A stretch of DNA of 64,000 nt from an uncultured Chloroflexia bacterium. GTDB taxonomy: Bacteria > Chloroflexota > Limnocylindria > Limnocylindrales > CSP1-4. Shown piece by piece: positions 1 to 64,000 of this stretch. The DNA lies in NCBI GenBank assembly GCA_963828965.1, contig CAWHGL010000002.1, forward strand, positions 386,714 through 450,713, written 5' to 3'. The first letter of the stretch is position 1, and the number at the start of each line of letters is the position of its first letter. The translations under genes were made by a program, and so were the position numbers. The notes under the pieces are model-generated. The model was given only the letters and a program-made list of their open reading frames with translations, did no database searches and was not told the origin of the DNA.

Positions 1-30
1 GGTGGCGATGGTGGCCAGGAGGAGGTGCAT
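1..30 (-). CDS. 5' end (10 codons, MHLLLATIAT...) of an unidentified hydrophobic protein that runs off the left edge
   Basis: ATG at 30-28 on the minus strand with GGAG 8 nt upstream, directly downstream of the small ORF 68-184. Too little sequence to name. Confidence 0.25.
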   Translation of the reverse strand, partial: MHLLLATIAT

Positions 31-67
31 CGGTGGTCTCCGTGATGGACGGCGGGCCGTCGGCGGT

Positions 68-184
68 TCAGCGTCGGTGGTCGTCGGGCAGGGTGGGTCG
101 GCTGTCGACGCCCAGGCCGATGGGAGCGGCGGCGAGGGCGAGGATGCCAAGGATGAGGATCAGGGTCATGAGCAGCAGGTCCAT
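68..184 (-). CDS. small hydrophobic peptide, 38 aa (MDLLLMTLILILGILALAAAPIGLGVDSRPTLPDDHRR)
   Basis: Not in the ORF track (<60 aa). ATG 184-182 with GGAGGA 7 nt upstream and TGA at 70-68. Codons almost all end in G/C, like real genes here. One predicted TM helix plus a charged tail. Confidence 0.45.
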   Translation of the reverse strand: MDLLLMTLILILGILALAAAPIGLGVDSRPTLPDDHRR

Positions 185-238
185 CGAGTGGTCCTCCGAG
201 CGAGTTCGTTGACGTCATCATGTATCGTCTCTGGCATC

Positions 239-1691
239 ATGGATAGACCCACGGAGACGCGACGAGATAGGTCCAGCACGACCGCCCTGCTGGTCGAGAT
301 GGACGTCCGCCGCGGTCGCCAGCGACGCTCGCTGCGGGAATCGCTGCGGTCCGCCATCCAGGACGGCCGCCTGACGGCCGGCACGCGGTTGCCGGCCTCG
401 CGCGTGCTCGCCGACGACCTGGGCCTCTCGCGCGGCGTCGTGACCGACACGTACGACCAGCTCGCGCTGGAGGGCTATCTCGAGATCCGGCCACGCTCCG
501 CACCGACGGTCGCGACGGTCCGGCAGCCCGAGGCCGTCCCGCCCGAGCCGAGCGCGCCGATCTGGCGCTACGACTTCATCGCGACCACGCCGGACATCTC
601 CCTGTTCCCGCGCTCGGCCTGGCGACGCGCGGTCGAGGTCGCGCTGCGCGAGATGCCCGACGCCGCGCTCGACTACGGCGACCATCGCGGCCGGATCGAG
701 CTGCGCGAGACCCTCGCGTCGTACCTGGGGCGGGTCCGCGGCGTGCGCGTGGATCCGGGCCGGATGGTCATCACCCAGGGGTTCAGCCAGTCGCTCGACC
801 TGCTGTGCCGAACGCTCGCGGCGCGCGGGGCACGGCGGATCGCGATGGAGAGCCCGTCCCTGCCGAACCTGTGGCTGACCGTCCGCTCGTGGGGCCTCGA
901 GCTCGTCGGGGTGCCGATGGATGACGGACGGCCCGCGCCTCGACATCCTGGACCGCCTCGCCCCGGACGCGTTCGTCGTGTCACCGGCCCACCAGTACCC
1001 GAGCGGCCAGGTGATGGCGCCGGAGCGGCGATCGGCGCTCGTGGCCTGGGCGCGACGCCACGATCGCCTGATCATCGAGGACGACTACGACGCGGAGAAC
1101 CGCTACGACCGGATGCCGATCGGCGCCCTGCAGGGCCTCGACCCCGAGCACGTCATCCACGCCGGGACGGCGTCCAAGGTGCTCGCGCCCGGACTCCGGA
1201 TCGGCTGGCTGAGCCTGCCCGCCGAGCTCGTCGCTCCGCTGGTGGCGGCCAAGCACGTCGCCGATTCCGGCTCGCCTTCGATCGACCAGCTCGCGCTGGC
1301 GCAGCTCATCGGCAGCGGCGACCACGAGCGCCAGGTGGCCCGCGCCCGCCACGAGTATCGAGCGCGCCGCGACCGGCTGATCGAGGTGCTCGCCCGGGAG
1401 CTGCCCGGGCTCGAGCCGCGCGGCGTGGCGGCCGGCGTCCATCTCCTGCTGCCCCTGCCCGACCACGCCGATGACGAGGCCATCGCCGCCGCCGCCGCCG
1501 AGCAGTCCATCCGGGTCGTCGCCCTGTCGCCGTGCTACCTCGCCGACCCTGATCAGGGGACGACGCCGTCGCGCGGCCTCCTCCTCGGCTACGCCCGCCT
1601 GCCGGTCACCCGCATCGACGAGGCGGCGAGCGCCCTCGCGGCGGTCGTCCGGTCGATGACCGCGCCGTCGCCGCGCGCCCGCGCCGGCTGA
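239..1691 (+). pseudogene. MocR/PdxR-type GntR-family transcriptional regulator with a fold-type-I aminotransferase effector domain; one frame break near 925
   Basis: N-terminal wHTH (LRSAIQDGRLTAGTRLPASRVLADDLGLSRGVVTDTYDQLALEGYL) in ORF 2-1474. The aminotransferase part continues in ORF 921-1691 (PAHQYPSGQVM..., TASKVLAPGLRIGWL). The junction reads VPMDD|GPRLDIL. Confidence 0.85.
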
Positions 1692-1882
1692 CCGACCGCG
1701 GCTTGGCCGCAACCGGACCGCAACCGGCCCGTGACCGACTCGATGCCGACGCTGCCGGCGGCGCGGCCTACCCTGCGGCCATGATGGGGAAGCGTCACTC
1801 CGAAACGACCGCGATCCTCCCCGATGTCCGTCCGTCTGCCGCTCCGGGCCCCGCGCCCACCGCCCAGGAGAAGGGGTCCACC

Positions 1883-2104
1883 ATGATCCACCCGTCCGAC
1901 TCCGACCTCTCCCGGCCGCTCGCCGTGCGCGACGGTCAGGGCGCGCCGGTCACCTGCGCGGCCTGTGGCTGTCGCCTGTCGCGCAGCGGCGACGCGTGGT
2001 TCCACTTCAACCCGATCGCGGGCCGGGATGCGCGTGGCTGCCGGATCTCCTGCGCGGACGCTGCCCACGACCTGAGCGGTCGGCCGGTCTCGATCGCGGT
2101 CTGA
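1883..2104 (+). CDS. small Cys-rich hypothetical protein (73 aa)
   Basis: ATG 1883 preceded by AGGAGAAGGGG, in frame with ORF 1703-2104. Contains CAACGC...C..SC; no family recognised. The start could also be the upstream MMGK at about 1781. Confidence 0.5.
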   Translation: MIHPSDSDLSRPLAVRDGQGAPVTCAACGCRLSRSGDAWFHFNPIAGRDARGCRISCADAAHDLSGRPVSIAV

Positions 2105-2204
2105 TCCCGGCCGTGCGGGCGCCTCGGCCCGTTGGGCCGACGCTGCAGCCCGTCGTGACGGCGACGCCTCCCGCCTCGCCGACGCATCGCCCGGGAACCG
2201 GTCC

Positions 2205-2927
2205 TCAGACCGGTTCGGGCACGTCCTCCACCACGATCCGATAGCCCACGCCGCGGACCGCGACCACGTGCGGACCGCCGGCATCCTCGACCTTGGCGCG
2301 CAGGCGCGCGAGGTGAGGCTTGAGCCAGAGCAGATCGGGATCGGTCTCGGCCGGCCAGCCGGCGCGCGCCAGCTGCAGGTGCGGGACGATGTCGCCGTCG
2401 GCGCGCACGAGCGCCTCGAGCAGCCGGAACTCGGTCGGGGTCAGCGACAGGGCGGTGTCACCCACGCGCGCCTCGTGCCGTCCCGGCTCCAGGACCAGAC
2501 CGCCGGCCTCCAGGGGCCCGGCCGCAGCCCCGCTCGAGCCCGGCCGGTCCACCCGACGCATGATCGCCGCGATGCGGGCCAGCAGCTCGGCCTTGCCGAA
2601 CGGCTTGGTCAGGTAGTCGTCGGCACCCAGGCCGAGGGCGCGGACCTTGGCGGCCTCGCCGCTCTCGCCCGAGACCACGAGGATCGGCGCCTGGCCGACC
2701 GCTCGCATCTGGCCGGCCACCGAGAATCCGTCGGGACCGGGCATCGCGAGGTCGAGCAGCACGAGGTCGGGGTGCTCCTCGCGGAAGCGCTTCACGGCGG
2801 TCAGCCCGTCGTAGGCGGTGATGACCTGATGACCCTCGGTGCCGACGAGCGCGGTGATGGCCCCCACCATCGCCGGATCGTCGTCGACCACCAGGATCCT
2901 CAGGGGCCGGGTACTCATCGTGATCAT
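2205..2927 (-). CDS. OmpR/PhoB-family response regulator (receiver + winged-helix)
   Basis: RILVVDDDP...LVLLDLAMPGPDG...DDYLTKPF receiver motifs and a C-terminal winged-helix (LTPTEFRLLEAL...VRGVGYR). Lies 18 nt downstream of the kinase gene. Confidence 0.9.
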   Translation of the reverse strand: MITMSTRPLRILVVDDDPAMVGAITALVGTEGHQVITAYDGLTAVKRFREEHPDLVLLDLAMPGPDGFSVAGQMRAVGQAPILVVSGESGEAAKVRALGLGADDYLTKPFGKAELLARIAAIMRRVDRPGSSGAAAGPLEAGGLVLEPGRHEARVGDTALSLTPTEFRLLEALVRADGDIVPHLQLARAGWPAETDPDLLWLKPHLARLRAKVEDAGGPHVVAVRGVGYRIVVEDVPEPV

Positions 2928-2945
2928 GGTCCTCTCTCTCTGATG

Positions 2946-4235
2946 TCAGACGGCGACAGCCGCCGGCAGGGCGACGACGAAGCGTGCCCCGTGGGGTCGG
3001 GCGGGTTCGCACCACAGGCGCGCCCCCATCGATTCACCGAGTCGTTTGGCCGCGTACAGGCCGATGCCCGAGCCGCGCGCGGTATGGGTGTCGCGCCGGG
3101 CATAGGGTTCGAAGATCCGCTCGCGCCACTCGTCGGGGATGCCCGGGCCCTCGTCGCTCACGCCCAGCTGGACGCTGCCCTCGACGAGCGACCAGTCGAT
3201 GCTGATGGTCGTTTCCGCCGGGGCGTACTTGACCGCGTTCTCGACGAGGTGCTCCACGATCTGGCGCAGCCTCGGCGCGTCGGCCAGGGCGTGCAGCCGG
3301 GGCGCGCCGCTCACCGCGACCTGGTGGTGGCCGACGAGCGGCCGAAGCGAGTGCAGGACCTCGCTCACGAGGGCCTCGACGTCCACCGGGCTGACGCTGG
3401 CCGCGTCCTCGGGGACGACCCGGACGGAGGCCAGGATGGAGTCGACCAGTCGATCCAGGCGCTCGATCTGCTCGAGCGTCGCGCTGTGCCACGCGGCGCG
3501 CGTCTGGCGCCGCTCGATGTCGCGCGACTCGCGACCGGCCAGCTGGGGCTCCTCGGCGAGCAGGTCGGCGTAGGCCCGGACCACGGCCAGCGGCGTCCGG
3601 AGCTCGTGCGTCACGAGCGCGATGAGCTCGCTGCGCGCCTCGTCGATGGCCTTGAGCGCCTCGACCCGGGCCTCCGCCTCCGATTGCTGGCGGCCCTTCT
3701 CGACGATGCCCGCGAGCAGGTCGGCGACGGCGCTGAGCTGGGCGACGTCGGCATCGCTGAACCGGCGCGGCCGCTCGGTCTGGACGTTGAGCACGCCGAC
3801 GGTCTGGTCGTGCCACGTCAGTGGCACGCTGAGCATCGAGGCGACGAACCGGCGCTGGTCGATGCCGCGGACCCACAGGAAGCGCGGCTCGGCCTTGACG
3901 TCGGGGATGATGAGCGGATGCTGGGTCGCCGCGACGTGTCCGGTCACGCCCTCGCCGAACGGCACGCGCGCCCGCCCGATCTGGAACCGGTCGAGGCCGT
4001 TCGTCGCCGCCAGCGTCAGGTACGCTCCGTCCCGATCCAGCAAGTAGAGCGAGGAGACATCGGCATGGAGCGCATCGCGCGTCCCGTCGACCGCCGTCTC
4101 CAGCAGCTCGTCCCAGGTGCGGGCGGTCGTCGCGAGCCGCGCGACCTCGTGGAGGAAGCGCAGCTGGGCCAGCTGGTCGGAGCCGGGCAGCGTCTCGATC
4201 GGGTCCTCCGTCCTGGGGGCCATCGTCATCACCAT
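2946..4235 (-). CDS. GAF-domain sensor histidine kinase (GAF + HisKA + HATPase_c), apparently cytoplasmic
   Basis: GAF-like N-terminal half, H-box LIALVTHELRTPL, and G-boxes VSDEGPGIP and GSGIGLY. Start uncertain: ATG at 4235 or the ORF start at 4319. Confidence 0.85.
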   Translation of the reverse strand: MVMTMAPRTEDPIETLPGSDQLAQLRFLHEVARLATTARTWDELLETAVDGTRDALHADVSSLYLLDRDGAYLTLAATNGLDRFQIGRARVPFGEGVTGHVAATQHPLIIPDVKAEPRFLWVRGIDQRRFVASMLSVPLTWHDQTVGVLNVQTERPRRFSDADVAQLSAVADLLAGIVEKGRQQSEAEARVEALKAIDEARSELIALVTHELRTPLAVVRAYADLLAEEPQLAGRESRDIERRQTRAAWHSATLEQIERLDRLVDSILASVRVVPEDAASVSPVDVEALVSEVLHSLRPLVGHHQVAVSGAPRLHALADAPRLRQIVEHLVENAVKYAPAETTISIDWSLVEGSVQLGVSDEGPGIPDEWRERIFEPYARRDTHTARGSGIGLYAAKRLGESMGARLWCEPARPHGARFVVALPAAVAV

Positions 4236-4330
4236 ACAAGGGTAGGAAAGGTTGCGGTCGCCGAAGGTTGCGGCGGTGTCCTGCGTAGGTTGCGGCTGGG
4301 CGGGAGCCGCGACACCCATTCGGTGGCCGG

Positions 4331-7101
4331 ATGAGGGCCGGGGCCGTCCCGCCCAGACGCGCGGAGCCGGCGGGCATCGGTTCGGCCGGCGCCCGTGACC
4401 CGCTGGCGCGCGAGGTCCGGCTGCTCGGCGCCCTCCTCGGGCAGGTGATCATCGAGCAGGCAGGGCAGGACACCTACGAGGCCGTGGAGCGCATCCGGCG
4501 GCGCGCCATCGCCCTGCGCCGGAGCGAGGACCCTGACGACCGGGAGCGGCAGGCGGCCGACCTCGACGGCCTCGACCTGGCCGCTACGGAGGCGGTCGTC
4601 ACCGCCTTCTCGATCTACTTCCAGCTGGTCAACCTGGCGGAGGCGCGCGGTCGCATCCGCGCCCTCCGACGCCGCGAGCGGACCGCCCGCGACGGGCTCC
4701 TCGACGACTCCGTGGCCGAGGCCGTGGTCCAGCTCCGCCGGGCCGGCCACGACGAGGCGGAGCTCGACGCGATGCTGGCCGGGCTGCGCATCAGCCCCGT
4801 CCTGACCGCCCATCCGACCGAGGCCCGCCGGCGGACCGCCCTCGTCGCCCTGCGCCGCTGCGCGGATCCTGCTCGCGCGGCTCGACGACCCGCGGCTCAC
4901 GCCGTCCGAGGACCGCGACATCCGGCGTCGCCTGCGCGAGGAGATCACGCTCCTGTGGCGGACGTCCGACCTGCGCATGATCGCGCCCGAGCCGCTCGAC
5001 GAGGTCCGCACGGCCATGGCCGTGTTCGACGCGACGCTGTTCACGACCGTGCCGCAGCTGTACCGGGCGACGGACGCCGCGCTCGACGCGCCGCGCGGCC
5101 GGGCGGTCCGCACCGGCGAGCGACCGCCACGGGTCCCGGCATTCATCCGGTACGGGTCGTGGATCGGCGGCGACCGCGACGGCAACCCGTTCGTGACCGC
5201 CGAGACGACGCGAGCGGACCGTGCGCATCCACGCCGACCACGTCCTCCACGGCTACGAGGCGGTCGCGCTCCGGCTCATGCAGACCGTGTCCGTGGCGTC
5301 GTCGAGCGCGGACGTGCCGCGAGCGCTCGCGAGCCGCCTCGGTCGGGACGCCGAGGACCTGCCCGAGACCGAGCGCCAGCTGCGCCGGCGCTTCCCGGAC
5401 GAGCCGTACCGCCAGCGCTTCGGGTTCATCGCGGAGCGCCTGCGCCGGACGCGCGTGGCCCTGACCGACGACACCGGGCCGCGCAGCGGGCACTACGACA
5501 CCGCGGACCAGCTCGACGCGGAGCTGCGCGAGATCCAGGCGGCGCTCATCGAGGAGGGCCTCGGGCGGGTGGCCTGGGGCGAGGTCGCCGAGCTGCGCTG
5601 GCAGGTCGCGACGTTCGGGTTCCACCTCGCCTCGCTCGAGATCCGCCAGCACAGCGAGGTCCACCGGCGAGCCCTGGCCGCGCTGGCCGACGGTGCCGAC
5701 CACTCGACCGAGGTCTCGCCCGACGTGACCCTCGGCGAGGTCCTCGCGACGTTCCGTTCCATCGCCACGATCCAGGCGCGCTACGGCGTCGAGGCGTGCC
5801 GTCGCTACGTCGTCTCGTTCACGGCCGATGCGGGCGACGCGCTCGACGTCCTGCGCCTGGCACGCCTCGCCGTCGGACCCGACCACGATCCGCCCGTCCT
5901 CGACGTCGTGCCGCTCTTCGAGTCGACCGACGCGCTCACCGCCGCCGGCCCGATCCTCGAAGCGCTGCTCGACGACCACGGCTACGCCGAGCATCTCGCC
6001 GAGCGCGGCGGCCGCCAGGAGGTGATGCTCGGCTACTCGGACTCGAACAAGGAATTGGGGTTCCTCTCGGCCGCATGGATGCTCCACCGCGCACAGGCCA
6101 CGCTGATGGCCGTGGCGGCCGAGCGGGGCGTCGAGCTGACGCTGTTCCACGGCCGCGGCGGGGCCATCGGGCGCGGCGGCGGGCCGGCCAACCGGGCGAT
6201 CCTGGGCAGCGCTCCGGGCTCGGTCGCCGGGCGGCTCAAGCTCACGGAGCAGGGCGAGGTCATCGCGGCCAACTACGCCGATCCGGCCATCGCCCGTCGG
6301 CACCTCGAGCAGCTGACCGGGGCGACGCTCGTCGCGTCGACCGCCGAGCACGATGCCGCCGCGGAGGCCGCCCTGCGCGATGGTGGACCGCTGCTCGCGG
6401 AGCTCGCCTCGACCGCCCGGGCCGCGTATCGCGCGCTCGTCCACGACGACCCGGGGTTCGCGGCCTTCTTCCGCGACATCACGCCGATCGCGGAGCTGTC
6501 CGGGATCCGCCTCGGCTCGCGCCCGAGCGCCCGCGGCCGGCGCACCGACGAAGCGCCGCCGATCGATGCGTTGCGCGCCATCCCGTGGACCTTCGCCTGG
6601 TCGCAGTCCCGCATCGGCCTGCCCGGCTGGTACGGCCTGGGCACGGCGCTCGAGGCGTATCGGACCGCGCACGGCGACGCCGGGATCGCCGAGATCGGAC
6701 GGCTGTATCGGGCCTGGCCGTTCCTCTCGTCGGTGCTCGACAACGCCGAGATGATCCTGGCCAAGGCGGACATGGGCGTCGCCCGCCGATACGCCACGCT
6801 CGTCGCGGATGCGGGCGGCGCCGGCCATCGACGCTGGGAGGCCATCGAGGCCGAGTACCACCGGACCGTGTCGCTGCTGCTCACGGTCACCGGTCGCGAC
6901 CGACTGCTGGACGGCGCGCCCGTGCTGCAGCGCTCGATCGGCCTGCGCAATCCCTACGTCGACTCGCTGTCCGAGCTCCAGGTCCGGCTCCTCGCCCGAC
7001 TCCGCGCGATGGCTCCCGACGATCCCGAGCGCGGCCGCGTCCTGCGCCTGGTCCAGCTGACGGTCAACGGGGTCGCGGCCGGGCTCCAGAACACCGGCTA
7101 G
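4331..7101 (+). pseudogene. ppc: phosphoenolpyruvate carboxylase; two frame breaks (approx 4862 and 5217)
   Basis: Ppc hallmarks are spread over three frames: VLTAHPTEARRRT (ORF 4331-), FIRYGSWIGGDRDGNPFVT (ORF 4977-), GYSDSNKE, FHGRGGAIGRGGGP and the C-terminal LQNTG (ORF 5221-7101). Confidence 0.92.
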
Positions 7102-7115
7102 GACGGCGGGCGGGC

Positions 7116-7709
7116 ATGGACCACGCCGACCACGTCGGGCTGATCCGGGCGGGCGTCCTCGACGCGCCGCCGTCGAGCGAGCGATCGCCGGTGTGGGCGG
7201 ACATCGGCGCCGGAAGCGGGGCCTTCACCCTCGCCCTGGCCGACCTGCTCGGGCCGGGAGCGACGGTCGTCGCCGTGGATCGCGATGCGGGCGCGCTGCG
7301 GACGAATGCCGCGGCGGTCGCCAAGCGGTTCCCGGCCACGGACCTCCGGACGCTCGTCGCGGACCTCGAGGGACCGCTGGACCTGCCGCCGCTCGACGGT
7401 CTCGTCGCGGCCAACAGCCTGCACTTCGTGCCGCGCGACCGGCAGGTGACCGCCGTCCGTCGCCTGGCGGCGTCGCTCGCGGCCGACGGGCGCTTCGTGG
7501 TCGTCGAGTACGACGCGGACCGCGGCAATCCGTGGGTGCCCCACCCGTTCTCGGCCGCGACGTGGGCGACCCTGGCGGTCGCCGCGGGCCTCGCGCCACC
7601 GACGGTCATCGGCCGGGTGCCGAGCCGTTTCCTTGGGGCGATCTACGCGGCGGTCAGCCGGCCGGCGAGCACCGTGGCGAGCCGCTCGATGTCCTCCGGC
7701 TCTACGTAG
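7116..7709 (+). CDS. class I SAM-dependent methyltransferase
   Basis: ATG 7116 within the tail of ORF 4977-7709. Motif I is [14 protein letters not shown], followed by VVAVDRD. The 3' end overlaps the convergent aminotransferase by about 65 nt. Confidence 0.75.
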
Positions 7710-8845
7710 CGCTGGACCGACACGCGGACGAGGACGGCCCTCGGCGGATCGTCCGGGTGGACACGGCCGCCACGCACGGGCCACGTCGGGATCGGGACCT
7801 CGATCCGTTCGCGGTCGATCAGGTCGTCGTGGAGGGCGACGGCCTCGGCATCGGTGTGCAGGCCCGGGATGGGCAGGGATGCCATCGAGCCGAGCATCGC
7901 ATCCGGTGCCGGCGCCGGGATGCCGAGGCGCATTCGCGAGCCGGTCGCGGGCCGCGATGGCGCCGGCGTGGTTCGCGGCCATGATCGCCGGCCACCCACC
8001 GTCCACCTGGCCGGCCATCCAGTCGATCGCGGCCGGCAGGCTGAGGGCCGCGGTCGGGTCGCCGGTCCCGGTCCAGTCGAACTCGAGCCGGAAGCGCGAT
8101 CGGTCCGTCCGCGGGTCGTTGGCGCCGTGGGAGATGACCGTCGGCCGGACGCCCGCGCGGCGGTCGGCGCGGACCCACAGGAAGGCCGATCCCTTCGGCC
8201 CGCACAGCCACTTGTGGCCGTTGCCCGTGTAGTACGCGGCCCCGAGATCGTCCAGGGCGAGCGGCACCATGCCCGGCGCGTGGGCGCCGTCGACGAGCGT
8301 GTCGATGCCGCGGTCGTCGAGTGCCCGGACAAGCCGGTCGATCGGGAGCACGAGCGCCGTCGGGCTGGTCACGTGGCTGACCACGGCCAGCCGCGTCCGC
8401 GGGGTGACCGCCCCGAGCATCGCGTCCATCACGGCGTCCGGTCCGTCGACCGGGAACGGGACGCGGGCCACGACGACCCGCGCCCCGTCGCGGGCGGCTA
8501 CCGCCTGGAGCGTGGTCAGGATCGCGTTGTACTCGTGGTCGTTGGTCAGCAGCTCGTCGCCCGGCTCGAAGCGCAGCGGCCTGGAGCACGGCATTCGCGC
8601 CGGTCGTGGCGTTGGGCACGAACGCGAGCCCGGCCGGATCGGCGCCGAGGAACGCCGCGACGTGCTCGCGGGCCGCGTCGAGGCGACCCGGCAGCTCACG
8701 GTCCAGGAACGTCACGGGCTGGCGCTCCAGCCGGTCGCGCAGCTCGCGCTGGACGGCGAGGACCGGCTCCGGGCAGGCCCCGAACGGAGCCGTGGTTCAG
8801 ATACGTGACGGCCGGATCGAGCGTCCAGCCGAGGTCCGTGCGCAT
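7643..8845 (-). pseudogene. class V PLP aminotransferase (isopenicillin-N-epimerase / cysteine-desulfurase-like); three frame breaks (approx 8775, 8590, 7938)
   Basis: Pieces in four frames: MRTDLGWTLDPAVTYLNHGS; [10 protein letters not shown]...[14 protein letters not shown]; [16 protein letters not shown]...[18 protein letters not shown] (PLP Lys); [16 protein letters not shown]...[16 protein letters not shown]. Confidence 0.8.
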
Positions 8846-8852
8846 GGTCGCC

Positions 8853-9581
8853 TCAGCCCCCGGTCCCGGGGATCGTGTCGCCGTCGCGCAGGACGAGCGC
8901 GGCCGACGGGTCGCGCGCGCCGGGGGCCAGCCAGCGGACCTCGCCTTCGCCCACGACTCGCCAGGCCGCGTCGTCCGCGATGAGCACGCCGGTGCGCTCG
9001 CCCAGGCCGAGCACGCCGATCGCGTAGGGCGCGTCGCCGCCGAAGCGCAGGAGGTTGGAAGCCCACGATCGTTCGTCCGCGTGGGGCACGACGGCGATCC
9101 CCGGTACGAGTCCCAGGCCGGCCACCAGCGCGGCCGGTGTCCAGGTGATGCTGCCGAGCGCCATCGCACCGGCGCTCGCCCCGGCGAGGACGGCGCCGCC
9201 CGCGAGGGCCTGCTCGATCGCGGCCCAGGCCGCCGTCCCCGGATAGAGGGCCGGGATGATGTCGGGGTCGCCGCCGGGAAGGTGGATGAGGTCCGCCGCC
9301 TCGAGGCGCCCTGCCAGCCCCGCATCCGCGGCGGACGCCGCGTCGACGACCGGGACCGGCTCCACCGCGATGGCGAGGCCGAGGCGCGCGGCGACCCGGC
9401 TGATCGCGGCGACGCCATTGGCAGCCGCCAGGTCCGGCCGTCCGCGAGCGGCGGCAGTCGGGACCACGACGACATGGAGCGGACCATCGCGATGTCTCGC
9501 CGCTCCGAGGATGGCCTCCAGGAAGCGCTCGTCGCCGGGCTCGAACTCACCACCGCCATGAAGGGCGATCGTGCCCGTCAC
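8853..9581 (-). CDS. peptidase S51 family protein (cyanophycinase / dipeptidase E-like)
   Basis: IALHGGGEF, LIHLPGGDP and the nucleophile motif GASAGAMALG. GTG start at 9581 overlaps the upstream stop (GTGA). Confidence 0.7.
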   Translation of the reverse strand: MTGTIALHGGGEFEPGDERFLEAILGAARHRDGPLHVVVVPTAAARGRPDLAAANGVAAISRVAARLGLAIAVEPVPVVDAASAADAGLAGRLEAADLIHLPGGDPDIIPALYPGTAAWAAIEQALAGGAVLAGASAGAMALGSITWTPAALVAGLGLVPGIAVVPHADERSWASNLLRFGGDAPYAIGVLGLGERTGVLIADDAAWRVVGEGEVRWLAPGARDPSAALVLRDGDTIPGTGG

Positions 9582-9928
9582 GACGGGCCGCTCCCGTCGT
9601 CGCCGTCGATGCGCTGGCGCTCCTCGGGTGGCGTCACGTCCTTGATCGGAGGCTGACCGGGGCGTGGGCGGCGTTCGCGTCGGACGACCCGCCGGACCTG
9701 CTCGGGCGCGCCCAGGAACGGCGCGAGATAGGCGATGAGCAGGAACGGCAGCAGAAGACGGATCCCGATCGGGCGGATGGCCATCGCCATCCCGAGCAGC
9801 CACAGGCCGAGCGCATACAGCCCGATCGTCCGCCGCGAGAAGCCGCCCAACTGGAGCCGCCGGGCGGGGATCAAGACGAGCAGCGCGACGACCAGCCCAA
9901 GGCCGAGCAGCCAGGGCGTCGGGAGCAT
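9578..9928 (-). CDS. small membrane protein (3 predicted TM, Arg/Pro-rich tail), function unknown
   Basis: ORF 9578-9928. Hydrophobic N-terminal 75 aa. Sits 5 nt after the DrrB-like stop and overlaps the S51 start. Confidence 0.6.
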   Translation of the reverse strand: MLPTPWLLGLGLVVALLVLIPARRLQLGGFSRRTIGLYALGLWLLGMAMAIRPIGIRLLLPFLLIAYLAPFLGAPEQVRRVVRRERRPRPGQPPIKDVTPPEERQRIDGDDGSGPS

Positions 9929-9932
9929 CCGG

Positions 9933-10733
9933 TCACCGGCTCATGTTGCGATAGCGTCGGACACCGAGGGGCGCGAAGATCGCCACGATCACGACGACCC
10001 ACACCAGCGTCACGAGCAGCGGGTTCTGCGACGGGAAGCTGTCGGTCGCGTACGGGTTGGGGTTGCCCCACAGGTTGCGCAGGGCGCCGGTCAGCGTGCT
10101 CGTCGGGTTCCATTCGGCGACCGGCTGGAGCCACGTCGGCAGGGTCTCGATGGGCACGAACACGTTGGAGATGAACGTGATCGGGAACAGGACCGTGAAG
10201 ATCGCCTGCTGGGCGACCTCGACGGACGGCACCGAGAGCCCGAGGAAGATCCCGAGCCACGACATCGCGAACGCGAAGAGCAGCAGGAGGAGGAAGCCTT
10301 CGATCAGGGCGGCGAAGCCGGTGTTGACGGTCCAGCCCACGACCAGGCCCGAGAGCATCAGCACGATGACGATCCCGCCGTTGTAGACGACGTCGGCGAA
10401 CGATCGACCGGACAGGACGCCCGAGCGCGACATCGGCAGCGAGCGGAAGCGGTCGATGATGCCCTTCCCGACGTCGTCGGCCATCCCGATCGCCGTCGTC
10501 CCGGCGGCGAACACGATGGTCTGGGCGAAGATGCCCGGCATCAGGTACTCGCGGTAGAACTTGGGATCGGGCGGATAGCCGGGCAGCGGGATGGCGCCAC
10601 CGAAGACGACCGCGAAGAGCGTCACGAACATGATCGACTGGAGGATCGCGAAGATCGCGAGCTCCGGGATGCGCGGGATGCGCTTGAGGTTGCGCCAGCT
10701 GACGACGAGCCCGTCGCGGAAGGCCGTGGTCAT
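9933..10733 (-). CDS. ABC-2 type exporter permease (DrrB-like)
   Basis: ATG 10733 overlaps the ATPase stop (ATGA). Six TM segments; typical ABC-2 sequence (RNLKRIPRIPELAIFAILQSIMF..., IDRFRSLPMSR). Confidence 0.85.
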   Translation of the reverse strand: MTTAFRDGLVVSWRNLKRIPRIPELAIFAILQSIMFVTLFAVVFGGAIPLPGYPPDPKFYREYLMPGIFAQTIVFAAGTTAIGMADDVGKGIIDRFRSLPMSRSGVLSGRSFADVVYNGGIVIVLMLSGLVVGWTVNTGFAALIEGFLLLLLFAFAMSWLGIFLGLSVPSVEVAQQAIFTVLFPITFISNVFVPIETLPTWLQPVAEWNPTSTLTGALRNLWGNPNPYATDSFPSQNPLLVTLVWVVVIVAIFAPLGVRRYRNMSR

Positions 10734-11707
10734 GCCGCAGCTCCCGGGTCGTCCTCGACCGAGGCGTGGCCGGTCAGCGACAGGAACACGTCGTCGAGGG
10801 TCGGGCGGCGCAGCGCGATGTCGTCGATCTGCACGTCGGCCTCGCCGAGGTCGCGGACGATCTGCATCAGGGTCTGCGAGCCGCCGGTCGCCGGCACCGT
10901 CAGCTTGCGGGTGTGCTCGTCGAGCATCGACCGGCCGATGCCGCTCCGCTCGAGGATCGCCTGCGCCTGCTCGATGGCGGCCCGGTCGTGGACCACGACC
11001 TCGACACGTTCGCCACCGACCTGCGCCTTGAGCTCGTCGGCCGTGCCGCGGGCGATGATCTTGCCGTGGTCGACGACGGCGATCGTGTCGGCCAGCTCGT
11101 CCGCCTCCTCGAGGTACTGCGTCGTGAGCAGCAGCGTCGTGCCCTCCCGAACGAGCGAGCGGATGACGTCCCACATCCCGAGCCGGCTGCGCGGGTCAAG
11201 GCCCGTCGTCGGCTCGTCGAGGAACAGCAGCCGCGGCCGTCCGATGAGCGCGCTCGCGAGGTCGAGCCGGCGGCGCATCCCGCCCGAATACGTCTTGACG
11301 ACCCGGTCGGCGGCATCGACGAGGTCGAACTGCTCGAGCAGCTCGCCGGCGCGCTTGCGGGATTCGGACGACGGCAGCTGGTACAGCCGGCCGAACATCC
11401 ACAGGTTCTCGCTGCCGGTCAGGTTCTCGTCCACCGCGGCGTACTGGCCGGACAGGCCGATGACGTGTCGGAGCTCCTTGGCCTGCCTGACCACGTCGAA
11501 ACCGGCCACCGTCGCCCGCCCGGCGTCCGGCTTGAGCAGGGTCGCGAGGATCCGGACGGTCGTGGTCTTGCCGGCGCCGTTCGGGCCGAGCAGACCCAGC
11601 ACCGTGCCTTCCTCGACGGTCAGGTCGACGCCATCGAGAGCTCGGACCTCGGACTTGCGGGAGCGGTAGATCTTGACGAGGCCTTCGGCCGTGATCGCAG
11701 CGGTCAT
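10730..11707 (-). CDS. ABC exporter ATP-binding protein (DrrA-like)
   Basis: Walker A GPNGAGKTTT, signature YSGGMRRRL, Walker B LLFLDEPTTGLD. The C-terminal extension is typical of the DrrA/daunorubicin-type family. Confidence 0.9.
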   Translation of the reverse strand: MTAAITAEGLVKIYRSRKSEVRALDGVDLTVEEGTVLGLLGPNGAGKTTTVRILATLLKPDAGRATVAGFDVVRQAKELRHVIGLSGQYAAVDENLTGSENLWMFGRLYQLPSSESRKRAGELLEQFDLVDAADRVVKTYSGGMRRRLDLASALIGRPRLLFLDEPTTGLDPRSRLGMWDVIRSLVREGTTLLLTTQYLEEADELADTIAVVDHGKIIARGTADELKAQVGGERVEVVVHDRAAIEQAQAILERSGIGRSMLDEHTRKLTVPATGGSQTLMQIVRDLGEADVQIDDIALRRPTLDDVFLSLTGHASVEDDPGAAA

Positions 11708-11838
11708 GCCAGCCTTTCCCGACCGCGTCGGTCGGTGAGTTGGGGGAGCCACGAGTATATCGGCGCTAGCCGCGGCGTCCTGCGCGGTGCACCGAACGCC
11801 GACCACCCCGACCGACCGGCTACGCTGGCGGCCCGCCC

Positions 11839-13524
11839 ATGACCGACCTCCGCGCGCCTGCATCCGATCCCGGTTCGACCGCTCCACGCGGTGGGCGCGT
11901 CGCGACCTGGCTGGAGCGCTGGCGGCCGATCCTGCCGCTGCTCATCGCGGAGTTCGTGGTCTGGCTCGGGTTCGGCGGGCTGCTCCCGGTGCTGCCGCTG
12001 TACCTGACCGAGCACGGCATCGACCTTGCCACGCTCGGGTTGATCGTGGCCGCCTGGCCGGCCGCGCGGCTGCTGAGCGAGCCGATCTTCGGGTGGATCG
12101 CCGACCGCACCGCGCGGGTGCCCCTGATGGTCATCGGGCTCGTCGCGACCGGGATCTTCGGGGCCCTGCCGCTCGTCCTCACTGGACCGCTGGCGTTCAT
12201 CGTGCTGCGCGGCGCCTCCGGCCTGGGCGCCGCGATCTATGACCCGGCGGCGCGCGGGTTCCTGACCGATGCGACGCCCCCCGAGCGCCACGGCGAGGCC
12301 TTCGGGCTGTACGCCGCTGCCCAGATGGGCGGCCTGCTGCTGGGTCCGTCGATCGCGGCCCTCGGGGCATCGATGCTCGGCGGTATCGGCTTCGTCTTCG
12401 TGTTCAGCGCGGTCACCGCCGTCATCGCCGCGGTCGGGATCGCGCTGCTCGTCGACGAGGGATCGGTCGAGCGGCGGATGCATGCGCGGCCGACGGTGGA
12501 CCAGACCGAATTCCCCTCGGACGCGCCGTACGTGGAAGGCCGTCGCGCCCGCGACCTCGCGAGCGAAGCGCCCGGACCGGGTCAGGGGCGCCCGATGCGC
12601 CTCTTCAACCGCGGCTTGATCGCGGCCCTGATCCTCAACGTCGGGGGGACCTTCGGGGCGGGGACCTACGAGGTCGTCTGGAGCCTGTTCCTGCAGGGCC
12701 TCGGCGCCGATCTCGCCCTCATCGGGCTGACCTTCGCGATGTTCGGCCTGCCGATCCTGCTGTTCTCCCCGTTCGCCGGACGCCTGGTGGACCGCCGCGG
12801 TCCGCTCGCGTTCATCGTGGTCGGGACCGTCCTGCCCGCGCTGACCGGGATCCTGTACACGCGTCTCGTGGACCCGGCGCTCGCGGTGCCCCTCATCCTG
12901 GTCGAGGCGACCGGCTTCGCGCTGTTGAACCCCGCGCTCTACACGGTCGTCGCCGCGAACTCGCCGATCGGGCGGTCGTCGACCGCGCAGGGGCTCTTCG
13001 GCGCCGCGGGGACCCTCGGGTTCATCGTCGCCTCCCTGGCCACGGGCGCCCTTGCGGCGGTCGACATCGTCTATCCGTTCTACCTGTTCAGCGCGGTCAT
13101 CCTGGCGTGCCTGCTGATCGGCCTCGTCATCGGCGGCTCCTCCCTGCGCGGGGCTCCGAGCGGGACCCCGGCGAGGGCCGCCCCGGACGCCGCCTCTGAG
13201 CTGAGCCAGGGCGACGGCGGGACGGAGGCGTTTGACCGGAAGCCGCCGTGGCCCTATCATTCCGGGTCGCGGGGTGGAGCAGCGGCAGCTCGTCGGGCTC
13301 ATAACCCGAAGGTCGTCAGTTCGAATCTGACCCCCGCAACCAATACGCCTTTTCCTGAACCCCGGGTCCCGACCAACCCGGGGTTCAACCTTTTCGGGCG
13401 CAGGCGGCTGATCAGTGGTACAGCGCATCCCGGTCGAGCAGGTTCCGACGTCCGGCTGCGGCCCCGCCGTGGTCGGTCAGGCGGCTCGCCACTCGCGCGG
13501 CACGAGCCAGACCACAGGCCGTGA
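11839..13524 (+). CDS. MFS transporter (12 TM with a long central loop); literal ORF end is not credible
   Basis: MFS motifs (GWIADRTARVPLM). The open frame has no stop before 13524 and reads straight through the tRNA-fMet gene. The functional end is probably at or before about 13267; a +1 frame stop lies at 13197-13199. Confidence 0.7.
   Translation: MTDLRAPASDPGSTAPRGGRVATWLERWRPILPLLIAEFVVWLGFGGLLPVLPLYLTEHGIDLATLGLIVAAWPAARLLSEPIFGWIADRTARVPLMVIGLVATGIFGALPLVLTGPLAFIVLRGASGLGAAIYDPAARGFLTDATPPERHGEAFGLYAAAQMGGLLLGPSIAALGASMLGGIGFVFVFSAVTAVIAAVGIALLVDEGSVERRMHARPTVDQTEFPSDAPYVEGRRARDLASEAPGPGQGRPMRLFNRGLIAALILNVGGTFGAGTYEVVWSLFLQGLGADLALIGLTFAMFGLPILLFSPFAGRLVDRRGPLAFIVVGTVLPALTGILYTRLVDPALAVPLILVEATGFALLNPALYTVVAANSPIGRSSTAQGLFGAAGTLGFIVASLATGALAAVDIVYPFYLFSAVILACLLIGLVIGGSSLRGAPSGTPARAAPDAASELSQGDGGTEAFDRKPPWPYHSGSRGGAAAARRAHNPKVVSSNLTPATNTPFPEPRVPTNPGFNLFGRRRLISGTAHPGRAGSDVRLRPRRGRSGGSPLARHEPDHRP
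13268..13342 (+). tRNA. initiator tRNA-fMet (anticodon CAT), CCA encoded
   Basis: CGCGGGGTGGAGCAGCGGCAGCTCGTCGGGCTCATAACCCGAAGGTCGTCAGTTCGAATCTGACCCCCGCAACCA is near-identical to E. coli tRNA-fMet. C1:A72 mismatch and three G-C pairs closing the anticodon stem, both initiator hallmarks. Confidence 0.97.
13357..13395 (+). terminator. intrinsic terminator after the tRNA
   Basis: Perfect 11-bp stem GAACCCCGGGT / ACCCGGGGTTC (13357-13367 / 13376-13386) followed by AACCTTTTC. Confidence 0.8.
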
Positions 13525-14349
13525 CGGGTCCGCCCCGCAGATCAGCGCTGTCCCGCGCAGGACGTCCATGCCGAGGATGCCGGGCGGGTCGTCCATCTCG
13601 TCGCGGACGACAAGGTTCGCCACCGGCACGCGGACACCACCGACAACGACCTCGTGAGCGCCGGCCTCGGCGCCCAGCACGGCCGTCCCGCTGATGCCGG
13701 TTCCCCGGGGCCCCGCCTCCGCCGTTCGCAGACCCACCGCCGCGCGCGCGAACTCCGTCCCGCGGCCGCCGGTGTTGAGCATCGTGGCGATCGGCGGGAA
13801 CCCGGCCACGGCCGCCTGGACCGCGACGGTGGTCGTCCCGGGCGCCCGCGACAGCGTGAGCGGCCGGTGCGTGGGCACGCGCGCGGCCAGCCAGGCGTCC
13901 ACGTCGTCAGCGGCCACCGACGCGTCGACGACGACCAACCGGTTCCCCACGAGGTCGATGAGGACGCGGGCCGTCGGGTGGAGATGCTGCGGACTCAGGA
14001 ACCCACCGACGCCCCAGTCCTCGAACGGGCCGGGTTGCGCGATCGCCACGACGTCATGGAGGTCGAACCCCACGCCCGCGACCTCGATCGTGAGGTCGCC
14101 GACCGACCAGCTCGCGACCGCCGCGCCGGCATGGTCGGTGCCGTCCTCGGCCGGGGTCGCCGGGGCGCCCGCGCGATCGATGAGCGGCTTGGTCAGGACG
14201 TGATCGGTCGATCCGGTATCCAGGATGAGCCGCGTGAGCTCGCCGCCGACGCGGGCGTGGATCATCGGGGAGTGGACGACGGCGCCGCTCTCGACATCGA
14301 AGACGACCGGGACGTCGAGGATGACGTCCCGGTCGCTCGCGGTGCTCAT
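13477..14349 (-). CDS. retropepsin-like aspartyl protease, single chain with two lobes, no signal peptide
   Basis: N-lobe LILDTGSTDHVL (D-T-G-S). Second, degenerate lobe ATMLNTGGRGTEF and ILGMDVL. Co-oriented 57 nt downstream of an ECF partner gene. Confidence 0.6.
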   Translation of the reverse strand: MSTASDRDVILDVPVVFDVESGAVVHSPMIHARVGGELTRLILDTGSTDHVLTKPLIDRAGAPATPAEDGTDHAGAAVASWSVGDLTIEVAGVGFDLHDVVAIAQPGPFEDWGVGGFLSPQHLHPTARVLIDLVGNRLVVVDASVAADDVDAWLAARVPTHRPLTLSRAPGTTTVAVQAAVAGFPPIATMLNTGGRGTEFARAAVGLRTAEAGPRGTGISGTAVLGAEAGAHEVVVGGVRVPVANLVVRDEMDDPPGILGMDVLRGTALICGADPSRPVVWLVPREWRAA

Positions 14350-14406
14350 CGGGGCAGGATACGGCGCCGCCCGGCTCCGTTCGACGTCGATCCTCGGTGG
14401 GCGTCG

Positions 14407-15647
14407 TCAGGACGGCAGGGCGTCGAGGAACCGGATGCTGTCGACGACGTCGCTGGGCACGCTGCCGTTCGCGTCGAGGATCTCGAAGACGACGGTGGCG
14501 CCGTCGACCTCGGTGACGATCACCGTGTCCGCCGATCCGATCGGCTGGCTGAAGTCCCCGTCGACCCAGCTGTGGGGGACCCATCGCAGGACGTTCCCAT
14601 CAGCGCATCCCGCGGGTCCAGTCCGGCCTTGGTGGTGAGCGCCACCTGGACGGCGCGATGCCCGTCGACGGTCGTGTCCTGGGTGTCCGTGACGGTCAAC
14701 CCGTCGGACGTCGAGAGATAGGTCACGACCGCGTCGATGCCGGGATCGAGGTCGACGCGACCCTTCGCGTCGTCGCACGGGTCGACGAACCCGTCGATGT
14801 CCTTCCAGGCCTTGAATACCGACCCGTCGCTGCCTTCGAGGGAGATGGCGTCGTGCATGTTGCCGTGGCCGCGGTAGGTCCCGGCCGGGAGGGTGAACTC
14901 GAAGAACGGGGTGAAGTCCGCAGCGATGCCGGGTCCGCCGTCGCTTTCGCCGACGCCGGAGCGGATCCAGTCGCCGGGCGCGATCGCGCTCCGCGCCGAG
15001 CACTGGTCCGCGATGAGCTCGAGCGTCAGGTGGTCGGCCGAGGGCATCGACCAGCGATAGCGGCCGACGTCCTTGTCGAGACAGCCGCCGGGGGATGAGC
15101 GGGACACGAACCGGAGCACGCCCGGTTCCACCTCATCCGCCCGCGCTTCCTGGCCGAAGCTCCGGTCACCGAGGTCGATGTTGAAGCCGGGTGCCTGGGG
15201 ATCGTCCTTGAGATCGTCGAAGCGGATCGACGAGGTCGCCGACTGGGTCAGACCACCGACCGGTCGGACCGGGGCGATCCACGTTCCCACGATGGCGGCG
15301 GGGACCGGCCCGGGGGCCACGACGGCCGGGGAGGCCGCCGAGGACGGTTCCGCGGTCGAGTTCCCCGGCGAAGCGGTCGGGCCGCCCACGGCCGGCAGGT
15401 CGCGCCGGCTCATCAGGAGCGCCCCACCGACGAGCACGATGAGGACCGCCACGATGGCGGTGAGCAGGGCTGGTCGGGCCATGAGGCCGGACATGGGGTT
15501 CCACCTTCCTGGGGTGATCCAGGCAGGCCGCTGCCGGGTGCGGGCGGTCTGCCCGAGGATGTCGATGAGGTAGTCGGGCGTCCGCGGATCGGCCAGCTCG
15601 GTCAGCGCCCCTGGCAGCTGGCGTTCGAAGCGATCGATCGGGGTCAT
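14407..15647 (-). pseudogene. ECF-sigma-associated single-pass membrane protein (putative anti-sigma), extracytoplasmic Cys-containing domain; one frame break near 14592
   Basis: Start overlaps the sigma stop (ATGA). N-terminus MTPIDRFERQLPGAL...PDYLIDILGQTARTRQRPAW, then a TM helix. The C-terminus continues in ORF 14407-15003 (NVLRWVPHSW...DVVDSIRFLDALPS); the break is at a G run (ATGGGA). Confidence 0.75.
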
Positions 15648-16207
15648 GCGGATCGCCCTTCCGGCACGGCGGCGTCAGCGCTTCCACCGTCTGACCCGAC
15701 CGACGTGCGCAGCACGCCGAGCGAGCGATGGAGGCGCGACTTGGCCGTGCCCAGTGGGATCCCGAGGATGCCGGCCACCTCCGGCAGGGGCATCCCGAGG
15801 AAATAGTGGAGGACGACGATGGCGCGCCAGTCGGGCTCCAGGGCCCGGAGAGCGCGATCGAGCAGGTCACGGTCCACGACGCCGGCGCTGAAGTCGGCGG
15901 TGGACGGACCGTTGATCGGGATGAGCTCGACCTCGACCGGGCGCCGACGGCGCTTGCGGACGAGGTCGAAGCAGGCATTGACGAGCAATCGGTGGAGCCA
16001 GGCGTCGAACCGCTCCACGTCGCGCAACGTGGGCAGGTCCCGCCAGCACCGGACGAGCGCCTCCTGGACCGCGTCTCGGGCGAGCTCGTGGTCGCGGAGG
16101 ATCAAGCGGGCGGCCGCGTCCAGGCGCGCGACGGCCGCGCCGGCCAGCACGGCAAAGGCGTCATGATCGCCCCGCTGCGCTCGCTCGACGAAGTCTCGCT
16201 GGTCCAC
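15644..16207 (-). CDS. ECF (group 4) RNA polymerase sigma-70 factor
   Basis: Region 2 (FDAWLHRLLVNACFD) and region 4.2 (EVAGILGIPLGTAKSRLHRS). GTG start at 16207. Confidence 0.9.
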   Translation of the reverse strand: MDQRDFVERAQRGDHDAFAVLAGAAVARLDAAARLILRDHELARDAVQEALVRCWRDLPTLRDVERFDAWLHRLLVNACFDLVRKRRRRPVEVELIPINGPSTADFSAGVVDRDLLDRALRALEPDWRAIVVLHYFLGMPLPEVAGILGIPLGTAKSRLHRSLGVLRTSVGSDGGSADAAVPEGRSA

Positions 16208-16255
16208 GGTCGCCTCTGTTCCAGACGGTGCGGCCCCATCGGCCGCACTCGAAGC

Positions 16256-16285
16256 CTATGGCGTCAGCGTCGACGGATTCGTTCC
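16256..16285 (-). promoter_or_regulatory. putative ECF-type autoregulated promoter (GGAACGAATCC ... CCATAGG)
   Basis: The -35-like GAACG and -10-like CATAG are offset by 24 nt, about 50 nt upstream of the sigma start. The same architecture occurs upstream of four other sigma genes in the window. Confidence 0.55.
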
Positions 16286-16362
16286 GCGAGCCCCTGGTCT
16301 GTCATGCGTCCGCGAGACGCTCCGAGTGACCGACCCTCCCCGCGGACCGTCGAGTCCGTACC

Positions 16363-17658
16363 ATGCCAGCGATGGAAGCCCCGCCGGTCGCCCCCTCGCG
16401 CACCGAGCAGCTCGTGCCCGAGCTCCTGCGCGAGCCCAGCGATTTCCGGCGCCTGTGGACCGGCCAGACCATCTCGGTCATGGGCGACCAGGTCACCCAG
16501 ATCGGGCTGCCCCTGGTCGCCGTCCTCGTCCTCGGCGCGGACGCCGCCCAGATGGGCTATCTGACCGCAGCCGGTCTGCTCCCGCACCTGTTGTTCTCCT
16601 TGCCCGCCGGTGTCTGGCTGGACCGGGTCCATCACCGTCGCCGACTGATGATCTGGGCGGACATCGGGCGCGCGCTGCTCATCGCGACGATCCCGCTCGC
16701 CTTCGTCGGCAACGCGCTCGGGATGCCACAGCTCTATGTGGTGTCGTTCCTGGCCGGAACGCTGGCCGTCGCCTTTGACGTCGCCTGGAACACGGTCTTC
16801 GTGGCGGTCGTGCCCCGCGAGAAGTTCGTGAACGCGATCGCGGCGCTCAACGGCAGCCGGTCGATCGCGTCGGTCGCGGGGCCGTCGATCGGCGGCATCC
16901 TCGTCCAGGTCCTGGGCGCACCGCTCGCGATGCTGACGGACGCCATCTCCTACCTCGGTTCGGTCGTGGCCCTCCGCGGCATCCACACGCCCGAGCCACC
17001 GGTCGAGCCTGCCGAGGGCGATCTCAAGACCCAGGTCGTGGTGGGTGTCTCGTTCATCGCGCGCGACCCGTACATGCGCCCGATCCTGCTGTCCGCCGCG
17101 ACCATCAACCTGTTCAACTTCGCGGTCTCCGCCCTGTTCATCCTGTACGCGACGACGATCCTCGGCGTGAACGCCGGCGTGCTCGGCCTGACGCTGGGCA
17201 TCGGCGCTGTCGGGGGGCTGCTGGGCGCGGCGGTTGCCTCGCGGTTCGGACAGCGCATCGGCCTGGGACCCGCCTACGCGGTCGGCTGCGTCCTGTTCCC
17301 GGCCTCGATGCTGCTCGTCCCACTGGCGGGGCCGGACATGGCGATGCCGCTCATCCTGGTCCTGCTCGGGGTGGCCGAGTTCGGGGCGGGGCTTGGCGTG
17401 ATGATCCTCGACATCAACGTCGGCGCGATCATGACCGCGCGCGTACCGGACCGCATCCGATCGCGGACCGCGGGCTCGTTCCGCGTCGTCAACTACGGCG
17501 TACGCCCGATCGGCGCCCTGCTGGGTGGCGCGCTCGGGACGGCGCTCGGCATCCGTGAGGCCCTGTGGTTCGCGACGATCGCCTCGATGTTCGGGGTGCT
17601 ATGGCTCGTCGGGACGCGGATCCTGCGCCAGCGCGACCTGCCCGAGGTCGCGGATTAG
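16363..17658 (+). CDS. MFS transporter (EntS/MFS_3-like)
   Basis: 431 aa with 12 TM. N-terminal FRRLWTGQTISVMGDQVTQIGLPLVAV is typical of this MFS subfamily. Confidence 0.85.
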   Translation: MPAMEAPPVAPSRTEQLVPELLREPSDFRRLWTGQTISVMGDQVTQIGLPLVAVLVLGADAAQMGYLTAAGLLPHLLFSLPAGVWLDRVHHRRRLMIWADIGRALLIATIPLAFVGNALGMPQLYVVSFLAGTLAVAFDVAWNTVFVAVVPREKFVNAIAALNGSRSIASVAGPSIGGILVQVLGAPLAMLTDAISYLGSVVALRGIHTPEPPVEPAEGDLKTQVVVGVSFIARDPYMRPILLSAATINLFNFAVSALFILYATTILGVNAGVLGLTLGIGAVGGLLGAAVASRFGQRIGLGPAYAVGCVLFPASMLLVPLAGPDMAMPLILVLLGVAEFGAGLGVMILDINVGAIMTARVPDRIRSRTAGSFRVVNYGVRPIGALLGGALGTALGIREALWFATIASMFGVLWLVGTRILRQRDLPEVAD

Positions 17659-17713
17659 CGCCCCGCGACGGCCCGGCCATGACGGCGCGGGCGCTCGGCG
17701 CACAGGGACGGAC

Positions 17714-19005
17714 CTAGGTGCCGGCGGCGTCGGCAGCTCGTCGTGGAACCGGATGCTGTCGACGACGTCCTGCAGCGATCGACCGGCCATCGTCGAGCCC
17801 TCGTGTCGGGCGATCTCCATGACGGATCGTGGCTCCGTCGACCTCGGTCACGACGAGCGAGCCAGTCCGACGCCGATCGGCGCCGTTCCAGAAGCCGTCG
17901 GCCCACGAGCGCTGGACCCACGTCAGCACACCCGTCCGGATCGTCCTTGTTGCCGTCGAACGTCCAGCACGGCGCATGGAGGTCGTCGCCGATGCGGAAC
18001 GTCACCTCGACCGCACGATGACCGTCGATCGCCAGATCCTCGGTAGCCGTGACCGTGAACTGCGGCGACGGTGCCGATGTACCGGAGGAAGGCATCGATG
18101 CCCGGCTGCAGGTTCGCTCGGCCCTTGGTGACGGTCGCAGGGTCGACGAACCCGTCGAGATCCTTCCAGATCTTGAACGTCTGCGCGCCGTCCTGGCTGT
18201 TGACGACGATGTTGTCCCGAGCGCCCCACCAGGCGGTCCATGTCTCGCGTGGAAGGGTGAACTCGACATAGGGTCGGAAGGCGGCTGCGATCCCCGGACC
18301 GCCGACGTTGTCGTGGGCGAGCGAGTGCTGCCAGGTGCCGGGGATGATATTGCCTCGCGAGGCGCACGGGTCGGACCCGATCGCCGCCAGCGTCAGCCAT
18401 CCGCCATCCGCCGACACGGACCAGGTGTACCGGCCCGTGTCGCTCTTGGAGCATCCTCCGATCGTCGCTTCAGAGCTGAACTCGATCACGCCCGGAGCCA
18501 CCTCCTGCGACCTGCGAACGCAGGCTCTCGACACGCTCGGGCGTCTCGAACGCGAAGCCCGCGATCGGCCGGTCGGCGCTCTCCTTCAGGCCGAAGCTGA
18601 TGACGTTGGGTGGGCCGCCGCCGATGACCTTGTTCTTGGCGACCCATCCGCCCACGAGGGCCTCGGGAAGGGGTCGCGGCGTGGCGTACGCGTCCGCAGC
18701 GGCGTCCGATGCGGGCGGAGCCACCGCCGGGGCCGGTGATGTCGTCGGCGAAGTCTGGTTCGTCCTCCCCGAGCTCAGCGCGAGGCGCCCCGAGGATGAC
18801 GATGATCAGGCTGGCGAGGACCGCCAGCACGGGAAGTCGAGTCATGGTGGTTGGCCTCCAGAAGGGCCACCGCCAGGGTCGTCGGTTCTGGGCCGTCGTC
18901 CCGACTGCGTCGAGGATGGTGGCGATGGGCGCGATCCGGGGCCTCGTTCGGGCCGACGTCGAGCCAGGCTCGGGCGATCCGATCGAAGTCGCGTTCGGTG
19001 CTCAT
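17714..19005 (-). pseudogene. ECF-sigma-associated single-pass membrane protein, paralog of 14407-15647; at least six frame breaks
   Basis: Homologous segments lie in seven ORFs whose frames step 0,2,1,0,2,1,0 (19005, 18845, 18724, 18534, 18269, 17977, 17820): MSTERDFDRIARAWLDVGPNEAPDR / TM MTRLPVLAVLASLIIVILG / GGCSKSDTGRYTWS...GGPGIAAAFRPYVEFTLP / AIDGHRAVEV / VVTEVDGAT / DVVDSIRFHDELP. The 3' end is uncertain. Confidence 0.7.
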
Positions 19006-19553
19006 GCCATCCGTCCTTCGTTCGCGACGAGGCCCCGGTCATCCGCATCGATGGCGGCGCGCAGCACCTTCGTCGCGTAGTGGAGTCGAGACCGGGCCGT
19101 CCCGGGCGGGATGCCGAGCGACTCGGCGATCTCGACCAGCGGCAGACCCTGGTGGTGATGCAGGACGAAGACCGCGCGCTGCTCGATCGACAGGCGCCGG
19201 AACGCCCGATCGAGCGCGTCGCGCTCATCGATGGTGATCAGGTCATCCGGACCGGCCGGCCCGTCGACCGGCAGGACTCGGACATTGGCCGACCATGACC
19301 GGCGACGCCTGGCCTCGGCGTAGCAGGCATGGACCAGCACCTTGCGGAGCCAGGCCTCGAAGCGGTCTGGTTCCCGGAGGGCGGGAAGCTGGCGCCAGGC
19401 GTTGATGAGGGCGCCCTGCAGGGCATCCTCGGCCAGGTCGTTGTCGCGCAGGATCCGGGCGGCGAGCGCGTACATCCGGTCGCTGGTCAGCTGGACCAGT
19501 GCCCCGAATGCCTCGCGGTCGCCGCGCTGGGCCCGCTCGACGAGATCTCGCAC
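19002..19553 (-). CDS. ECF RNA polymerase sigma-70 factor
   Basis: Intact. I prefer GTG at 19553 (GAGGGA 6 nt upstream; gives an N-terminus VRDLVERAQRGD like the paralogs) over the ORF start at 19586. Region 4.2 is EIAESLGIPPGTARSRLHYA. Confidence 0.88.
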   Translation of the reverse strand: MRDLVERAQRGDREAFGALVQLTSDRMYALAARILRDNDLAEDALQGALINAWRQLPALREPDRFEAWLRKVLVHACYAEARRRRSWSANVRVLPVDGPAGPDDLITIDERDALDRAFRRLSIEQRAVFVLHHHQGLPLVEIAESLGIPPGTARSRLHYATKVLRAAIDADDRGLVANEGRMA

Positions 19554-19606
19554 CGACGCTCCCTCGGTTCGGCCCGTCGCCGCCACGTGCGGCGCCGGGT
19601 CACCCT

Positions 19607-19637
19607 CTATGAGTCGGTCGCGGGGTCGGAACGTTCA
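19607..19637 (-). promoter_or_regulatory. putative ECF-type promoter (TGAACGTTCC-N16-CATAGAG)
   Basis: Lies in the 19587-19687 intergenic region. Best match to the shared motif. Confidence 0.6.
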
Positions 19638-19687
19638 GCCGTTCCCGGTCCCCGTGCTGCGGACGGTGGCGCGTCGGGGGCGGCGGG

Positions 19688-20438
19688 TCAATCCCAGCGG
19701 AAGAAGCGGACCGTCAGGCCGATGGCGACGACGGCCCAGACGGCGAGCACGACCCAGGGACCGGACACGACCGCGGCCGAGCCGAGCGCCATCCGCAGCG
19801 TGTCGGAGAGGGCCGCGCCCGGGAGCACGCCGGCGAGCGTGGCCAGGGGCGCGGGCAGGCGGTCCACCGGCACGACGATCCCGCCGAGCAGCAGGATCGC
19901 GATGAAGAGCCCGTTCGCCAGGGCGAGCGTCGCCTCGGCCCGGAGCGTGCCCGCAAGCAGCAGGCCCAGGCCCGCGAAGGCCGCGGTCCCGAGGGCGAGG
20001 GCCACCACGAGCGGCCGCCCCCGACGCATCCGGTCCAGGCGACCAGCCGAGGAACACGACGGCGACGGCAACGAGCAGGATCGTCTGCAGGATCACGATG
20101 ACCGCCACCGAGGCGACCTTGGCCGCCACCAGCCCGCTCCGCCCCAGCGGTGACCCGCCGAGCCGCTTCAGGACGCCGTAGTGGCGCTCGTACGCGGTGG
20201 CGATGCCGAGGTTCACGAGCCCGGCCGCGACGACCGCCAGCGCCAGCGACCCGGGCAACAGGAACTCGACGGCTGACGTCCCCGGCGTCTCGACGATCCC
20301 GGTCGTGCTGAAGAAGACGAGCACCACGACCGGGATGATCGCCACGGCCAGCAGGTTCTCGCCGCGCCGGGCGGTGAGCCGCAGCTCGACCGACGTCTGG
20401 GCCAGGGCCGCCCGTCCGGGGCTCGCGGCGGCGCTCAC
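19688..20438 (-). pseudogene. ABC-2 type transporter permease; one frame break near 20045
   Basis: The N-terminal half is in ORF 19635-20438 (through VAVAVVFLGW). The C-terminal half is in ORF 19688-20071 (PLVVALALGTAAFAGLGLLLAG...). The start overlaps the ATPase stop. Confidence 0.75.
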
Positions 20439-21416
20439 GACGCCCGCTCCGCCGTCGCCCGGCCGACGAGCTCGAGGTACGCGTCCTCGAGCGACCCGCC
20501 GACGGTCCGCGATTCGACGATCAGTCGATCGGCCTCGCGACAGGCCACGGCGACCGAGGCGACCAGGGCCGGGCTGGGGGCCGCGTCGGCGATCTCGTAG
20601 CGCCCGGGCTCCAGCTCGAGCACGGGCGACCCGGCGGCTGCGGCGAGGCCGGCAAGGGCGTCCGCCGCGAGCGGGCGATCGAGTCGGAACCGGAGCCGGG
20701 GCCGCAGTCCGGCGGCCAGCCCTGCCGGCACGTCGTCGGCAACGACACGACCATCGACGAGGATCACGATCCGGTCGGCCAGTCGCTCCACGTCGACGAG
20801 ATCGTGGGAGGTGAGCAGGATGGCCAGGCCGTCCGTCCGCAGCTCGCCGACCAGGGCGCGCACCTCGGCCCGCGCCTCGGGATCCATGCCCGCGGTCGGC
20901 TCATCGAGGAGGATGACTTCGGGCCGCCCGACGAGCGCGACCGCGAGGGCGAGGCGCTGGCGCTCGCCGCCCGACAGTCGCCGATACGGGGTCGTGGCCA
21001 CGGCGCCCAGGCCGACACGCTCGAGGAGCGCGTCCGGGTCGTCCGGCGTGGCGTGGAACCGGGCGTACTGGTGGAGCGTTTCGCGCGGCCGGGCGCGCAT
21101 GTCGAACCCGCCCGACTGGAGCATGAGCCCGACGCGCGCACGCAGTTCGCGTCCGCCGGCTCGTGGGTCGCTACCGAGCAGCCGGACCGTGCCGCCGTCG
21201 GCGGCCCGATAGCCCTCGACGATCTCGACGGTCGTCGTCTTGCCGGCGCCATTCGGGCCGAGCAGCGCGACGAGCTCGCCGGGCCGGACCTCGAACGACG
21301 ACGCCGTCGACGACGGTGCGCGGACCGTAGCGCTTGACCAGACCGTCGACCGCGATGGCCGGCGCCGGGTCGGGCCTGACCGTGGACCCGGAGCCCGCCG
21401 CCCCGGAACCCGGCAT
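20435..21416 (-). pseudogene. ABC transporter ATP-binding protein; one frame break near 21297
   Basis: AIAVDGLVKRYGPRTVVDGV is in ORF 21171-21419. The rest, including Walker A GPNGAGKTTT (read in the upstream extension of that frame), LSGGERQRLALA and ILLDEPTAGMD, is in the frame of ORF 20435-21124. Confidence 0.8.
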
Positions 21417-22006
21417 CACGGCGCGATCTTGGCGTACTGGCGGTCGAAGTCCGCCGCGCCGACCTCCCCGATCTGGATCGACCGCAGGATCCCCTCAGCA
21501 TCGATGAAGTACGTCTGCGGCCGACCGGCGACCCGGTACGTGCTCTTGAGCGCCTTGTCGGGATCCTCGACCGTCGGCCAGGTGGCACCGTACTCGGCGA
21601 CGAACTGTCGCGCGGGTTCGACTGGATCGTCGGTCAGCACCCCGACCACTGCGAGACCGTCGGCCGCGTACTGGGCTTCCTTGTCGAGCAGCAGGGGAAA
21701 CTCCTCGCGGCAGGGCACGCATGACGGCCCCCAGAAGTTCACGATGACCGGGCGGCCGGCGTAGTCGGCCAGGTCGAACGGGGCGCCGTCGAGAGTGGTC
21801 CCCACGATCGGTGGAGCCGGCTGGCCGATCGATGCCCGTGGCCCGCCCGTGCCGATCCCGGCGTTGACGAACAACCACACGCCGACGGTCGTGACGACGG
21901 CGATGGCGAGAGCGATCAGGATCGGACGTCGCGGCGTGGTGGGACCTCGGGCGTGGCGCCCTACTTGATGGTCGCCGTCCCCGTCATGGTCGGATGGACC
22001 GTGCAC
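21416..22006 (-). CDS. TlpA/ResA-like membrane-anchored thioredoxin (thiol:disulfide oxidoreductase)
   Basis: One TM helix, then the VIVNFWGPSCVPCREEFP CxxC motif. Last redox gene of the oxidase operon. Start uncertain: the ATG at 22006 overlaps the upstream gene by 46 nt. Confidence 0.8.
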   Translation of the reverse strand: MHGPSDHDGDGDHQVGRHARGPTTPRRPILIALAIAVVTTVGVWLFVNAGIGTGGPRASIGQPAPPIVGTTLDGAPFDLADYAGRPVIVNFWGPSCVPCREEFPLLLDKEAQYAADGLAVVGVLTDDPVEPARQFVAEYGATWPTVEDPDKALKSTYRVAGRPQTYFIDAEGILRSIQIGEVGAADFDRQYAKIAP

Positions 22007-23053
22007 AGGAAGGTGTACTCACCGGGCGGCAGGGGCCCCGCGTCGTAGACGCGCGTGTCGACCCCGTTGAACGTCTCGCCCTGGAAGACCGGCGCGCCGT
22101 CCGGCCCCTTGAGCTCGAGGTTGTGGGGCACGTTCGCGTCCTCGTTGATGAGCGCGATGGTGAACGGGATGGCCGCCGGGCCGCTGATGTGGTCGGTGTC
22201 GAACTGGATGTCCTTGGCCGTCAGGACGATGGTCGCGGTCGGTGCCGCCGAGGGTGGCGGGGCGTCGCCGGGCGGCGCGGACGCGCCCGGGGAACCGGCC
22301 ACGGCCGGCGGGGCGGTCGCGTTGACATCGCGGGGAGGGATCCAGCCGAGCTGGATGACGGCCGCGCCGACGACGAGCCAGAGCAGGCCGGCGATGAGCA
22401 GCGTCGGCGTGCGCGGCGCCGGGATGTTCTCGAGATGGCCGGTCGTGTCGGCCTCGACGGTCTTGACGTACTCCTTGCGGGCGTCGACGAGCCAGCCGAA
22501 GAGCGAGACGACGAGCGCGATGAGCCCGGCCAGGAGCAGCCACTCCCCGAAGACGAGACCGAGCATGACCAAGGTCGCGCCGAAGGCCGCGAGGAACGGC
22601 CGGAACGAGGGTCCGGGCATGTGCACGCCGGGCGGTGGTCCGTCATGGATGACGGCGGGCAGGGCCGGCGCAGTCTCACCGATGTCGTGGTCGTAGTTGC
22701 GCAGCGCCTCCGCCATCCAGTACAGCAGCGTGATGGCCAGGATGATCAGGCCGAAGAACAGGAGATAGCCGCCGAACACGAGCCCGAGCAGGACCGTGAA
22801 CGCCCCGAACGAGGCGAGGATCGGCGCGAAGGACGGTCCGGGCATGTGGATGCCGGGCGGCGTCCGCGGTTCGATGCGCTGCTTGCCGCGGCTGGGCCGG
22901 CGGGGCGTGGAACAGCCCCAGGAAGATCCACAGGAGGATGGCCACCACCGCGAAGACCATGATGATGGGCAGGAGCAGGATGATCGCTCCCCAGTCGGGG
23001 ATGACGAAGTCCGCCATCAGGTCGAGGATGGTTCGCCAGATCTCCTCCAGCAT
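21961..23053 (-). pseudogene. polytopic membrane protein with two tandem HMPGPSF-type TM hairpins fused to a C-terminal cupredoxin (type-1 Cu) domain; one frame break near 22895
   Basis: N-terminus in ORF 22676-23053 (MLEEIWRT...FHAPPA), the rest in the frame of ORF 21961-22845. Repeat units GIHMPGPSFAPILASFGA... and GVHMPGPSFRPFLAAFGA.... The C-terminus VPHNLE...FLCTVHPTMTG supplies His/Cys/His/Met ligands. Confidence 0.75.
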
Positions 23054-23068
23054 CGACGCGGCTCTCGG

Positions 23069-23263
23069 TCAGTCGCGCGGGGAGCCGACGGCCAGGACGT
23101 AGGCCATGATCGCCATCGCGATGCCGAGGGCGAAGAGCATGGTCGCGCCGGCGTAGTCCACATGCCAGCCGCCCCACGTCGGGACGACCAGGAACACGAT
23201 CGAGAGCGCGATGAAGATCAGGCCGACCAACGCCGCGTTGCGGGGGTGACGGAGCAGATGCAT
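23069..23263 (-). CDS. small two-TM protein, putative oxidase subunit IV-like
   Basis: 64 aa, two hydrophobic helices, directly after ctaE. Assignment is by position only. Confidence 0.5.
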   Translation of the reverse strand: MHLLRHPRNAALVGLIFIALSIVFLVVPTWGGWHVDYAGATMLFALGIAMAIMAYVLAVGSPRD

Positions 23264-23271
23264 CGAGTCTC

Positions 23272-23940
23272 CTACTTCCCAGGCAACAGGTAGAGGAGCG
23301 AGAACAGCAGGATCCAGACGACGTCCACGAAGTGCCAGTACAACGAGCCCGCCTCGACCGCGTCATGGTGCTTGGCGGAGAACTGGCCGATCATGCCGCG
23401 GTAGAGGATCACGCCCAGCATGATCACCCCGCCGAAGACGTGGGCGCCGTGGAAGCCGGTCAGGGTGAAGTAGGTCGTGCCGAACGTACCCGAGGTCATC
23501 GTGATCGGATGCTCCTCGTGGCCGAGCATCCAGTAGTCCGTGAACTGCATCACGAGGAAGATGATGCCGAGGACGAAGGTCACGGACATGTTCCGCAGGA
23601 ACGACGTTCGGTCGCCACGGCGGATGGCCCACACCGCGAACTGGCACGTGAACGAGCTGATGATCAGCAGGATCGTGGCCGGCCCCACGAAGGGCAGGAT
23701 GGCCAGCTGGTACTGGGTCTGCGGCACCACATCCGGGATGTAGGGCGGCCAGATCGAGGCGTTCGCCCGGCTGTTGAAGTAGGCCGCGAACAGGCCGGCG
23801 AAGAACATCACCTCGGAGGTGATGAACAGGAGCATCCCCAGGACGGGATTGCTGATCCCACCCGTGGCGTCGTGCGCGTAGTTCTCGACCGGGTTGTGCT
23901 GGATCGGCTCGAGGGCCTGGCTGTCGGTGGCCATGGTCAT
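23272..23940 (-). CDS. ctaE: cytochrome c oxidase subunit III
   Basis: 222 aa. FITSEVMFFAGLFAAYF, TGFHGAHVFGGV and YWHFVDVVWI are typical subunit III motifs. Confidence 0.92.
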   Translation of the reverse strand: MTMATDSQALEPIQHNPVENYAHDATGGISNPVLGMLLFITSEVMFFAGLFAAYFNSRANASIWPPYIPDVVPQTQYQLAILPFVGPATILLIISSFTCQFAVWAIRRGDRTSFLRNMSVTFVLGIIFLVMQFTDYWMLGHEEHPITMTSGTFGTTYFTLTGFHGAHVFGGVIMLGVILYRGMIGQFSAKHHDAVEAGSLYWHFVDVVWILLFSLLYLLPGK

Positions 23941-23946
23941 CGGCTC

Positions 23947-25581
23947 CTAGTGCCCGGTCTGCGGGGCATGGCGGGCGTCGAACACCGGCCGCTCGGAGCG
24001 GATCTCAGGCAGATGGTCGAAGTTGTAGGCCGGCGGCGGCGACGAGGTCGCCCATTCGAGCGTGTTGGCCTGCCACGGGTCGTCACCGGCGGGCGCTCCG
24101 CTGCGCAGCGAGATGAAGATGTTCCACAGCAGGGGCACCATGCTCGCGGCGATGAGGAAGCCGCCGAACGTGGCAGCCAGGTTCAGGTCGTTCCAGCCCG
24201 CCGTCGACGAGTAGTCGGCGATCCGCCGGGGCATGCCGGCCAGGCCGAGCTCGTGCATCGGGAAGAACGTCAGGTTGAACCCGACGAACATGATCACGAA
24301 CTGGACCTTGCCCAGCGTCTCGTTGAGCATCCGGCCGGTCATCTTGGGGAACCAGTAGTAGAAGCCGGCCATGACCCCGAAGACCGAGCCGCCGAACAGC
24401 ACGTAGTGGATGTGGGCCACGACCCAGTACGTGTCGTGCAGGGCGAAGTCCACCGGCACCGAGGCGCTGAACGCGCCGTTGATGCCGCCGATGAGGAACA
24501 TCGACAGGAAGCCGATCGCGAACAGCATCGGCGTCGAGAAGCTCAGCTTGCCGCGCCACATCGTGAAGATCCAGTTGAACATCTTCACGCCCGTCGGGAT
24601 GGCGATGAGGAAGGTCATGAGGCTGAAGAACGGCAGGTAGACCGCACCGGTCGTGAACATGTGGTGGGCCCACACGGAGAAGCCGAGGGCACCGATCGCC
24701 GCCGTCGCGAAGACGAACGCCTTGTAGCCGAACAGCGGCTTCCGGCTGAACACCGGCAGGATCTCGCTGATCATGCCCATCGCCGGCAGGACCATGACGT
24801 AGACGGCCGGGTGCGAGTAGAACCAGAAGACGTTCTGATAGAGGATCGGGTCGCCGCCGTTCGCCGGGTCGAAGAAGGCCCCGCCGTAGTTGCGGTCGAT
24901 GAACAGCATGATCAGGGCGCTCGTGATGACCGGCGTCGCCATCAGCACGAGGACCGAGGTGACCAGCATCGTCCAGACCATGATCGGCATCCGGAACAGG
25001 GTCATGCCCGGAGCGCGCATCTTGAAGATGGTCACGAGGAAGTTGATGGAGCCCAGGATCGAGCTCGTCCCGATGAGGATCAGGGCGACGATCCACAGGT
25101 CCTGGCCCGGTCCGGGCGAGGACAGCGGGGCGTCCTGGGCCAGTGGGCTGTAGCTCGTCCAGCCGGCCGCGGCCGTCGGCCCGACGAAGAAGCTCAGGAC
25201 GAGCAGCGAGCCGGCGAGCGGCAGCATCCACAGCGACAGCGCGTTGATGCGCGGGAAGGCCATGTCCGGCGCGCCGATCTGGAGCGGCACGACGTAGTTG
25301 CCGAAGCCCGCCAGCATCGGGATCACGAACAGGAAGATCATGAACGTGGCGTGCATCGTGAACAGGCCGTTGTACTGCTGGTCGGTGAAGAACTGGAGCC
25401 CGGGCTGGGCCAGCTCCGTGCGCACGCCAAGGGCGAGCAACCCGCCCAGGAAGAAGAAGATGAACGAGTTGATGATGTACATGATCCCGATCTTCTTGTG
25501 ATCGGTCGTGGTCACCCACTCGTAGATCGCCCCCCGGGTGGAGCGGTAGGCAGGGGCGGCGGGGTGGAGCGCGGTCGCCAC
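23947..25581 (-). CDS. ctaD: cytochrome c oxidase subunit I (heme-copper oxidase, A-type)
   Basis: TTDHKKIGIMY, WFYSHPAVYV and VWAHHMFTTG motifs. I prefer GTG at 25581 (GAGGAG 7 nt upstream, just after the ctaC stop) to the ORF start at 25638. Confidence 0.95.
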   Translation of the reverse strand: MATALHPAAPAYRSTRGAIYEWVTTTDHKKIGIMYIINSFIFFFLGGLLALGVRTELAQPGLQFFTDQQYNGLFTMHATFMIFLFVIPMLAGFGNYVVPLQIGAPDMAFPRINALSLWMLPLAGSLLVLSFFVGPTAAAGWTSYSPLAQDAPLSSPGPGQDLWIVALILIGTSSILGSINFLVTIFKMRAPGMTLFRMPIMVWTMLVTSVLVLMATPVITSALIMLFIDRNYGGAFFDPANGGDPILYQNVFWFYSHPAVYVMVLPAMGMISEILPVFSRKPLFGYKAFVFATAAIGALGFSVWAHHMFTTGAVYLPFFSLMTFLIAIPTGVKMFNWIFTMWRGKLSFSTPMLFAIGFLSMFLIGGINGAFSASVPVDFALHDTYWVVAHIHYVLFGGSVFGVMAGFYYWFPKMTGRMLNETLGKVQFVIMFVGFNLTFFPMHELGLAGMPRRIADYSSTAGWNDLNLAATFGGFLIAASMVPLLWNIFISLRSGAPAGDDPWQANTLEWATSSPPPAYNFDHLPEIRSERPVFDARHAPQTGH

Positions 25582-25592
25582 GGGAATGCTCC

Positions 25593-26789
25593 TCAGTTCA
25601 CCGTGAGGGTGCCGGTCATCGTCGGATGGACCGTGCACACGAAGGAGTAGGCCCCCGCCGGAAGCGGCGGCACGTCGTAGGTCTTCTGGGCGACCCCGGT
25701 GATGATCTCCCCCATGAAGACCTCCTGGCCCGTGGGGGTGCCTTGATGGATGGCCACGTTGTGTGGCACGTCCGCGTCCTTGTTGTCGAAGGCGATCTGG
25801 AACGGCGTGTTCGCCGGTGCCGTCAGCTCGGACTGCTCGTACTGGATGTTCACGGCGCTGACCTGCAGCGGCGGGCCGGCCGCCGGCGCGCCGGACGGAG
25901 CGGGTTCACCCGACGCACCGGGCGCCACGCTCGGCGGCGGGGCCGGCGTCGCGTTGGCCTTGGCGACCTGGTCGGCCAGCCAGCCGTCGAAGTCGGTCGG
26001 GGAGAGGGCCTTGACCTGGAACAGCATCAGGCTGTGGCCGGTGCCGCACAGCTCGGCGCACTGGCCGTTGAAGGCCTGGCCCTCCGGCAGCGGCCCGGCC
26101 ATGTCGGCATCCACGTTGAAGTCGAAGGCGTTGATCCGCCCTGGCACGACGTCGCGCTTGAACAGGAATTGTGGGACGTAGAAGGCGTGGATGACGTCGG
26201 GGCTCTCCAGCGTGAGCCGGATCTGGCGGCCGGCCGGCACGTACATGCCACCGCCGGCGCCGTTCGGGAGGAGCTGGGTGTAGAGGACCTTGTCGCCGGT
26301 CTCGTCGAGGTAGTCGAACTTCCACTGGAACTGGCCGGCGACCGCGCGGATGCGCGTCTCGGGCGTGGCCGACACCGCGTCGACCTCGTTGAGGGTCTGC
26401 CACGAGATCACGAACATGAACGCGACGATGATCGTCGGGACGACGGTCCAGACGATCTCGGCCACGTTGTTGCCGTGGGTCTGGGCCGGCAGGACGTCGT
26501 CGCCGGGCTTGCGCCGGTAGCGCAGGACGGTCCAGACGATCAGGCCCTCGACCACGAAGAAGATCACCACGGCGATCAGGAAGATGATCGTGTAGAGCTC
26601 GCGGATCTTCGCGCCCTGCGCGGTCACGGCGGCCGGCGGATAGAGGCTTTCGACGATCCGGCCACCGTAGCCCAGTGGATCGCCGGCGCTCAGCAGCACC
26701 ACGGCAGCGACACCGATGAGCAGGACCGCCCCGATGACGATGGCGGTCAGGGCGTATGAGGAGCGACCGGTCCTGGGTGAGCTCGCCAT
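25593..26789 (-). CDS. ctaC: cytochrome c oxidase subunit II (CuA) with a C-terminal cupredoxin (type-1 Cu) domain; no heme-c motif
   Basis: ATG 26789. Two TM helices. CuA site VIHAFYVP...CAELCGTGHSLM. After a Pro/Ala linker there is a second domain, VPHNVAIH...FVCTVHPTMTGTLTVN. No CxxCH anywhere. Confidence 0.88.
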   Translation of the reverse strand: MASSPRTGRSSYALTAIVIGAVLLIGVAAVVLLSAGDPLGYGGRIVESLYPPAAVTAQGAKIRELYTIIFLIAVVIFFVVEGLIVWTVLRYRRKPGDDVLPAQTHGNNVAEIVWTVVPTIIVAFMFVISWQTLNEVDAVSATPETRIRAVAGQFQWKFDYLDETGDKVLYTQLLPNGAGGGMYVPAGRQIRLTLESPDVIHAFYVPQFLFKRDVVPGRINAFDFNVDADMAGPLPEGQAFNGQCAELCGTGHSLMLFQVKALSPTDFDGWLADQVAKANATPAPPPSVAPGASGEPAPSGAPAAGPPLQVSAVNIQYEQSELTAPANTPFQIAFDNKDADVPHNVAIHQGTPTGQEVFMGEIITGVAQKTYDVPPLPAGAYSFVCTVHPTMTGTLTVN

Positions 26790-27029
26790 GCAGGTCCTCA
26801 GCGGAGATGGGGGCAACGCACCCGGACCAGGCGCGTCACCGTGTGCAGGTCGCGTCCGAACCGCCCGGCCCGGACCGCGGCCATGATACCCGAGCACCGA
26901 GGTCGCGCGTGCTCCGCGCACCGGGTCCGGCGACGATCGAGCGGCCGGTCGCAGCGGTTCGTGGGACGATGACCGGCGATGCGCAGTGGACCACCGTCCC
27001 AACGTTCGTTCCGGGTCGGGCGCCCGAGC

Positions 27030-28052
27030 ATGGCGACCATCGCGGCCGCCGCGGCGGGCGTCGGTGCGTGGCTGGCCGTGGCCGGACCGGTCGCGGCGCA
27101 CGGTCCCGTGCCGGCCGCTCCGCCGGACGCGGCGTCGCTCCTCCTCGACTGGTCGTTCGAGCCGCTGCCGACCCTGGCCATCGCGGTCGCCATCGGCTGG
27201 TGGGTGTGGGCCGTCCGGCGGGTCGACCGGGCGCATCGCGCCAACCCCGTGCCGCGCCGTCGGTCGGTCGCGTTCGGGCTGGGCATGCTCGCGATCGCGT
27301 TCGCCCTGCTGTCGGGTATCGACCGCTATGACACGACCCTGTTCTCGGTCCACATGGTCCAGCACGTGCTGCTCGCCATGGTCGCGGCTCCGCTCCTCGC
27401 CCTGGCCGCGCCGATCACGCTGATCCTGCGGGTCGCCTCCCACGAGACCCGCGTGCGCTGGATCCTGCCGGTCCTCCACTCGCGGGTCGTCCGCGTGCTG
27501 GCATTCCCGGTCGTGGCCTGGCTGCTCTTCGCCGCGGTCATGTGGGGCACCCATTTCTCACGCCTGTTCGACGCGGCGCTCGAGGACCCCTTGATCCACG
27601 ACGTCGAGCACCTGCTGTTCCTCTCGACGGCCCTCCTGTTCTGGTGGCCGGCAGTCGCGCTGGATCCCTCGCCGTGGCGGATGTCGCATCCGGTGCGCGC
27701 GCTGTACGTGTTCCTGCAGATGCCCCAGAACACCTTCCTCGCGGTGACGATCCTGGGCGCGTCGGCCGCGCTCTACCCGCACTACGCCTCGCTGACCGGC
27801 TCCTGGCTGCCGTCCCCGGTCGCGGACCAGCAGCTCGCGGCGGGGATCATGTGGATCACCGGGGACCTCATCTTCCTGACGGCGATCATGGCCATCCTGT
27901 ACGGCTGGATGAAGAGCGAAACCCGCGACGCGGCGCGGGCGGATCGCCGGGCCGATACGGAGCGGGTCGCCATCCGCGAGCGCGAGGCCAGGCTTGCGGA
28001 ACGGCTCGCGCGCGAGCGCGAGGAGGCTCAGGGGAGCGGCGCGTCCAGGTAG
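27030..28052 (+). CDS. ctaG: cytochrome c oxidase assembly factor CtaG (Bacillus/actinobacterial Caa3_CtaG type)
   Basis: Polytopic, with FSVHMVQHVLLAMVAAPLL, THFSRLFD and HDVEHLLFL motifs. Divergent from ctaC. Start taken at MATIAAAA. Confidence 0.8.
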   Translation: MATIAAAAAGVGAWLAVAGPVAAHGPVPAAPPDAASLLLDWSFEPLPTLAIAVAIGWWVWAVRRVDRAHRANPVPRRRSVAFGLGMLAIAFALLSGIDRYDTTLFSVHMVQHVLLAMVAAPLLALAAPITLILRVASHETRVRWILPVLHSRVVRVLAFPVVAWLLFAAVMWGTHFSRLFDAALEDPLIHDVEHLLFLSTALLFWWPAVALDPSPWRMSHPVRALYVFLQMPQNTFLAVTILGASAALYPHYASLTGSWLPSPVADQQLAAGIMWITGDLIFLTAIMAILYGWMKSETRDAARADRRADTERVAIREREARLAERLAREREEAQGSGASR

Positions 28053-29014
28053 CGTCGATAGGCTGCGGGGTCGACGTTCCCGCCGCTGACGACCCCGACG
28101 ACGGGACCCGCGCCGACCGCCGTCCCGAGCTCGTCCCCGTGGAATGCCATGGCGGCGACGACGAGCGCCCCGGACGGCTCGGCGACGAGCCGCGAGCGCT
28201 CCGCCGCCAGGCGCACGCCCGCGGCGATCTCGGCCTCGCTCACGGTCACGACGCCATCGAGGAGGGTCCGCAGATGCGCGAACGTCCGTACGCCCAGCGA
28301 CTGGGTCCGCGTCCCGTCAGCGCTCGTCCGCGACACGTCCGCCGCCGGCCAGCGGACGATGACGCCCTGCGTCAGGGAGTCGCGCGCGTCCGCGGCGAGG
28401 TCGGGCTCGACGCCGATGACGAGCGCGTCGGGTCGCAGGGCCTTGAGCGCGACCGCCACGCCACTGGCCAGGCCGCCTCCACCGATCGGCACGAGGACCG
28501 CGGCGACGTCCGGCAGGTCTTCGACGATCTCGAGTCCGACGGTGCCCTGGCCGGCGATGATCCGATCGTCGTCATAGGGCGGGATGATGGCCAGCCCGCG
28601 CTCAGCGGCAATGGTCTCGGCGACCCGCTGGCGTTCATCCGATGACGTCCCGACCGTGACGATCTCGGCGCCGTCGGCCTCGACTCGTTCGCGCTTGACC
28701 GTCGGCGCATCCGACGGCATGACCACGACCGCCGGGATGCCGAGCAGGAAGGCTGCGCGGGCGACGCCCTGGGCATGGTTGCCCGATGAGTACGTGATGA
28801 CACCGCGGCGCCGCTCGTCCTGGGAAAGGGTCGAGATGGCGTTGTAGGCGCCACGGATCTTGAACGCGCCGATCGGCTGGAGGCTTTCGGCCTTGAGCCA
28901 CTGGCGCGCGTCGGGTGGACCGAACGCGACCAGCGGGGTGCGGAGTGCGATCCCGCGCAGGCGCTCGGCCGCGGCACGGATGTCGTCGATGGTGACGAGC
29001 GGCTCGTCGGTCAT
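28028..29014 (-). CDS. PLP-dependent threonine/serine dehydratase (fold type II, no ACT regulatory domain)
   Basis: SLQPIGAFKIRGA (PLP Lys), SSGNHAQGVA and VPIGGGGLASG motifs. ATG at 29014. Confidence 0.85.
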   Translation of the reverse strand: MTDEPLVTIDDIRAAAERLRGIALRTPLVAFGPPDARQWLKAESLQPIGAFKIRGAYNAISTLSQDERRRGVITYSSGNHAQGVARAAFLLGIPAVVVMPSDAPTVKRERVEADGAEIVTVGTSSDERQRVAETIAAERGLAIIPPYDDDRIIAGQGTVGLEIVEDLPDVAAVLVPIGGGGLASGVAVALKALRPDALVIGVEPDLAADARDSLTQGVIVRWPAADVSRTSADGTRTQSLGVRTFAHLRTLLDGVVTVSEAEIAAGVRLAAERSRLVAEPSGALVVAAMAFHGDELGTAVGAGPVVGVVSGGNVDPAAYRRYLDAPLP

Positions 29015-29028
29015 CCGTGGACGGAGCG

Positions 29029-29373
29029 CTATCGACGCTCGCGATCGACCGCGCTCTGGCAGTCGATGCAGTGGGCGGCCCACGGGAGGGCCTCGAGCCG
29101 GGCGGCCGGGATCGGGTTTCCGCAGCGCAGGCACGTCCCGAAGGTGCCGGCATCGAGGCGGGCGAGCGCCGTGTCGACGAGCTCGAGCTGCTGGGTGGCC
29201 CGGTCACGCAGGGCGAGGTCGCGCTGCTGCTCGAAGACCTGGCTTGCGGCGGCGGCCTGCGATCCGTAGGTCATCTGCCCGGGCGCCTGGATCGTCTCCT
29301 CGACATCGGCCACGAGCCGCGCTCGCTCGACGAGCAGGGCGGCGCGCGCGGCGTCGGGGTCGAGCTCGGTCAT
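29029..29373 (-). CDS. DksA/TraR-family C4 zinc-finger protein
   Basis: 114 aa. Coiled-coil N-terminus, then CLRCGNPIPAARLEALPWAAHCIDC. Confidence 0.8.
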   Translation of the reverse strand: MTELDPDAARAALLVERARLVADVEETIQAPGQMTYGSQAAAASQVFEQQRDLALRDRATQQLELVDTALARLDAGTFGTCLRCGNPIPAARLEALPWAAHCIDCQSAVDRERR

Positions 29374-29414
29374 GGCGTGGACTGTACGCCGCGGATCAGC
29401 CGGTGCGACCGGCG

Positions 29415-29431
29415 TATACTCCGGGGGAGTA
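29415..29431 (+). promoter_or_regulatory. putative promoter -10 (TATACT) overlapping a 6-3-6 inverted repeat TACTCC-GGG-GGAGTA
   Basis: Located 21-37 nt upstream of the YHS gene ATG, with SD GAGGAGG between them. The operator interpretation is inference. Confidence 0.35.
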
Positions 29432-29451
29432 CTGACAGAGGAGGTGCCAGG

Positions 29452-29622
29452 ATGGCCGTCGCGATGGATCCGGTGTGCGGGATGGAGGTCGATACCGCCA
29501 CGTCCCTGCTCTTCTTCGAGTACCAGGGAACGACCTACTGGTTCTGCGGCAAGGGCTGCCTGCTCGAATTCAAGGACGATCCCGAGCGCTATCTCGCCGA
29601 GGACTACGTCCCGTCGATGTGA
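29452..29622 (+). CDS. YHS-domain protein (56 aa, metal-binding TRASH/YHS type)
   Basis: DPVCGMEVD...YQGTTYWFCGKGCLLEFKDDPERY; strong SD. Confidence 0.8.
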   Translation: MAVAMDPVCGMEVDTATSLLFFEYQGTTYWFCGKGCLLEFKDDPERYLAEDYVPSM

Positions 29623-29784
29623 CGCGTGCAGCGGGTCGCGGCGTCCGCCGGAGCCCGCCGCCTGAGACTCGGGTGAGTCGCAGCTAAGCGCCCATCGGCA
29701 TACTGCGGCCCCGCGATCGGATCGGGCACTCCTCGGAGGGATCCAGCGGACGCATCCGGCCCCGTGGGCCGGTGGAGGCTCCCG

Positions 29785-29880
29785 ATGGCGCGCCTGCGCA
29801 GACCCCTCATCGCCCTTGCGATCGCCTACCTGCCCACGATCGCCCTCATCGTCGACTACGGGCGCCGCTGGAACCCGTGA
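29785..29880 (+). CDS. small hydrophobic peptide, 31 aa (MARLRRPLIALAIAYLPTIALIVDYGRRWNP)
   Basis: Not in the ORF track. GGAGG 7 nt upstream of the ATG. 28 of 31 codons end in G/C. Its C-terminus GRRWNP matches that of the peptide at 41743-41844. Confidence 0.5.
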   Translation: MARLRRPLIALAIAYLPTIALIVDYGRRWNP

Positions 29881-29901
29881 CCCGGGCCGCCCAGATCGTG
29901 G

Positions 29902-30696
29902 CTAGCCGCGGGCCCCGGCGACGCCGGAACTCAACCGGGTCGCCACGTAGACCGGGACGACGGACAGCACGATCGCCACGACGCCGGCCACGTTCACGAG
30001 CGGGACCTGGTTCGCCAGACGGAAGCTCTGGAAGATCCAGATCGGCAGCGTCTTGACCCCGCCGGCCGTGAAGATCGTGACGATCACCTCGTCGAACGAC
30101 AGCGCGAAGGCCAGCAGGGCTCCGGCGAGGAGCGCCGATCGCAGGGCCGGGAACATCACGTACCGGAACGTCTGGAACGAGTCGGCGCCGAGATCGGCCG
30201 AGGCCTCGTCGAGCGAGCCCGACAGGCGGCGCAATCGCGCGACGGCGTTGTTGAAGACGAGGACGACGCAGAACGTCGCGTGGCCGATGACGATGGTCAG
30301 GAACCCGAGCTGGATGCCGATCGACGCGAACGTCGCCGATAGCGCCATGCCGGTCACGATGCCCGGCAGGGCGAGCGGCAGCAGCACGATGAACGCGATG
30401 GACTCGCGACCGAACCAGTCGTAGCGGGCCACCGCGAGCGAGATCAGGGAGCCGAGTAGCAAGGCGACGATCGTGGCGGTGAACGCGCACGCCAACGACG
30501 TGAGGAAGGCCGACTGCAGGCCGGTGTTGTGGAGCGCCTCCTCGAACCAGTGGAAGGTGAACCCGGACGGTGGCCAGGCGGAGGTGCCGTTGGCATTGAA
30601 CGCATAGATGACGACGAGCGTCAGCGGGACATAGATGAACGCGAGCACGACCCCGGTCGCGAGGCGCAGCCCGATCCGGCTCAGCGACGACGACAT
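29902..30696 (-). CDS. potC: polyamine-type ABC importer permease (PotC-like)
   Basis: 264 aa with the EAA-loop region LDEASADLGADSFQTFRYVMFP. Its ATG overlaps the potB-like stop. Confidence 0.8.
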   Translation of the reverse strand: MSSSLSRIGLRLATGVVLAFIYVPLTLVVIYAFNANGTSAWPPSGFTFHWFEEALHNTGLQSAFLTSLACAFTATIVALLLGSLISLAVARYDWFGRESIAFIVLLPLALPGIVTGMALSATFASIGIQLGFLTIVIGHATFCVVLVFNNAVARLRRLSGSLDEASADLGADSFQTFRYVMFPALRSALLAGALLAFALSFDEVIVTIFTAGGVKTLPIWIFQSFRLANQVPLVNVAGVVAIVLSVVPVYVATRLSSGVAGARG

Positions 30697-31604
30697 CAGA
30701 GCGCCTCGAACGCGCCGATGCGCCGGACCAGCCACAGGTACGCGAGCATGATCCCGAGCGGGACCAGGGCGTAGGCCGCGGCGAGCGGCAGGTTCTGCGC
30801 GACGTTGATGAAGATCACGTTGCCGATGAACTGGGTCGTCGAGACGAGTCCCGGCACGATGTAATCGCCGAGGGTCAGCGAGAACGTGAAGATCGAGCCG
30901 GCGGCGACCGCCGGGATCGAGAGCGGCAGGATGACCCGCCGGAACGTCATCCAGCCGCGCCCGCCGAGGTCCGACGACGCCTCCAGCAGCGACTGCGGGA
31001 TGCGCTCGAGCCCGGCGAAGATCGGCAGGATCATGTACGGCAGCCACAGGTAGGTGAAGGTCAGCCAGACCGCCACGTCACCGAACCCCGGGCCCTTGAG
31101 GCCGAGGGGCGCGAGCAGCCAGTCCAGCACGCCGTTGTCGCTGAGGATCAGCCGCCACGAGTAGGCCTTGATGAGGTAGCTCGCCCACAGCGGCATGACG
31201 ACGGCGACCACGATCGCGCCCCGCACCCGGGGTCCCGCGACGCGGGCCATGTAGTACGCGATCGGGTAGGCGAGAAGGATGCAGGTCGCGGTCACGAGGA
31301 TCGCCATCCCGACCGTCCGGATGGCGACCGTCCGATAGACCTCGGTGCCGAACAGCTCCGCGAAGTTGTCGAGCGTGAATTCGCGGACGACGAGCGACGT
31401 GAACGGGTCGCGCTGCCAGAACGCGTTGAGGAACAGGACCCCGAGCGATCCCAGGTACATGATCAGCAGCCACGCCAGGGGCAGGCCGAGGATCAGGAAC
31501 AGGCGGGTCCGAGGGTGGCGATGCAGCCACGTGGCCAACCGCCGTCGACGCGACGTCGGCGGTCGGGCGAGCGGCGTGATCCTGGGGTCGGGGATGGCGG
31601 TCAT
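30696..31604 (-). CDS. potB: polyamine-type ABC importer permease (PotB-like)
   Basis: 302 aa, with LLEASSDLGGRGWMTFRRVILP. Confidence 0.8.
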   Translation of the reverse strand: MTAIPDPRITPLARPPTSRRRRLATWLHRHPRTRLFLILGLPLAWLLIMYLGSLGVLFLNAFWQRDPFTSLVVREFTLDNFAELFGTEVYRTVAIRTVGMAILVTATCILLAYPIAYYMARVAGPRVRGAIVVAVVMPLWASYLIKAYSWRLILSDNGVLDWLLAPLGLKGPGFGDVAVWLTFTYLWLPYMILPIFAGLERIPQSLLEASSDLGGRGWMTFRRVILPLSIPAVAAGSIFTFSLTLGDYIVPGLVSTTQFIGNVIFINVAQNLPLAAAYALVPLGIMLAYLWLVRRIGAFEAL

Positions 31605-31615
31605 GGGCTGGCCAT

Positions 31616-31662
31616 CGACGACGAGCGGACCCCGGGGTGACCGGCGTCCGCTCGTCGCGTCG
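31616..31662 (-). promoter_or_regulatory. intercistronic stem-loop between the binding-protein and permease genes
   Basis: 11-bp perfect stem GACGAGCGGAC / GTCCGCTCGTC with extra flanking pairs, inside the 78-nt potD-potB gap. Confidence 0.45.
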
Positions 31663-31682
31663 ATCTCATGGCGCGGGCTGGA

Positions 31683-32855
31683 TCAGCCCTTGATCTCGGT
31701 CCAGGCCTTGATCCAATCGTCGAAACCCTTGCACTTGACGTCCGTGCGTCCGTCGACGCATTCGGCCGTCGGAGTCCGCCAATACCACACGTCCTTCCAG
31801 AAGGCGTCGTCGTCGGCGTGGAAGATCGTGCAGTGGTTCGGGTCGACGGTGAGGGCGCAGGACTTCGAGTTGCCCGGCGCCTCGCCGAAGTACTCGGCGA
31901 TCGCGGCGTTCGTCTCGGGCGAGACGAGGTGGTCGATGAACGCGTACGAGCAGGCCAGGTTCTTGGTCTTGGAGTTGACCATCCAGGTGTCCGACCAACC
32001 CGTCGCCCCTTCGGGCGGCTTGATGACCTCGACCGGGACGGCCGGGTCCTCGGCCTGGAGCAGGTTCGTGATGATCTGCCAGGTCGTGCCGACGTTGGAC
32101 GTGCCGGACCGGAAGTCGTCCATCTGCTTGAGATAGTCGGTCCAGTACTGGGTGACGGCCGGCTTCTGCTGCTTCAGCAGGTCGACGGCGGCCGCGAACT
32201 GGGTGTCGTCGAGGGCGTACGGATCCTTGATGCCGAGCTCGGGCTTGGTCTTCATGAGGACGACCGCCGCGTCGGCGATGTAGATCGGGGCGTCGTAGAT
32301 GCTCGTCTTGTAGCCGTTGGCCGGATCGAACATCTGGGCCCAGGTCGTCGGCGCCGGTGTGGCCTGGTCGGTCCGCCACATCAGCAGGTTGGAACCGCGG
32401 CCGTGGGGGATGCCGTAGGGGACACCGTCGACCGTGTTGTACGGCTTGTTCTTGAGGGCCTCGAAGATGTCCGGGTAGTTCTTGATCAAGGCGGTGTTCA
32501 TCGGCTGGACGAAGCCCCCGCGGACGAGGCGCAGGCTCGCGTCACCCGACGCCGAGATGACGTCGAACTGCTCGGGGTTGGTCGAGAACTGGGTGTACGC
32601 CTCGTCGGACGTCCCGAAGATCTGCGGCACGACGGTGCAGCCAGACTCCTTCTCGAAGTCGCTGACCCAGTCGTAGTCCGGGCTGGTCGACCCGTCCTCC
32701 ACATAGCCCGGCCAGGCCAGCACGTTGATGGTCTGGCCCTGGGTCGACCCGAGCTCGGTCGGCAGGCTCGGGGCCGGCGATCCGCCACTCCCCGAACAGG
32801 CGGCCACGAGCAGGACCGCTCCCGTGAGCAATCCCGCGAACCTTCGACGATCCAT
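31683..32855 (-). CDS. potD: spermidine/putrescine-type ABC substrate-binding lipoprotein (PotD-like)
   Basis: Lipobox LLVAAC, 390 aa, PotD/PotF-like sequence. Its ATG overlaps the potA stop. Confidence 0.8.
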   Translation of the reverse strand: MDRRRFAGLLTGAVLLVAACSGSGGSPAPSLPTELGSTQGQTINVLAWPGYVEDGSTSPDYDWVSDFEKESGCTVVPQIFGTSDEAYTQFSTNPEQFDVISASGDASLRLVRGGFVQPMNTALIKNYPDIFEALKNKPYNTVDGVPYGIPHGRGSNLLMWRTDQATPAPTTWAQMFDPANGYKTSIYDAPIYIADAAVVLMKTKPELGIKDPYALDDTQFAAAVDLLKQQKPAVTQYWTDYLKQMDDFRSGTSNVGTTWQIITNLLQAEDPAVPVEVIKPPEGATGWSDTWMVNSKTKNLACSYAFIDHLVSPETNAAIAEYFGEAPGNSKSCALTVDPNHCTIFHADDDAFWKDVWYWRTPTAECVDGRTDVKCKGFDDWIKAWTEIKG

Positions 32856-34207
32856 CAGGCTCCCTCCTCCATCCGTTCCCCATCGGCGATGGGCAACACG
32901 TGCTGTCGCTTCCAGATCAGGCGGACAGCCTTGCCATGCTGGGCCAGGGCCTCCATCGAGGAGGTGGCCAGGTTCTGCCGGGTGACGACGAGCTGGGCCC
33001 CCGCGTCCAGGCTCACGATGTAGCGGGTATCCGGTCCGAGGTAGACGACGCTCTCGATGTGGCCGTCCGCGACCTGCTCGTCCGGGCCGGGGGTCGTCCC
33101 CGGCTCCGCCAGCTGGATCTTCTCGGGCCGGATCGTGAAGGTCCCGTCCTCGCCGAGGATCTGTCGGGCGACGTCGCCGCGCAGCAGGTTCGACGTCCCC
33201 ACGAAGCCCGCCACGAACGTCGTCGCAGGCCGCTCGTAGACCTCGGCGGGCGAGCCGATCTGCTCGATCCGGCCCCGGTTGAAGACGGCCAGGCGGTCGC
33301 TCATCGTGAGCGCCTCCTCCTGGTCGTGGGTCACATAGATGAACGTGATGCCGACCTGCTGCTGGATGGCCTTGAGCTCGATCTGCATCTCCTCGCGCAG
33401 CTTGAGGTCGAGGGCGCCCAGCGGCTCGTCGAGGAGCAGGACCCGTGGCCGGTTCACGAGCGCCCGGGCGAGGGCCACGCGCTGGCGCTGGCCACCCGAC
33501 AGCTGGGCCGGCTTGCGCCCGTCATAGCCCTCCAGGCGGACCATCCGGAGCGCATCGGCGACGCGCGCGTCGCGCTCGGCCTTGGGGACCTTGCGGACCA
33601 TCAGGCCGTAGGCCACGTTCTGACCCACGGTCATGTGCGGGAACAGCGCGTAGTCCTGGAAGACGGTGTTGACGTCGCGCTCGAAGGGCGGCGCATTCGT
33701 CACGTCCTGGCCATGGAGCAGGACCCGCCCGCGGGTGGGCAGCTCGAAGCCCGCGATCATCCGCAGCATCGTCGTCTTGCCCGAGCCGGACGGGCCGAGC
33801 ATCGAGAAGAACTCGCCGTCCCGGATCTCGAGGTCGATGGCGTCGACCGCGACGACGGACGAGGCGCCCTCCTGTCCGACCGCCTTGGCGACGCGCCGTC
33901 CCTGGGCGTCGTCACCGAAGATCTTGGTCACGCCCTCGAGGCGGACGGCCGGCGGGGCCGTGTCCGTCCGACCGGCGGGGGCAGGTCCGGCCTCGGCCGG
34001 TCGATCCGGCGGAGGGGCACCCGGGTCGACAGGGTCGCGGGTCTCGAGCGAAGGCGCCAAACGGTCCTCGTGAGGGCGGTCGGTCGCGACTGGCCGATCG
34101 TGGTCGCGAGTGACGGGGTGCGCGAACGATGCGACGGGTCTCCGGGGCGTGTCAAGGCACGACGGGCGCCGTTGCGGTCGGCGCGCCATAGACTTCGCCG
34201 GATGCAT
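32855..34207 (-). CDS. potA: polyamine-type ABC importer ATP-binding protein (PotA-like) with an N-terminal Pro/Arg-rich extension
   Basis: [35 protein letters not shown] and a C-terminal TOBE-like domain. Start uncertain (ATG 34207 or 34189). Confidence 0.85.
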
Positions 34208-34228
34208 TCGCCCCGACCCGTCCGGCCC

Positions 34229-34743
34229 ATGCTCCTGGCCGCCGTCGTCCTGATCGCCGCCGGCTGTGCCGCGGCCGTCGCCCAGGGCCGAGCGGACCCG
34301 TCGTGCCCGGCTCATCGGCGAGCCCGCGCGAGGTCAACCTCATCACCAAGGACTACACGTTCCTGCCCGACGCGCTCGTCCTCGTGCCCGGCGAAACGGT
34401 GCTCCTGCACGTCATCAACGGCGGTCTCGAGGTCCACGAGGCGATCATCGGCAACGTGGCGGTCCAGGACGCCTGGGAGGTCGCCGAGGGGGCGACCGTC
34501 GGCGCGCCGCCGGGCCCGACGCCCCTCGTGAGCGTGCCACCCGACGTCGCCGGGCTGCGCATCGTCGTCCACTCGGGCGAGCGGGTCGACGTGGTCTGGC
34601 CCGTGCCCGTGACCGATGAGCCGTTCATCGTCGGCTGCCACATACCGGGGCATTGGGACAAGGGGATGCAGATCCCCGTCACCTGGCACGATCCGACGAC
34701 CGCTCCGGCGAGCACAGCCCCGGCCTCGGGCACCGCCTCGTGA
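34229..34743 (+). pseudogene. cupredoxin (type-1 copper) lipoprotein; one frame break near 34285
   Basis: Lipobox [13 protein letters not shown] in one frame, and the mature domain in ORF 34303-34743 (HEAII...GCHIPGHWDKGM). Restoring one G in the run at about 34285 joins them through a [13 protein letters not shown] linker. Confidence 0.7.
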
Positions 34744-34834
34744 GGGCTCGCGGTGGTACGCTCTCGTCCCGCGCCCGAGCGCGTCTCGTCACGACCCCTC
34801 ACGCCTGCCGCCTTACCTCCAGGAGGAGCTCGAA

Positions 34835-35122
34835 ATGGCCTACGTGATCGCTGAGCCGTGCATCGACGTGCTCGACGTTTCATGCGTCTCGGTCTGCCCG
34901 GTGGACTGCATCCATTTCGACGAAGGCACCGATCGCAAGCTGTTCATCGACCCGAACGAATGCATCGACTGCGGCGCGTGCGAGCCCGAGTGCCCGGTCA
35001 ACGCGATCTTCCCCGAGGAGTCCCTGCCGACGGAGTGGGCCAACTACACCGCGATCGACGCGACCTGGTTCACGGACAAGGCCGCGGCCCGAGCCGCCGT
35101 CGACGAGCTCAAGCCCGCCTGA
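34835..35122 (+). CDS. fdxA: 7Fe ferredoxin ([3Fe-4S][4Fe-4S], actinobacterial FdxA type)
   Basis: MAYVIAEPCIDVLDVSCVSVCPVDC...CIDCGACEPECP; AGGAGG SD. Confidence 0.88.
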   Translation: MAYVIAEPCIDVLDVSCVSVCPVDCIHFDEGTDRKLFIDPNECIDCGACEPECPVNAIFPEESLPTEWANYTAIDATWFTDKAAARAAVDELKPA

Positions 35123-35187
35123 GGCCCGCCTTCGACCCGCGGGCACCGGGTCGGTCAGGCTGACCGCCGGACTGGACACCGCCCGCG

Positions 35188-36120
35188 ATGCGCATCGTCT
35201 CGCTCCTCCCCTCCGCCACCGAGATCGTCTGCGCCATCGGGCTCGAAGATGAGCTCGTGGCGGTCACCCATGAATGCGACTGGCCCCCGTCGGTCGTGGG
35301 CAAGCCGGTGGTCACGGCCAACGTCTTCGACGACACCGAGGTCGGCTCGCGGACGATCCATGACCGGGTCACCGAGGCCATGCACGGCGGCTCGGCCATC
35401 TATCGCCTCGACGAGGAGGCGCTCGCCGCGGCCCAGCCCGATCTGATCCTGACCCAGGAGCTCTGCCACGTCTGCGCGGTGAGCTACCAGGAGGTCAACG
35501 AGGTCGTCCGGCGCATCGATGCCGACGTGACCGTCGTGTCGCTCGAGCCGACCTCGATCGAGGGCATCCTCAACACCATCTCGACCGTCGGAGCGATGAC
35601 CGAGACCGAGGACGCCGCGATGGACGTGGTGGCCTCCCTGCGCGAGCGGCTCAGCCGCATCGAGACCCGCGTGGCGGAGCGTCGCGAAGCCGGCCATCGG
35701 GCGCCGCGGGTCGTCGGCGTCGAGTGGCTCGATCCGCCGTTCGCCGTCGGGCACTGGGTGCCGGAGCAGATCCGTCGGGCGGGTGGCTGGGACCTGCTCG
35801 GCATCGATGGCGGGAAGGCGGTCGAGACCACCTGGGACGCGATCATCGAGGTGAGCCCGGAGATGGTCTTCCTCATGCCCTGCGGCTACCACCTCGCCCA
35901 GACCCAGGCCGAGTGGCGGCGCACGAAGCTGCCGCCCTGGATCGCCGACATCCCGGCCGTGTCGCGCGGCTCGATCTTCGCGCTCGACGGCTCGTCGTAC
36001 TTCAGCCGGCCCGGGCCACGGGTCATCGACGGCGTCGAGATGCTGGCCGAGATCATGGATCCCGCCGGGTTCATGGACATCGCCCCGCCCGACGGCTGGA
36101 CGCCCGTCGACCTGCCGTAG
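35188..36120 (+). CDS. BtuF/TroA-fold (ABC periplasmic-binding-protein-like) protein without a signal peptide
   Basis: MRIVSLLPSATEIVCAIGLEDELVAVTHECDWP and PDLILTQELCHVC are typical of the cobalamin/siderophore-binding fold. No transporter partners are adjacent. Confidence 0.7.
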   Translation: MRIVSLLPSATEIVCAIGLEDELVAVTHECDWPPSVVGKPVVTANVFDDTEVGSRTIHDRVTEAMHGGSAIYRLDEEALAAAQPDLILTQELCHVCAVSYQEVNEVVRRIDADVTVVSLEPTSIEGILNTISTVGAMTETEDAAMDVVASLRERLSRIETRVAERREAGHRAPRVVGVEWLDPPFAVGHWVPEQIRRAGGWDLLGIDGGKAVETTWDAIIEVSPEMVFLMPCGYHLAQTQAEWRRTKLPPWIADIPAVSRGSIFALDGSSYFSRPGPRVIDGVEMLAEIMDPAGFMDIAPPDGWTPVDLP

Positions 36121-36124
36121 GCCT

Positions 36125-37057
36125 GTGCCGTTCCGCGCGTCGTTCGATTGCCTTTGGTGCGGCGCGAGCCATGCCTGCCGCGGCCCCGACGACCTCGAGG
36201 GCTGGGCCCAGCTCTGCCCCGATTGCGTGGGCAAGGCCGGCGACAACGGCTTCCTGCGATACCGGCTGCGGCAGGCGCTGAGCGAGCGGAGCCAGAGCAG
36301 CTCGAGCGTGGCGGTGGCCGCGCCCGCCGCGCCGGCGGTCCTCGCGCCCGATGACCTGGATCGGTCGATGGTCGCGTACTACGAGGCGCGCGCGGCCGAG
36401 TACGACGACTGGTACCTGCGCCGTGGACGCTACGAACGCGGAGCGATCCATGACGCCGCCTGGGCCGCCGAGCTCGACATGGCCGGTCGCTGGCTGGATG
36501 CCCTGCCGATCGCGGGCGAGATCGTCGAGCTCGCCGCAGGCACCGGCTGGTGGTCGCCCCTGCTCGCGGTCAAGGGCGAGCTGTCGATGTACGACGCGAG
36601 CGCCGCGCCGCTCGAGCACGCCCGCGAGCGCCTCGTCGCGCACCGGCTGCGTGCCCACCTGCACGTGCGCGACGCCTGGGCCGAGCCTGACCGGGCGGTG
36701 GACGCGGTCTTCGCGGGCTTCTGGCTGAGCCACGTCCCGCGCGAGCGCCTCGCCGCGTTCCTCGCCCTCGTCCGTCGCTGGCTGAAGCCCGGCGGGCGCG
36801 TGGCCTTCATCGATTCGCTGCCGGACCCGGCGTCGGGCGCGACCGACCATCCGACCCCCGCCGACGACCTGGCCGTGCGGCGCCTCGACGACGGCCGGTC
36901 GTTCACGATCGTCAAGGTCTTCTATAGCCCCGACGAGTTGACCGCCGCTTTCGCGGCCGCCGGCTTCGATGCCGTCGAGGTCGGCACGAGCGGCCGGTTC
37001 TTCCTCCTGGCGACCGGTGTCGCCGCTGACGTGCCCGGGGCTCGGGACACGGACTGA
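36125..37057 (+). CDS. class I SAM-dependent methyltransferase with an N-terminal CxxC...CxxC zinc-ribbon-like module
   Basis: FDCLWCGASH...LCPDCVGK, then motif I VELAAGTGWW and GGRVAFID. GTG start 5 nt after the upstream stop. Confidence 0.7.
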   Translation: MPFRASFDCLWCGASHACRGPDDLEGWAQLCPDCVGKAGDNGFLRYRLRQALSERSQSSSSVAVAAPAAPAVLAPDDLDRSMVAYYEARAAEYDDWYLRRGRYERGAIHDAAWAAELDMAGRWLDALPIAGEIVELAAGTGWWSPLLAVKGELSMYDASAAPLEHARERLVAHRLRAHLHVRDAWAEPDRAVDAVFAGFWLSHVPRERLAAFLALVRRWLKPGGRVAFIDSLPDPASGATDHPTPADDLAVRRLDDGRSFTIVKVFYSPDELTAAFAAAGFDAVEVGTSGRFFLLATGVAADVPGARDTD

Positions 37058-37088
37058 GTCGGACGGGCGCGTCGCTATACTCCGCGCG

Positions 37089-37983
37089 ATGTCCCCCCTT
37101 GCGAACGCGACCATCGCGACCGTCGGCTCCGGGGTCATGGCCGAGGCCATGATCGCGGGCATGCTCCGTGGCGCCCTCGTGGAGCCCGGTCAGGTCGTGG
37201 CCAGTCACCCGCGACCAGAGCGTCGCGAGGCGCTCGAGCGCGAGTACGGCATCCGGACCGTGGGCGGCAACATCGAGGCCGTCCAGGACGCGGACGTCAT
37301 CCTTCTGGGCATCAAGCCCCAGATGCTCTGGCGGGTCGGCCGCGAGATCGGGCCGCACCTTCGTCGCGGCCAGCTCGTCCTGTCCGTGCTCGCCGGGGCG
37401 ACGACCGACGGCGCTCACCGGGATCCTCGGCCACGACCAGGTCGTGCGCAGCATGCCGAACACCCCGGCGCGGCTCGGCAAGGGCATGACCGTCTGGTAT
37501 GCCACGCCCGAGACGACCGAAGAGCAGCGCGCCCAGGCGGCGGCGCTGCTCGGCGCGCTCGGCGTCCAGCTCGAAGTCGACGACGAGAAGATGGTCGCGA
37601 TGGCGACCGCGGTGAGCGGCACCGGCCCGACCTACGTCTTCCTCGTCATGGAGGCCCTCATCGACGCGGCCGTCCATCTTGGCTTCCCGCGCCACATCGC
37701 CCACGACCTCGTCATCGAGACGCTCGAGGGCTCGACGCTCTTCGCCAAGCAGTCCGGCATGCACCCGGCCGAGCTGCGCAACATGGTCACCTCGCCGGGC
37801 GGCACCTCGGCCGCGGCCCTCCACGAGCTCGAGAGCGGCCGGCTGCGGACCGTACTGAGCGAGGCGGTCTGGGCCGCGTTCCGTCGGACCGTCGAGCTCG
37901 GCGACCAGCTCGAGGCGACCGTTGACGGTGCGCCCAAGGCGGACAAGCCCACGCGGCCGCCCGAGCGCGGCGCGGCCCGTTGA
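37089..37983 (+). pseudogene. proC: pyrroline-5-carboxylate reductase; one frame break near 37398
   Basis: IATVGSGVMAEAMIAG...ILLGIKPQ is in ORF 36969-. VRSMPNTPARLGKGMT...SGTGPTYVFLVMEAL...VTSPGGTSAAAL is in ORF 37168-37983. Confidence 0.9.
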
Positions 37984-39041
37984 CCCCGGCCACGGCTGCC
38001 ACCCGCGCGACGGACCTGCGGCGGATGCCGCTTGCCGACCTGCGTGGCGTCGACCTGCGCGCCCCAGCGCGCGACCTGTGGATCGACGAGGCCGCCCTGT
38101 GGGACCGGCTGCTCGCCTCGTGGGCCGGGCTGGACGACGCGGCATGGCGCCTGCCGGGCGCCGCGCCCTCGGATGCCGGCGGACCGGACTGGTCGCTCGC
38201 CGAGCACGTCGGGCACCTCGCCGACTGGCAGGAGCTGGCCATCGACTACGTGGCCGTCGCCCATGCGACCGGGCGCTGGCCGAGCGACGACGACTTCGAC
38301 GGTGGCGACTTCGACCGCTTCAACGAGCGCCACCGTGCGCCCTGGACCACGATGCCGGCGGAGGACATCGTCGACCGCCTTCGGTCCGCCCGTCCGCGCC
38401 TGCTGGCCGCCAGTCACGCGTTCCCGGACGCGGTCCTGCGCGGCGACGAGGCCTGGGGCTGGGTGTACATGACCCTGCACGGCCACTACCTCGATCACCT
38501 CGCCGTGATCGAGCCGTGGGCCGATTCGCTGCGCCGGCGCCAGATCGACGGTGACCCGTTCGTCGACGACCCGCGGGCCGTCGATCACGCGGACTTCCGC
38601 GAGCAGGACGCTCGCGTGGCGCGCCAGTTCGATGCCCTGGTGCGGGCCGTGCCGCTGGACCGCTGGGATGCGCCCGAGCTGACCCCCGGCTGGACGCTCC
38701 GCGATCACGTCGGCCACCTCGCCGACTGGGCCGCGGAGGGTGTCCGTGCGATCGACGTCTTCCACCGACGCGGTCACTGGCTGGCCGATCCCGACGAGGG
38801 CATCGACCCGTGGAACGAGCGCCATGTCGCGGCGGCGCGTGACGAGGCGGCTGCCCAGACGCTAGCCCGCTATGACACGAGCCGGACCGAGCTCGAGGCG
38901 GCGATCGCGACCCTGACGGTCGACGACCTGCGCTCGCCGGACGGCTGGTCGTGGGCGTACGACTGCCTTCACGGCCACACGCGAAAGCACCTCGCCATGC
39001 TCGGGCCGTGGTGCGCCACGACCGACTGGCCGGCACCATGA
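37980..39041 (+). CDS. tandem DinB_2 / MDMPI-N-like (mycothiol-dependent-isomerase-type) four-helix-bundle protein
   Basis: Two repeats each carry W[ST]L.[ED]HVGHLADW ... NERH ... LHGH...HL. Start uncertain (TTG 37980 or ATG 38025). Confidence 0.7.
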   Translation: MTPATAATRATDLRRMPLADLRGVDLRAPARDLWIDEAALWDRLLASWAGLDDAAWRLPGAAPSDAGGPDWSLAEHVGHLADWQELAIDYVAVAHATGRWPSDDDFDGGDFDRFNERHRAPWTTMPAEDIVDRLRSARPRLLAASHAFPDAVLRGDEAWGWVYMTLHGHYLDHLAVIEPWADSLRRRQIDGDPFVDDPRAVDHADFREQDARVARQFDALVRAVPLDRWDAPELTPGWTLRDHVGHLADWAAEGVRAIDVFHRRGHWLADPDEGIDPWNERHVAAARDEAAAQTLARYDTSRTELEAAIATLTVDDLRSPDGWSWAYDCLHGHTRKHLAMLGPWCATTDWPAP

Positions 39042-41041
39042 GCGGCGTGGACGACGAGGTCGCCGCGGCGCGGGCAGGGGCCGGCGGTCTGACCATCGAG
39101 TCGATCGTCGCGGTCGACGCGCCGCGCGAATTCCGGGTCCACCCGCGTGACCGCGTGATCGCGTACACGGCCGAGTCGGGCGGTGCCCGTCAGCTGTTCA
39201 CGCTCGCGCTCCGTGCCGGTGGTTCCACGCCGACGCAGGTGACCGCCTCGGAGCTGCCGGTCAGCGACCCGCAGTGGTCGCCCGACGGACGGCGGCTGGC
39301 CTTCGTCCGCGACGACGAGATCTGGGTCGTCGAGGCCGACGGCTCGCGGCTCGCCCGGGTCGTCGCCAAGCCCGGTGGCGGCCAGGCTCCGCGCTGGTCG
39401 CCGGATGGTCGCCGACTCGGGTTTCTGTCGCGTCGACGTGGCTGGGCGCAGGTCTGGGTCGTCGACGCCCCGGTGCCCCGGCGCGGCCGGCCGCAGCGAG
39501 ACCCGCGCCCGCCCGAGCCACGCGCCGTGACCGCCTCCGGCATCGACGTCGAGGCCTTTGCCTGGTCGCCGGACGGTGCCCGGCTCGCGATCGATGCGCA
39601 GCAGGCGCCCGAGCGGCTCGACACCGTGCAGATCGCCGTGGTGGACGTGGCCACTGGCGACGCCGAGATCGTCGCGGGCGCGGACAGCCACGACACGGGC
39701 GCCACGTGGCTGCCCGACGGGTCGCTGCTGTATGTCTCCGATGCCAGCGGTTGGTTCCAGGTCGTCCGCCGGACCCCGGGTGGCCGCGACCGGATCGTCC
39801 TGACCGACGGCGAGCGCGAACACGGCGACCCATCCGGCGGCGTCGGGTATGTCCCGTTGGCCTCTCCCGACGGCAGCCGCGTCGTGCACATCGAGGTCCA
39901 CGACGGCCTGATCGACCTCGTCGTTCGCGAGGTGGCTGCGGCCGCCGCGCCGAAGCGTGGGCGCGGCCGGCCTCCGAAGACGCCACGGACCGTGACCGCC
40001 GCCGGCGGGACGGCCCAGGTCATCTCCCCCTGGGACGGGGTCTGGCGATCGGTCGGCTGGCTGCCCGACGGCGCCTGGATCGCCGCCATCGGTGAGAGCG
40101 AGACGCGTCCACAGGATCTCTGGCTGCTGCCCGTCCCGGGTGTCGCGCCGGACGGGTCGCGGCCGCGTCAGGTCACCGACTCGCGACCGGCGGTGCTCGG
40201 TGCGGCTCTCGCCCCCGGCCGGGTCGCAGCCGGCGAGCGTGTCGCCTTCACCGCCCGTGACGGGCTCCGGATCGAGGGCACCCTGTGGCGTCCCGCCGAG
40301 GCCACCGGCAAGCGCGGCGGCCGGCGAGTCCCGACCATCATCTATCCGCACGGCGGCCCGACCTGGCAGGCGTATCGGGCGTTCTCGCCGTTCCGCTTGC
40401 TGCTCGCGCGCGAGGGCTACGCCTTCCTCGACGTCGACTTCCGGGGCTCCACCGGTTACGGACGGGCATTCCGTCAGGCCAATCACGACGAGTGGGGTCA
40501 CGCCGACGTCCAGGACCTGGTCGACGCCGGCGAATGGGTGCGCAGCCAGAGCTGGTCGGACGGCCGCCTCGGGATCTACGGCGGCTCGTACGGCGGCTAC
40601 ATGGTCCTGTGCGCGCTCGTCGAGGCACCGGCGATGTGGTCGGTCGGGGTCGACATGTATGGCGACTCGGAGATCGCCGAAAGCTTCCGCCACGGCGACC
40701 GGCCGGGCCGCCTCGACCTCCAGAAGATGATGGGCACCCCCGACGATCCGACGCGGAGCGCCGCATTCCGCCGCGGCTCGCCGATCTACCGGGCTGAGCG
40801 GATCGAGGCGCCGCTGCTCATCCTCCACGGCCGCAAGGACAAGCGGGTCGTCCCGCTGATGACGGAGAAGATGGTCGAGGCGCTCGAGATCGAGAGCAAG
40901 ACCTACGAGGTCCACTGGTACGACGACGAGGGCCACGGCTGGGAGCGCCGCGAGAACCGGCGGGATGCGTTCGAGCGGATCCTTCGATTCCTGCGGACCC
41001 ACCTGCCGCCCCTCGGGCCGGGCACCGCCGGCGGCGGCTGA
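39038..41041 (+). CDS. S9-family serine peptidase (prolyl oligopeptidase / acylaminoacyl-peptidase type) with an N-terminal beta-propeller
   Basis: PD40-like repeats (QWSPDGRRLAF, RWSPDGRRLGF, AWSPDGARLA). Catalytic GIYGGSYGGYM, plus D and H (DDEGHGW). The ATG overlaps the upstream stop (ATGA). Confidence 0.9.
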   Translation: MSGVDDEVAAARAGAGGLTIESIVAVDAPREFRVHPRDRVIAYTAESGGARQLFTLALRAGGSTPTQVTASELPVSDPQWSPDGRRLAFVRDDEIWVVEADGSRLARVVAKPGGGQAPRWSPDGRRLGFLSRRRGWAQVWVVDAPVPRRGRPQRDPRPPEPRAVTASGIDVEAFAWSPDGARLAIDAQQAPERLDTVQIAVVDVATGDAEIVAGADSHDTGATWLPDGSLLYVSDASGWFQVVRRTPGGRDRIVLTDGEREHGDPSGGVGYVPLASPDGSRVVHIEVHDGLIDLVVREVAAAAAPKRGRGRPPKTPRTVTAAGGTAQVISPWDGVWRSVGWLPDGAWIAAIGESETRPQDLWLLPVPGVAPDGSRPRQVTDSRPAVLGAALAPGRVAAGERVAFTARDGLRIEGTLWRPAEATGKRGGRRVPTIIYPHGGPTWQAYRAFSPFRLLLAREGYAFLDVDFRGSTGYGRAFRQANHDEWGHADVQDLVDAGEWVRSQSWSDGRLGIYGGSYGGYMVLCALVEAPAMWSVGVDMYGDSEIAESFRHGDRPGRLDLQKMMGTPDDPTRSAAFRRGSPIYRAERIEAPLLILHGRKDKRVVPLMTEKMVEALEIESKTYEVHWYDDEGHGWERRENRRDAFERILRFLRTHLPPLGPGTAGGG

Positions 41042-41088
41042 CCCGCGGCACTTGAGGGCGCCGATGACCGGCGCCGCGCGACAACGGC

Positions 41089-41574
41089 TCAGGCCCTGGG
41101 CGCGTCCATCGGGATGATGCTGATGGAGCCGTCCGTCTCGAGGACCGCCAGGCGGACGTCCTCGATGCGCGCCAGGCCGTTATGGCGGACCGCCGTGCGA
41201 ACCTCTTCGATGTCCACGTCCTCGTCCTTGAGCGCGCGCTCGAGCACGCGGCCGTCGCGCACGAGCAGGCGCGGCTCGCCTTCGATGGCCCGGCGGAACC
41301 TCCGTGATCGACCCGTCAGCGCCTTGAGCGCGAGGTCGAGGCCGAGCAGGGTCGCCACCGCGACCAGGCCGCCCCAGATCGTGATGTTCTCGCCGACCAT
41401 CGAGTTCTGCACCGCGTCGCTGACGACCAGGACGACCACGAGCTCGAGGACCGACATCTGCCCGACCTCGCGCTTGCCGGTGATGCGGAACACGGCCAGC
41501 AGGAAGAGGTAGACGATGGCGGTCCGGATGACCACCTCGGGCAGGCTGGAGCCGATCTCGGGCAGCGACGGCAT
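41089..41574 (-). CDS. DUF421 (YetF-like) membrane protein
   Basis: TAIVYLFLLAVFRITGKREVGQMSVLELVVVLVVSDAVQ and a C-terminal soluble domain. Family recalled from memory. Confidence 0.7.
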   Translation of the reverse strand: MPSLPEIGSSLPEVVIRTAIVYLFLLAVFRITGKREVGQMSVLELVVVLVVSDAVQNSMVGENITIWGGLVAVATLLGLDLALKALTGRSRRFRRAIEGEPRLLVRDGRVLERALKDEDVDIEEVRTAVRHNGLARIEDVRLAVLETDGSISIIPMDAPRA

Positions 41575-41742
41575 GGCGGTGCGAGCGTAGCCGATGCCGG
41601 CCCTCGCCTCGTCGCGATCAGGAGTCGCGCACGGCGGTTGGAATCACGAACGCGGCCGTCCTGGTGGACGACCGCGGTCGTTGATCGATCTATCCGTTGA
41701 TCGGCGGCGTAGCGCCGATGCAGCGGTCGGTCGCCCGGGAGG

Positions 41743-41844
41743 TTACGGCCCCCAGCGGCGGCCGGCCATCAGCACGAGGCTGGAGCTGGCGAGCGCCGAC
41801 AGGAGCATCACGACCCGGAAGGCCTGCGACTTGAGCACCTGCAT
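41743..41844 (-). CDS. small hydrophobic peptide, 33 aa (MQVLKSQAFRVVMLLSALASSSLVLMAGRRWGP)
   Basis: This is the last 34 codons of ORF 41743-42024. The ATG at 41844 has GAGAGGGAA upstream. Every codon ends in G/C, whereas the upstream part of the ORF does not look coding. Its C-terminus GRRWGP matches that of the peptide at 29785-29880. Confidence 0.5.
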   Translation of the reverse strand: MQVLKSQAFRVVMLLSALASSSLVLMAGRRWGP

Positions 41845-42058
41845 CGCGTTCCCTCTCGGTTGAGTAGATGGGTGTGGGTTTCCCCCCACGAGCAACCTAC
41901 CGACCGTTCGGTGCAACGGGCATGGCCCATCCGTACTGGTCGTCTCATCCCTCCGGGGGAGGTTCCGCCGCGCACCACCCCGGACCGGTTCGATGCGGAC
42001 GTGGGCGCTGGCACCGGCCCGCACCGCTCACCTCCGCGAACTCGCTGCGCTTCGTTCG

Positions 42059-42685
42059 CTAACGGTTCGCTCCGCGGACGCGCGCCGGCGCTGCCCGACC
42101 CTCAGCCGCCCACTCTCCCCGGAGGGACCGGTTCAGGAGGTCGGGTCGGTCGTGGGCTGCTGTCTTGGCGCCGCGCATCCCTAGCGCGATCACGACCGCG
42201 ACCCCCACGCCGATCAGCACGTCGCCAAGGCTGAACACGTTCGCGGCCGGCATCCAGACCGGCAGCGCGAAGATGTCCGTCAGCGGCCGAAGGGCCGGAT
42301 CGGCCATGACGACGCTGTTGGAGAAGCCCTCGGCGGCGTCCATCCCGAGGGCGGCGACCGCGTCCGGGGCGGCCGGCATGATCCCGCCGTTGGCCGCGAT
42401 GGCCAGCAGATTGCAGGCGGCCCCGATGGCCACGATGGCGAGGCCCGGGATGCGCCAGTTGCGCACGACCGCCACGAACACGGCCAGGGTCGAGGCGACA
42501 TACAGGGCCGGCCCGGCTTCGCCCACGACCCCGGCGACAGCCGGTGAGAACAGGACGATCTGGGCGACGAGCCCAGCGATCGCGAGCCACGCCCAATGGA
42601 ACCGCAGGTCACCGAGCCGCTCGATCCGGCCCCCCAGGAGGAGTCCGGCGATCAGGCCGATCGGGATGGCGTACAGGATGAACAC
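42059..42685 (-). CDS. DUF5317-family membrane protein
   Basis: LLAIAANGGIMP and ANVFSLGDVLIGVGV are characteristic of this family as I recall it. The C-terminal 40 aa are a low-confidence extension. Confidence 0.65.
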   Translation of the reverse strand: MFILYAIPIGLIAGLLLGGRIERLGDLRFHWAWLAIAGLVAQIVLFSPAVAGVVGEAGPALYVASTLAVFVAVVRNWRIPGLAIVAIGAACNLLAIAANGGIMPAAPDAVAALGMDAAEGFSNSVVMADPALRPLTDIFALPVWMPAANVFSLGDVLIGVGVAVVIALGMRGAKTAAHDRPDLLNRSLRGEWAAEGRAAPARVRGANR

Positions 42686-42712
42686 GGGCGGACCGGCCGG
42701 CGGTCGAGCGGC

Positions 42713-43213
42713 CTAGCGGCCCGCTTCGACGAGGGTGCGCTCCAGCTGCGTCGCATGGTCCTCGGCATGCCCGATGACGAAGCGGTCCGGCATCGCGGCC
42801 ACGGTCATCTCCCCACTCCGTGGATGCAGGCCGACCTTTGCCAGATCCGCGGCGCCGAGGCCGGGGAGGCGAGCGGCCCAGGCGGCGAGACCGGCGTCCA
42901 CGAGCGCGAACAGCTCGGCGGCGGGCAGGCGGCGCCCCTGCTCGATCGACCCGAGTCGGGTCGCGTCCTCGCCGAGCCGCCCGAACGGTACCGGCGCGCT
43001 GCCATCGCCGGTCACGACCCGCTCCAGCTCGCCGAGCCAGAACGGGAGCATCTCGGCCAGGTGGGCGAGCACTTCAGGCGGGCCCCAGGTCGCCTCCGGT
43101 CCGGTGCCGAAGTCGTCCGCGAGGGGCCACGGCTCGCCGCCGGTCACGCGTGGCGCGAGCGCGGCGTAGGTCGTGCGCAGGCGCGCGATCCGGTCGAGGT
43201 CGGTCGTCGTCAT
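42713..43213 (-). CDS. DinB-family protein
   Basis: VLAHLAEMLPFW...IGHAEDHATQLERTL, a four-helix-bundle His pattern. ATG at 43213. Confidence 0.65.
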   Translation of the reverse strand: MTTTDLDRIARLRTTYAALAPRVTGGEPWPLADDFGTGPEATWGPPEVLAHLAEMLPFWLGELERVVTGDGSAPVPFGRLGEDATRLGSIEQGRRLPAAELFALVDAGLAAWAARLPGLGAADLAKVGLHPRSGEMTVAAMPDRFVIGHAEDHATQLERTLVEAGR

Positions 43214-43255
43214 GGTCGCCAGTGTGGCACGCGGGGCGTAGCATGGCGCCACTGA

Positions 43256-44521
<1,266 letters not shown>

Positions 44522-44560
44522 GCGAGGCTCCCGCGCCGTGCTGTCACGGTTCGATCTCGA

Positions 44561-45493
44561 TCAGGGCGTCAGGTCGAACTGGAAGCTCTCCACGATCGGC
44601 ATCGCCTCGGCGAGGAAGGCCTCGTGACCGGCCGAGTGCAACGAGCCGAGGAAGATCACGATGACACCGCGATCGGGGGTGTCGAGCAGGATCACTCGAG
44701 CCCGTCCGTCCTTGAGGTCGAACCCCGGCGGGTCGCCAGGACAGCTCTCCGTCCACCCGGGATCGAGCTGGACATCGATCTGCTTGCCGGTCAGGCCACC
44801 GATCGTCACGTCGACCGGCTCGGATGTGGCAAGGGCGTCGTTGGCCACCACGTCGGCGACGATCTCGGCCGCCGTCGTGCCCAGATTGTCCTCCCACGCG
44901 TCGCACGTGAAGTACGGGTCGTTTTGCGGCCCCATGTGGATCGATCGGGCGATGTCCCCGGAGGCAGCGAACTCGGCCTGGTTCGCGGGCGTGTCCGGGA
45001 ATAGCGCGTAGAAGCCGACCTCATCCCCGCTGTTGACCCAACCCTCCGGAACCGTGAACGTGAAGCGGGGCACGAACGACTTGGTCGTCTGGCTGCCTGC
45101 CGCCAGGATGCCGGCGCCGGTACTCTCGCCCGTGTACCACGGCGGGAACACGGCGTTCGCCGATGGGGCCGTGGACGGCGACGATGACGCGGTCGGCGAT
45201 GGCGCAGCCGACGCGGGCGGCGATGGCGACGCGGTCGAGCCGCCGACGCCCGTCGAGGGCCCCGGCATGAGGTTCCAGGCCGCGACGGCGAGGATGAGGA
45301 CGGCCGCGACGGCCGCCCCGATCTTGATGGGCAGGTTCATGATTCGATGCCTCCAGGGGAGGCGCCACGCGCGACGTTGTCGTTGGCGGTCGATGCGGTC
45401 GGCGACCACGGTCACCACGCGATCGGGCATCCGGGTCGGACCGTCGTCGAACCAGCGCTCGAGGACGCGCTCGATGTCGGTCTGCTCGTTCAT
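44561..45493 (-). CDS. ECF-sigma-associated single-pass membrane protein (putative anti-sigma), intact
   Basis: The ATG overlaps the sigma stop (ATGA). N-terminus MNEQTDIERVLERWFDDGPTRMPDRVVTVVADRIDRQRQRRAWRLPWR, then a TM helix, a Ser/Pro linker and an extracytoplasmic domain of about 210 aa. Confidence 0.8.
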   Translation of the reverse strand: MNEQTDIERVLERWFDDGPTRMPDRVVTVVADRIDRQRQRRAWRLPWRHRIMNLPIKIGAAVAAVLILAVAAWNLMPGPSTGVGGSTASPSPPASAAPSPTASSSPSTAPSANAVFPPWYTGESTGAGILAAGSQTTKSFVPRFTFTVPEGWVNSGDEVGFYALFPDTPANQAEFAASGDIARSIHMGPQNDPYFTCDAWEDNLGTTAAEIVADVVANDALATSEPVDVTIGGLTGKQIDVQLDPGWTESCPGDPPGFDLKDGRARVILLDTPDRGVIVIFLGSLHSAGHEAFLAEAMPIVESFQFDLTP

Positions 45494-46041
45494 GCCGAGG
45501 TCCCTCCGACCGTCGAGACGCGTGCTTCCGCGTCGAGCGCGGCGCGCATGGCGCGATGGGCGTGATGGAGACGCGAGCGGATGGTCCCGGGCGGGCTGCC
45601 GAGCAGCTCGGCGATCTCGCTCGGGGCGTAGCCCACGTAGTGATGGAGCACGAGGATGGCCCGCTCCTCCGGCGTCAGCCGACGGAAGCCACGGTCCAGC
45701 TGATCCCGGTCGACGACACCAAGGAGATCGTCCGGGGCCGGCGGACCGTCCACCGGGAGCACCCGGAGGTTGGCTGCGCGACGACGCTCGCGCGTCGCCT
45801 GGGCGATGCAGACATTGGTGAGGACGCGATGGACCCAGGCATCGAACCGGTCCGGATCGCGGAGGCTCGGCAGGTCCCGCCAGGCGATCACCAGCGTGTC
45901 CTGCAGCGCATCCTCGGCCCGGTCGACATCCCGGAGGATCCGTTGGGCGATCGCGAAGAGCTGGTCGCCACGCGACCGGACCAGGTCCATGAAGGCCGAC
46001 TGGTCGCCCGCTTGCGCCTGCTCGACGAGATCGCGATCCAC
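45490..46041 (-). CDS. ECF RNA polymerase sigma-70 factor
   Basis: FDAWVHRVLTNVCI (region 2) and EIAELLGSPPGTIRSRLHHA (region 4.2). GTG start. Confidence 0.9.
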   Translation of the reverse strand: MDRDLVEQAQAGDQSAFMDLVRSRGDQLFAIAQRILRDVDRAEDALQDTLVIAWRDLPSLRDPDRFDAWVHRVLTNVCIAQATRERRRAANLRVLPVDGPPAPDDLLGVVDRDQLDRGFRRLTPEERAILVLHHYVGYAPSEIAELLGSPPGTIRSRLHHAHRAMRAALDAEARVSTVGGTSA

Positions 46042-46094
46042 CGCTTGCCTCGCTCGAGGTGACGTCCATCGGGGACGTCGTCCGCACGTATTGG

Positions 46095-46125
46095 TAGATG
46101 GTGCGCGCCGAGCGTTGGAACTTCA
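46095..46125 (-). promoter_or_regulatory. putative ECF-type promoter (TGAAGTTCC ... CATCTA), weaker match
   Basis: Same -35/-10 spacing (24 nt) as the other sigma upstream regions, but the -35 lacks one base and the -10 is CATCT. Confidence 0.4.
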
Positions 46126-46404
46126 CGGATGTGGGTGCGGCTCATCGTCGGCCGACGAGGCCGGCAGGCCTCAGCTGCCGCAGGCGGCCACGGGACCAAA
46201 GGGCAGCAAGGTCGCCTTGCGGGCGCTGATCCGATCGATCAGGGCCGCGCCGTCACGTCGAACGTTCGCTCCTCCGGTTCGGGGCGGCCGTGCGACGTCC
46301 CAGGCGAGACGGCGGGCGTTGCGCCCCGCCCTAGACTGGCGTCCTGTCGGCGGTCAACGCCGACGACAGGCGGACCCGGGGCGCGAGGCGGAGCGAGGAC
46401 AAGG

Positions 46405-48722
46405 GTGCGGCGGACCGAGACCGTCCGAAGGATCGCGACATGGGGGGTCCTGGCGGCAGCGCTCGCCGGGGCCATCCTCTTCGTGGTGCTCCGCGCGACG
46501 ACACCGTCCGATGGCGCGCGGGTCGCGTTCTATGGCAATGGCTGGTCGGACCTCGGGGTCACGATCGACCCGATCGACGCGCCCGCTGCAGGACTCCAGG
46601 CCGGCGACCTCGTCACGGCGGTCGCGGGGCGATCGGTGGATGCCTGGCTTGGCGCAACGCTGGACGGCTCGGTGCCACGCCCCGTCGGCGGCGAACCCAT
46701 CGCCTACGACCTTGTCCGGGCCGGCGCCCCGGTCCGGGCGACGGTCACCTGGACGCCACCGGCGATCGGTGCGACCCTGCTGGCCGGCTGGAGCGTGCTG
46801 CTCTTCTCCGTGGCGGTGGCGGCCGTCGCGGCCTTCGTCTTCGCCCGGCGACCTGATGAACCCGCTGCGCTCGCCCTCGTGCTCGCGGCCTGCGGCGCCG
46901 CCGGCAGCAGCGTCCCGTGGTTCCTCGGCACGACCGTCAGCGACATCGTCGACGCCGGTCCGTTCCTATTCCACACCTTGCTGACCGGGCCGGTCTACAT
47001 GCTCCTGTGGCCGGCGGGGGTGCATCTCGCGCTCACGTTCCCACGGCCGGCCCCGGCCGTGACCCGCCACCCGTGGCTCATCCCCGCCATCTACGCGGCC
47101 TGCCTGGGCGGGTACGGTCTTGCGCTGGCCGTCGGCCGGGCGACCACCACGACGGCCCTCGCGTGGGTCGGGACGTGGCCGATCGCGCAGGTCGTGGTGG
47201 TCGTCCCGGCGCTGGCCGCGGGCCTCGTCATCGTCGTGCGAACGTACCGGCGAACGACGGATCCCGCGGGTCGGGCAAGCATCCGCTGGGCCACGCTGGG
47301 CGTGGTCGTCGCGGCCACGATCGGGCTGTTCGGCTACATGCTTCCCGAGCTGATCGTGCAGCGACCCCTCCTGCCCGAATCGTGGATCGGGTTGACGGCG
47401 CTGCCGATCCCGCTCGGCATCGCGGCCGGGATCCTGTTCGACCGTCTCTTCGACATCGATGTCGTCGTCCGCCGCACCGTCGTCTACGGTGGCCTGACCG
47501 TGGGCGTGGTCGCGTGCTACGTGGCGGTGGCCTCGGCCATCACGGCCGTGGTCGGCAGCGAGCATGGGTTCGGCGTGTCGCTCTTCGCCACGGGCGTGGC
47601 CGCCCTCGTGGCCCTGCCCCTGCGCGACGGCCTGCAGCGGGCGGCCAGTCGATACCTGTACGGCGAGCGGGACGAGCCGTGGCGCGCGATGCGCCGGCTC
47701 GGCCAGCGCCTCGAACTGGCGGCGGAACCGGAGCGGGTCTTCCCGACCATCGTCGACACGGTCGCCGACGCCCTTCGCCTGCCCTACGTCGGTCTGGCGC
47801 TGGTCGCGACCGACGGACGGCTCGATGTCGTCGCGGAGCACGGGCGTCGCCAGTCCGACCTCGTGATCGTGCCGATCGTCGACGGCGCGGCGCGGGTCGG
47901 CAGCCTCGACCTGGGCATCCGGGCGGGCGAGCGCGGCTTCCGTTCCGATGAGCTCGAGCTCGTCGACGACCTGGCTCGACAGGGCGCCGTCGCCATCCGG
48001 GCGGTCCGGCTTCGTGCCGATCTTGCGCGATCGCACGAGCGCCTGCTGCTCGCGCGCGAGGAGGAGCGCCGGCGGCTTCGCCACGATCTGCACGACGGGC
48101 TCGGGCCGTCGCTGGCGGCGATCGGTCTGCGCGCGGAGGCGTCGGCCGAACTGCTCTCGACGGACCCCGACGCCGCGCGCCATCTCCTCGACGAGCTGGG
48201 TGCCGACGTCCAGACCGCGCTCCTCGACGTCCGCCGCCTGGTCGATGGGTTGCGCCCGCCGGCCCTCGACGAGCTCGGGCTGATCGGCGCCATCGGTCAG
48301 CAGGCGACCCGGCTGGAGGGTCCGACGAGCGCCGGACCCGGCCCGACCATCACGGTCGTCGGCACGCCGGATCCGTTGCCCGACCTGCCGGCCGCGGTGG
48401 AGGTCGCCGCGTACCGGATCGCCATCGAGGCCGTCACCAACGCCGTCCGCCACGCCTCGGCGCGGACCTGCCGGGTCAGGGTCAGCGCGACCGATGAGCT
48501 TCGTGTCGAGGTCGTGGACGACGGTCGTGGCCTGGCCGCCGGGCAGACGCCCGGGACCGGGCTCGAGTCGATCGAGGCGCGCGTGACCGAGCTGGGCGGG
48601 TCGTTGCGGATCGACCGGCCACGGGGCGGCGGTACGCGACTCGTGGCCAGCCTGCCGATCGGCGGGGGACCGCCCCGGCTGGAGTCTCGATCGACGGGGC
48701 CCGGGAGGCGGCGGGCACATGA
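46405..48722 (+). CDS. NarL-partner (HisKA_3) sensor histidine kinase with an N-terminal PDZ-like domain and a polytopic membrane region
   Basis: GTG 46405 with a GAGGA SD. H-box LRHDLHDGLGPSLAAI, then an HATPase_c domain. As written, the frame runs on into the regulator gene. A frame slip in the G run near 48665 would end it at TGA 48720-48722, overlapping the regulator ATG. Confidence 0.8.
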
Positions 48723-49392
48723 CGGAGCTGCCCGCCCCGATCCGGCTCGTGATCGTGGACGACCACCCGTCGTTCCGCTCGGGACTGCGAGCGCTCCTCG
48801 CGACCGCCGCCGACATCGACGTGATCGGCGAGGCGGCCGGCGGCGACGAGGCGGTCATCTCGGTCGGGCGGCTGCAGCCCGACGTCGTCCTGATGGACGT
48901 GTCGATGCCCGGCGGCGACGGGATCGAGGCGACCGCACGCATCGTCGAGGCCTCGCCCCACATCGCGGTCGTCGTGCTGACCATGGACGGTGGCGACGGC
49001 TCGGTGGTCCGAGCGCTCCGCGCCGGCGCTCGAGGGCTACGTCCTCAAGGGCGCCCAACGCGCCGAACTGCTCCGCGCCATCCAGCGGTCGCGGCCGGCG
49101 ACGCGGTCCTCGGGCCCGGCGTCGCCCGCCGGTTGCCGGCCTACCTCTCGGCCGCCACGACGGAGGCGGCCGCCGCGTTCCCCGAGCTGACCGACCGGGA
49201 GCGGGAGATCCTGGGCCTGGTCGCGCGCGGGCGGTCGAACGCCGAGATCACGAGCCAACTGGTCCTGCGCGCAAGACCGTGCGCAACCACATCTCGAACA
49301 TCTTCGCGAAGCTCGGAGTCCGCGACCGCGCCGAGGCCATCGTCCGCGCCCGCGAGGCCGGTCTCGGGATGGAGGGCGGCCGGCCGTCCTGA
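48719..49392 (+). pseudogene. NarL/LuxR-family response regulator; three frame breaks (approx 49030, 49090, 49265)
   Basis: The receiver (IRLVIVDDHPSFRSGL...VVLMDVSMPGGDG) is in ORF 48719-. GYVLKGAQRAELLRAIQ is in ORF 48990-. The HTH tail KTVRNHISNIFAKLGVRDRAEAIV is in the frame of ORF 46129-49392. Confidence 0.85.
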
Positions 49393-49486
49393 CCCACTTC
49401 GAGGCCGGACCCCGTCGCGGGTCGGGACACGGATCGGGACCGCGGTCCCATGACGGCGGGACGGCTTCGCTCGCACCCTGCGAGGC

Positions 49487-49936
49487 ATGATCAGATCGTT
49501 CGCTCGCCGAGCCCTTCCGTTCGCCGCCGCTGCGTTCGTCGCCTGCGCCGTCATCCAGGTCTTCCTCGCCGGTCTCGGCGTCTTCGATGACCCCAAGTCG
49601 TTCATCACCCACCGTGAATTCGGCTACACCTTCGGGTGGCTGACGCTGGCGATCCTGGTGCTGGCGCTCGTCGGCCGGTCGTCGCGGCGGATCGATCGGC
49701 CTGGCGGTCCTGCTGCTCGTCCTCTTCTCGTTGCAGTCCGTGTTCGTGGCCCTCCGGACGGACCTGCCCGCGATCGCCGCGCTGCACCCGTTGAATGGGT
49801 TCCTGATCCTTGGTGTCGCGATCGTGACGACCCGCGAATCTGGGCGGCGCGACGCGTCCCCGCCACGGCAGGCGCGGCCGCGGGAGACACCGCCGGCACC
49901 GAGGCCGGGCCCGCACCGATGGGCGAACCTGGCTGA
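49487..49936 (+). pseudogene. small 4-TM membrane protein (DUF6220-like); two frame breaks (approx 49690, 49843)
   Basis: VIQVFLAGLGVF...HREFGY is in ORF 49487-. IGLAVLLLVLFSLQSVF...ALHPLNGFLILG is in ORF 49731-. The tail returns to the first frame, whose TGA overlaps the next ATG. Confidence 0.6.
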
Positions 49937-50592
49937 TGGTGACCGTCGGGCGGCGGGGCTACGACCTGATGTATCGGTTCGGCGCCCCGTGGGAGGGCGC
50001 CGATCGGGTCGAGCTGCGGGCGCTCGTCTCCGACGGCCGCTGCGCTCCGGAGACCCTGCGACGCCCGGGCCAGCTCGACGCGCGCGCGATCGACCTCGGC
50101 TGTGGTGCGGGCTCCGTCTCGATCGAGCTGGCCGAGGCCGGTTTCGCCGTCACCGGGGTCGACTTCTCCCCAGTGGCCCTCGCGAAGGCACGACGGGCCG
50201 CCACCCGTCGCGGTCTCCGATCCGAGCGGCTGCGGTTCGTGGCCGGCGACCTGACGGCCGGCCACGTCGCGGGCGTCACGGGTCCATTCGACCTGCTCGT
50301 GGATTACGGCACGCTCGACGACCTGCCCGCGCGGGGGCGTCGGGCGATGGCCGCCTACGTCGCCCGCCTGGCTCGCCCGGGTGCGCGGTTCTTCCTGTTC
50401 GCCTTCTCCGGCCGGCCCGAAGACCTGCCACGGTTCAGCTTCGGCGGTCCGTCCCGCGCCTTCCCCGGGTTGGTTCCGGGTGAGGTCGAGGCATTGTTCG
50501 GCGACGCCTTTGCGATCGACACCCTCGATGCCGCGACGCGACGTCGCCCCATCGCGACCTACCTCCTCGAGCGGCGAGCGGCGGATGCCTGA
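49936..50592 (+). CDS. class I SAM-dependent methyltransferase
   Basis: AIDLGCGAGSVSIELA and VTGVDFSP. Confidence 0.75.
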   Translation: MVTVGRRGYDLMYRFGAPWEGADRVELRALVSDGRCAPETLRRPGQLDARAIDLGCGAGSVSIELAEAGFAVTGVDFSPVALAKARRAATRRGLRSERLRFVAGDLTAGHVAGVTGPFDLLVDYGTLDDLPARGRRAMAAYVARLARPGARFFLFAFSGRPEDLPRFSFGGPSRAFPGLVPGEVEALFGDAFAIDTLDAATRRRPIATYLLERRAADA

Positions 50593-51223
50593 CGAGCGAA
50601 CCGTGGCCGGGCTGCTCCTCGTGGCCGGGCCGCTGCTCGGGCTGCTCGGGTTCTACGACACGGGGCTTTACCGTGTCTGGGGCGCGCCCCGCGAGGAGCA
50701 CCTGTCGACCGTTGCGGCCCACCGCCGCGGCTGGCAGGCCATCAACGCCGGCTTCATCGCGGCAACGGCATTCTCGGTCGCCGGGCTCGTCGCCGTGGTG
50801 GCGTCCGCTGCCGGGTCCGAGGGGACCGGCGCCGGCCCGATGGCGATCCTGCTCGGCGCGACGGTCCTCTACGCACTGGCCGGGGCGATGTGGTCGACGA
50901 TGCTCGCGATCCGGACCCGCACGACGCCGGCCCTCGCCGCGATGGTCGCCGCCGGTCGACCGACCGAGCCCGCCGAGTCGATCCTCGGGGCGGCCACGGG
51001 CGGCCTGTTCGCGGTCTACGCCATCGGGACGGGCGTCGCCCTGGCCGGGATCGGGATCGGAGCGGCCGCGGCCGGGGTGCTGGCCATGGTGGTCGGAGGT
51101 CTGGTCGCGATCAGCGGTGGCTTGGTGATCCTTTGGTACCTGCGGGCCGGCGACGTCATCCCGGCCGTGCTCTACATCCCGACCCTGGTCCTCGGGGTCG
51201 CCCTGTTGGGAGGTGGGTCATGA
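50585..51223 (+). CDS. polytopic membrane protein, unknown function
   Basis: ATG 50585 (8-nt overlap with the upstream gene). About 6 hydrophobic segments, Gly/Ala-rich. Confidence 0.6.
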   Translation: MPDERTVAGLLLVAGPLLGLLGFYDTGLYRVWGAPREEHLSTVAAHRRGWQAINAGFIAATAFSVAGLVAVVASAAGSEGTGAGPMAILLGATVLYALAGAMWSTMLAIRTRTTPALAAMVAAGRPTEPAESILGAATGGLFAVYAIGTGVALAGIGIGAAAAGVLAMVVGGLVAISGGLVILWYLRAGDVIPAVLYIPTLVLGVALLGGGS

Positions 51224-51774
51224 ACGAGTCGACGGCCAGCGTGACGCGCGCGGCCGCGCGGACGGTGCGCCTGAGCGCGGTGGTCAGTGTGGTCGGGCTC
51301 GTCTTCCTCGCCGCCATGTACATCGCTTTCGCGATCGATGCGCAGCCCGCAGCGCTGGTCTTCGGCTGGATCAACGATGCGTCCGCGGTGGTCATGTGCC
51401 TGCTGCTTGTCCCGAGCGTGATCGCCCTGCACGGTCTCATCGACGCTCGTGACCGCGTGCCATCGGCGCTCGTCGCCGCTTCCGGCATGGCCGGGATCGC
51501 CTGGGTGGTCGCCCTCCAGACCCTGCTGTGCCTCGGGGTCCTGACCTTCGAGCAGGAGGTAGGGCCGGTGAGCGTCGGCTTTCTCGCCCTGGCCGCGTGG
51601 TTCGTCGCGGTCGGCTGGCTGGCCGGCCGGGCCGGGATCCTCCAGCGCGGCGCCTGGATGGGGTTGCTCGGCGCGAGCTACCTCGGCTTTCCGGTCTGGG
51701 CCATCTGGCTGGCCCGTCGGCTCGACGTCGTCGCGGGCATCCGGAGCATGCCGAGAACGGTCGTGACGGAGTAG
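51220..51774 (+). CDS. polytopic membrane protein, unknown function
   Basis: ATGA overlap with the upstream gene. About 5 hydrophobic segments. Confidence 0.6.
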   Translation: MNESTASVTRAAARTVRLSAVVSVVGLVFLAAMYIAFAIDAQPAALVFGWINDASAVVMCLLLVPSVIALHGLIDARDRVPSALVAASGMAGIAWVVALQTLLCLGVLTFEQEVGPVSVGFLALAAWFVAVGWLAGRAGILQRGAWMGLLGASYLGFPVWAIWLARRLDVVAGIRSMPRTVVTE

Positions 51775-51867
51775 CCCGGGCCGATACGATGCCGCCGAAA
51801 CGAGTCCGGCCGGGACCGTCGCCCGCCGGTCATCGCCCATCCGTCGACGGCCTCACGGGAGGAGCCC

Positions 51868-52323
51868 GTGTACGACATCGCCAAGTACATCCACATCCTG
51901 TGCGCGGTCATCTGGGTCGGCGGCGCGTTCTACGGCCAGTTGCTTGCGATCCGCGTGATGCGCTCGCCGGACCCTAGCGACCTGCCCAAGCTCGCCAACC
52001 ACATCGAGTACCTGGCCACGCGCGTCTTCATCCCGGCCTCCGTGATCCTGTTCCTCGCCGGCGCCTACATGACCACCCAGCGATGGGCGTTCGAGCAGAC
52101 ATGGGTCTCCATCGCGATCCTGCTCTGGCTGGTCTCGGCCCTGACCGGGGCGGTCTACCTCGGTCCGCGCGTCAAGCGGATCGGCCTGCTCTTCGCCAGC
52201 GAAGGTCCCGCCTCCGTCGACGGTCGGGCGCTGCTCGACCGCGTCTTCATCGTCGCCCGGCTCGAGTTGCTGTCCTTCCTCGTGATCATCGCGCTCATGG
52301 TCGCCAAACCGGTGATCGGGTAG
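51868..52323 (+). CDS. DUF2269-like integral membrane protein
   Basis: GTG start with a GGGAGGAG SD. KYIHILCAVIWVGGAFY is a DUF2269-type N-terminus; 4 TM. Confidence 0.6.
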   Translation: MYDIAKYIHILCAVIWVGGAFYGQLLAIRVMRSPDPSDLPKLANHIEYLATRVFIPASVILFLAGAYMTTQRWAFEQTWVSIAILLWLVSALTGAVYLGPRVKRIGLLFASEGPASVDGRALLDRVFIVARLELLSFLVIIALMVAKPVIG

Positions 52324-52408
52324 GCAGCAAGCAGGGCTTCGCATCGCGACGAGGTCTTGCTAGCATCGTCCGAGGTCGCCCGGCCCGCCGGGCGCGAGGA
52401 GGGATGGG

Positions 52409-52906
52409 ATGGAGCTCTACCCGTGGTGGGTGTTCGCCCACATCGTCGGCGCGTTGGCGTTCGCCATCGGTCATGGCACCTCGGCCGTGATGTCCTTCGC
52501 AATTCGTCGCGAGCGCGAGCCGGGCAGGATCACGGCGCTGCTCGACGCATCGTCGATGAGCCTCGGCGCGATGTACCTGGGCCTCCTGCTGCTGCTGATC
52601 GGAGGGATCGGGGCCGGGATCGTCGGCGGCTGGTTCACCCGCAGCGGCTGGATCTGGGCAGCGCTCGTGATCCTCGTGGTGATCATCGCGGCGATGTACG
52701 CCATGGCATCGCAGTACTACGGCAACGTCCGGCGGGCCGTCGGCCAGAAGAGCTACCGCGACCCGAAGGACGAGCCGCCGCCGGCGCCGCTGGCATCCGA
52801 GGACCTGGCCAAGCTGCTCGACACGCGTCGACCGGAAGCGATCGCGGCGATCGGAATCGGCGGATTGCTGGTGATCCTCTGGCTGATGGTCCTCAAGCCG
52901 TTCTGA
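52409..52906 (+). CDS. DUF2269-like integral membrane protein (second copy)
   Basis: WWVFAHIVGALAFAIGHG; 4 TM; GAGGAGGG SD. Confidence 0.55.
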   Translation: MELYPWWVFAHIVGALAFAIGHGTSAVMSFAIRREREPGRITALLDASSMSLGAMYLGLLLLLIGGIGAGIVGGWFTRSGWIWAALVILVVIIAAMYAMASQYYGNVRRAVGQKSYRDPKDEPPPAPLASEDLAKLLDTRRPEAIAAIGIGGLLVILWLMVLKPF

Positions 52907-52946
52907 CCAGCGAACGCCGACGCCGGTCGTCCCGCGCGGTGCGTCG

Positions 52947-53958
52947 ATGAAGATCGCCCACGCTCGCGAGCGCCATGCGCCGGCCGGGACTCCATGGCGC
53001 CTCGTGGCGGCGCTCGACGCCGACGGCGCGCGCTGGGTCGACCTCGAGAGTCGCGCGTCGCCGGGCCGATCGCGGCTCGCGTCGAGCTCGCCCATGACGC
53101 GGACCCTCTTCCGGCAAGCCGGTCACGACGCTCGACGACCATCTCGCTCGAGGCCTCCGGGTCGAGGCGCTGCGGGACCTGCTCGAGGGGTTCGACGAGC
53201 GCGGCGACGACGATGACGCCGTCCTTCTGAGCGACGACCTCATCTTCGGTCCGCCGCTCCTGCGCCCGTCGTCGATCCGCGATGGGTACGGGTTCGAGGG
53301 CCACGTCCGGACGATCTGGGAGCGCCGGGGCGGCACGGTCCCACCGATCTGGTACGAGCTGCCGGTCTTCTACCTCTCCAACACGTCGGAGGTGCGCGGT
53401 CCGGACGAGCCGGTCTGGGCGCCCCGCGGCTCGTCGGAGCTCGATTTCGAGCTGGAGGTCGCCGCCCTCGTCGACACGCCGGCCACGGACCTCACGGTCG
53501 AGCGGGCCGAGGACGCCGTCGGCGGCTACCTCATCTTCAACGACTGGTCGGCACGCGATCTCCAGCGCGAGGAGACACAGTTGCGGCTCGGGCCGGCCAA
53601 GGGCAAGGACTTCGCGAGCTCGTTCGGTCCCTGGCTCGTGACGCCCGATGAGCTGGAGGATCGCCGCGCCGGGCGCGGCTTCGACCTGGCGATGACCGCG
53701 CGCGTCAACGACGTCGATGTCTCGCGCGGGCGCTGGTCGGACGCGGTCCACGGGTTCGCGGCGCTCATCGCCCGCGCGTCGGCCGATGTCCGGCTGCGGC
53801 CGGGCGACCTGTTCGGCCTGGGCACGGTCGGGACCGGCTGCCTGCTCGAGGTCCGCGACGCGACGCTCGGGCGGTACCTTGCGCCCGGCGACGTCGTCAC
53901 CCTCGAAGTCGAGCGGCTCGGCCGCCTGCGCACGCCCATCGTGGCCCGCCCGGACTGA
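52947..53958 (+). pseudogene. fumarylacetoacetate hydrolase (FAH) family protein; two frame breaks (approx 53055, 53110)
   Basis: The C-terminal 280 aa are in one frame (ELDFELEVAALV, GGYLIFNDWSARDLQ, GPAKGKDFASSFGPWLVT, PGDLFGLGTVGTGC). The N-terminal 55 aa are split over two other frames. Confidence 0.85.
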
Positions 53959-53970
53959 GGGCCGGTCGCA

Positions 53971-54390
53971 CTACCCGCGAGGTCGGCGACTTGCGCGGCG
54001 GCCGATGGCGCGGACCTTGGGCCCGCGACGCCGAGCGGCTCGCCATACGTCGCCTGGAGAGCCTTGGGCGATCGCTCGGTCCTCGACGAGCCCGTGCGCC
54101 GTTCCGACCTCTCGTTCATCCGGACGAGCCAGCCGTCGCGCGGCAGGCCCTGGTCGACGGCGATGTCGACCGCCTCGTCGATCTGCGCGGGGGTCAGGGC
54201 CGGGCCGCCGACCTCGCCGTGGATGAAGCCGAGATGTCCGCGAGGGAGCTTGCCCCAGTTCGCGGAGTGGTCGGCGCCACGGGCGCCCGCGTCGGAGCGG
54301 TTGACGATGTAGCACTCTGGGCGGTCACGACGGGGACCGCCACGGCGAGGAGCGTGCCGCTGAGGACGAGGCCGGCGAGGTCTTTCGCAT
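53971..54390 (-). pseudogene. hypothetical secreted/anchored protein, fragmentary (about three frame breaks)
   Basis: ATG 54390, then a signal-like LAGLVLSGTLLAVAVPVVTAQ in a second frame, then the coding-looking CYIVNRSDAG...GHLGFIHGEVGGPALTPAQIDEAVDIAVDQGLPRDGWLVRMNE in a third. No family recognised. Confidence 0.3.
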
Positions 54391-54530
54391 CGATTGGCTC
54401 TCCAGGATGGAAGGGGGAGGGGACACGCGGACCGTATGGGCCGCCGCCTGACCGACCATCGACAGATGACGATGCCTGGGCTCGACGAATGCCGACGCCA
54501 ACGGGCTGGAACAGGCGTCGGAGGCGTGTG

Positions 54531-55067
54531 ATGATGCCCGCCGTGAGCCCGGATCCTTCGATCGCGATCGAACCGATGACCGATGCCGATTGGCCGGTCG
54601 TGCGCCACATCTACCAGGAGGGCATCGCCACGGGCGACGCCACCCTTGAGCGGGAGGCGCCCGACTGGGACCACTTCGACCGGTCCCATCGGCGCGACTG
54701 CCGGCTGGTCGCGCGGTTCGAGCCCGGCGGACCCGTCGTCGGTTGGGTCGCCCTGAGCGCGTACTCGGCCCGACGCGTCTACAGCGGGGTGGCCTGGGAG
54801 AGCGTGTACGTGGCCGCCGATGCCCGCGGTCGCGGCGTGGGCCGAGCGCTGCTCGACGCCCTGATCGACGCGAGCGAGGCCGCCGGTTTGTGGACCCTGC
54901 AGGCCGGCGTCCTGGCCGACAACGCGGCCAGCCTCGCCCTGCACGAGCGAGCCGGCTTCCGTCGGGTCGGCGTCCAGAAAGGACTCGGCCAGGACCGCAC
55001 CGGCCGATGGCGGGACGTCGTCCTCCTCGAGCGGCGGAGCGAGGCGCACGGCGTCGACGGCCTGTAG
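54531..55067 (+). CDS. GNAT-family N-acetyltransferase (phosphinothricin-acetyltransferase-like)
   Basis: IEPMTDADWPVVRHIYQEGIATGDATLE...RGRGVGRALLDALI...NAASLALHERAGFR. Confidence 0.8.
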   Translation: MMPAVSPDPSIAIEPMTDADWPVVRHIYQEGIATGDATLEREAPDWDHFDRSHRRDCRLVARFEPGGPVVGWVALSAYSARRVYSGVAWESVYVAADARGRGVGRALLDALIDASEAAGLWTLQAGVLADNAASLALHERAGFRRVGVQKGLGQDRTGRWRDVVLLERRSEAHGVDGL

Positions 55068-55114
55068 GGGTCGGCCGGAAGCCCGCGCCGCCCGCCATAC
55101 CCGTCCGGGCGGCG

Positions 55115-55918
55115 TCAACGCGCGGTGGCGACGCCTGGGTGCAGCACGATGACATCGATCGGGTCATGCCGGCCGCGCACGTCGAGGTGACGACGCTCCG
55201 CGACGGGATCGCTGCGACCCGCGGCTTCGGCGGCGGCGTCGCTCACGAGCAGCTCGCCGGCCGCCGCTGACGAGGCGAGGCGGGCGGTCGTATTGACCGC
55301 GTCGCCGAGGGCCGTGAAGTCGTCGACCGCGCCGATCGGTCCGGTCGCGCCGACGTAGGCGTCGCCGGTGTGGACCGCGGCCCCAAGGGGGATCGGGCCC
55401 ATCGGCGTGGCGTCCGGCACGCCGACCCGTGCCAAGAGGTCAAGGCCGGCGTCGATCGCCGCGGCTGCGTGATGCGGCCCGGACACGCCGCCGAAGAACA
55501 GCCCGATGACCTCGTCGCCGACGAACTTGTCGACGAGGCCGTCATGGCCCAGGACCACGTCCGAGGCGATGCGGTAGAACGCGTCGAGGAAGGCGTGGAA
55601 GTCGCGGGTCGAGAGCCGCTCCCCGATGGTCGTCGACCCGCGGACATCGGCGAACAGCAGGGTGACCGGGATCTCGGCACCGGTGACGCCCGACTTGCGG
55701 AAGCCGTTGATGCAGCGGTTGCAGATCGCCGGGTTGCCCGGGAACCGACCGAACCCCACGTGCTTGAGCACCGATCCGCCCGCCCCACCGAACGGCGCCG
55801 CGCAGAGCTTGCAGCGCGGCGAGGTCGGGATCCGCTTCATCGCCTTGCGGATGGCCACGAGGTCGCCGTTCTCGCCGATCAGGATGGACTTGAAGTCCGC
55901 CTCGCTCGGTGCAGGCAT
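55115..55918 (-). CDS. class III adenylate/guanylate cyclase with an N-terminal CxxC...CxxC zinc-ribbon
   Basis: CKLCAAPF...ICNRC, then VTLLFADVRGSTT...DKFVGDEVIGLFF...GDAVNTTARL. Confidence 0.85.
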   Translation of the reverse strand: MPAPSEADFKSILIGENGDLVAIRKAMKRIPTSPRCKLCAAPFGGAGGSVLKHVGFGRFPGNPAICNRCINGFRKSGVTGAEIPVTLLFADVRGSTTIGERLSTRDFHAFLDAFYRIASDVVLGHDGLVDKFVGDEVIGLFFGGVSGPHHAAAAIDAGLDLLARVGVPDATPMGPIPLGAAVHTGDAYVGATGPIGAVDDFTALGDAVNTTARLASSAAAGELLVSDAAAEAAGRSDPVAERRHLDVRGRHDPIDVIVLHPGVATAR

Positions 55919-55972
55919 GGGCGCACTGTACGACGTGACCGTGACGCGATGACGACGGCCGTCGCGCCGCCG

Positions 55973-56003
55973 TGAACGTTCGGCCCGCGGCCTCCCGTCA
56001 TAG
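55973..56003 (+). promoter_or_regulatory. putative ECF-type promoter (TGAACGTTC-N17-CATAGT)
   Basis: Lies 47 nt upstream of GTG 56050. Matches the shared motif. Confidence 0.6.
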
Positions 56004-56049
56004 TGGGTAGTCCGCGGCCATCGAGGCTGCGGTCACCGGAGGGGTCCAG

Positions 56050-56601
56050 GTGGATCTCGACCTCGTCGAACGGGCCCGCGCGGGTGACCGAGAGGCCTTC
56101 ACCGTCCTGGTGCACCAGGTCAGTGATTCCCTCTACGCCGTCGCCCACCGGATCCTGCGCGACACGGGCCTGGCCGAGGACGCGCTGCAGAACGCTCTCG
56201 TGCTGGCCTGGCGACGGCTCCCCAAGTTGCGGGACCCGGAGCGGTTCGAGGCCTGGATCCATCGGATCCTCGTCCACGCCTGCTACGACGAATCGCAGCG
56301 GGCGCGCCAATGGACGGCGCAGGTCCGCGTCCTGCCCATCGATGGGCCATCGACGCCGGACGACAGCGCCGCCTTCGCCGACCGCGACGAACTGGAGCGG
56401 GCGTTCCGCCGGCTCACGGTCGAACAGCGGGCGGTCTTCGTGTTGCATCACTACCTCGGGCTGCCCCTCGTGGAGGTCGCCGAACTCCTCGAGATCCCCG
56501 CGGGGACGGCCCGATCGCGACTCCATTACGCCATCGCCGGCCTGCGCGACGCCATCGAGGCCGAGCGCGAGCCCGTCATCCAGGAAGGACGTCTCGCATG
56601 A
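56050..56601 (+). CDS. ECF RNA polymerase sigma-70 factor
   Basis: FEAWIHRILVHACYD and EVAELLEIPAGTARSRLHYA. GTG start with a GGAGGGG SD. Confidence 0.9.
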   Translation: MDLDLVERARAGDREAFTVLVHQVSDSLYAVAHRILRDTGLAEDALQNALVLAWRRLPKLRDPERFEAWIHRILVHACYDESQRARQWTAQVRVLPIDGPSTPDDSAAFADRDELERAFRRLTVEQRAVFVLHHYLGLPLVEVAELLEIPAGTARSRLHYAIAGLRDAIEAEREPVIQEGRLA

Positions 56602-57902
56602 ACGACGACCGCACGCTCGAGCGCGCCGCCCGGTCGTTCATCGAGGTCGGCCCGACGCGGGCGCCGGACCACGCCGTGGATGCGGCGCTGCTCCGGATCG
56701 CTTCGACCACACAGGAACGGGCGCTTCGGCTCCCGTGGAGGTTCCCGACCATGCCACTCGCCGCTCGCCTCGTGGCGATCGCGGTCGTGGGGGCGCTCGT
56801 GCTCGCTGGTCTCGCCCTGCTGGGCGGGACGGGTGGCACGGCTCCGGCGACTGCTCCACCCAGCAACCAGGCCATCGTGGCGGCCTCGGCCTCGGCCACC
56901 GCCGCACCCGTCCCGACCACCGACACCGTCGACTACTCGGATATTCCCGGGCGGATCCTCGTCGAGCATCTGGGCAACGCCCTCGACCTGTCCGAGTCCA
57001 CGGCGACGGACTATCACCCGGACACGCGCCGCTTCTACTTCATGGATCCGACCGACATGACCGCCGCGACCGTCGTCGAGTTCCTGCCCGGCCAGCCGTC
57101 GACCGGCAAATCGGCCGGCGACATCTCGAGCGACTACACGAAGATCGTCTTCCAGGACTGGGCCGACCAGACGCGTCTGTACGAGGCGAACCTGGACGGG
57201 ACGGGGTTCCACAAACTCCCGGTCGACTGCACCTGCGCGCTGCTCTACCCCGACTACGATCCGACCGGCACCAAGGTCGTCTACGTCCGGCTCGAGGGTA
57301 GCGAGAGCTGGCTGGAGATCCTCGATCTCGCGACCGGCACGACCACCAAGCTCGATGCGACCCTCGGCCCGCGGGCTAACGCCGTGCCCGAGCAGCCGGC
57401 ATGGTCGCCGGACGGCAAGAGCATCGCCTTCAGCCGCATCACGTGGCCGGCCGGCGCCGACCCGATCGTCGGGACGGTCCACTACGGCGACGTCGCGCCG
57501 ACCTCGGGCGTGCTGTCGCTGCTGGACGTGGCGACGGGAACGGTGACCGACCTGGAGCCCGCGACGTCCGGATTGATCCCCGGCGATGCGAATTGGTCAC
57601 CGGACTCGAGCACCATCGTGTTCGTGACCGGTCCGTTTTCGACGACTGGCAGCGTGGGCGCGGACTTCGACCATCAGTCACTGGCGATCCAGCGGGACGG
57701 TTCGGGCCTGAAATCCGCTGGTGCCGGGCTCTCGCCGGAATATCTGCCAGACGGGTCGCACATCCTCGTCCAGGACGATGTGTTCAGGATGATGCGGCCG
57801 GGCGGCAGCGAACTCCGGCCGGTGAACGTCAACGGGATGGATGTGAGCGACCTGGCACAGGGCTTCGCCTACGTCGGCCACTGGATCCCGGACCAGCCCT
57901 GA
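56598..57902 (+). CDS. ECF-sigma-associated single-pass membrane protein with a TolB-like (PD40) beta-propeller
   Basis: ATGA overlap. N-terminus MNDDRTLERAARSFIEVGPTRAPDHAVDAALLRIASTTQERALRLPWRFP, then a TM helix. PD40 repeats AWSPDGKSIAFS and NWSPDSSTIVF. Confidence 0.85.
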   Translation: MNDDRTLERAARSFIEVGPTRAPDHAVDAALLRIASTTQERALRLPWRFPTMPLAARLVAIAVVGALVLAGLALLGGTGGTAPATAPPSNQAIVAASASATAAPVPTTDTVDYSDIPGRILVEHLGNALDLSESTATDYHPDTRRFYFMDPTDMTAATVVEFLPGQPSTGKSAGDISSDYTKIVFQDWADQTRLYEANLDGTGFHKLPVDCTCALLYPDYDPTGTKVVYVRLEGSESWLEILDLATGTTTKLDATLGPRANAVPEQPAWSPDGKSIAFSRITWPAGADPIVGTVHYGDVAPTSGVLSLLDVATGTVTDLEPATSGLIPGDANWSPDSSTIVFVTGPFSTTGSVGADFDHQSLAIQRDGSGLKSAGAGLSPEYLPDGSHILVQDDVFRMMRPGGSELRPVNVNGMDVSDLAQGFAYVGHWIPDQP

Positions 57903-57966
57903 CCTGACGACCGCGGATGACGACCGGCCTCCTCTCGGGGCCGGTCGTCTCCATCCGAGCGATATC

Positions 57967-57996
57967 TGAACGTTCCATGACAGGCCGGCTCCATAG
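57967..57996 (+). promoter_or_regulatory. putative ECF-type promoter (TGAACGTTCC-N15-CCATAGT)
   Basis: Lies 43 nt upstream of ATG 58039. It overlaps the alternative GTG at 58000, which argues for the 58039 start. Confidence 0.6.
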
Positions 57997-58038
57997 TCTG
58001 TGAGGCGGCCAGATGTCCCGCCACCGGTCGGAGCAGCC

Positions 58039-58593
58039 ATGCGTGCCGAGCTCGTCGAGCGAGCAAGACAGGGCGACCACGAGGCGTTCAACGCCCTCGC
58101 GGTGGCGAGTGTCGATCGGTGCTATGCGCTCGCCTATCGGATCCTGCGCGACCCGACTCGCGCCCAGGACGCGACGCAGCAGGCGCTACTGGGGGCGTGG
58201 CGCGATCTGCCGACGCTGCGCGACCCAGAGCGGTTCGACGCGTGGCTGCATCGCCTCGTCGTCAACGCCTGCTACTCGGAGGCTCGCGGCGACCGACGCT
58301 GGAATGCGCGGATCCGCGCGATCCCGCCCGCGATGTCCGCGTCACCGGATGTGGCGAGCGGCGTTGCGATGCGCGAGGAGCTCTCGGAGGCCTTTCAGCG
58401 ACTGACGCCCGAACAACGTGCGGTCGTCGTCCTCCATCACCATCTCGGCTATCGGCTGACCGAGATCGCCGAGACGCTGGGGATCCCCGAAGGTACGGCC
58501 CGCTCGAGATTGCACTACGCCGTCCGTGAGCTACGAGCCGTCCTGGACAGCAAGCAGGATGCCCCCGCGTCGACGACGGAGCGATCGGCATGA
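58039..58593 (+). CDS. ECF RNA polymerase sigma-70 factor
   Basis: MRAELVERARQGDHEAF..., FDAWLHRLVVNACYS and EIAETLGIPEGTARSRLHYA. GGAG 6 nt upstream of the ATG. Confidence 0.9.
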   Translation: MRAELVERARQGDHEAFNALAVASVDRCYALAYRILRDPTRAQDATQQALLGAWRDLPTLRDPERFDAWLHRLVVNACYSEARGDRRWNARIRAIPPAMSASPDVASGVAMREELSEAFQRLTPEQRAVVVLHHHLGYRLTEIAETLGIPEGTARSRLHYAVRELRAVLDSKQDAPASTTERSA

Positions 58594-59872
58594 CCGCCAA
58601 CGACCCGCTGTTCGACCAGCGCATCAGCGACTGGCTGGAGGCCGACCCGGACCAGGCGCCGCCGGTCGTCCTGGAGACGATCGTGGCTGCCTTCCCGTCG
58701 ATCCCGCAACGGCGCCGGACCCGATCCTTGCCGCGCGCCGGCAGCTCATGGCGGACCAGGGTCGTCTGGATCGCGGCGGTGGTCGCACTCGCGCTGATTG
58801 CCCTTGCCCTGCTGAGCGGGGTCGGGCGGACGCCTCGCCCCACCAGGACCGTGCCATCAGCACCCGTCGCGGTGGCTCCGGTCCCCTCGACATCCTCCCC
58901 GCGCCCCAGACCGACCCCGACCGTGTCGCCCCTCCAGGGGACCGGCCTGATCGTCTTCGAACATTTCACGTCTGGACTCGGCACGCGGATCGAGTTCCTG
59001 CAGGCGAATGGCCTCGGCAAGGAGCTGCTTCCGGACATCCCGGGCCACCAGGAGCGCCCGGCCTGGCGGCCGGACGGCACGAAGCTCGCGTTCGCCGGCT
59101 GGGATCCGCAAGTCGAAGGTGCTCGCCAGGCGATCTGGGAGTCGGACGCCACCGGGGCGAGTCCGACGCTCCTGACGGTCGGCTGCGAGCCACCGGTCTG
59201 TGTCGAGGAGTGGGATCCGTCCTATGCCGTCGATGGCACGCGGATGGTCTTCGTGCGCAGTGCGGGTCCGGCTGACGCGCCCGACCTCGACGGTCATCGC
59301 CATCCGCGACCTCGCGACCGGGGCGGTGCAGGAGATCGAGTCGACGCGGGTCGATGAGAGCGAGGGCTTCGTCGATCATCCGAGCCTGTCGCCGGATGGT
59401 CGTCGCATCGTCTATGCCCGCATCCTCACCGATGCGGACGGCAGCGCGACCGACGCATCCGTCCTCGTCGCCGACGTCGACGGCGGTGACCCCACGGCGC
59501 TGACGCCCGATGGCTGGGAGGCCGGCGACCCGTCCTGGTCACCGGACGGCCAGCGGATCCTCTTCGACCGCGAGCCCACCCACTACTGGTTCGGCGGCGG
59601 CAAGGGTAGTGGTGAGAACACGTTCATCTACACGATGGCTCCGGACGGTTCTCAGGTGACCCAGCTCACCGACTACGGCACCGACTTCGATTCGGCCGGA
59701 TCGCCGAGCTGGACCGCCGACGGCTCGCAGATCCTGTTCGTTGACTTCGCCCTCCAGGCCATCGGAACGCCCGGACATCGACGTCATGGCGCCGGACGGC
59801 ACCGACCGCGCGTCGGTCGCCCGCTACGGAGACTGCTGCCGGTGGTACCCCGTCCAGCAGCCGACGCCATGA
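58590..59872 (+). pseudogene. ECF-sigma-associated single-pass membrane protein with a TolB-like beta-propeller; two frame breaks (approx 59270, 59770)
   Basis: ATGA overlap. N-terminus MTANDPLFDQRISDWLEADPDQAPPVVLETIV...PQRRR, then a TM helix. PD40 repeats (SLSPDGRRIVYA, SWSPDGQRILFD, SWTADGSQILF) in ORF 59200-. The last 34 codons (PDIDVMAPDGTDRA...QQPTP) are in a third frame ending at TGA 59870-59872. Confidence 0.8.
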
Positions 59873-60093
59873 ACGCCCCAGATCGAGCCATTCGACCGTT
59901 GGAGCCACGATCCGGGGGCCCGTGATCCGCGACGATCGGATCTCTTCTGCCATCGCCGACACGGTCGTGGCCGTCGACCAGCGACCGCCGGCCGCACTGC
60001 AAGCCCACCTGCTCGCGCCTCGCGTCTTCGCGCGCGGCGCGTCGCCAGAACGCGCTCCATCCAGGGCGCCAAGTTCATGGAGGGATGATCCCA

Positions 60094-61101
60094 ATGGCAT
60101 CCACGTCAGCGGTCCATGCGCCACGGATCCGCAGTGTGGTGGCGCTCGCGCTCATCGCGCTGTCGATGCTGCCCGGTCAGGCCGCCGCGGCACGCGGCTC
60201 CATCGTCAAGGTCTATGGACAGGACATCTATTGCCCGATCGATACTCCCGATGCAGGCGGATACTTCTTCGCGATCACGCGGGACCGGACCGATGGGGCC
60301 GGCTTTGCTTCCGCCGATCTGTACATCGAGCCGACCGATCCGAACGCTGCGGCCATCGGTGGCGGGATGGACGACCCTGACCTGTCGAGCGGCGGGATCC
60401 AGGCGACGTTCGAGATGCGCGATGCCAGCACGGACGAAGGCGTTGGCTCGGCGACCATCTCGGCGACATTCGTCGGGACGGGTGCGTACCGGGCGCGACG
60501 CATCTACCAGGACTCGGTCCAGAAGGGCCTGTACGAAACCTACACGGTCGAGGGATCGATCCAGGTCACGACGACGGGCCCGGACTACACCATCGACATG
60601 GCGAGTTGCGACGCGAGTGGCCAGGATCGCATGGACCAGGTGCACGCTCCAAGCGGCCCTAAGCCATCTGGCACGCCGCCCGCCAACGATGCACCGGCGA
60701 GAGCGACCGCCGTCGCGACCGGCACGCAGATCCAGCAGTGGACCGGGGGTGCCGTCTTCGACCCGGAGGCACCGTGCATCATGGGCGAGGGCGACGACAC
60801 CTTCGAGTTCGGGTTCGGTCGCACCGTCTGGTTTTCGGTGCAGGGCACGGGTGGCCCCATCACGTTTGACCCCCGAGGGTCCGACTTCGACACAGTGGTT
60901 GCCGCGTACGCCGTGACGAGCGGGCTCCAGCAGGTCGGCTGCGTGGACGATGATGCCGACATCCACACTGCCCAGGGTCCGCTGACGTTCGACACCCAGG
61001 CCGGCACGACCTATCTCATCCAGATCGGCGGCGTCCTCGGCCTCCTCGGGTCCGACACGACGGACCCGCAATGGGGGCGCCTCCGACTCAAGGTCGAGTA
61101 G
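60094..61101 (+). CDS. secreted hypothetical protein; the C-terminal about 130 aa resemble a pre-peptidase (PPC)-like beta-sandwich
   Basis: Signal peptide MASTSAVHAPRIRSVVALALIALSMLPGQAAA. GGAGGG lies 9 nt upstream of ATG 60094. The C-terminal pattern is NDAPARATAV...WFSVQGTGG...GSDFDTVVAAY...GCVDDD. The domain call is from memory only. Confidence 0.6.
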   Translation: MASTSAVHAPRIRSVVALALIALSMLPGQAAAARGSIVKVYGQDIYCPIDTPDAGGYFFAITRDRTDGAGFASADLYIEPTDPNAAAIGGGMDDPDLSSGGIQATFEMRDASTDEGVGSATISATFVGTGAYRARRIYQDSVQKGLYETYTVEGSIQVTTTGPDYTIDMASCDASGQDRMDQVHAPSGPKPSGTPPANDAPARATAVATGTQIQQWTGGAVFDPEAPCIMGEGDDTFEFGFGRTVWFSVQGTGGPITFDPRGSDFDTVVAAYAVTSGLQQVGCVDDDADIHTAQGPLTFDTQAGTTYLIQIGGVLGLLGSDTTDPQWGRLRLKVE

Positions 61102-61149
61102 CCGCCGGTCCCGTCCGTCAAGGTCAGGGCCCGCCGGTCGTCGGCACTA

Positions 61150-61181
61150 GACTGGCCTCCTCGCACACGAGGAGGCCAGTC
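61150..61181 (+). promoter_or_regulatory. perfect 14-bp stem / 4-nt loop hairpin that sequesters the hmgA Shine-Dalgarno
   Basis: GACTGGCCTCCTCG-CACA-CGAGGAGGCCAGTC. The right arm contains GAGGAGG and ends 6 nt before ATG 61187. No U tract follows. Confidence 0.7.
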
Positions 61182-61186
61182 GTCCG

Positions 61187-62410
61187 ATGTTCTACGTCGC
61201 CCACGGCAGCATCCCGCCCAAGCGCCATACCCAGCATCGAGCGCCCGACGGCTCGCTCTACGCCGAGGAGCTGTTCGGCGTCGAGGGGTTCACCGGCCGC
61301 AGTTCCCTGCTGTATCACGTGGTCCCGCCGACCCGGACCCACAAGATCGAGCCGGTCGCCGAGCTCGTCCTCGAGGAGGCCGACGACGGCTACCACCACC
61401 ACCGACTGATCGACGCCGCCGGCGTCGAGCCGCATGGCGATGCGGTCACGGGCCGGATCCCGTTGTTCTTCAACAACGATGTCGTGATGGGCGTGGTCCG
61501 CCCCGCCGAGGCGATGCCGGAGACCGTCTTCTACCGCAACGGCGAGTCCGACGAGATGCTCTTCGTCCACGAGGGGACCGGGCTGCTCGACACGGTCTTC
61601 GGGCCGCTTCGGTATGGCCCCGGCGACTACCTCGTCCTCCCGATCGGGACGACCTGGCGGCTGGAGCCCGACGCCGACTCGGTCCAGCGGATGCTCTACC
61701 TCGAGTGCCCGTCCGAGCTCGAACCGCCCAAGCGTTACCGCAACGAGTACGGCCAGCTGCTCGAGCACGCGCCCTTCTGCGCGCGCGACATCCGCATCCC
61801 GGACGAGGTGGCGCCGCGGACCGAGGAGGGCGCCTTCCGGGTCCACGTCAAGATGCGCTCGAGGCTGACCGCCTACCACTACGCGACGCATCCGTTCGAC
61901 GTGGTCGGCTGGGACGGCTATCTGTGGCCATACGCCTTCAACATCGGCGACTTCGAACCGATCACCGGGCGTGTCCACCAGCCGCCGCCGGTCCATCAGA
62001 CGTTCGCGGCGCGCAACTTCGTCGTGTGTTCGTTCGTGCCGCGCAAGTTCGACTACCACCCGCTCGCGATCCCGGCGCCCTACAACCACTCGAACATCAA
62101 CTCGGACGAGGTCATCTACTACGTCGCGGGCAACTTCATGAGCCGCCGCGGCGTGGGCATCAGCTCATTCACCCTGCATCCGGCCGGGATCCCGCACGGC
62201 CCGCACCCCGGCACGGCCGAGGCGTCCATCGGCAAGGAGACGACCGAGGAGCTCGCGGTCATGGTGGACACGTTCCACCCGCTCCGGATCACGCAGCAGG
62301 CGGCCGCTCTGGAAGACGGCCGCTACCCGTATTCGTGGCTGCCGGCCGAGGACGCCTCCGGCGAGGCCCGTGAGCTCCACGAGCGCGGACCGGAGGCGTT
62401 CCCCGACTGA
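61187..62410 (+). CDS. hmgA: homogentisate 1,2-dioxygenase (short, about 400-aa bacterial type)
   Basis: MFYVAHGSIPPKRHTQHR...LYAEELFGVEGFTGRSSLLYH... and the cupin core. Family recognised from the N-terminal and central motifs. Confidence 0.85.
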   Translation: MFYVAHGSIPPKRHTQHRAPDGSLYAEELFGVEGFTGRSSLLYHVVPPTRTHKIEPVAELVLEEADDGYHHHRLIDAAGVEPHGDAVTGRIPLFFNNDVVMGVVRPAEAMPETVFYRNGESDEMLFVHEGTGLLDTVFGPLRYGPGDYLVLPIGTTWRLEPDADSVQRMLYLECPSELEPPKRYRNEYGQLLEHAPFCARDIRIPDEVAPRTEEGAFRVHVKMRSRLTAYHYATHPFDVVGWDGYLWPYAFNIGDFEPITGRVHQPPPVHQTFAARNFVVCSFVPRKFDYHPLAIPAPYNHSNINSDEVIYYVAGNFMSRRGVGISSFTLHPAGIPHGPHPGTAEASIGKETTEELAVMVDTFHPLRITQQAAALEDGRYPYSWLPAEDASGEARELHERGPEAFPD

Positions 62411-62425
62411 CGGTCGACCGTCCGC

Positions 62426-63880
62426 CTACGGGCTCCACGAATAGAAGCGGAGGGCGTACACGTCGTCGACGGTCACGAGCGCGGCCTCGTGGCTGCCGTC
62501 GACAGCGATGACGTACAACCCACTGCCGTCGGCATCGCCGCCCTCGGCCAGGAGCCACTTGGAGTCCGGCGACCAGACGGCGCAGCACGAACCCCCGGTC
62601 AACGACGCGACCTTGTGAGCGTCGCTGCCGTCGGGGTGCGAGATCCACACGTCCCGGATCCCGCCCATCGGCCGAGCGACGTCATGGGCGATCCACTGCC
62701 CGTCGGGCGACCAATGGGCGCTCGTCTTGAAGGACGTCTCGTCGCTGATCGGCGTCGCCTGGCCGGCGGCGACGTCGACGACATACGCCCGGGACGTCGG
62801 ACTGACGCCGTCGCCCGCCTTCGAGAATGCCGAGAAGGCGACACGAGTGCCATCCGGGGACCAGCTGGCCCCGGAGCCGAAGGCCTCGCTCGCGAGGACG
62901 AGGGTGTCGTTCGGATTCAGTCGTCGCGCCTCGCCGGGTCGATAGGTGCCGGCCCCGGATGCGATACCTGCGGTCGTGCCCTTGTCGATGACGTAGAGGT
63001 CGCCGAGCCGGCCGAGCTCGTCCGATATGCCCGAGTCTCGGATGAAGATCAGCTTCGAGCCGTCCGGCGAGAACGCGAGTGGGATGTCCCTCGCGCCGTC
63101 GGGCGCGCCCGTCATCCGGACGAACTCCCCGATCGCCAGGCCGCCCCCGTTGTCGAGCGACAGGTAGATCCCGTCCTTGCGGGGATCCGACTGGGACACG
63201 CCTTCCAGGGCGAAGTCGAAGCCGCCCCACGCGCCGGGGTAGAGCTGGACCCCTGGCGACGCGTTCGGCCCAGTCATCGTGGCCGCGGTCCACGCCTCGG
63301 AGAATCCGCCCGACTGGGGCATGACGGGCGCGAACTGCACGACATCCTGCTCGCCCTCGAAGTCGGACGAGAACATCACGGTCCCGCCATCGGGCGAGAC
63401 GCTCGCACAACAGACCGATGGGGCGTGGATGTCCCGGAGATCGGTGCCGTCCGGGCGGATCGCCAGCAGAGCTGGCCCATCGCCGTTGTCGACCCCGAAC
63501 ACGATCGTGCCGGGGGCGTCGATCCCCGGGTTGCCGGCCGTCACGCCGCGCACCACCGCCGACGGGACCGGGACCGTGACGGATGCGACCGGTGTGGGCA
63601 GTGGCGTGACCGGGATCCGCGCGTCGTCGCCCTTGATGGGTCGGCCGGACGTCATCAGGACGCCACCGATCAGGACGGACACCAGCGCTGCGCCGACGAG
63701 GAGGAGTGCGAACGATCGAGGCCCAGCGAGGCCGCTCGTCCTTCGCGCCCACCATCGGCGGCGCTGGGCAGTTCGGCCGGCCGTGTCGAGGATCGCCTCG
63801 ACCGAGCGGTCGGGAAGCCGATCGATGCCGTCGTCGAACCAGTCTTCGAGGACCGGCGCGAGATCGTCGTTGCGGGTCAT
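62426..63880 (-). CDS. ECF-sigma-associated single-pass membrane protein with a TolB-like beta-propeller, intact
   Basis: ATGA overlap with the sigma stop. N-terminus MTRNDDLAPVLEDWFDDGIDRLPDRSVEAILDTAGRTAQRRRWW, then a TM helix. PD40 repeats (AFSPDGSKLIF, SWSPDGTRVAF, HWSPDGQWIAH, VWSPDSKWLLA). Confidence 0.85.
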   Translation of the reverse strand: MTRNDDLAPVLEDWFDDGIDRLPDRSVEAILDTAGRTAQRRRWWARRTSGLAGPRSFALLLVGAALVSVLIGGVLMTSGRPIKGDDARIPVTPLPTPVASVTVPVPSAVVRGVTAGNPGIDAPGTIVFGVDNGDGPALLAIRPDGTDLRDIHAPSVCCASVSPDGGTVMFSSDFEGEQDVVQFAPVMPQSGGFSEAWTAATMTGPNASPGVQLYPGAWGGFDFALEGVSQSDPRKDGIYLSLDNGGGLAIGEFVRMTGAPDGARDIPLAFSPDGSKLIFIRDSGISDELGRLGDLYVIDKGTTAGIASGAGTYRPGEARRLNPNDTLVLASEAFGSGASWSPDGTRVAFSAFSKAGDGVSPTSRAYVVDVAAGQATPISDETSFKTSAHWSPDGQWIAHDVARPMGGIRDVWISHPDGSDAHKVASLTGGSCCAVWSPDSKWLLAEGGDADGSGLYVIAVDGSHEAALVTVDDVYALRFYSWSP

Positions 63881-64000
63881 GCTGGTCGACCTCCCGCCAC
63901 GGCAAGGCGTGCGTCGGCCTCGAGGGCCGCGCGAAGCTCGCGGTGGGCGTAATGCAGGCGGGAACGGACGGTCCCGGCCGGGATGCCGAGGACCTCGGCG
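63877..64000 (-). CDS. ECF RNA polymerase sigma-70 factor, 3' end only (runs off the right edge)
   Basis: The minus-strand translation is AEVLGIPAGTVRSRLHYAHRELRAALEADARLAVAGGRPA*, which has the same region 4.2 as the other five sigma factors. Confidence 0.85.
   Translation of the reverse strand, partial: AEVLGIPAGTVRSRLHYAHRELRAALEADARLAVAGGRPA

Follow-up and report, generated by a model that had tools for sequence, protein, structure and literature searches.

The caa3-type oxidases are defined by a cytochrome c fused to subunit II, and this cytochrome c domain packs compactly. Blue copper proteins are also known as donors to terminal oxidases, namely halocyanin, sulfocyanin, plastocyanin and, as a proposal, auracyanin. 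In the SoxM supercomplex of Sulfolobus, the membrane-anchored sulfocyanin SoxE links the Rieske/cytochrome b module to the CuA subunit. The haloarchaeal ba3 (B-type) oxidases contain a fusion of halocyanin, which is thought to be their redox partner, to the membrane subunit IIa (PMC3128077). In Chloroflexus, auracyanin B is a membrane-anchored type-1 cupredoxin for which a role in respiration has been proposed (PMC3150298).

Analysis of a 64-kb stretch of Limnocylindria DNA (the window) revealed an oxidase operon of the bacterial A type in which a predicted type-1 copper (T1Cu) domain is fused to the CuA subunit, uniting the blue copper donors with the caa3-style fusion. The same two themes are united by a second predicted T1Cu domain on a subunit IV-like protein and, in related genomes, by a cytochrome c-T1Cu fusion on complex III. 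The host lineage (Ellin6529/Limnocylindria) is among the most abundant uncultured lineages of soil, and surveys score just "aa3 cytochrome c oxidase." The nearest precedent for the CoxB-cupredoxin protein is the halocyanin-subunit IIa fusion of the haloarchaeal enzymes. A full-text literature search, with most subscription journals outside its reach, found no description of a CoxB-T1 cupredoxin fusion.

Domain architecture of subunit II

The CoxB protein was assigned to subunit II because it matched COX2_TM (residues 52 to 130, E=2e-11) and COX2 (residues 182 to 261, E=5e-14) above the Pfam cutoffs, contains the CuA ligand set, and is encoded next to coxA and coxC. The CoxB equivalog model of NCBIfam gave 162.3 bits (cutoff, 147.7). 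The preliminary description had counted two transmembrane (TM) helices; the AlphaFold2 model, with a pTM of only 0.56, contains three N-terminal helices (residues 9 to 33, 57 to 91, and 108 to 137), one signal-anchor-like and two canonical. The CuA site, described earlier as normal, comprises H201, C244, E246, C248, H252, and M255 in the pattern H...C-x-E-x-C-x3-H-x2-M, and all six ligands are invariant across 46 homologs. Q155-W156 of the same domain is conserved. A fold search with the whole model returned subunit II chains only, with CtaC and CoxB chains matching at an E value of about 1e-16; the extra C-terminal domain was covered by no solved structure, as at most 285 of the 398 columns were aligned.

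This extra domain had been described as a stretch of about 100 amino acids (aa) with type-1 copper ligands, in the position of the cytochrome c of caa3 oxidases, and domain analysis of the CoxB C terminus bore this out. Pfam revealed a Cupredoxin_1 match at residues 303 to 397 (E=6e-14, 52 bits) and a match to Copper-bind, the plastocyanin/azurin family, at residues 312 to 398 (22.1 bits; cutoff, 21.2). The C terminus combines a beta-sandwich of about 100 aa, modeled with eight strands at a pLDDT of about 90, with the His...Cys-xn-His-xn-Met set of type-1 cupredoxins. Comparison with amicyanin revealed agreement ligand for ligand (PHNV and C-x2-H-x2-M), and a profile of the domain matched amicyanin with an E value of 6.6e-10 and auracyanin A with 2.5e-7. 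The predicted T1Cu ligands H343, C385, H388, and M391 are invariant across the 46 homologs, although overall identity among homologs is 60 to 87%. By sequence, this part of CoxB is a conserved type-1 cupredoxin domain, which presumably binds copper.

The CuA and cupredoxin domains are joined by a segment that had been noted as a Pro/Ala/Ser linker and is also rich in Gly. Residues 283 to 303 have a pLDDT below 50 and are thus predicted to be disordered. Across the CoxB homologs, the linker (reference residues 280 to 307) is 18 to 38 aa long and consists of 34% P, 22% A, 19% G, and 13% S (together 88%). Because the linker is long and predicted to be disordered, the cupredoxin is probably tethered and not rigidly docked; the "hard-wired" connection proposed earlier fits only in a loose sense. 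Subunit II of the Thermus caa3 oxidase (2yev_B) aligns to CoxB residues 61 to 284 and then runs into its own cytochrome c domain. By this alignment, the CoxB cupredoxin takes the place of that cytochrome c domain.

The oxidase operon and its second cupredoxin

The genes coxA and coxC lie directly downstream of coxB, and this order is kept in the related loci L001 and L002 (coordinates are given in Table 1). The coxA product scored 714.6 bits with the CtaD_CoxA equivalog of NCBIfam (cutoff, 670.75), and its best match in the PDB was mycobacterial CtaD (E=4e-198). Its translation contains FWFYSHPAVY; YSHPAV in subunit I is presumably the A2-type signature typical of caa3 enzymes, with Tyr-Ser in helix VI replacing the D-channel Glu. 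The likely start of coxA is a GTG at 25581 preceded by GAGGAG, and the longest open reading frame (ORF) extends to 25638. Homologs of a 64-aa membrane ORF downstream of coxC are called at the same position in L001 and L002; this ORF matched no family and no NCBIfam model.

Table 1 Features of the oxidase locus (positions in the window)
Feature	Position	Strand	Basis
ctaG (Caa3_CtaG family) oxidase assembly factor, divergently transcribed	26979..28052	+	PF09678 E=2e-75
coxB/ctaC subunit II, 398 aa: signal-anchor helix, 2 TM, CuA domain, P/A/G/S linker, type-1 cupredoxin	25593..26789	-	Translation, Pfam, NCBIfam, AlphaFold2
CuA domain of CoxB, residues 145-262, strands in model	26004..26357	-	AlphaFold2, alignment to mycobacterial CtaC and Thermus caa3 subunit II
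Flexible Pro/Ala/Gly/Ser linker of CoxB, residues 283-303	25881..25943	-	pLDDT <50, homolog comparison
Type-1 (blue) copper cupredoxin domain of CoxB, residues 304-398	25596..25880	-	Pfam, amicyanin alignment, invariant ligands, model
Predicted T1Cu ligand codons of CoxB	H343 25761-25763; C385 25635-25637; H388 25626-25628; M391 25617-25619	-	
coxA/ctaD subunit I, A-family oxidase, YSHPAV motif	23947..25581	-	COX1 E=1e-163 (Pfam), NCBIfam, PDB match
coxC/ctaE subunit III	23272..23940	-	COX3 E=3e-35 (Pfam)
Conserved 64-aa two-helix membrane ORF between coxC and the CtaF-like fusion	23069..23263	-	Homologous genes at same place
CtaF-like cupredoxin fusion: N-terminal TM, two CtaF-like two-helix repeats (HMPGPSF motif), sixth TM, G/A/P/S linker, type-1 cupredoxin	21961..23053	-	Pfam, orthologs
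Cupredoxin ligand codons of the CtaF-like fusion	C 22003-22005; H 21994-21996; M 21985-21987	-	
TlpA/ResA-like extracytoplasmic thiol-disulfide oxidoreductase	21416..22006	-	AhpC-TSA and Redoxin (Pfam)

The operon holds a second cupredoxin fusion, which the preliminary description missed while recognizing the one on CoxB. Its product matches Cyt_c_ox_IV (PF12270) with 29 bits (cutoff, 26.9) as well as Cupredoxin_1, and its cupredoxin, on a linker of about 35 to 65 aa, is 47% identical to that of CoxB. The fusion was found at all 57 related loci with enough downstream DNA; 44 orthologs were aligned. An extra G at position 22890 breaks the reading frame of the window's copy, which encodes 364 aa once the frame is repaired; the L002 copy is intact (378 aa). 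A programmed frameshift was considered and rejected because an otherwise identical short-read contig does not contain this base and most orthologs are intact.

The positions of ctaG and of the thiol-disulfide oxidoreductase gene are conserved in L001 and L002, and a YHS-domain protein is encoded near the operon. A probable role of the TlpA/ResA-like protein is to maintain the copper-site Cys ligands in the reduced state while the sites are assembled. In the window, L001, and L002, no Sco or PCuAC gene was found at a distance of up to 10 kb from the operon. Cupredoxin-fold copper chaperones exist, and the fused domains might likewise handle copper, each loading CuA and CuB on the outside of the cell as a chaperone, store, or sensor in the manner of PCuAC or CupA. 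The lack of Sco and PCuAC genes at these distances and the presence of the oxidoreductase, CtaG, and the YHS-domain protein would fit such a role. We consider it improbable, since the canonical type-1 set His...Cys-x2-His-x2-Met with amicyanin spacing is invariant in 31 domains of three types of tethered-cupredoxin fusion, and since a Rieske/cytochrome b operon (see below) encodes this domain as a fusion to a cytochrome c, an arrangement that is sensible for electron transfer only.

To place the CoxB fusion among its relatives, databases and a genome collection were searched. All 120 best database homologs of CoxB, from several sources (NCBI, JGI, ENA, and Logan), have the COX2 plus Cupredoxin_1 architecture. 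The genome collection contains 440 stretches with a gene for a CoxB relative; the best 80 of these loci all carry the cupredoxin, and all are from Chloroflexota/Limnocylindria metagenome-assembled genomes (MAGs). The CoxB-cupredoxin fusion occurs in hundreds of Limnocylindria genomes, annotated solely as "cytochrome c oxidase subunit II." The CoxB-type cupredoxin family is also found as a free lipoprotein and in tandem proteins of two to five domains. Near-identical RNA contigs from four soil metatranscriptomes, a kind of library whose contigs can contain DNA, cover coxB including the cupredoxin part (one over 25736 to 25886).

An error of assembly or gene calling could have joined coxB to a neighboring cupredoxin gene, or the fusion could be a decaying remnant. 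The extra G at 22890 shows that the assembly is not free of indel errors, and frameshifts interrupt the second fusion gene in several related long-read MAGs. The chance that the CoxB fusion is such an artifact is nevertheless negligible: its architecture is uninterrupted in the 120 homologs and 80 genome loci, its ligands are invariant at the overall identities given above, and the gene is matched by RNA contigs. Conservation effectively refutes this reading.

Heme c and the proposed electron path

The preliminary description had stated that neither this protein nor its operon contains a CxxCH motif and that no cytochrome c gene is visible in the window. Both statements held: a scan of stop-to-stop ORFs of at least 60 aa in all six frames of the 64-kb window yielded no CxxCH, and neither the operon nor the window contains a cytochrome c gene. 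Pfam analysis of about 50 further ORFs of the window revealed no Rieske, cytochrome b, ACIII, or cytochrome c gene, and a motif scan of 82 oxidase loci revealed no Rieske motif. The surroundings of the operon in relatives, 1.32 Mb in all, contain only four isolated CxxCH motifs in likely coding frames, none at a conserved position.

Proteins composed of a TM helix, a cytochrome c, and a cupredoxin are among the closest relatives of the CoxB cupredoxin. They form a large family in which the architecture is always the same, membrane-anchored and monoheme (one CxxCH). In four of four contigs examined, the gene is the fourth of an operon that also encodes cytochrome b6, subunit IV, and a Rieske protein. 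One of these contigs, from a related MAG (contig_10163; 775,312 bp), carries both an oxidase operon (L035) and the Rieske/cytochrome b6 operon, about 36 kb apart. The relatives with these Rieske operons have a CoxB about 60% identical to that of the window. A tblastn search of the window with one complex III neighborhood (L083) matched only the two cupredoxins and weak paralogs, which places the Rieske/cytochrome b6 operon outside the window; its presence elsewhere in the same genome is suggested by the relatives. The operon of the relatives opens with an overlapping gene for a GltD-like FeS flavoprotein, and its cytochrome b passes the ExtP cutoff of NCBIfam; it may therefore be a specialized module and not the main complex III.

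Because the relatives' operon encodes a monoheme cytochrome c-cupredoxin, in one case on the oxidase contig itself, heme c is likely to lie immediately ahead of the copper relay. Judged from these genes, a cytochrome c probably takes part in the respiratory chain, and the "copper-only" entry path suggested earlier finds no support in its original form.

The reading that we favor, with a probability of roughly 0.6, is that the operon encodes the A2-type oxidase of a monoderm lineage and that electrons leaving complex III reach CuA by way of tethered T1Cu domains. The electron-entry side of the oxidase would then consist of covalently tethered type-1 copper domains replacing cytochrome c, one on a tether of about 20 to 30 residues at the C terminus of CoxB and one on the longer linker of the CtaF-like subunit. 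Electrons would pass from menaquinol to the Rieske/cytochrome b6 complex, from there to its own membrane-anchored heme c, and on to the T1Cu domain fused to the same subunit. This domain would reduce one or both of the oxidase-tethered T1Cu domains, followed by CuA, heme a, and heme a3-CuB. Direct transfer from T1Cu to CuA, like the other transfer steps and their order, is inferred. The lineage has been reported to be monoderm (bioRxiv 10.1101/2021.08.23.457424), and anchoring of its electron carriers is therefore expected. Under a simple linear relay, the two oxidase-tethered cupredoxins look redundant.

A stricter form of this relay, which we put forward tentatively, would have three flexibly tethered T1Cu domains pass electrons from cupredoxin to cupredoxin, perhaps inside a III-IV supercomplex, with no diffusible or separately anchored cytochrome c left. 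Its three sites, as provisional as the form itself, would be the cytochrome c subunit of the Rieske/cytochrome b6 complex, the CuA subunit II, and the duplicated CtaF-like subunit. If true, Limnocylindria would have a copper-based bacterial equivalent of the cc-aa3 system of actinobacteria and the bc-caa3 system of Bacillus.

The immediate donor of CuA could instead be the carrier of complex III (heme c or its fused cupredoxin), as QcrC is in bcc-aa3. The oxidase cupredoxins would then be side ports that take electrons from other extracytoplasmic dehydrogenases or pass them out to copper enzymes such as NirK. Several observations are in line with this: the closest similarities of subunits I, II, and III are to actinobacterial aa3 enzymes with supercomplex structures; there is weak similarity to QcrC in the heme domain of the cytochrome c-cupredoxin (bc1_QcrC_actin, 26.9 bits; cutoff, 200); two tethered domains suggest more than one linear relay; the cupredoxin family includes the free and tandem proteins mentioned above; and nirK has been reported in Ellin6529 MAGs (bioRxiv 10.1101/2020.12.21.419267). 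We regard it as unlikely, since the CoxB cupredoxin is located exactly where caa3 has its cytochrome c domain, an entry module, and no dehydrogenase or NirK gene is conserved beside the operon in L001 and L002.

If the relay through tethered T1Cu domains is confirmed, these monoderm bacteria would have solved carrier retention without heme, and the aerobic respiration of these soil organisms would be tied more tightly to copper supply. It would also mean that the "cytochrome c oxidase" calls of metagenomes conceal differing donor chemistries. A compact CuA-linker-T1Cu fragment that can be expressed in the laboratory would become available for studies of copper-to-copper electron transfer.

Comparison with known systems

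The caa3 (A2) oxidases of Thermus thermophilus (2YEV) and Bacillus (CtaC) likewise belong to the A family and have YSHP in subunit I. They likewise have a built-in one-electron carrier domain at the C terminus of the CuA subunit, joined at the same fusion point, and the assembly factor adjoining the Limnocylindria operon belongs to the Caa3_CtaG family. In caa3, this carrier is a heme c domain with CxxCH; in the Limnocylindria CoxB, it is a type-1 cupredoxin without CxxCH, held, unlike in caa3, on a long linker predicted to be disordered. A second carrier on a CtaF-like subunit also distinguishes the Limnocylindria oxidase from caa3.

The actinobacterial bcc-aa3 enzymes of Mycobacterium (6ADQ, 6HWH, and 8HCR) and Corynebacterium (7Q21) match subunits I, II, and III best in both sequence and fold, and a CtaF-type (PF12270) subunit and a monoderm envelope are common to both. 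NCBIfam models built for the actinobacterial proteins score below their own cutoffs on the Limnocylindria proteins. The bcc-aa3 enzymes, like the proposed Limnocylindria chain, have no free carrier because their donor is part of complex III. This donor is the diheme QcrC, whereas the corresponding complex III subunit of the Limnocylindria relatives combines a monoheme cytochrome c with a cupredoxin. Actinobacterial CtaC has no extra domain, whereas the Limnocylindria oxidase carries two cupredoxins, and cytochrome b in the relatives is split like b6 and subunit IV, unlike that of bcc-aa3.

Amicyanin of Paracoccus and Methylobacterium is the closest solved structure to the CoxB cupredoxin by sequence, with all four copper ligands aligned; as a soluble protein of the periplasm it shuttles electrons between methylamine dehydrogenase and cytochrome c551i and has no relation to an oxidase subunit. 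Auracyanin B is a membrane-tethered T1 copper carrier from the same supergroup as Limnocylindria. It is a separate polypeptide working with ACIII, whereas the Limnocylindria domain is fused and the relatives encode a Rieske/cytochrome b complex; the ligand loop of the CoxB cupredoxin (C-x2-H-x2-M) is closer in length to that of amicyanin than to that of auracyanin B. The SoxM supercomplex differs in being archaeal, in having sulfocyanin as a separate subunit, and in belonging to another oxidase lineage. The halocyanin-IIa fusion is archaeal, belongs to a B-family oxidase, and involves the single helix of subunit IIa, with neither a second tethered domain nor a cytochrome c-cupredoxin partner. 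The Limnocylindria fusions, in contrast, belong to an A-family oxidase and are built on the CuA domain and a CtaF-like protein.

Subunit II and its C-terminal cupredoxin domain

The translated coxB reading frame scored over the cut-off of the NCBIfam CoxB equivalog, and Pfam searches revealed a cupredoxin behind the CuA domain (see the table). The protein was aligned with 45 homologs of 65 to 86% identity. In this alignment the CuA ligands H201, C244, E246, C248, H252, and M255, the type-1 copper (T1Cu) ligands H343, C385, H388, and M391, and residues Q155 and W156 are invariant; we equate W156 with the Trp through which CuA of other oxidases receives electrons and which is conserved there. 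The C-terminal domain matches amicyanin at every ligand (PHNV and C-x2-H-x2-M), and a profile from 31 such cupredoxin domains found amicyanin (6.6e-10), auracyanin A (2.5e-7), and then plastocyanins. The AlphaFold2 model of CoxB (mean pLDDT of 78.6) has helices at residues 9 to 33, 57 to 91, and 108 to 137, the CuA beta domain, a helix at residues 264 to 279, a disordered stretch (residues 283 to 303; pLDDT below 50), and an eight-stranded domain (residues 308 to 397; pLDDT of about 90). Across the homologs, the linker comprises 18 to 38 residues, 88% of which are P, A, G, or S. A fold search with the model revealed no solved structure that covers the extra domain.

The cupredoxin starts exactly at the start point of the cytochrome c domain in Thermus caa3 subunit II, and a scan of the window in all frames revealed no CxxCH motif. 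These results confirm the preliminary description, which had placed an additional T1Cu domain where caa3 oxidases carry cytochrome c, in an operon lacking CxxCH and a window without a visible cytochrome c gene.

Features of the oxidase locus, the remaining window, and the putative donor-side operon of relatives
Feature	Position	Strand	Remarks
coxB	25593-26789	-	398 aa, translated ORF
COX2_TM in CoxB	residues 52-130		Pfam
COX2 in CoxB	residues 182-261		Pfam
Cupredoxin_1 in CoxB	residues 303-397		Pfam, E=6e-14
Copper-bind (plastocyanin/azurin family) in CoxB			Pfam, narrowly over cut-off
coxA	downstream of coxB	-	COX1, E=1e-163
coxC	downstream of coxA
Conserved 64-aa membrane ORF	23069-23263	-
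Second cupredoxin fusion gene	21961-23053	-	not mentioned in the preliminary description
TlpA-like thiol-disulfide oxidoreductase gene	after second fusion gene
ABC-2 type exporter pair	19635-21415	-	ATPase and permease
Caa3_CtaG assembly gene			divergent from oxidase operon
DksA/TraR zinc-finger protein	29029-29373	-
YHS-domain protein	29452-29622	+	56 aa
ECF-type sigma factors	15647-16255, 19005-19634, 45493-46122, 56011-56598, 57997-58590		five genes
Glyoxalase-fold protein	43242-44624		resembles 4-hydroxyphenylpyruvate dioxygenase
Fumarylacetoacetate hydrolase family protein	53098-53955
Homogentisate dioxygenase match	61151-62407		N-terminal domain
Rieske/cyt b6/subunit IV/cytochrome c-cupredoxin operon	L083 (locus of a relative) 5968-11101		also L084, L085, L086

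The oxidase operon and its surroundings

coxB is followed by coxA, coxC, the 64-aa membrane ORF, and the second cupredoxin fusion gene. For coxA, the GTG at 25581, preceded by GAGGAG, is the probable start codon. CoxA contains the motif FWFYSHPAVY, which we take to define the A2 type; on this basis, the oxidase is most likely an A2-type enzyme. Its lineage has been reported to be monoderm (bioRxiv 10.1101/2021.08.23.457424).

The second fusion protein consists of an N-terminal transmembrane helix, two two-helix modules with an HMPGPSF motif in each, a sixth helix, a long linker of G, A, P, and S, and a cupredoxin. The two-helix modules match Cyt_c_ox_IV, the actinobacterial subunit IV family, over the Pfam cut-off. 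The cupredoxin shares 47% identity with that of CoxB; in 44 orthologs, the Cys, His, and Met ligands show no variation, and the first His ligand is conserved to at least 80%. The window copy is interrupted by a frameshift with an extra G at 22890. This base is missing from a short-read soil contig otherwise identical to the window, and its deletion restores a 364-aa ORF, which indicates that the frameshift is an assembly error and not biology. Comparable breaks of this gene were seen in long-read MAGs (loci L001/L004, L031, L038, and L048), and the breaks in the window and related MAGs look like homopolymer indel errors of the assemblies.

The ABC-2 exporter genes directly follow the thiol-disulfide oxidoreductase gene; the position of the pair is kept in L001, and the permease was seen in L002. 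The region (28028-29622) that separates ctaG from a solute-binding/ABC importer cluster encodes a pyridoxal-phosphate enzyme (PALP), the DksA/TraR protein, and the YHS protein, a set found at the equivalent place in L001 and L002. YHS domains are often tied to copper handling. Elsewhere in the 64 kb, some of the ECF sigma factor genes precede ORFs without a family match, which may encode anti-sigma factors. Three genes matching dioxygenases or hydrolases are scattered over the right half of the window; enzymes of the 4-hydroxyphenylpyruvate dioxygenase, homogentisate dioxygenase, and fumarylacetoacetate hydrolase types cooperate in tyrosine breakdown via homogentisate.

Distribution of the fusions and of related cupredoxins

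All of the best 120 database homologs of CoxB share the COX2 plus Cupredoxin_1 architecture and, where the source names them, bear no other name than "cytochrome c oxidase subunit II". A genome collection with a single representative of each species contains 440 stretches coding for a relative. The best 80 of these loci all include the cupredoxin, and their source MAGs bear the labels Chloroflexota, Chloroflexia, Limnocylindria, or Limnocylindrales, with three Anaerolineaceae and one Thermomicrobiales. Downstream DNA of 3.9 kb or more was available for 57 loci, and the second cupredoxin was found at a constant distance in all of them. An artefactual CoxB-cupredoxin fusion is ruled out by conservation. 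Soil and rhizosphere metagenomes contain near-identical DNA, and near-identical contigs from the RNA libraries of four soil metatranscriptomes fall on coxB, one of them within the cupredoxin part; RNA libraries can include DNA. Contig JBCLDE010000003.1 carries the oxidase locus twice in opposite orientations (L020 and L021); the 21-kb loci overlap, and a position-by-position comparison gives 99% identity. The cause is a large inverted duplication or else a palindromic artefact of the assembly.

A search with the CoxB cupredoxin domain alone against 1.84 billion cluster representatives revealed 2779 matching clusters, the best 150 of which were classified by motif. Membrane-anchored tandem cupredoxins form the majority of these 150 (two domains in 80, three or four in 13), with linkers rich in G, P, and E (e.g., P0121, P0127, P0129, P0132, and P0133, within the range P0121-P0270); one has five cupredoxin stretches by Pfam. 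Such proteins could parallel multiheme cytochromes, with copper in place of heme. The best 150 also include single-domain proteins, both oxidase fusions, and two proteins in which a transmembrane anchor and a monoheme cytochrome c are connected through a P/A/S linker to a cupredoxin. The representative P0146 is a 175-aa lipoprotein (lipobox LVAC) with a long P/A/S linker and one cupredoxin 71% identical to the CoxB domain; close relatives may use it as a free shuttle with a lipid anchor. P0191, a Ser/Thr protein kinase whose extracellular part contains CarboxypepD_reg and a cupredoxin of this family, may sense copper or redox state.

Proposed electron donors and comparison with known systems

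The anchored monoheme cytochrome c-cupredoxin belongs to a large family, with the same architecture in 120 of the 120 best matches and the source annotation "mono/diheme cytochrome c family protein/plastocyanin". Each of the four contigs inspected has its gene in fourth place of an operon, after those for cytochrome b6, subunit IV, and the Rieske protein. A gene for a GltD-like NAD(P)-binding FeS flavoprotein (611 aa) precedes and overlaps this operon, and downstream of it lies, in every case (L083-L086), a gene for a membrane protein with a Kelch beta-propeller. Anammox bacteria and Geobacter likewise have Rieske/cyt b modules linked to flavoproteins. The operon's cytochrome b exceeds the NCBIfam cut-off for ExtP (295.5 versus 290 bits), a protein of the selenite/tellurite-reduction operon. 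The operon is absent from the 64-kb window; contig_10163 of a relative (775,312 bp) carries both it and the L035 oxidase operon, about 36 kb apart. Hence, a c-type cytochrome is made by relatives, itself joined to a cupredoxin of the kind found on the oxidase subunits.

The preliminary description had proposed a copper-only entry path from T1Cu over CuA to heme a. The T1Cu entry module and its position are supported; the system is probably not cytochrome-free, because the putative complex III of relatives contains the cytochrome c-cupredoxin, and it is richer than described, with two tethered cupredoxins. In the proposed relay, the Rieske centre would reduce heme c, which would hand the electrons on to the cupredoxin of complex III; from there they would reach CuA through one or both cupredoxins of the oxidase. 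Type-1 copper would replace cytochrome c as the carrier, and covalent tethering would hold the carriers at the membrane. We infer every transfer step, the copper occupancy, and the redox potentials. Alternatively, the oxidase cupredoxins could be side ports serving other partners, with the complex III carrier reducing CuA directly, like actinobacterial QcrC. A role of the domains in managing copper is hard to reconcile with T1 ligands that never vary and with a cupredoxin-cytochrome c fusion inside a Rieske/cyt b operon.

In sequence and fold, subunits I to III are nearest to those aa3 enzymes of actinobacteria whose structures were solved within bcc-aa3 supercomplexes. The three subunits score below the NCBIfam actinobacterial cut-offs. 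In its proposed working, the enzyme resembles a caa3 oxidase, yet it lies outside that class, as it lacks the heme c domain that defines it. Literature on the lineage names its oxidase only coxABC or "cytochrome c terminal oxidase", and no description of the CoxB-cupredoxin fusion was found in the full-text literature, the coverage of which was incomplete. The nearest published precedent found is the halocyanin-subunit IIa fusion of haloarchaeal B-type oxidases (PMC3128077), and the nearest analogue within the Chloroflexi supergroup is auracyanin B, which is anchored separately (PMC3150298).

Follow-up and report, generated by a model that had tools for sequence, protein, structure and literature searches.

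A probable lineage-specific array of ECF sigma factor/anti-sigma factor pairs sharing a short N-terminal module in uncultured Chloroflexota

A putative anti-sigma factor is found in 114 of 157 ECF sigma factor groups. Most of these proteins match no Pfam domain of the anti-sigma factors that have been studied and are mostly group-specific, and a +1 gene whose product has one transmembrane (TM) helix and a group-specific N-terminal domain is the layout of 82 groups (PMC7826278). Class I anti-sigma domains require a bundle of three helices and an additional, fourth one (PMC6101532), and the zinc motif is absent from about 44% of them (PMC7406223). For class II, sigma4 is the expected contact of helix 1 and sigma2 that of helix 2 (PMC7406223, PMC6101532).

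We analyzed a stretch of 64,000 nucleotides (the window) that we believe probably holds a lineage-specific array of canonical pairs, each an ECF sigma factor with a single-pass anti-sigma factor, belonging to uncultured high-GC soil Chloroflexota (class Limnocylindria). When all six frames of the window were scanned with HMMs, there were six matches to the sigma factors, six to the N-terminal module of their partners, and nothing further. An earlier note on this DNA had described six pairs, each with a 4-nt overlap; all six are there, and ATGA is the stop/start overlap at each of the six junctions. On the minus strand are s1 (15644..16207; 187 amino acids; sigma HMM 4e-91) with partner p1 (14407..15647), s2 (19002..19553; 3e-98) with p2 (17714..19005), s3 (45490..46041; 183 amino acids; 3e-94) with p3 (44561..45493; 310 amino acids), and s6 with p6 (62426..63880; 484 amino acids). 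The match to s6 (63877..64000; 1e-13, model positions 144-183) is just the final 40 amino acids, with the remainder beyond the edge of the window. On the plus strand, s4 (56050..56601; 183 amino acids) is followed by p4 (56598..57902; 434 amino acids), and s5 (58039..58593; 184 amino acids; 1e-95) by p5 (58590..59872). The five sigma genes that are wholly inside the window are all intact. Partners p3, p4, and p6 are also intact and their coordinates stand; p1, p2, and p5 are not single open reading frames, and for these the earlier note had stitched frames together without saying so.

The sigma factors have the domain content of the ECF family (group 4), which consists of only sigma2 and sigma4 in about 180-200 amino acids. 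They carry Pfam Sigma70_r2 and Sigma70_r4_2, have no region 3, and are 183-187 amino acids long; the two domains matched s4 at 3e-13 and 4e-12, respectively, and both were found in s5. The sigma70-ECF model TIGR02937 scored 80 bits, above its cut-off of 42.9 bits, and the best curated match, TIGR02983 (SigE-fam_strep), scored 109 bits, under its cut-off of 141 bits. The solved structures nearest to s4 are SigW, SigL, AlgU, and SigE, all at about 1e-14.

The partners share an N-terminal module that lacks a Cys/His motif and precedes a single hydrophobic helix. The consensus is DRSLERAARSWLE - GPTxAPDR - AVEAALLRIETTPQ; a basic juxtamembrane stretch that is rich in R and W (PWR) comes next, ahead of the TM helix. 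Thirteen residues are near-invariant (R12, W17, G21, P22, A25, P26, D27, L34, Q42, R44, W52, R53, and M57), and hydrophobic residues recur at i, i+3/4, and i+7 in both module helices. In the AlphaFold2 model of p3 (mean pLDDT 83.8), the module helices span residues 3-17 and 22-36 and the TM helix residues 54-75. In a natural sigma-partner fusion, P0281, they span residues 196-209 and 216-228, again followed by a TM helix. The predicted helices are thus 14-15 residues each, linked by the conserved GPxxAPD turn. The fusion model had a pLDDT of about 75 for the module (similar without sigma, 63-75) and a pTM of 0.38, and Foldseek matches to it were limited to the sigma part.

The module is a real family, above chance, because its profile retrieved 4,119 cluster representatives at E<=1e-3, including 1,342 at E<=1e-10. 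Within the window the module HMM matched p4 at 6.5e-28 and p6 at 2.5e-12; the module of p1 is divergent and reached an E-value of only 0.006 against this p4-biased model. Among the 150 best representatives the module occupies residues 1-64 of proteins that are 76-493 amino acids long, with three exceptions that are sigma fusions from frameshifted contigs. In this family one TM helix comes next and then varied outer domains. Searches of Pfam, NCBIfam, and PDB sequences with the module gave no match to an anti-sigma family even at E<=10, as had been proposed. The N-terminal 75 residues matched no Pfam family of any kind at E<=0.2, and none of the PDB anti-sigma chains, including the partners in 4CXF and 5UXX, was matched. 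On sequence evidence, the module defines an unnamed protein family that is very abundant in uncultured soil Chloroflexota. The earlier note could not place the module in a known anti-sigma class and set it apart from zinc domains. That part is overstated: the lack of a named-family match is the rule among ECF groups (PMC7826278), the missing zinc motif does not make the module unusual because many class I domains share it (PMC7406223), and the module has the two helices of the class II clamp (CnrY/NepR), here as predicted secondary structure only.

The module gene is coupled to an ECF sigma gene well beyond the window. We retrieved 54 loci from the genomes of about 50 species with patterns based on the p4-type module, and all 54 were from Chloroflexota (Limnocylindria) metagenome-assembled genomes (MAGs). 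An ECF sigma gene was directly upstream of the module gene in 51 of the 54, and in 48 of these the two genes had the ATGA overlap. The same order was found for a p3 ortholog on a 647-kb contig. About 14 of the 54 loci had tandem or nearby pairs, so that both the coupling and the tandem arrangement proposed for the window recur in related genomes.

The sigma genes are preceded by a conserved ECF-type promoter, TGAACGTT-N15-CCGTCATAG, also given as TGAACGTT, a spacer, and (C)GTCATAG. The pattern GAACG-N18-21-CATAG occurs four times in the window (0.06 expected), every time upstream of a sigma gene. The combination of a GAAC -35 with a CGT-type -10, as in autoregulatory ECF promoters, is found upstream of s4 (55968..56011, plus strand), where TGAACGTTC (-35), a spacer, and CCGTCATAG (-10) are followed by a conserved block, TGGGTAGT (PWM score 49.5). 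This putative s4 promoter can also be written TGAACGTT/CGTCATAG. Variants are present at s5 (57962..58004, plus strand; TGAACGTTC, spacer, CTCCATAG; PWM score 14.2), s2 (19599..19642, minus strand; TGAACGTTCC, spacer, ACTCATAG; PWM score 25.6), s1 (16250..16290, minus strand; GGAACGAAT, spacer, GCCATAG; from the GAACG-N18-21-CATAG search), and s3 (46096..46135, minus strand; TGAAGTTCC, spacer, CACCATCT; read directly from the sequence). A p3-type orthologous locus has TGAACGCTC, a spacer, and CCATTG upstream. The blocks of the s4 promoter are kept in 43 of the 54 orthologous loci, and near-matches can be seen in most of the upstream sequences printed for the other loci. These promoters are candidate autoregulatory elements that may be recognized by the sigma factor they precede.

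The leader of the s4 mRNA contains a conserved hairpin (56013..56031, plus strand) between the -10 element and the Shine-Dalgarno sequence. Across 31 orthologous leaders, five of its six pairs had compensatory changes, and 94.6% of cells were paired compared to 82% in shuffles. The covariation score was 0.40, which none of 500 shuffles reached, versus 0.18, and slid controls were 33-45% paired.

The outer domains of the partners differ. PD40 repeats (PF07676) scored above cut-off in p4, p5 (in both of its frames), and p6, in agreement with the three beta-propellers claimed earlier. Partner p4 matched PD40 at 1e-7 and TolB at 8e-11, the latter under the TolB cut-off, and p6 matched them at 2e-14 and 2e-15. 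The TolB equivalog models were far under their cut-offs, and these TolB-like domains are PD40 propellers rather than TolB itself. In p3 the TM helix is followed by a disordered linker and a putative PsbP/Mog1/LpqN-like domain (residues 115-310; pLDDT >93) that Foldseek matched to PsbP, Apa, LpqN, and DcrB with a probability of 1.0 and E-values of 2e-5 to 3e-3, at target-normalized TM-scores of only 0.44-0.60 and an rmsd of about 7-8 Å. The 579 homologs found for p3 are all annotated as hypothetical. Partners p1 and p2 each have a Cys-containing subdomain and then a putative PsbP-like domain, and hhalign identified this C-terminal half as a homolog of the p3 domain (probability 98.9%, E 2e-17). 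Because of this homology, the outputs are, as judged by sequence, two superfamilies (PD40 propellers and a PsbP/LpqN-like domain) and not the three kinds that the earlier note had distinguished. In the wider family the module is found on PD40, other propellers, DUF3558 (a Pfam match in 2 of 146 relatives), cupredoxin, and PsbP-like C-terminal domains, consistent with the view that one conserved cytoplasmic module is joined to differing extracytoplasmic domains.

Based on these results, we propose that each operon would be transcribed from an ECF-type promoter recognized by its own sigma factor and probably by paralogs as well. Translation of the partner is coupled to that of sigma through the ATGA overlap; the Shine-Dalgarno sequence of the partner gene sits within the conserved EGRxA codons that end the sigma gene. 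The partner is predicted to be an N-in/C-out membrane protein whose first ~45 residues form two amphipathic helices. These helices may clamp sigma2 and sigma4 as class II domains do, keeping sigma at the membrane, and the extracytoplasmic domain may sense an envelope cue; this domain is a PD40 propeller in some partners and, in the others, a PsbP/LpqN-like domain bearing a conserved Cys pair. Sigma would then be freed, probably through regulated proteolysis of the TM segment, which is rich in Ala and Gly, and would turn on its operon along with other targets. Neither a site-1 nor a site-2 protease was identified in the window.

Other functions of the module have to be weighed against inhibition. 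A partner could be an envelope protein, co-transcribed under sigma control, whose N-terminus directs membrane insertion or export (for instance as a long Tat-like leader), tags the protein for sorting, or docks with another cytoplasmic protein. The structural output (the pLDDT and pTM of the fusion model, and its Foldseek matches) gave no evidence of a sigma-module interface, PsbP/LpqN-like and PD40 domains are also found in ordinary lipoproteins and periplasmic proteins, and p3 and p6 have a superficially twin-arginine-like QRR(A/R)W before the hydrophobic segment. However, the twin arginine is not kept. Compared to the S/T-R-R-x-F-L-K of a Tat signal peptide, the module consensus is T-P-Q-E-R-D-L; in its Q-E-R-D core, 62% of sequences have E and 59% have D at the flanking positions, and 19% have R where the second arginine would be. 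A Tat signal was rejected. An export signal would be unlikely to retain a 45-residue two-helix module with ~13 near-invariant residues across unrelated cargo, and strict adjacency and coupling to sigma in 51 of 54 loci is an anti-sigma signature (PMC7826278). We consider this non-inhibitory role quite unlikely. That the module binds sigma as a dual or positive regulator, tethering and priming it like the pro-sigma proposed for FecR-type proteins, seems very unlikely: FecR-like regulators do share an N-terminal sigma-binding part, one TM helix, and an outer sensor domain, and inhibition and activation fit the present observations alike, but the FecR domain (PF04773) is absent from all partners and from 146 family representatives, the window encodes no TonB-dependent receptor as a partner, and simple inhibition is the commoner mode. 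It is extremely improbable that the module is a class I domain so diverged or so shortened that sequence profiles miss it. Class I sequences are very divergent, and 44% have no zinc motif (PMC7406223), but only ~45 residues and two predicted helices precede the TM helix here, too few for the class I fold (PMC6101532), and the zf-HC2, RskA, and RseA models and PDB chains gave no match, even a weak one, at E<=10. It is also unlikely, finally, that the module arose independently as a sigma-binding domain, whether as a fourth structural class or through convergence on a two-helix clamp, and radiated into thousands of variants in Limnocylindria. Many envelope sensors would then converge on one promoter type, because the paralogous sigma factors keep near-identical -35 and -10 motifs and recognition helices, and the array would work as a fan-in sensory network, its sigma/partner pairs not being insulated from each other.

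The disrupted reading frames raise a separate alternative, that the array is decaying and three sigma factors are orphaned or constitutively active; if the disruptions were real, the matching sigma factors would be unregulated. The lengths of p1 (1241 nt), p2 (1292 nt), and p5 (1283 nt) are not multiples of three. One frame switch is needed in p1 (~14610-14640), at least five in p2, leaving its 3' end undefined, and two in p5 (~59280 and ~59770), and these switches, at least eight in all, cluster in half of the partners while the five complete sigma genes are intact. Several observations argue against decay. At position 18927 a C-run is one C longer in the window than in two independent short-read contigs of 98-99% identity (s2 itself is 98-99% identical to both), and the gene is in frame in both contigs. 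The flanks of the switches still align to intact homologs; the PD40 matches of p5 are split over two frames, and an intact homolog covers its first switch. Many related genomes are long-read MAGs with split sigma genes and artefactual fusions of the sigma and partner reading frames. An unrelated response-regulator gene (~48716-49390) also has at least three switches within about 650 nt. Because this gene is scrambled as well, the indels appear to be window-wide and are most likely long-read assembly errors, and we consider decay rather improbable.

Taken as anti-sigma factors, the partners can be compared with several described systems. The class II proteins CnrY of Cupriavidus metallidurans (with CnrH) and NepR (with EcfG/PhyR) likewise have a short two-helix cytoplasmic module, and in CnrY a membrane segment follows it, as in the window partners. 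CnrY is a small protein that works with a separate periplasmic sensor, CnrX, whereas the window module is in another phylum and has its sensor, a large outer domain, fused on. Sequence homology to CnrY/NepR was rejected, with no Pfam match at E<=0.2 and no PDB anti-sigma chain matched. The class I systems RseA-sigmaE, RsiW-sigmaW, and RskA-sigmaK also have the anti-sigma gene just downstream of that for an autoregulated ECF sigma factor, and they share N-in single-pass topology and an extracytoplasmic sensing domain with the window partners, whose Ala/Gly-rich TM segment is compatible with site-2 cleavage. In contrast to class I (ASDI), the window cytoplasmic part is about half as long (~45 versus 80-90 residues), has two predicted helices instead of four, and has no Cys/His, no HxxxCxxC, and no Pfam match to zf-HC2, RskA, or RseA_N; membership was rejected. 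RsbN-BldN of Streptomyces (class III) sets a precedent: RsbN is a single-pass anti-sigma factor confined to one lineage that was recognized first from gene context and, like the window module, has no sequence similarity to any other anti-sigma factor (PMC6101532). RsbN has three helices in residues 1-91 and is found in Streptomyces only; with two predicted helices, a Chloroflexota host, and no match to the 6DXO chains, the module was not assigned to class III. The partners fit the operational definition of the putative anti-sigma factors in the ECF Hub (Casas-Pastor et al. 2021, PMC7826278), that is, a conserved +1 gene, one TM helix, and a group-specific cytoplasmic region with no Pfam model, and paralogs in one ECF Hub group share a promoter motif, as the window sigma factors do. 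The host lineage was probably barely sampled in that classification because it is known almost entirely from recent MAGs. We conclude that the array probably consists of six copies of an ordinary bacterial stress switch, in which the partner would hold sigma inactive, and that its module is a new family inside an established scheme and not a novel type of system.

The window contains six pairs of genes, each encoding an ECF sigma factor (s1 to s6) and a single-pass membrane partner (p1 to p6). We scanned the window (71% G+C) in six frames with HMMs and found exactly six ECF-sigma matches and six matches to the module, the N-terminal segment of about 45 amino acids that the partners share in front of one transmembrane helix. 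The matches lie where the earlier note had placed its six pairs: s1/p1 at 16207-15644/15647-14407 (–), s2/p2 at 19553-19002/19005-~17714 (–), s3/p3 at 46041-45490/45493-44561 (–), s4/p4 at 56050-56601/56598-57902 (+), s5/p5 at 58039-58593/58590-59872 (+), and s6/p6 at beyond 64000-63877/63880-62426 (–). The match to s6 comprises its last 40 residues alone, the rest being cut off by the end of the window. The sigmas have Pfam domains Sigma70_r2 and Sigma70_r4_2 and no other, are 45-66% identical to one another, and have a well conserved region 4.2 recognition helix (GTARSRLHYA). The overlap between sigma stop and partner start that had been reported for every pair reads ATGA at all six junctions. 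The sigma C-terminus is conserved as EGRxA, and its codons, of the GAAGGAC type, provide a Shine-Dalgarno sequence 8-10 nt before the partner ATG.

The module common to the partners defines a large family. Its consensus is M-T-D-D-R-S-L-E-R-A-A-R-S-W-L-E-x-G-P-T-x-A-P-D-R-A-V-E-A-A-L-L-R-I-E-T-T-P-Q-E-R-D-L-R-I-P-W-R-x-P-x-M, and an Ala/Gly-rich hydrophobic helix comes straight after it. Our estimate of family size rests on an exhaustive HMMER search through 1.84 billion cluster representatives, in which the module profile matched 4,119 proteins with E≤1e-3, of which 1,342 had E≤1e-10; a word-indexed search with a six-sequence profile returned 11 short fragments. Among the best 150 of the 4,119, the module is at residues 1-64 of proteins of 76-493 amino acids, with three exceptions in which it follows a sigma because a frameshift joined both genes. 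The earlier note had considered that the module might belong to a named anti-sigma family, and we found no such match: no Pfam model covered the module in any of 146 representatives, the six copies in the window matched nothing in Pfam or NCBIfam at E≤1 (or at E≤10 with the N-terminal 75 residues alone), and two module profiles found no anti-sigma chain among all PDB sequences. Comparison with 72,556 plasmids (tblastn) gave chance-level matches and nothing similar. In the sources, family members (10 representatives that we looked up, plus homologues) are annotated as 'hypothetical protein' or 'WD40 repeat protein'.

The module is predicted to form two helices at the inner end of a membrane protein. 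In the AlphaFold2 model of p3, helices at residues 3-17 and 22-36 are followed by a basic stretch, a transmembrane helix (54-75), a disordered Pro/Ser/Ala linker, and a confidently predicted outer domain. Both module helices have conserved hydrophobic residues at i, i+3/4, i+7 spacing. The positive charges before the transmembrane helix indicate an N-in/C-out topology. We rejected the idea that the module is a Tat leader, because the family as a whole does not keep the twin-arginine pattern of p3 and p6. To look for a sigma-module complex, we folded one of the natural ORFs in which a frameshifted contig has artefactually joined sigma and partner. The same two helices were predicted in this fusion, with a module pLDDT of ~75 compared to 63-75 in isolation and a pTM of 0.38; Foldseek matched the sigma part alone.

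The module is linked to ECF sigma genes in related genomes. The earlier note had proposed a survey of these, and we searched 185,579 species, one genome each, using two peptide patterns derived from the p4-type module, such that the taxonomic range found holds for the p4-type subfamily patterns (a tighter alignment) alone. All 54 confirmed loci were in Chloroflexota MAGs, labeled Candidatus Limnocylindria/Limnocylindrales, 'uncultured Chloroflexia', or 'Anaerolineaceae', and in one case Actinomycetes. An ECF sigma ORF was directly upstream of the partner in 51 loci, with the ATGA overlap in 48, and a second pair was within 2.5 kb in about 14 of the 54. On a 647-kb contig, an orthologue of p3 lies after a sigma gene (183 aa), which it overlaps by 4 nt, and 4 kb away a sigma + PD40 pair adjoins an HgmA_N gene. 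This mirrors the arrangement of p6 and the gene at 61151-62410 (+) in the window, which encodes an HgmA_N (homogentisate dioxygenase N-terminal-like) protein and comes after a gene for a predicted secreted protein of 338 aa without a Pfam match (60085-61101, +). The synteny of HgmA_N with the sigma + PD40 pair is kept on this unrelated 647-kb contig (L057 2679-3602).

The sigma genes are preceded by a promoter of the classical ECF GAAC/CGTC type, which implies autoregulation. The s4-type promoter has the form TGAACGTT-N15-CCGTCATAG. There are four copies of GAACG-N18-21-CATAG in the window (0.06 expected), each 40-60 nt 5' of a sigma start codon (s1, s2, s4, s5). Variants are found upstream of s3 (TGAAGTTCC...CACCATCT) and of a p3-type orthologue (TGAACGCTC...CCATTG). 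The spacer varies among the orthologous loci, while the blocks cTGAACGTT(C/T) and CCGTCATAGTGGGTAGT hardly change; 43 of the 54 loci match exactly, and near-matches can be seen in most of the upstream regions printed for the other loci. A PWM made from the promoter sites identified no target in the window besides the sigma operons. Directly 3' of the -10 element CGTCATAG, the block TGGGTAGT (55997-56011, +) is ~90% conserved across species. Because this exceeds what a -10 element needs, the block may mark the transcription start/discriminator or a second binding site. The region containing the s4 promoter is shared with a divergent gene (55115-55918, –) for a class III adenylate/guanylate cyclase domain protein with a Cys-rich (CxxC...CxxC) N-terminal segment.

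The leader of s4 contains a conserved 6-bp hairpin (56013-56031, +) between the -10 element and the Shine-Dalgarno sequence. Across 31 orthologous leaders, five of the six pairs have compensatory changes, and 94.6% of cells are paired, compared to 82% in shuffles and 33-45% in slid controls. The covariation score was 0.40 versus 0.18 in shuffles, and none of 500 shuffles reached it. The leaders of s1, s2, and s3 are predicted to form comparable hairpins (at 16228-16248, 19573-19599, and 46061-46079, all –), and none was clearly predicted in that of s5. The hairpins of s1-s4 are GC-rich with a 5-nt loop, and orthologous hairpins are likewise short-looped; the paralogous leaders differ in sequence and have the hairpin in the same position. 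The hairpin could stabilize the 5' end of the mRNA or regulate translation.

Three of the six partners could not be taken as whole genes, and here the earlier description had to be corrected for frame disruptions. p1 (1241 nt), p2 (1292 nt), and p5 (1283 nt) are not open reading frames: p1 has one frame switch, p5 has two, and p2 has at least five (three-frame reading) and a stop codon that could not be fixed. Intact homologues of 433 and 428 aa span the switches in alignment. These disruptions might reflect pseudogenisation, and we believe that they are most likely assembly errors, based on three observations. An extra C in a C-run at 18927 is absent from two independent short-read metagenome contigs (98-99% identical to the window over ~600 nt), in which the frame is kept. 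A NarL/LuxR-type response-regulator gene (~48716-49390, +), after a HisKA_3 histidine kinase, has at least three frame switches, and is therefore evidence of indel errors across the whole window. Among the close relatives, many are MAGs built from long reads, and their sigma genes are broken up or spuriously joined to the partner gene.

Several other features of the sequence data bear on reading frames. The HisKA_3 kinase ORF (46129-49392) seems to run on to 1087 aa with a GerE tail because the response-regulator gene needs those frame switches. Frameshifts close to the sigma stop codon account for the sigma-partner 'fusion proteins' (230-490 aa; P0156, P0162, P0259, P0281-P0292) on long ENA contigs, which are artefacts; their linker is the sigma C-terminus read out of frame. 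Indels in long-read MAGs put false fused, split, and truncated proteins into public protein databases. We also considered overlapping long ORFs at 23947-27557 (–) and 37926-41041 (+) as frameshifts and rejected this. They are separate genes of an ordinary housekeeping kind: cytochrome oxidase subunit I (COX1) and a subunit II (COX2) fused to a cupredoxin domain, and a tandem DinB/MDMPI protein and a PD40 + S9 prolyl oligopeptidase, respectively.

The outer domains differ among the partners, as had been claimed, and they belong to two superfamilies, not to three output types. p4, p5, and p6 have PD40 repeats that score far below the TolB equivalog cut-offs, and are therefore PD40 propellers, not TolB. 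The outer domain of p3 (115-310, pLDDT above 93) is, as modeled, a probable Mog1/PsbP-like sandwich, with Foldseek matches to PsbP, Apa, LpqN, and DcrB (E 2e-5 to 3e-3, target-normalised TM-score 0.44-0.60). The number of superfamilies falls to two because members of the p1/p2 family share homology with the p3 domain over their C-terminal half (hhalign probability 98.9%, E 2e-17); in that alignment two Cys of p1 fall at or beside the two Cys of p3. p1 and p2 have an additional Cys-containing subdomain of ~140 aa. Of the representatives of at least 250 aa, 43/82 have the PsbP-like domain; in others the outer domain is a PD40 or another propeller, DUF3558, DUF5074, or cupredoxin, and for many there is no match.

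The best-supported interpretation of the window, with the gene order, coupling, promoter, topology, module conservation, and domain identities that we observed, is an array of ordinary ECF sigma/membrane anti-sigma pairs. We infer the binding, geometry, signal, and release as follows: the partner would keep the sigma at the membrane with its two-helix module and sense an envelope cue with its outer domain, and the sigma would be released, probably by proteolysis, and would then activate its own operon. A gene for a retropepsin-like aspartyl protease (13477-14349, –; Pfam Asp_protease_2, DTGS motif) is 58 nt downstream of p1 on the same strand and might be in the p1 operon; that the protease cleaves the partner is pure speculation.

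The module family is real, large, and unnamed, is found in an uncultured lineage, and fits a well-known scheme. It leaves the general understanding of ECF signaling unchanged. An unannotated domain family with thousands of members, labeled 'hypothetical protein' or by their propeller, deserves a name, and this one is tied to ECF signaling in an abundant, uncultured soil lineage. It would help annotators to spot anti-sigma factors in Limnocylindria, and a candidate sigma-binding module of ~45 aa with a defined promoter could be of use in synthetic biology. We found no published description of the module. A 2026 study of Limnocylindria counted sigma factors by habitat, and its passages matching our search terms do not mention ECF or anti-sigma factors (PMC13212565).

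The earlier note could not place the module in a known anti-sigma class. It indeed matches no named family, but this is to be expected of an ECF partner, because most ECF anti-sigma factors lack the Pfam domains of those studied and class I accounts for only ~36% of putative anti-sigma factors (PMC7406223). A putative anti-sigma factor is found in 114 of 157 ECF groups, usually at +1, and has one transmembrane helix in 82 groups; 'in most of the cases' it lacks a Pfam domain of the studied ones, and the anti-sigma regions are mostly group-specific (PMC7826278). The known classes differ in their helices: a three-helix bundle with a fourth helix in class I, a clamp of two helices in class II (CnrY, NepR), and three helices in class III (RsbN), which is confined to Streptomyces (PMC6101532, PMC7406223). 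Neither the class I nor the class III definition fits the module. No sequence homology links it to members of class II, and its two predicted helices agree with the definition of that class at the level of predicted secondary structure only.
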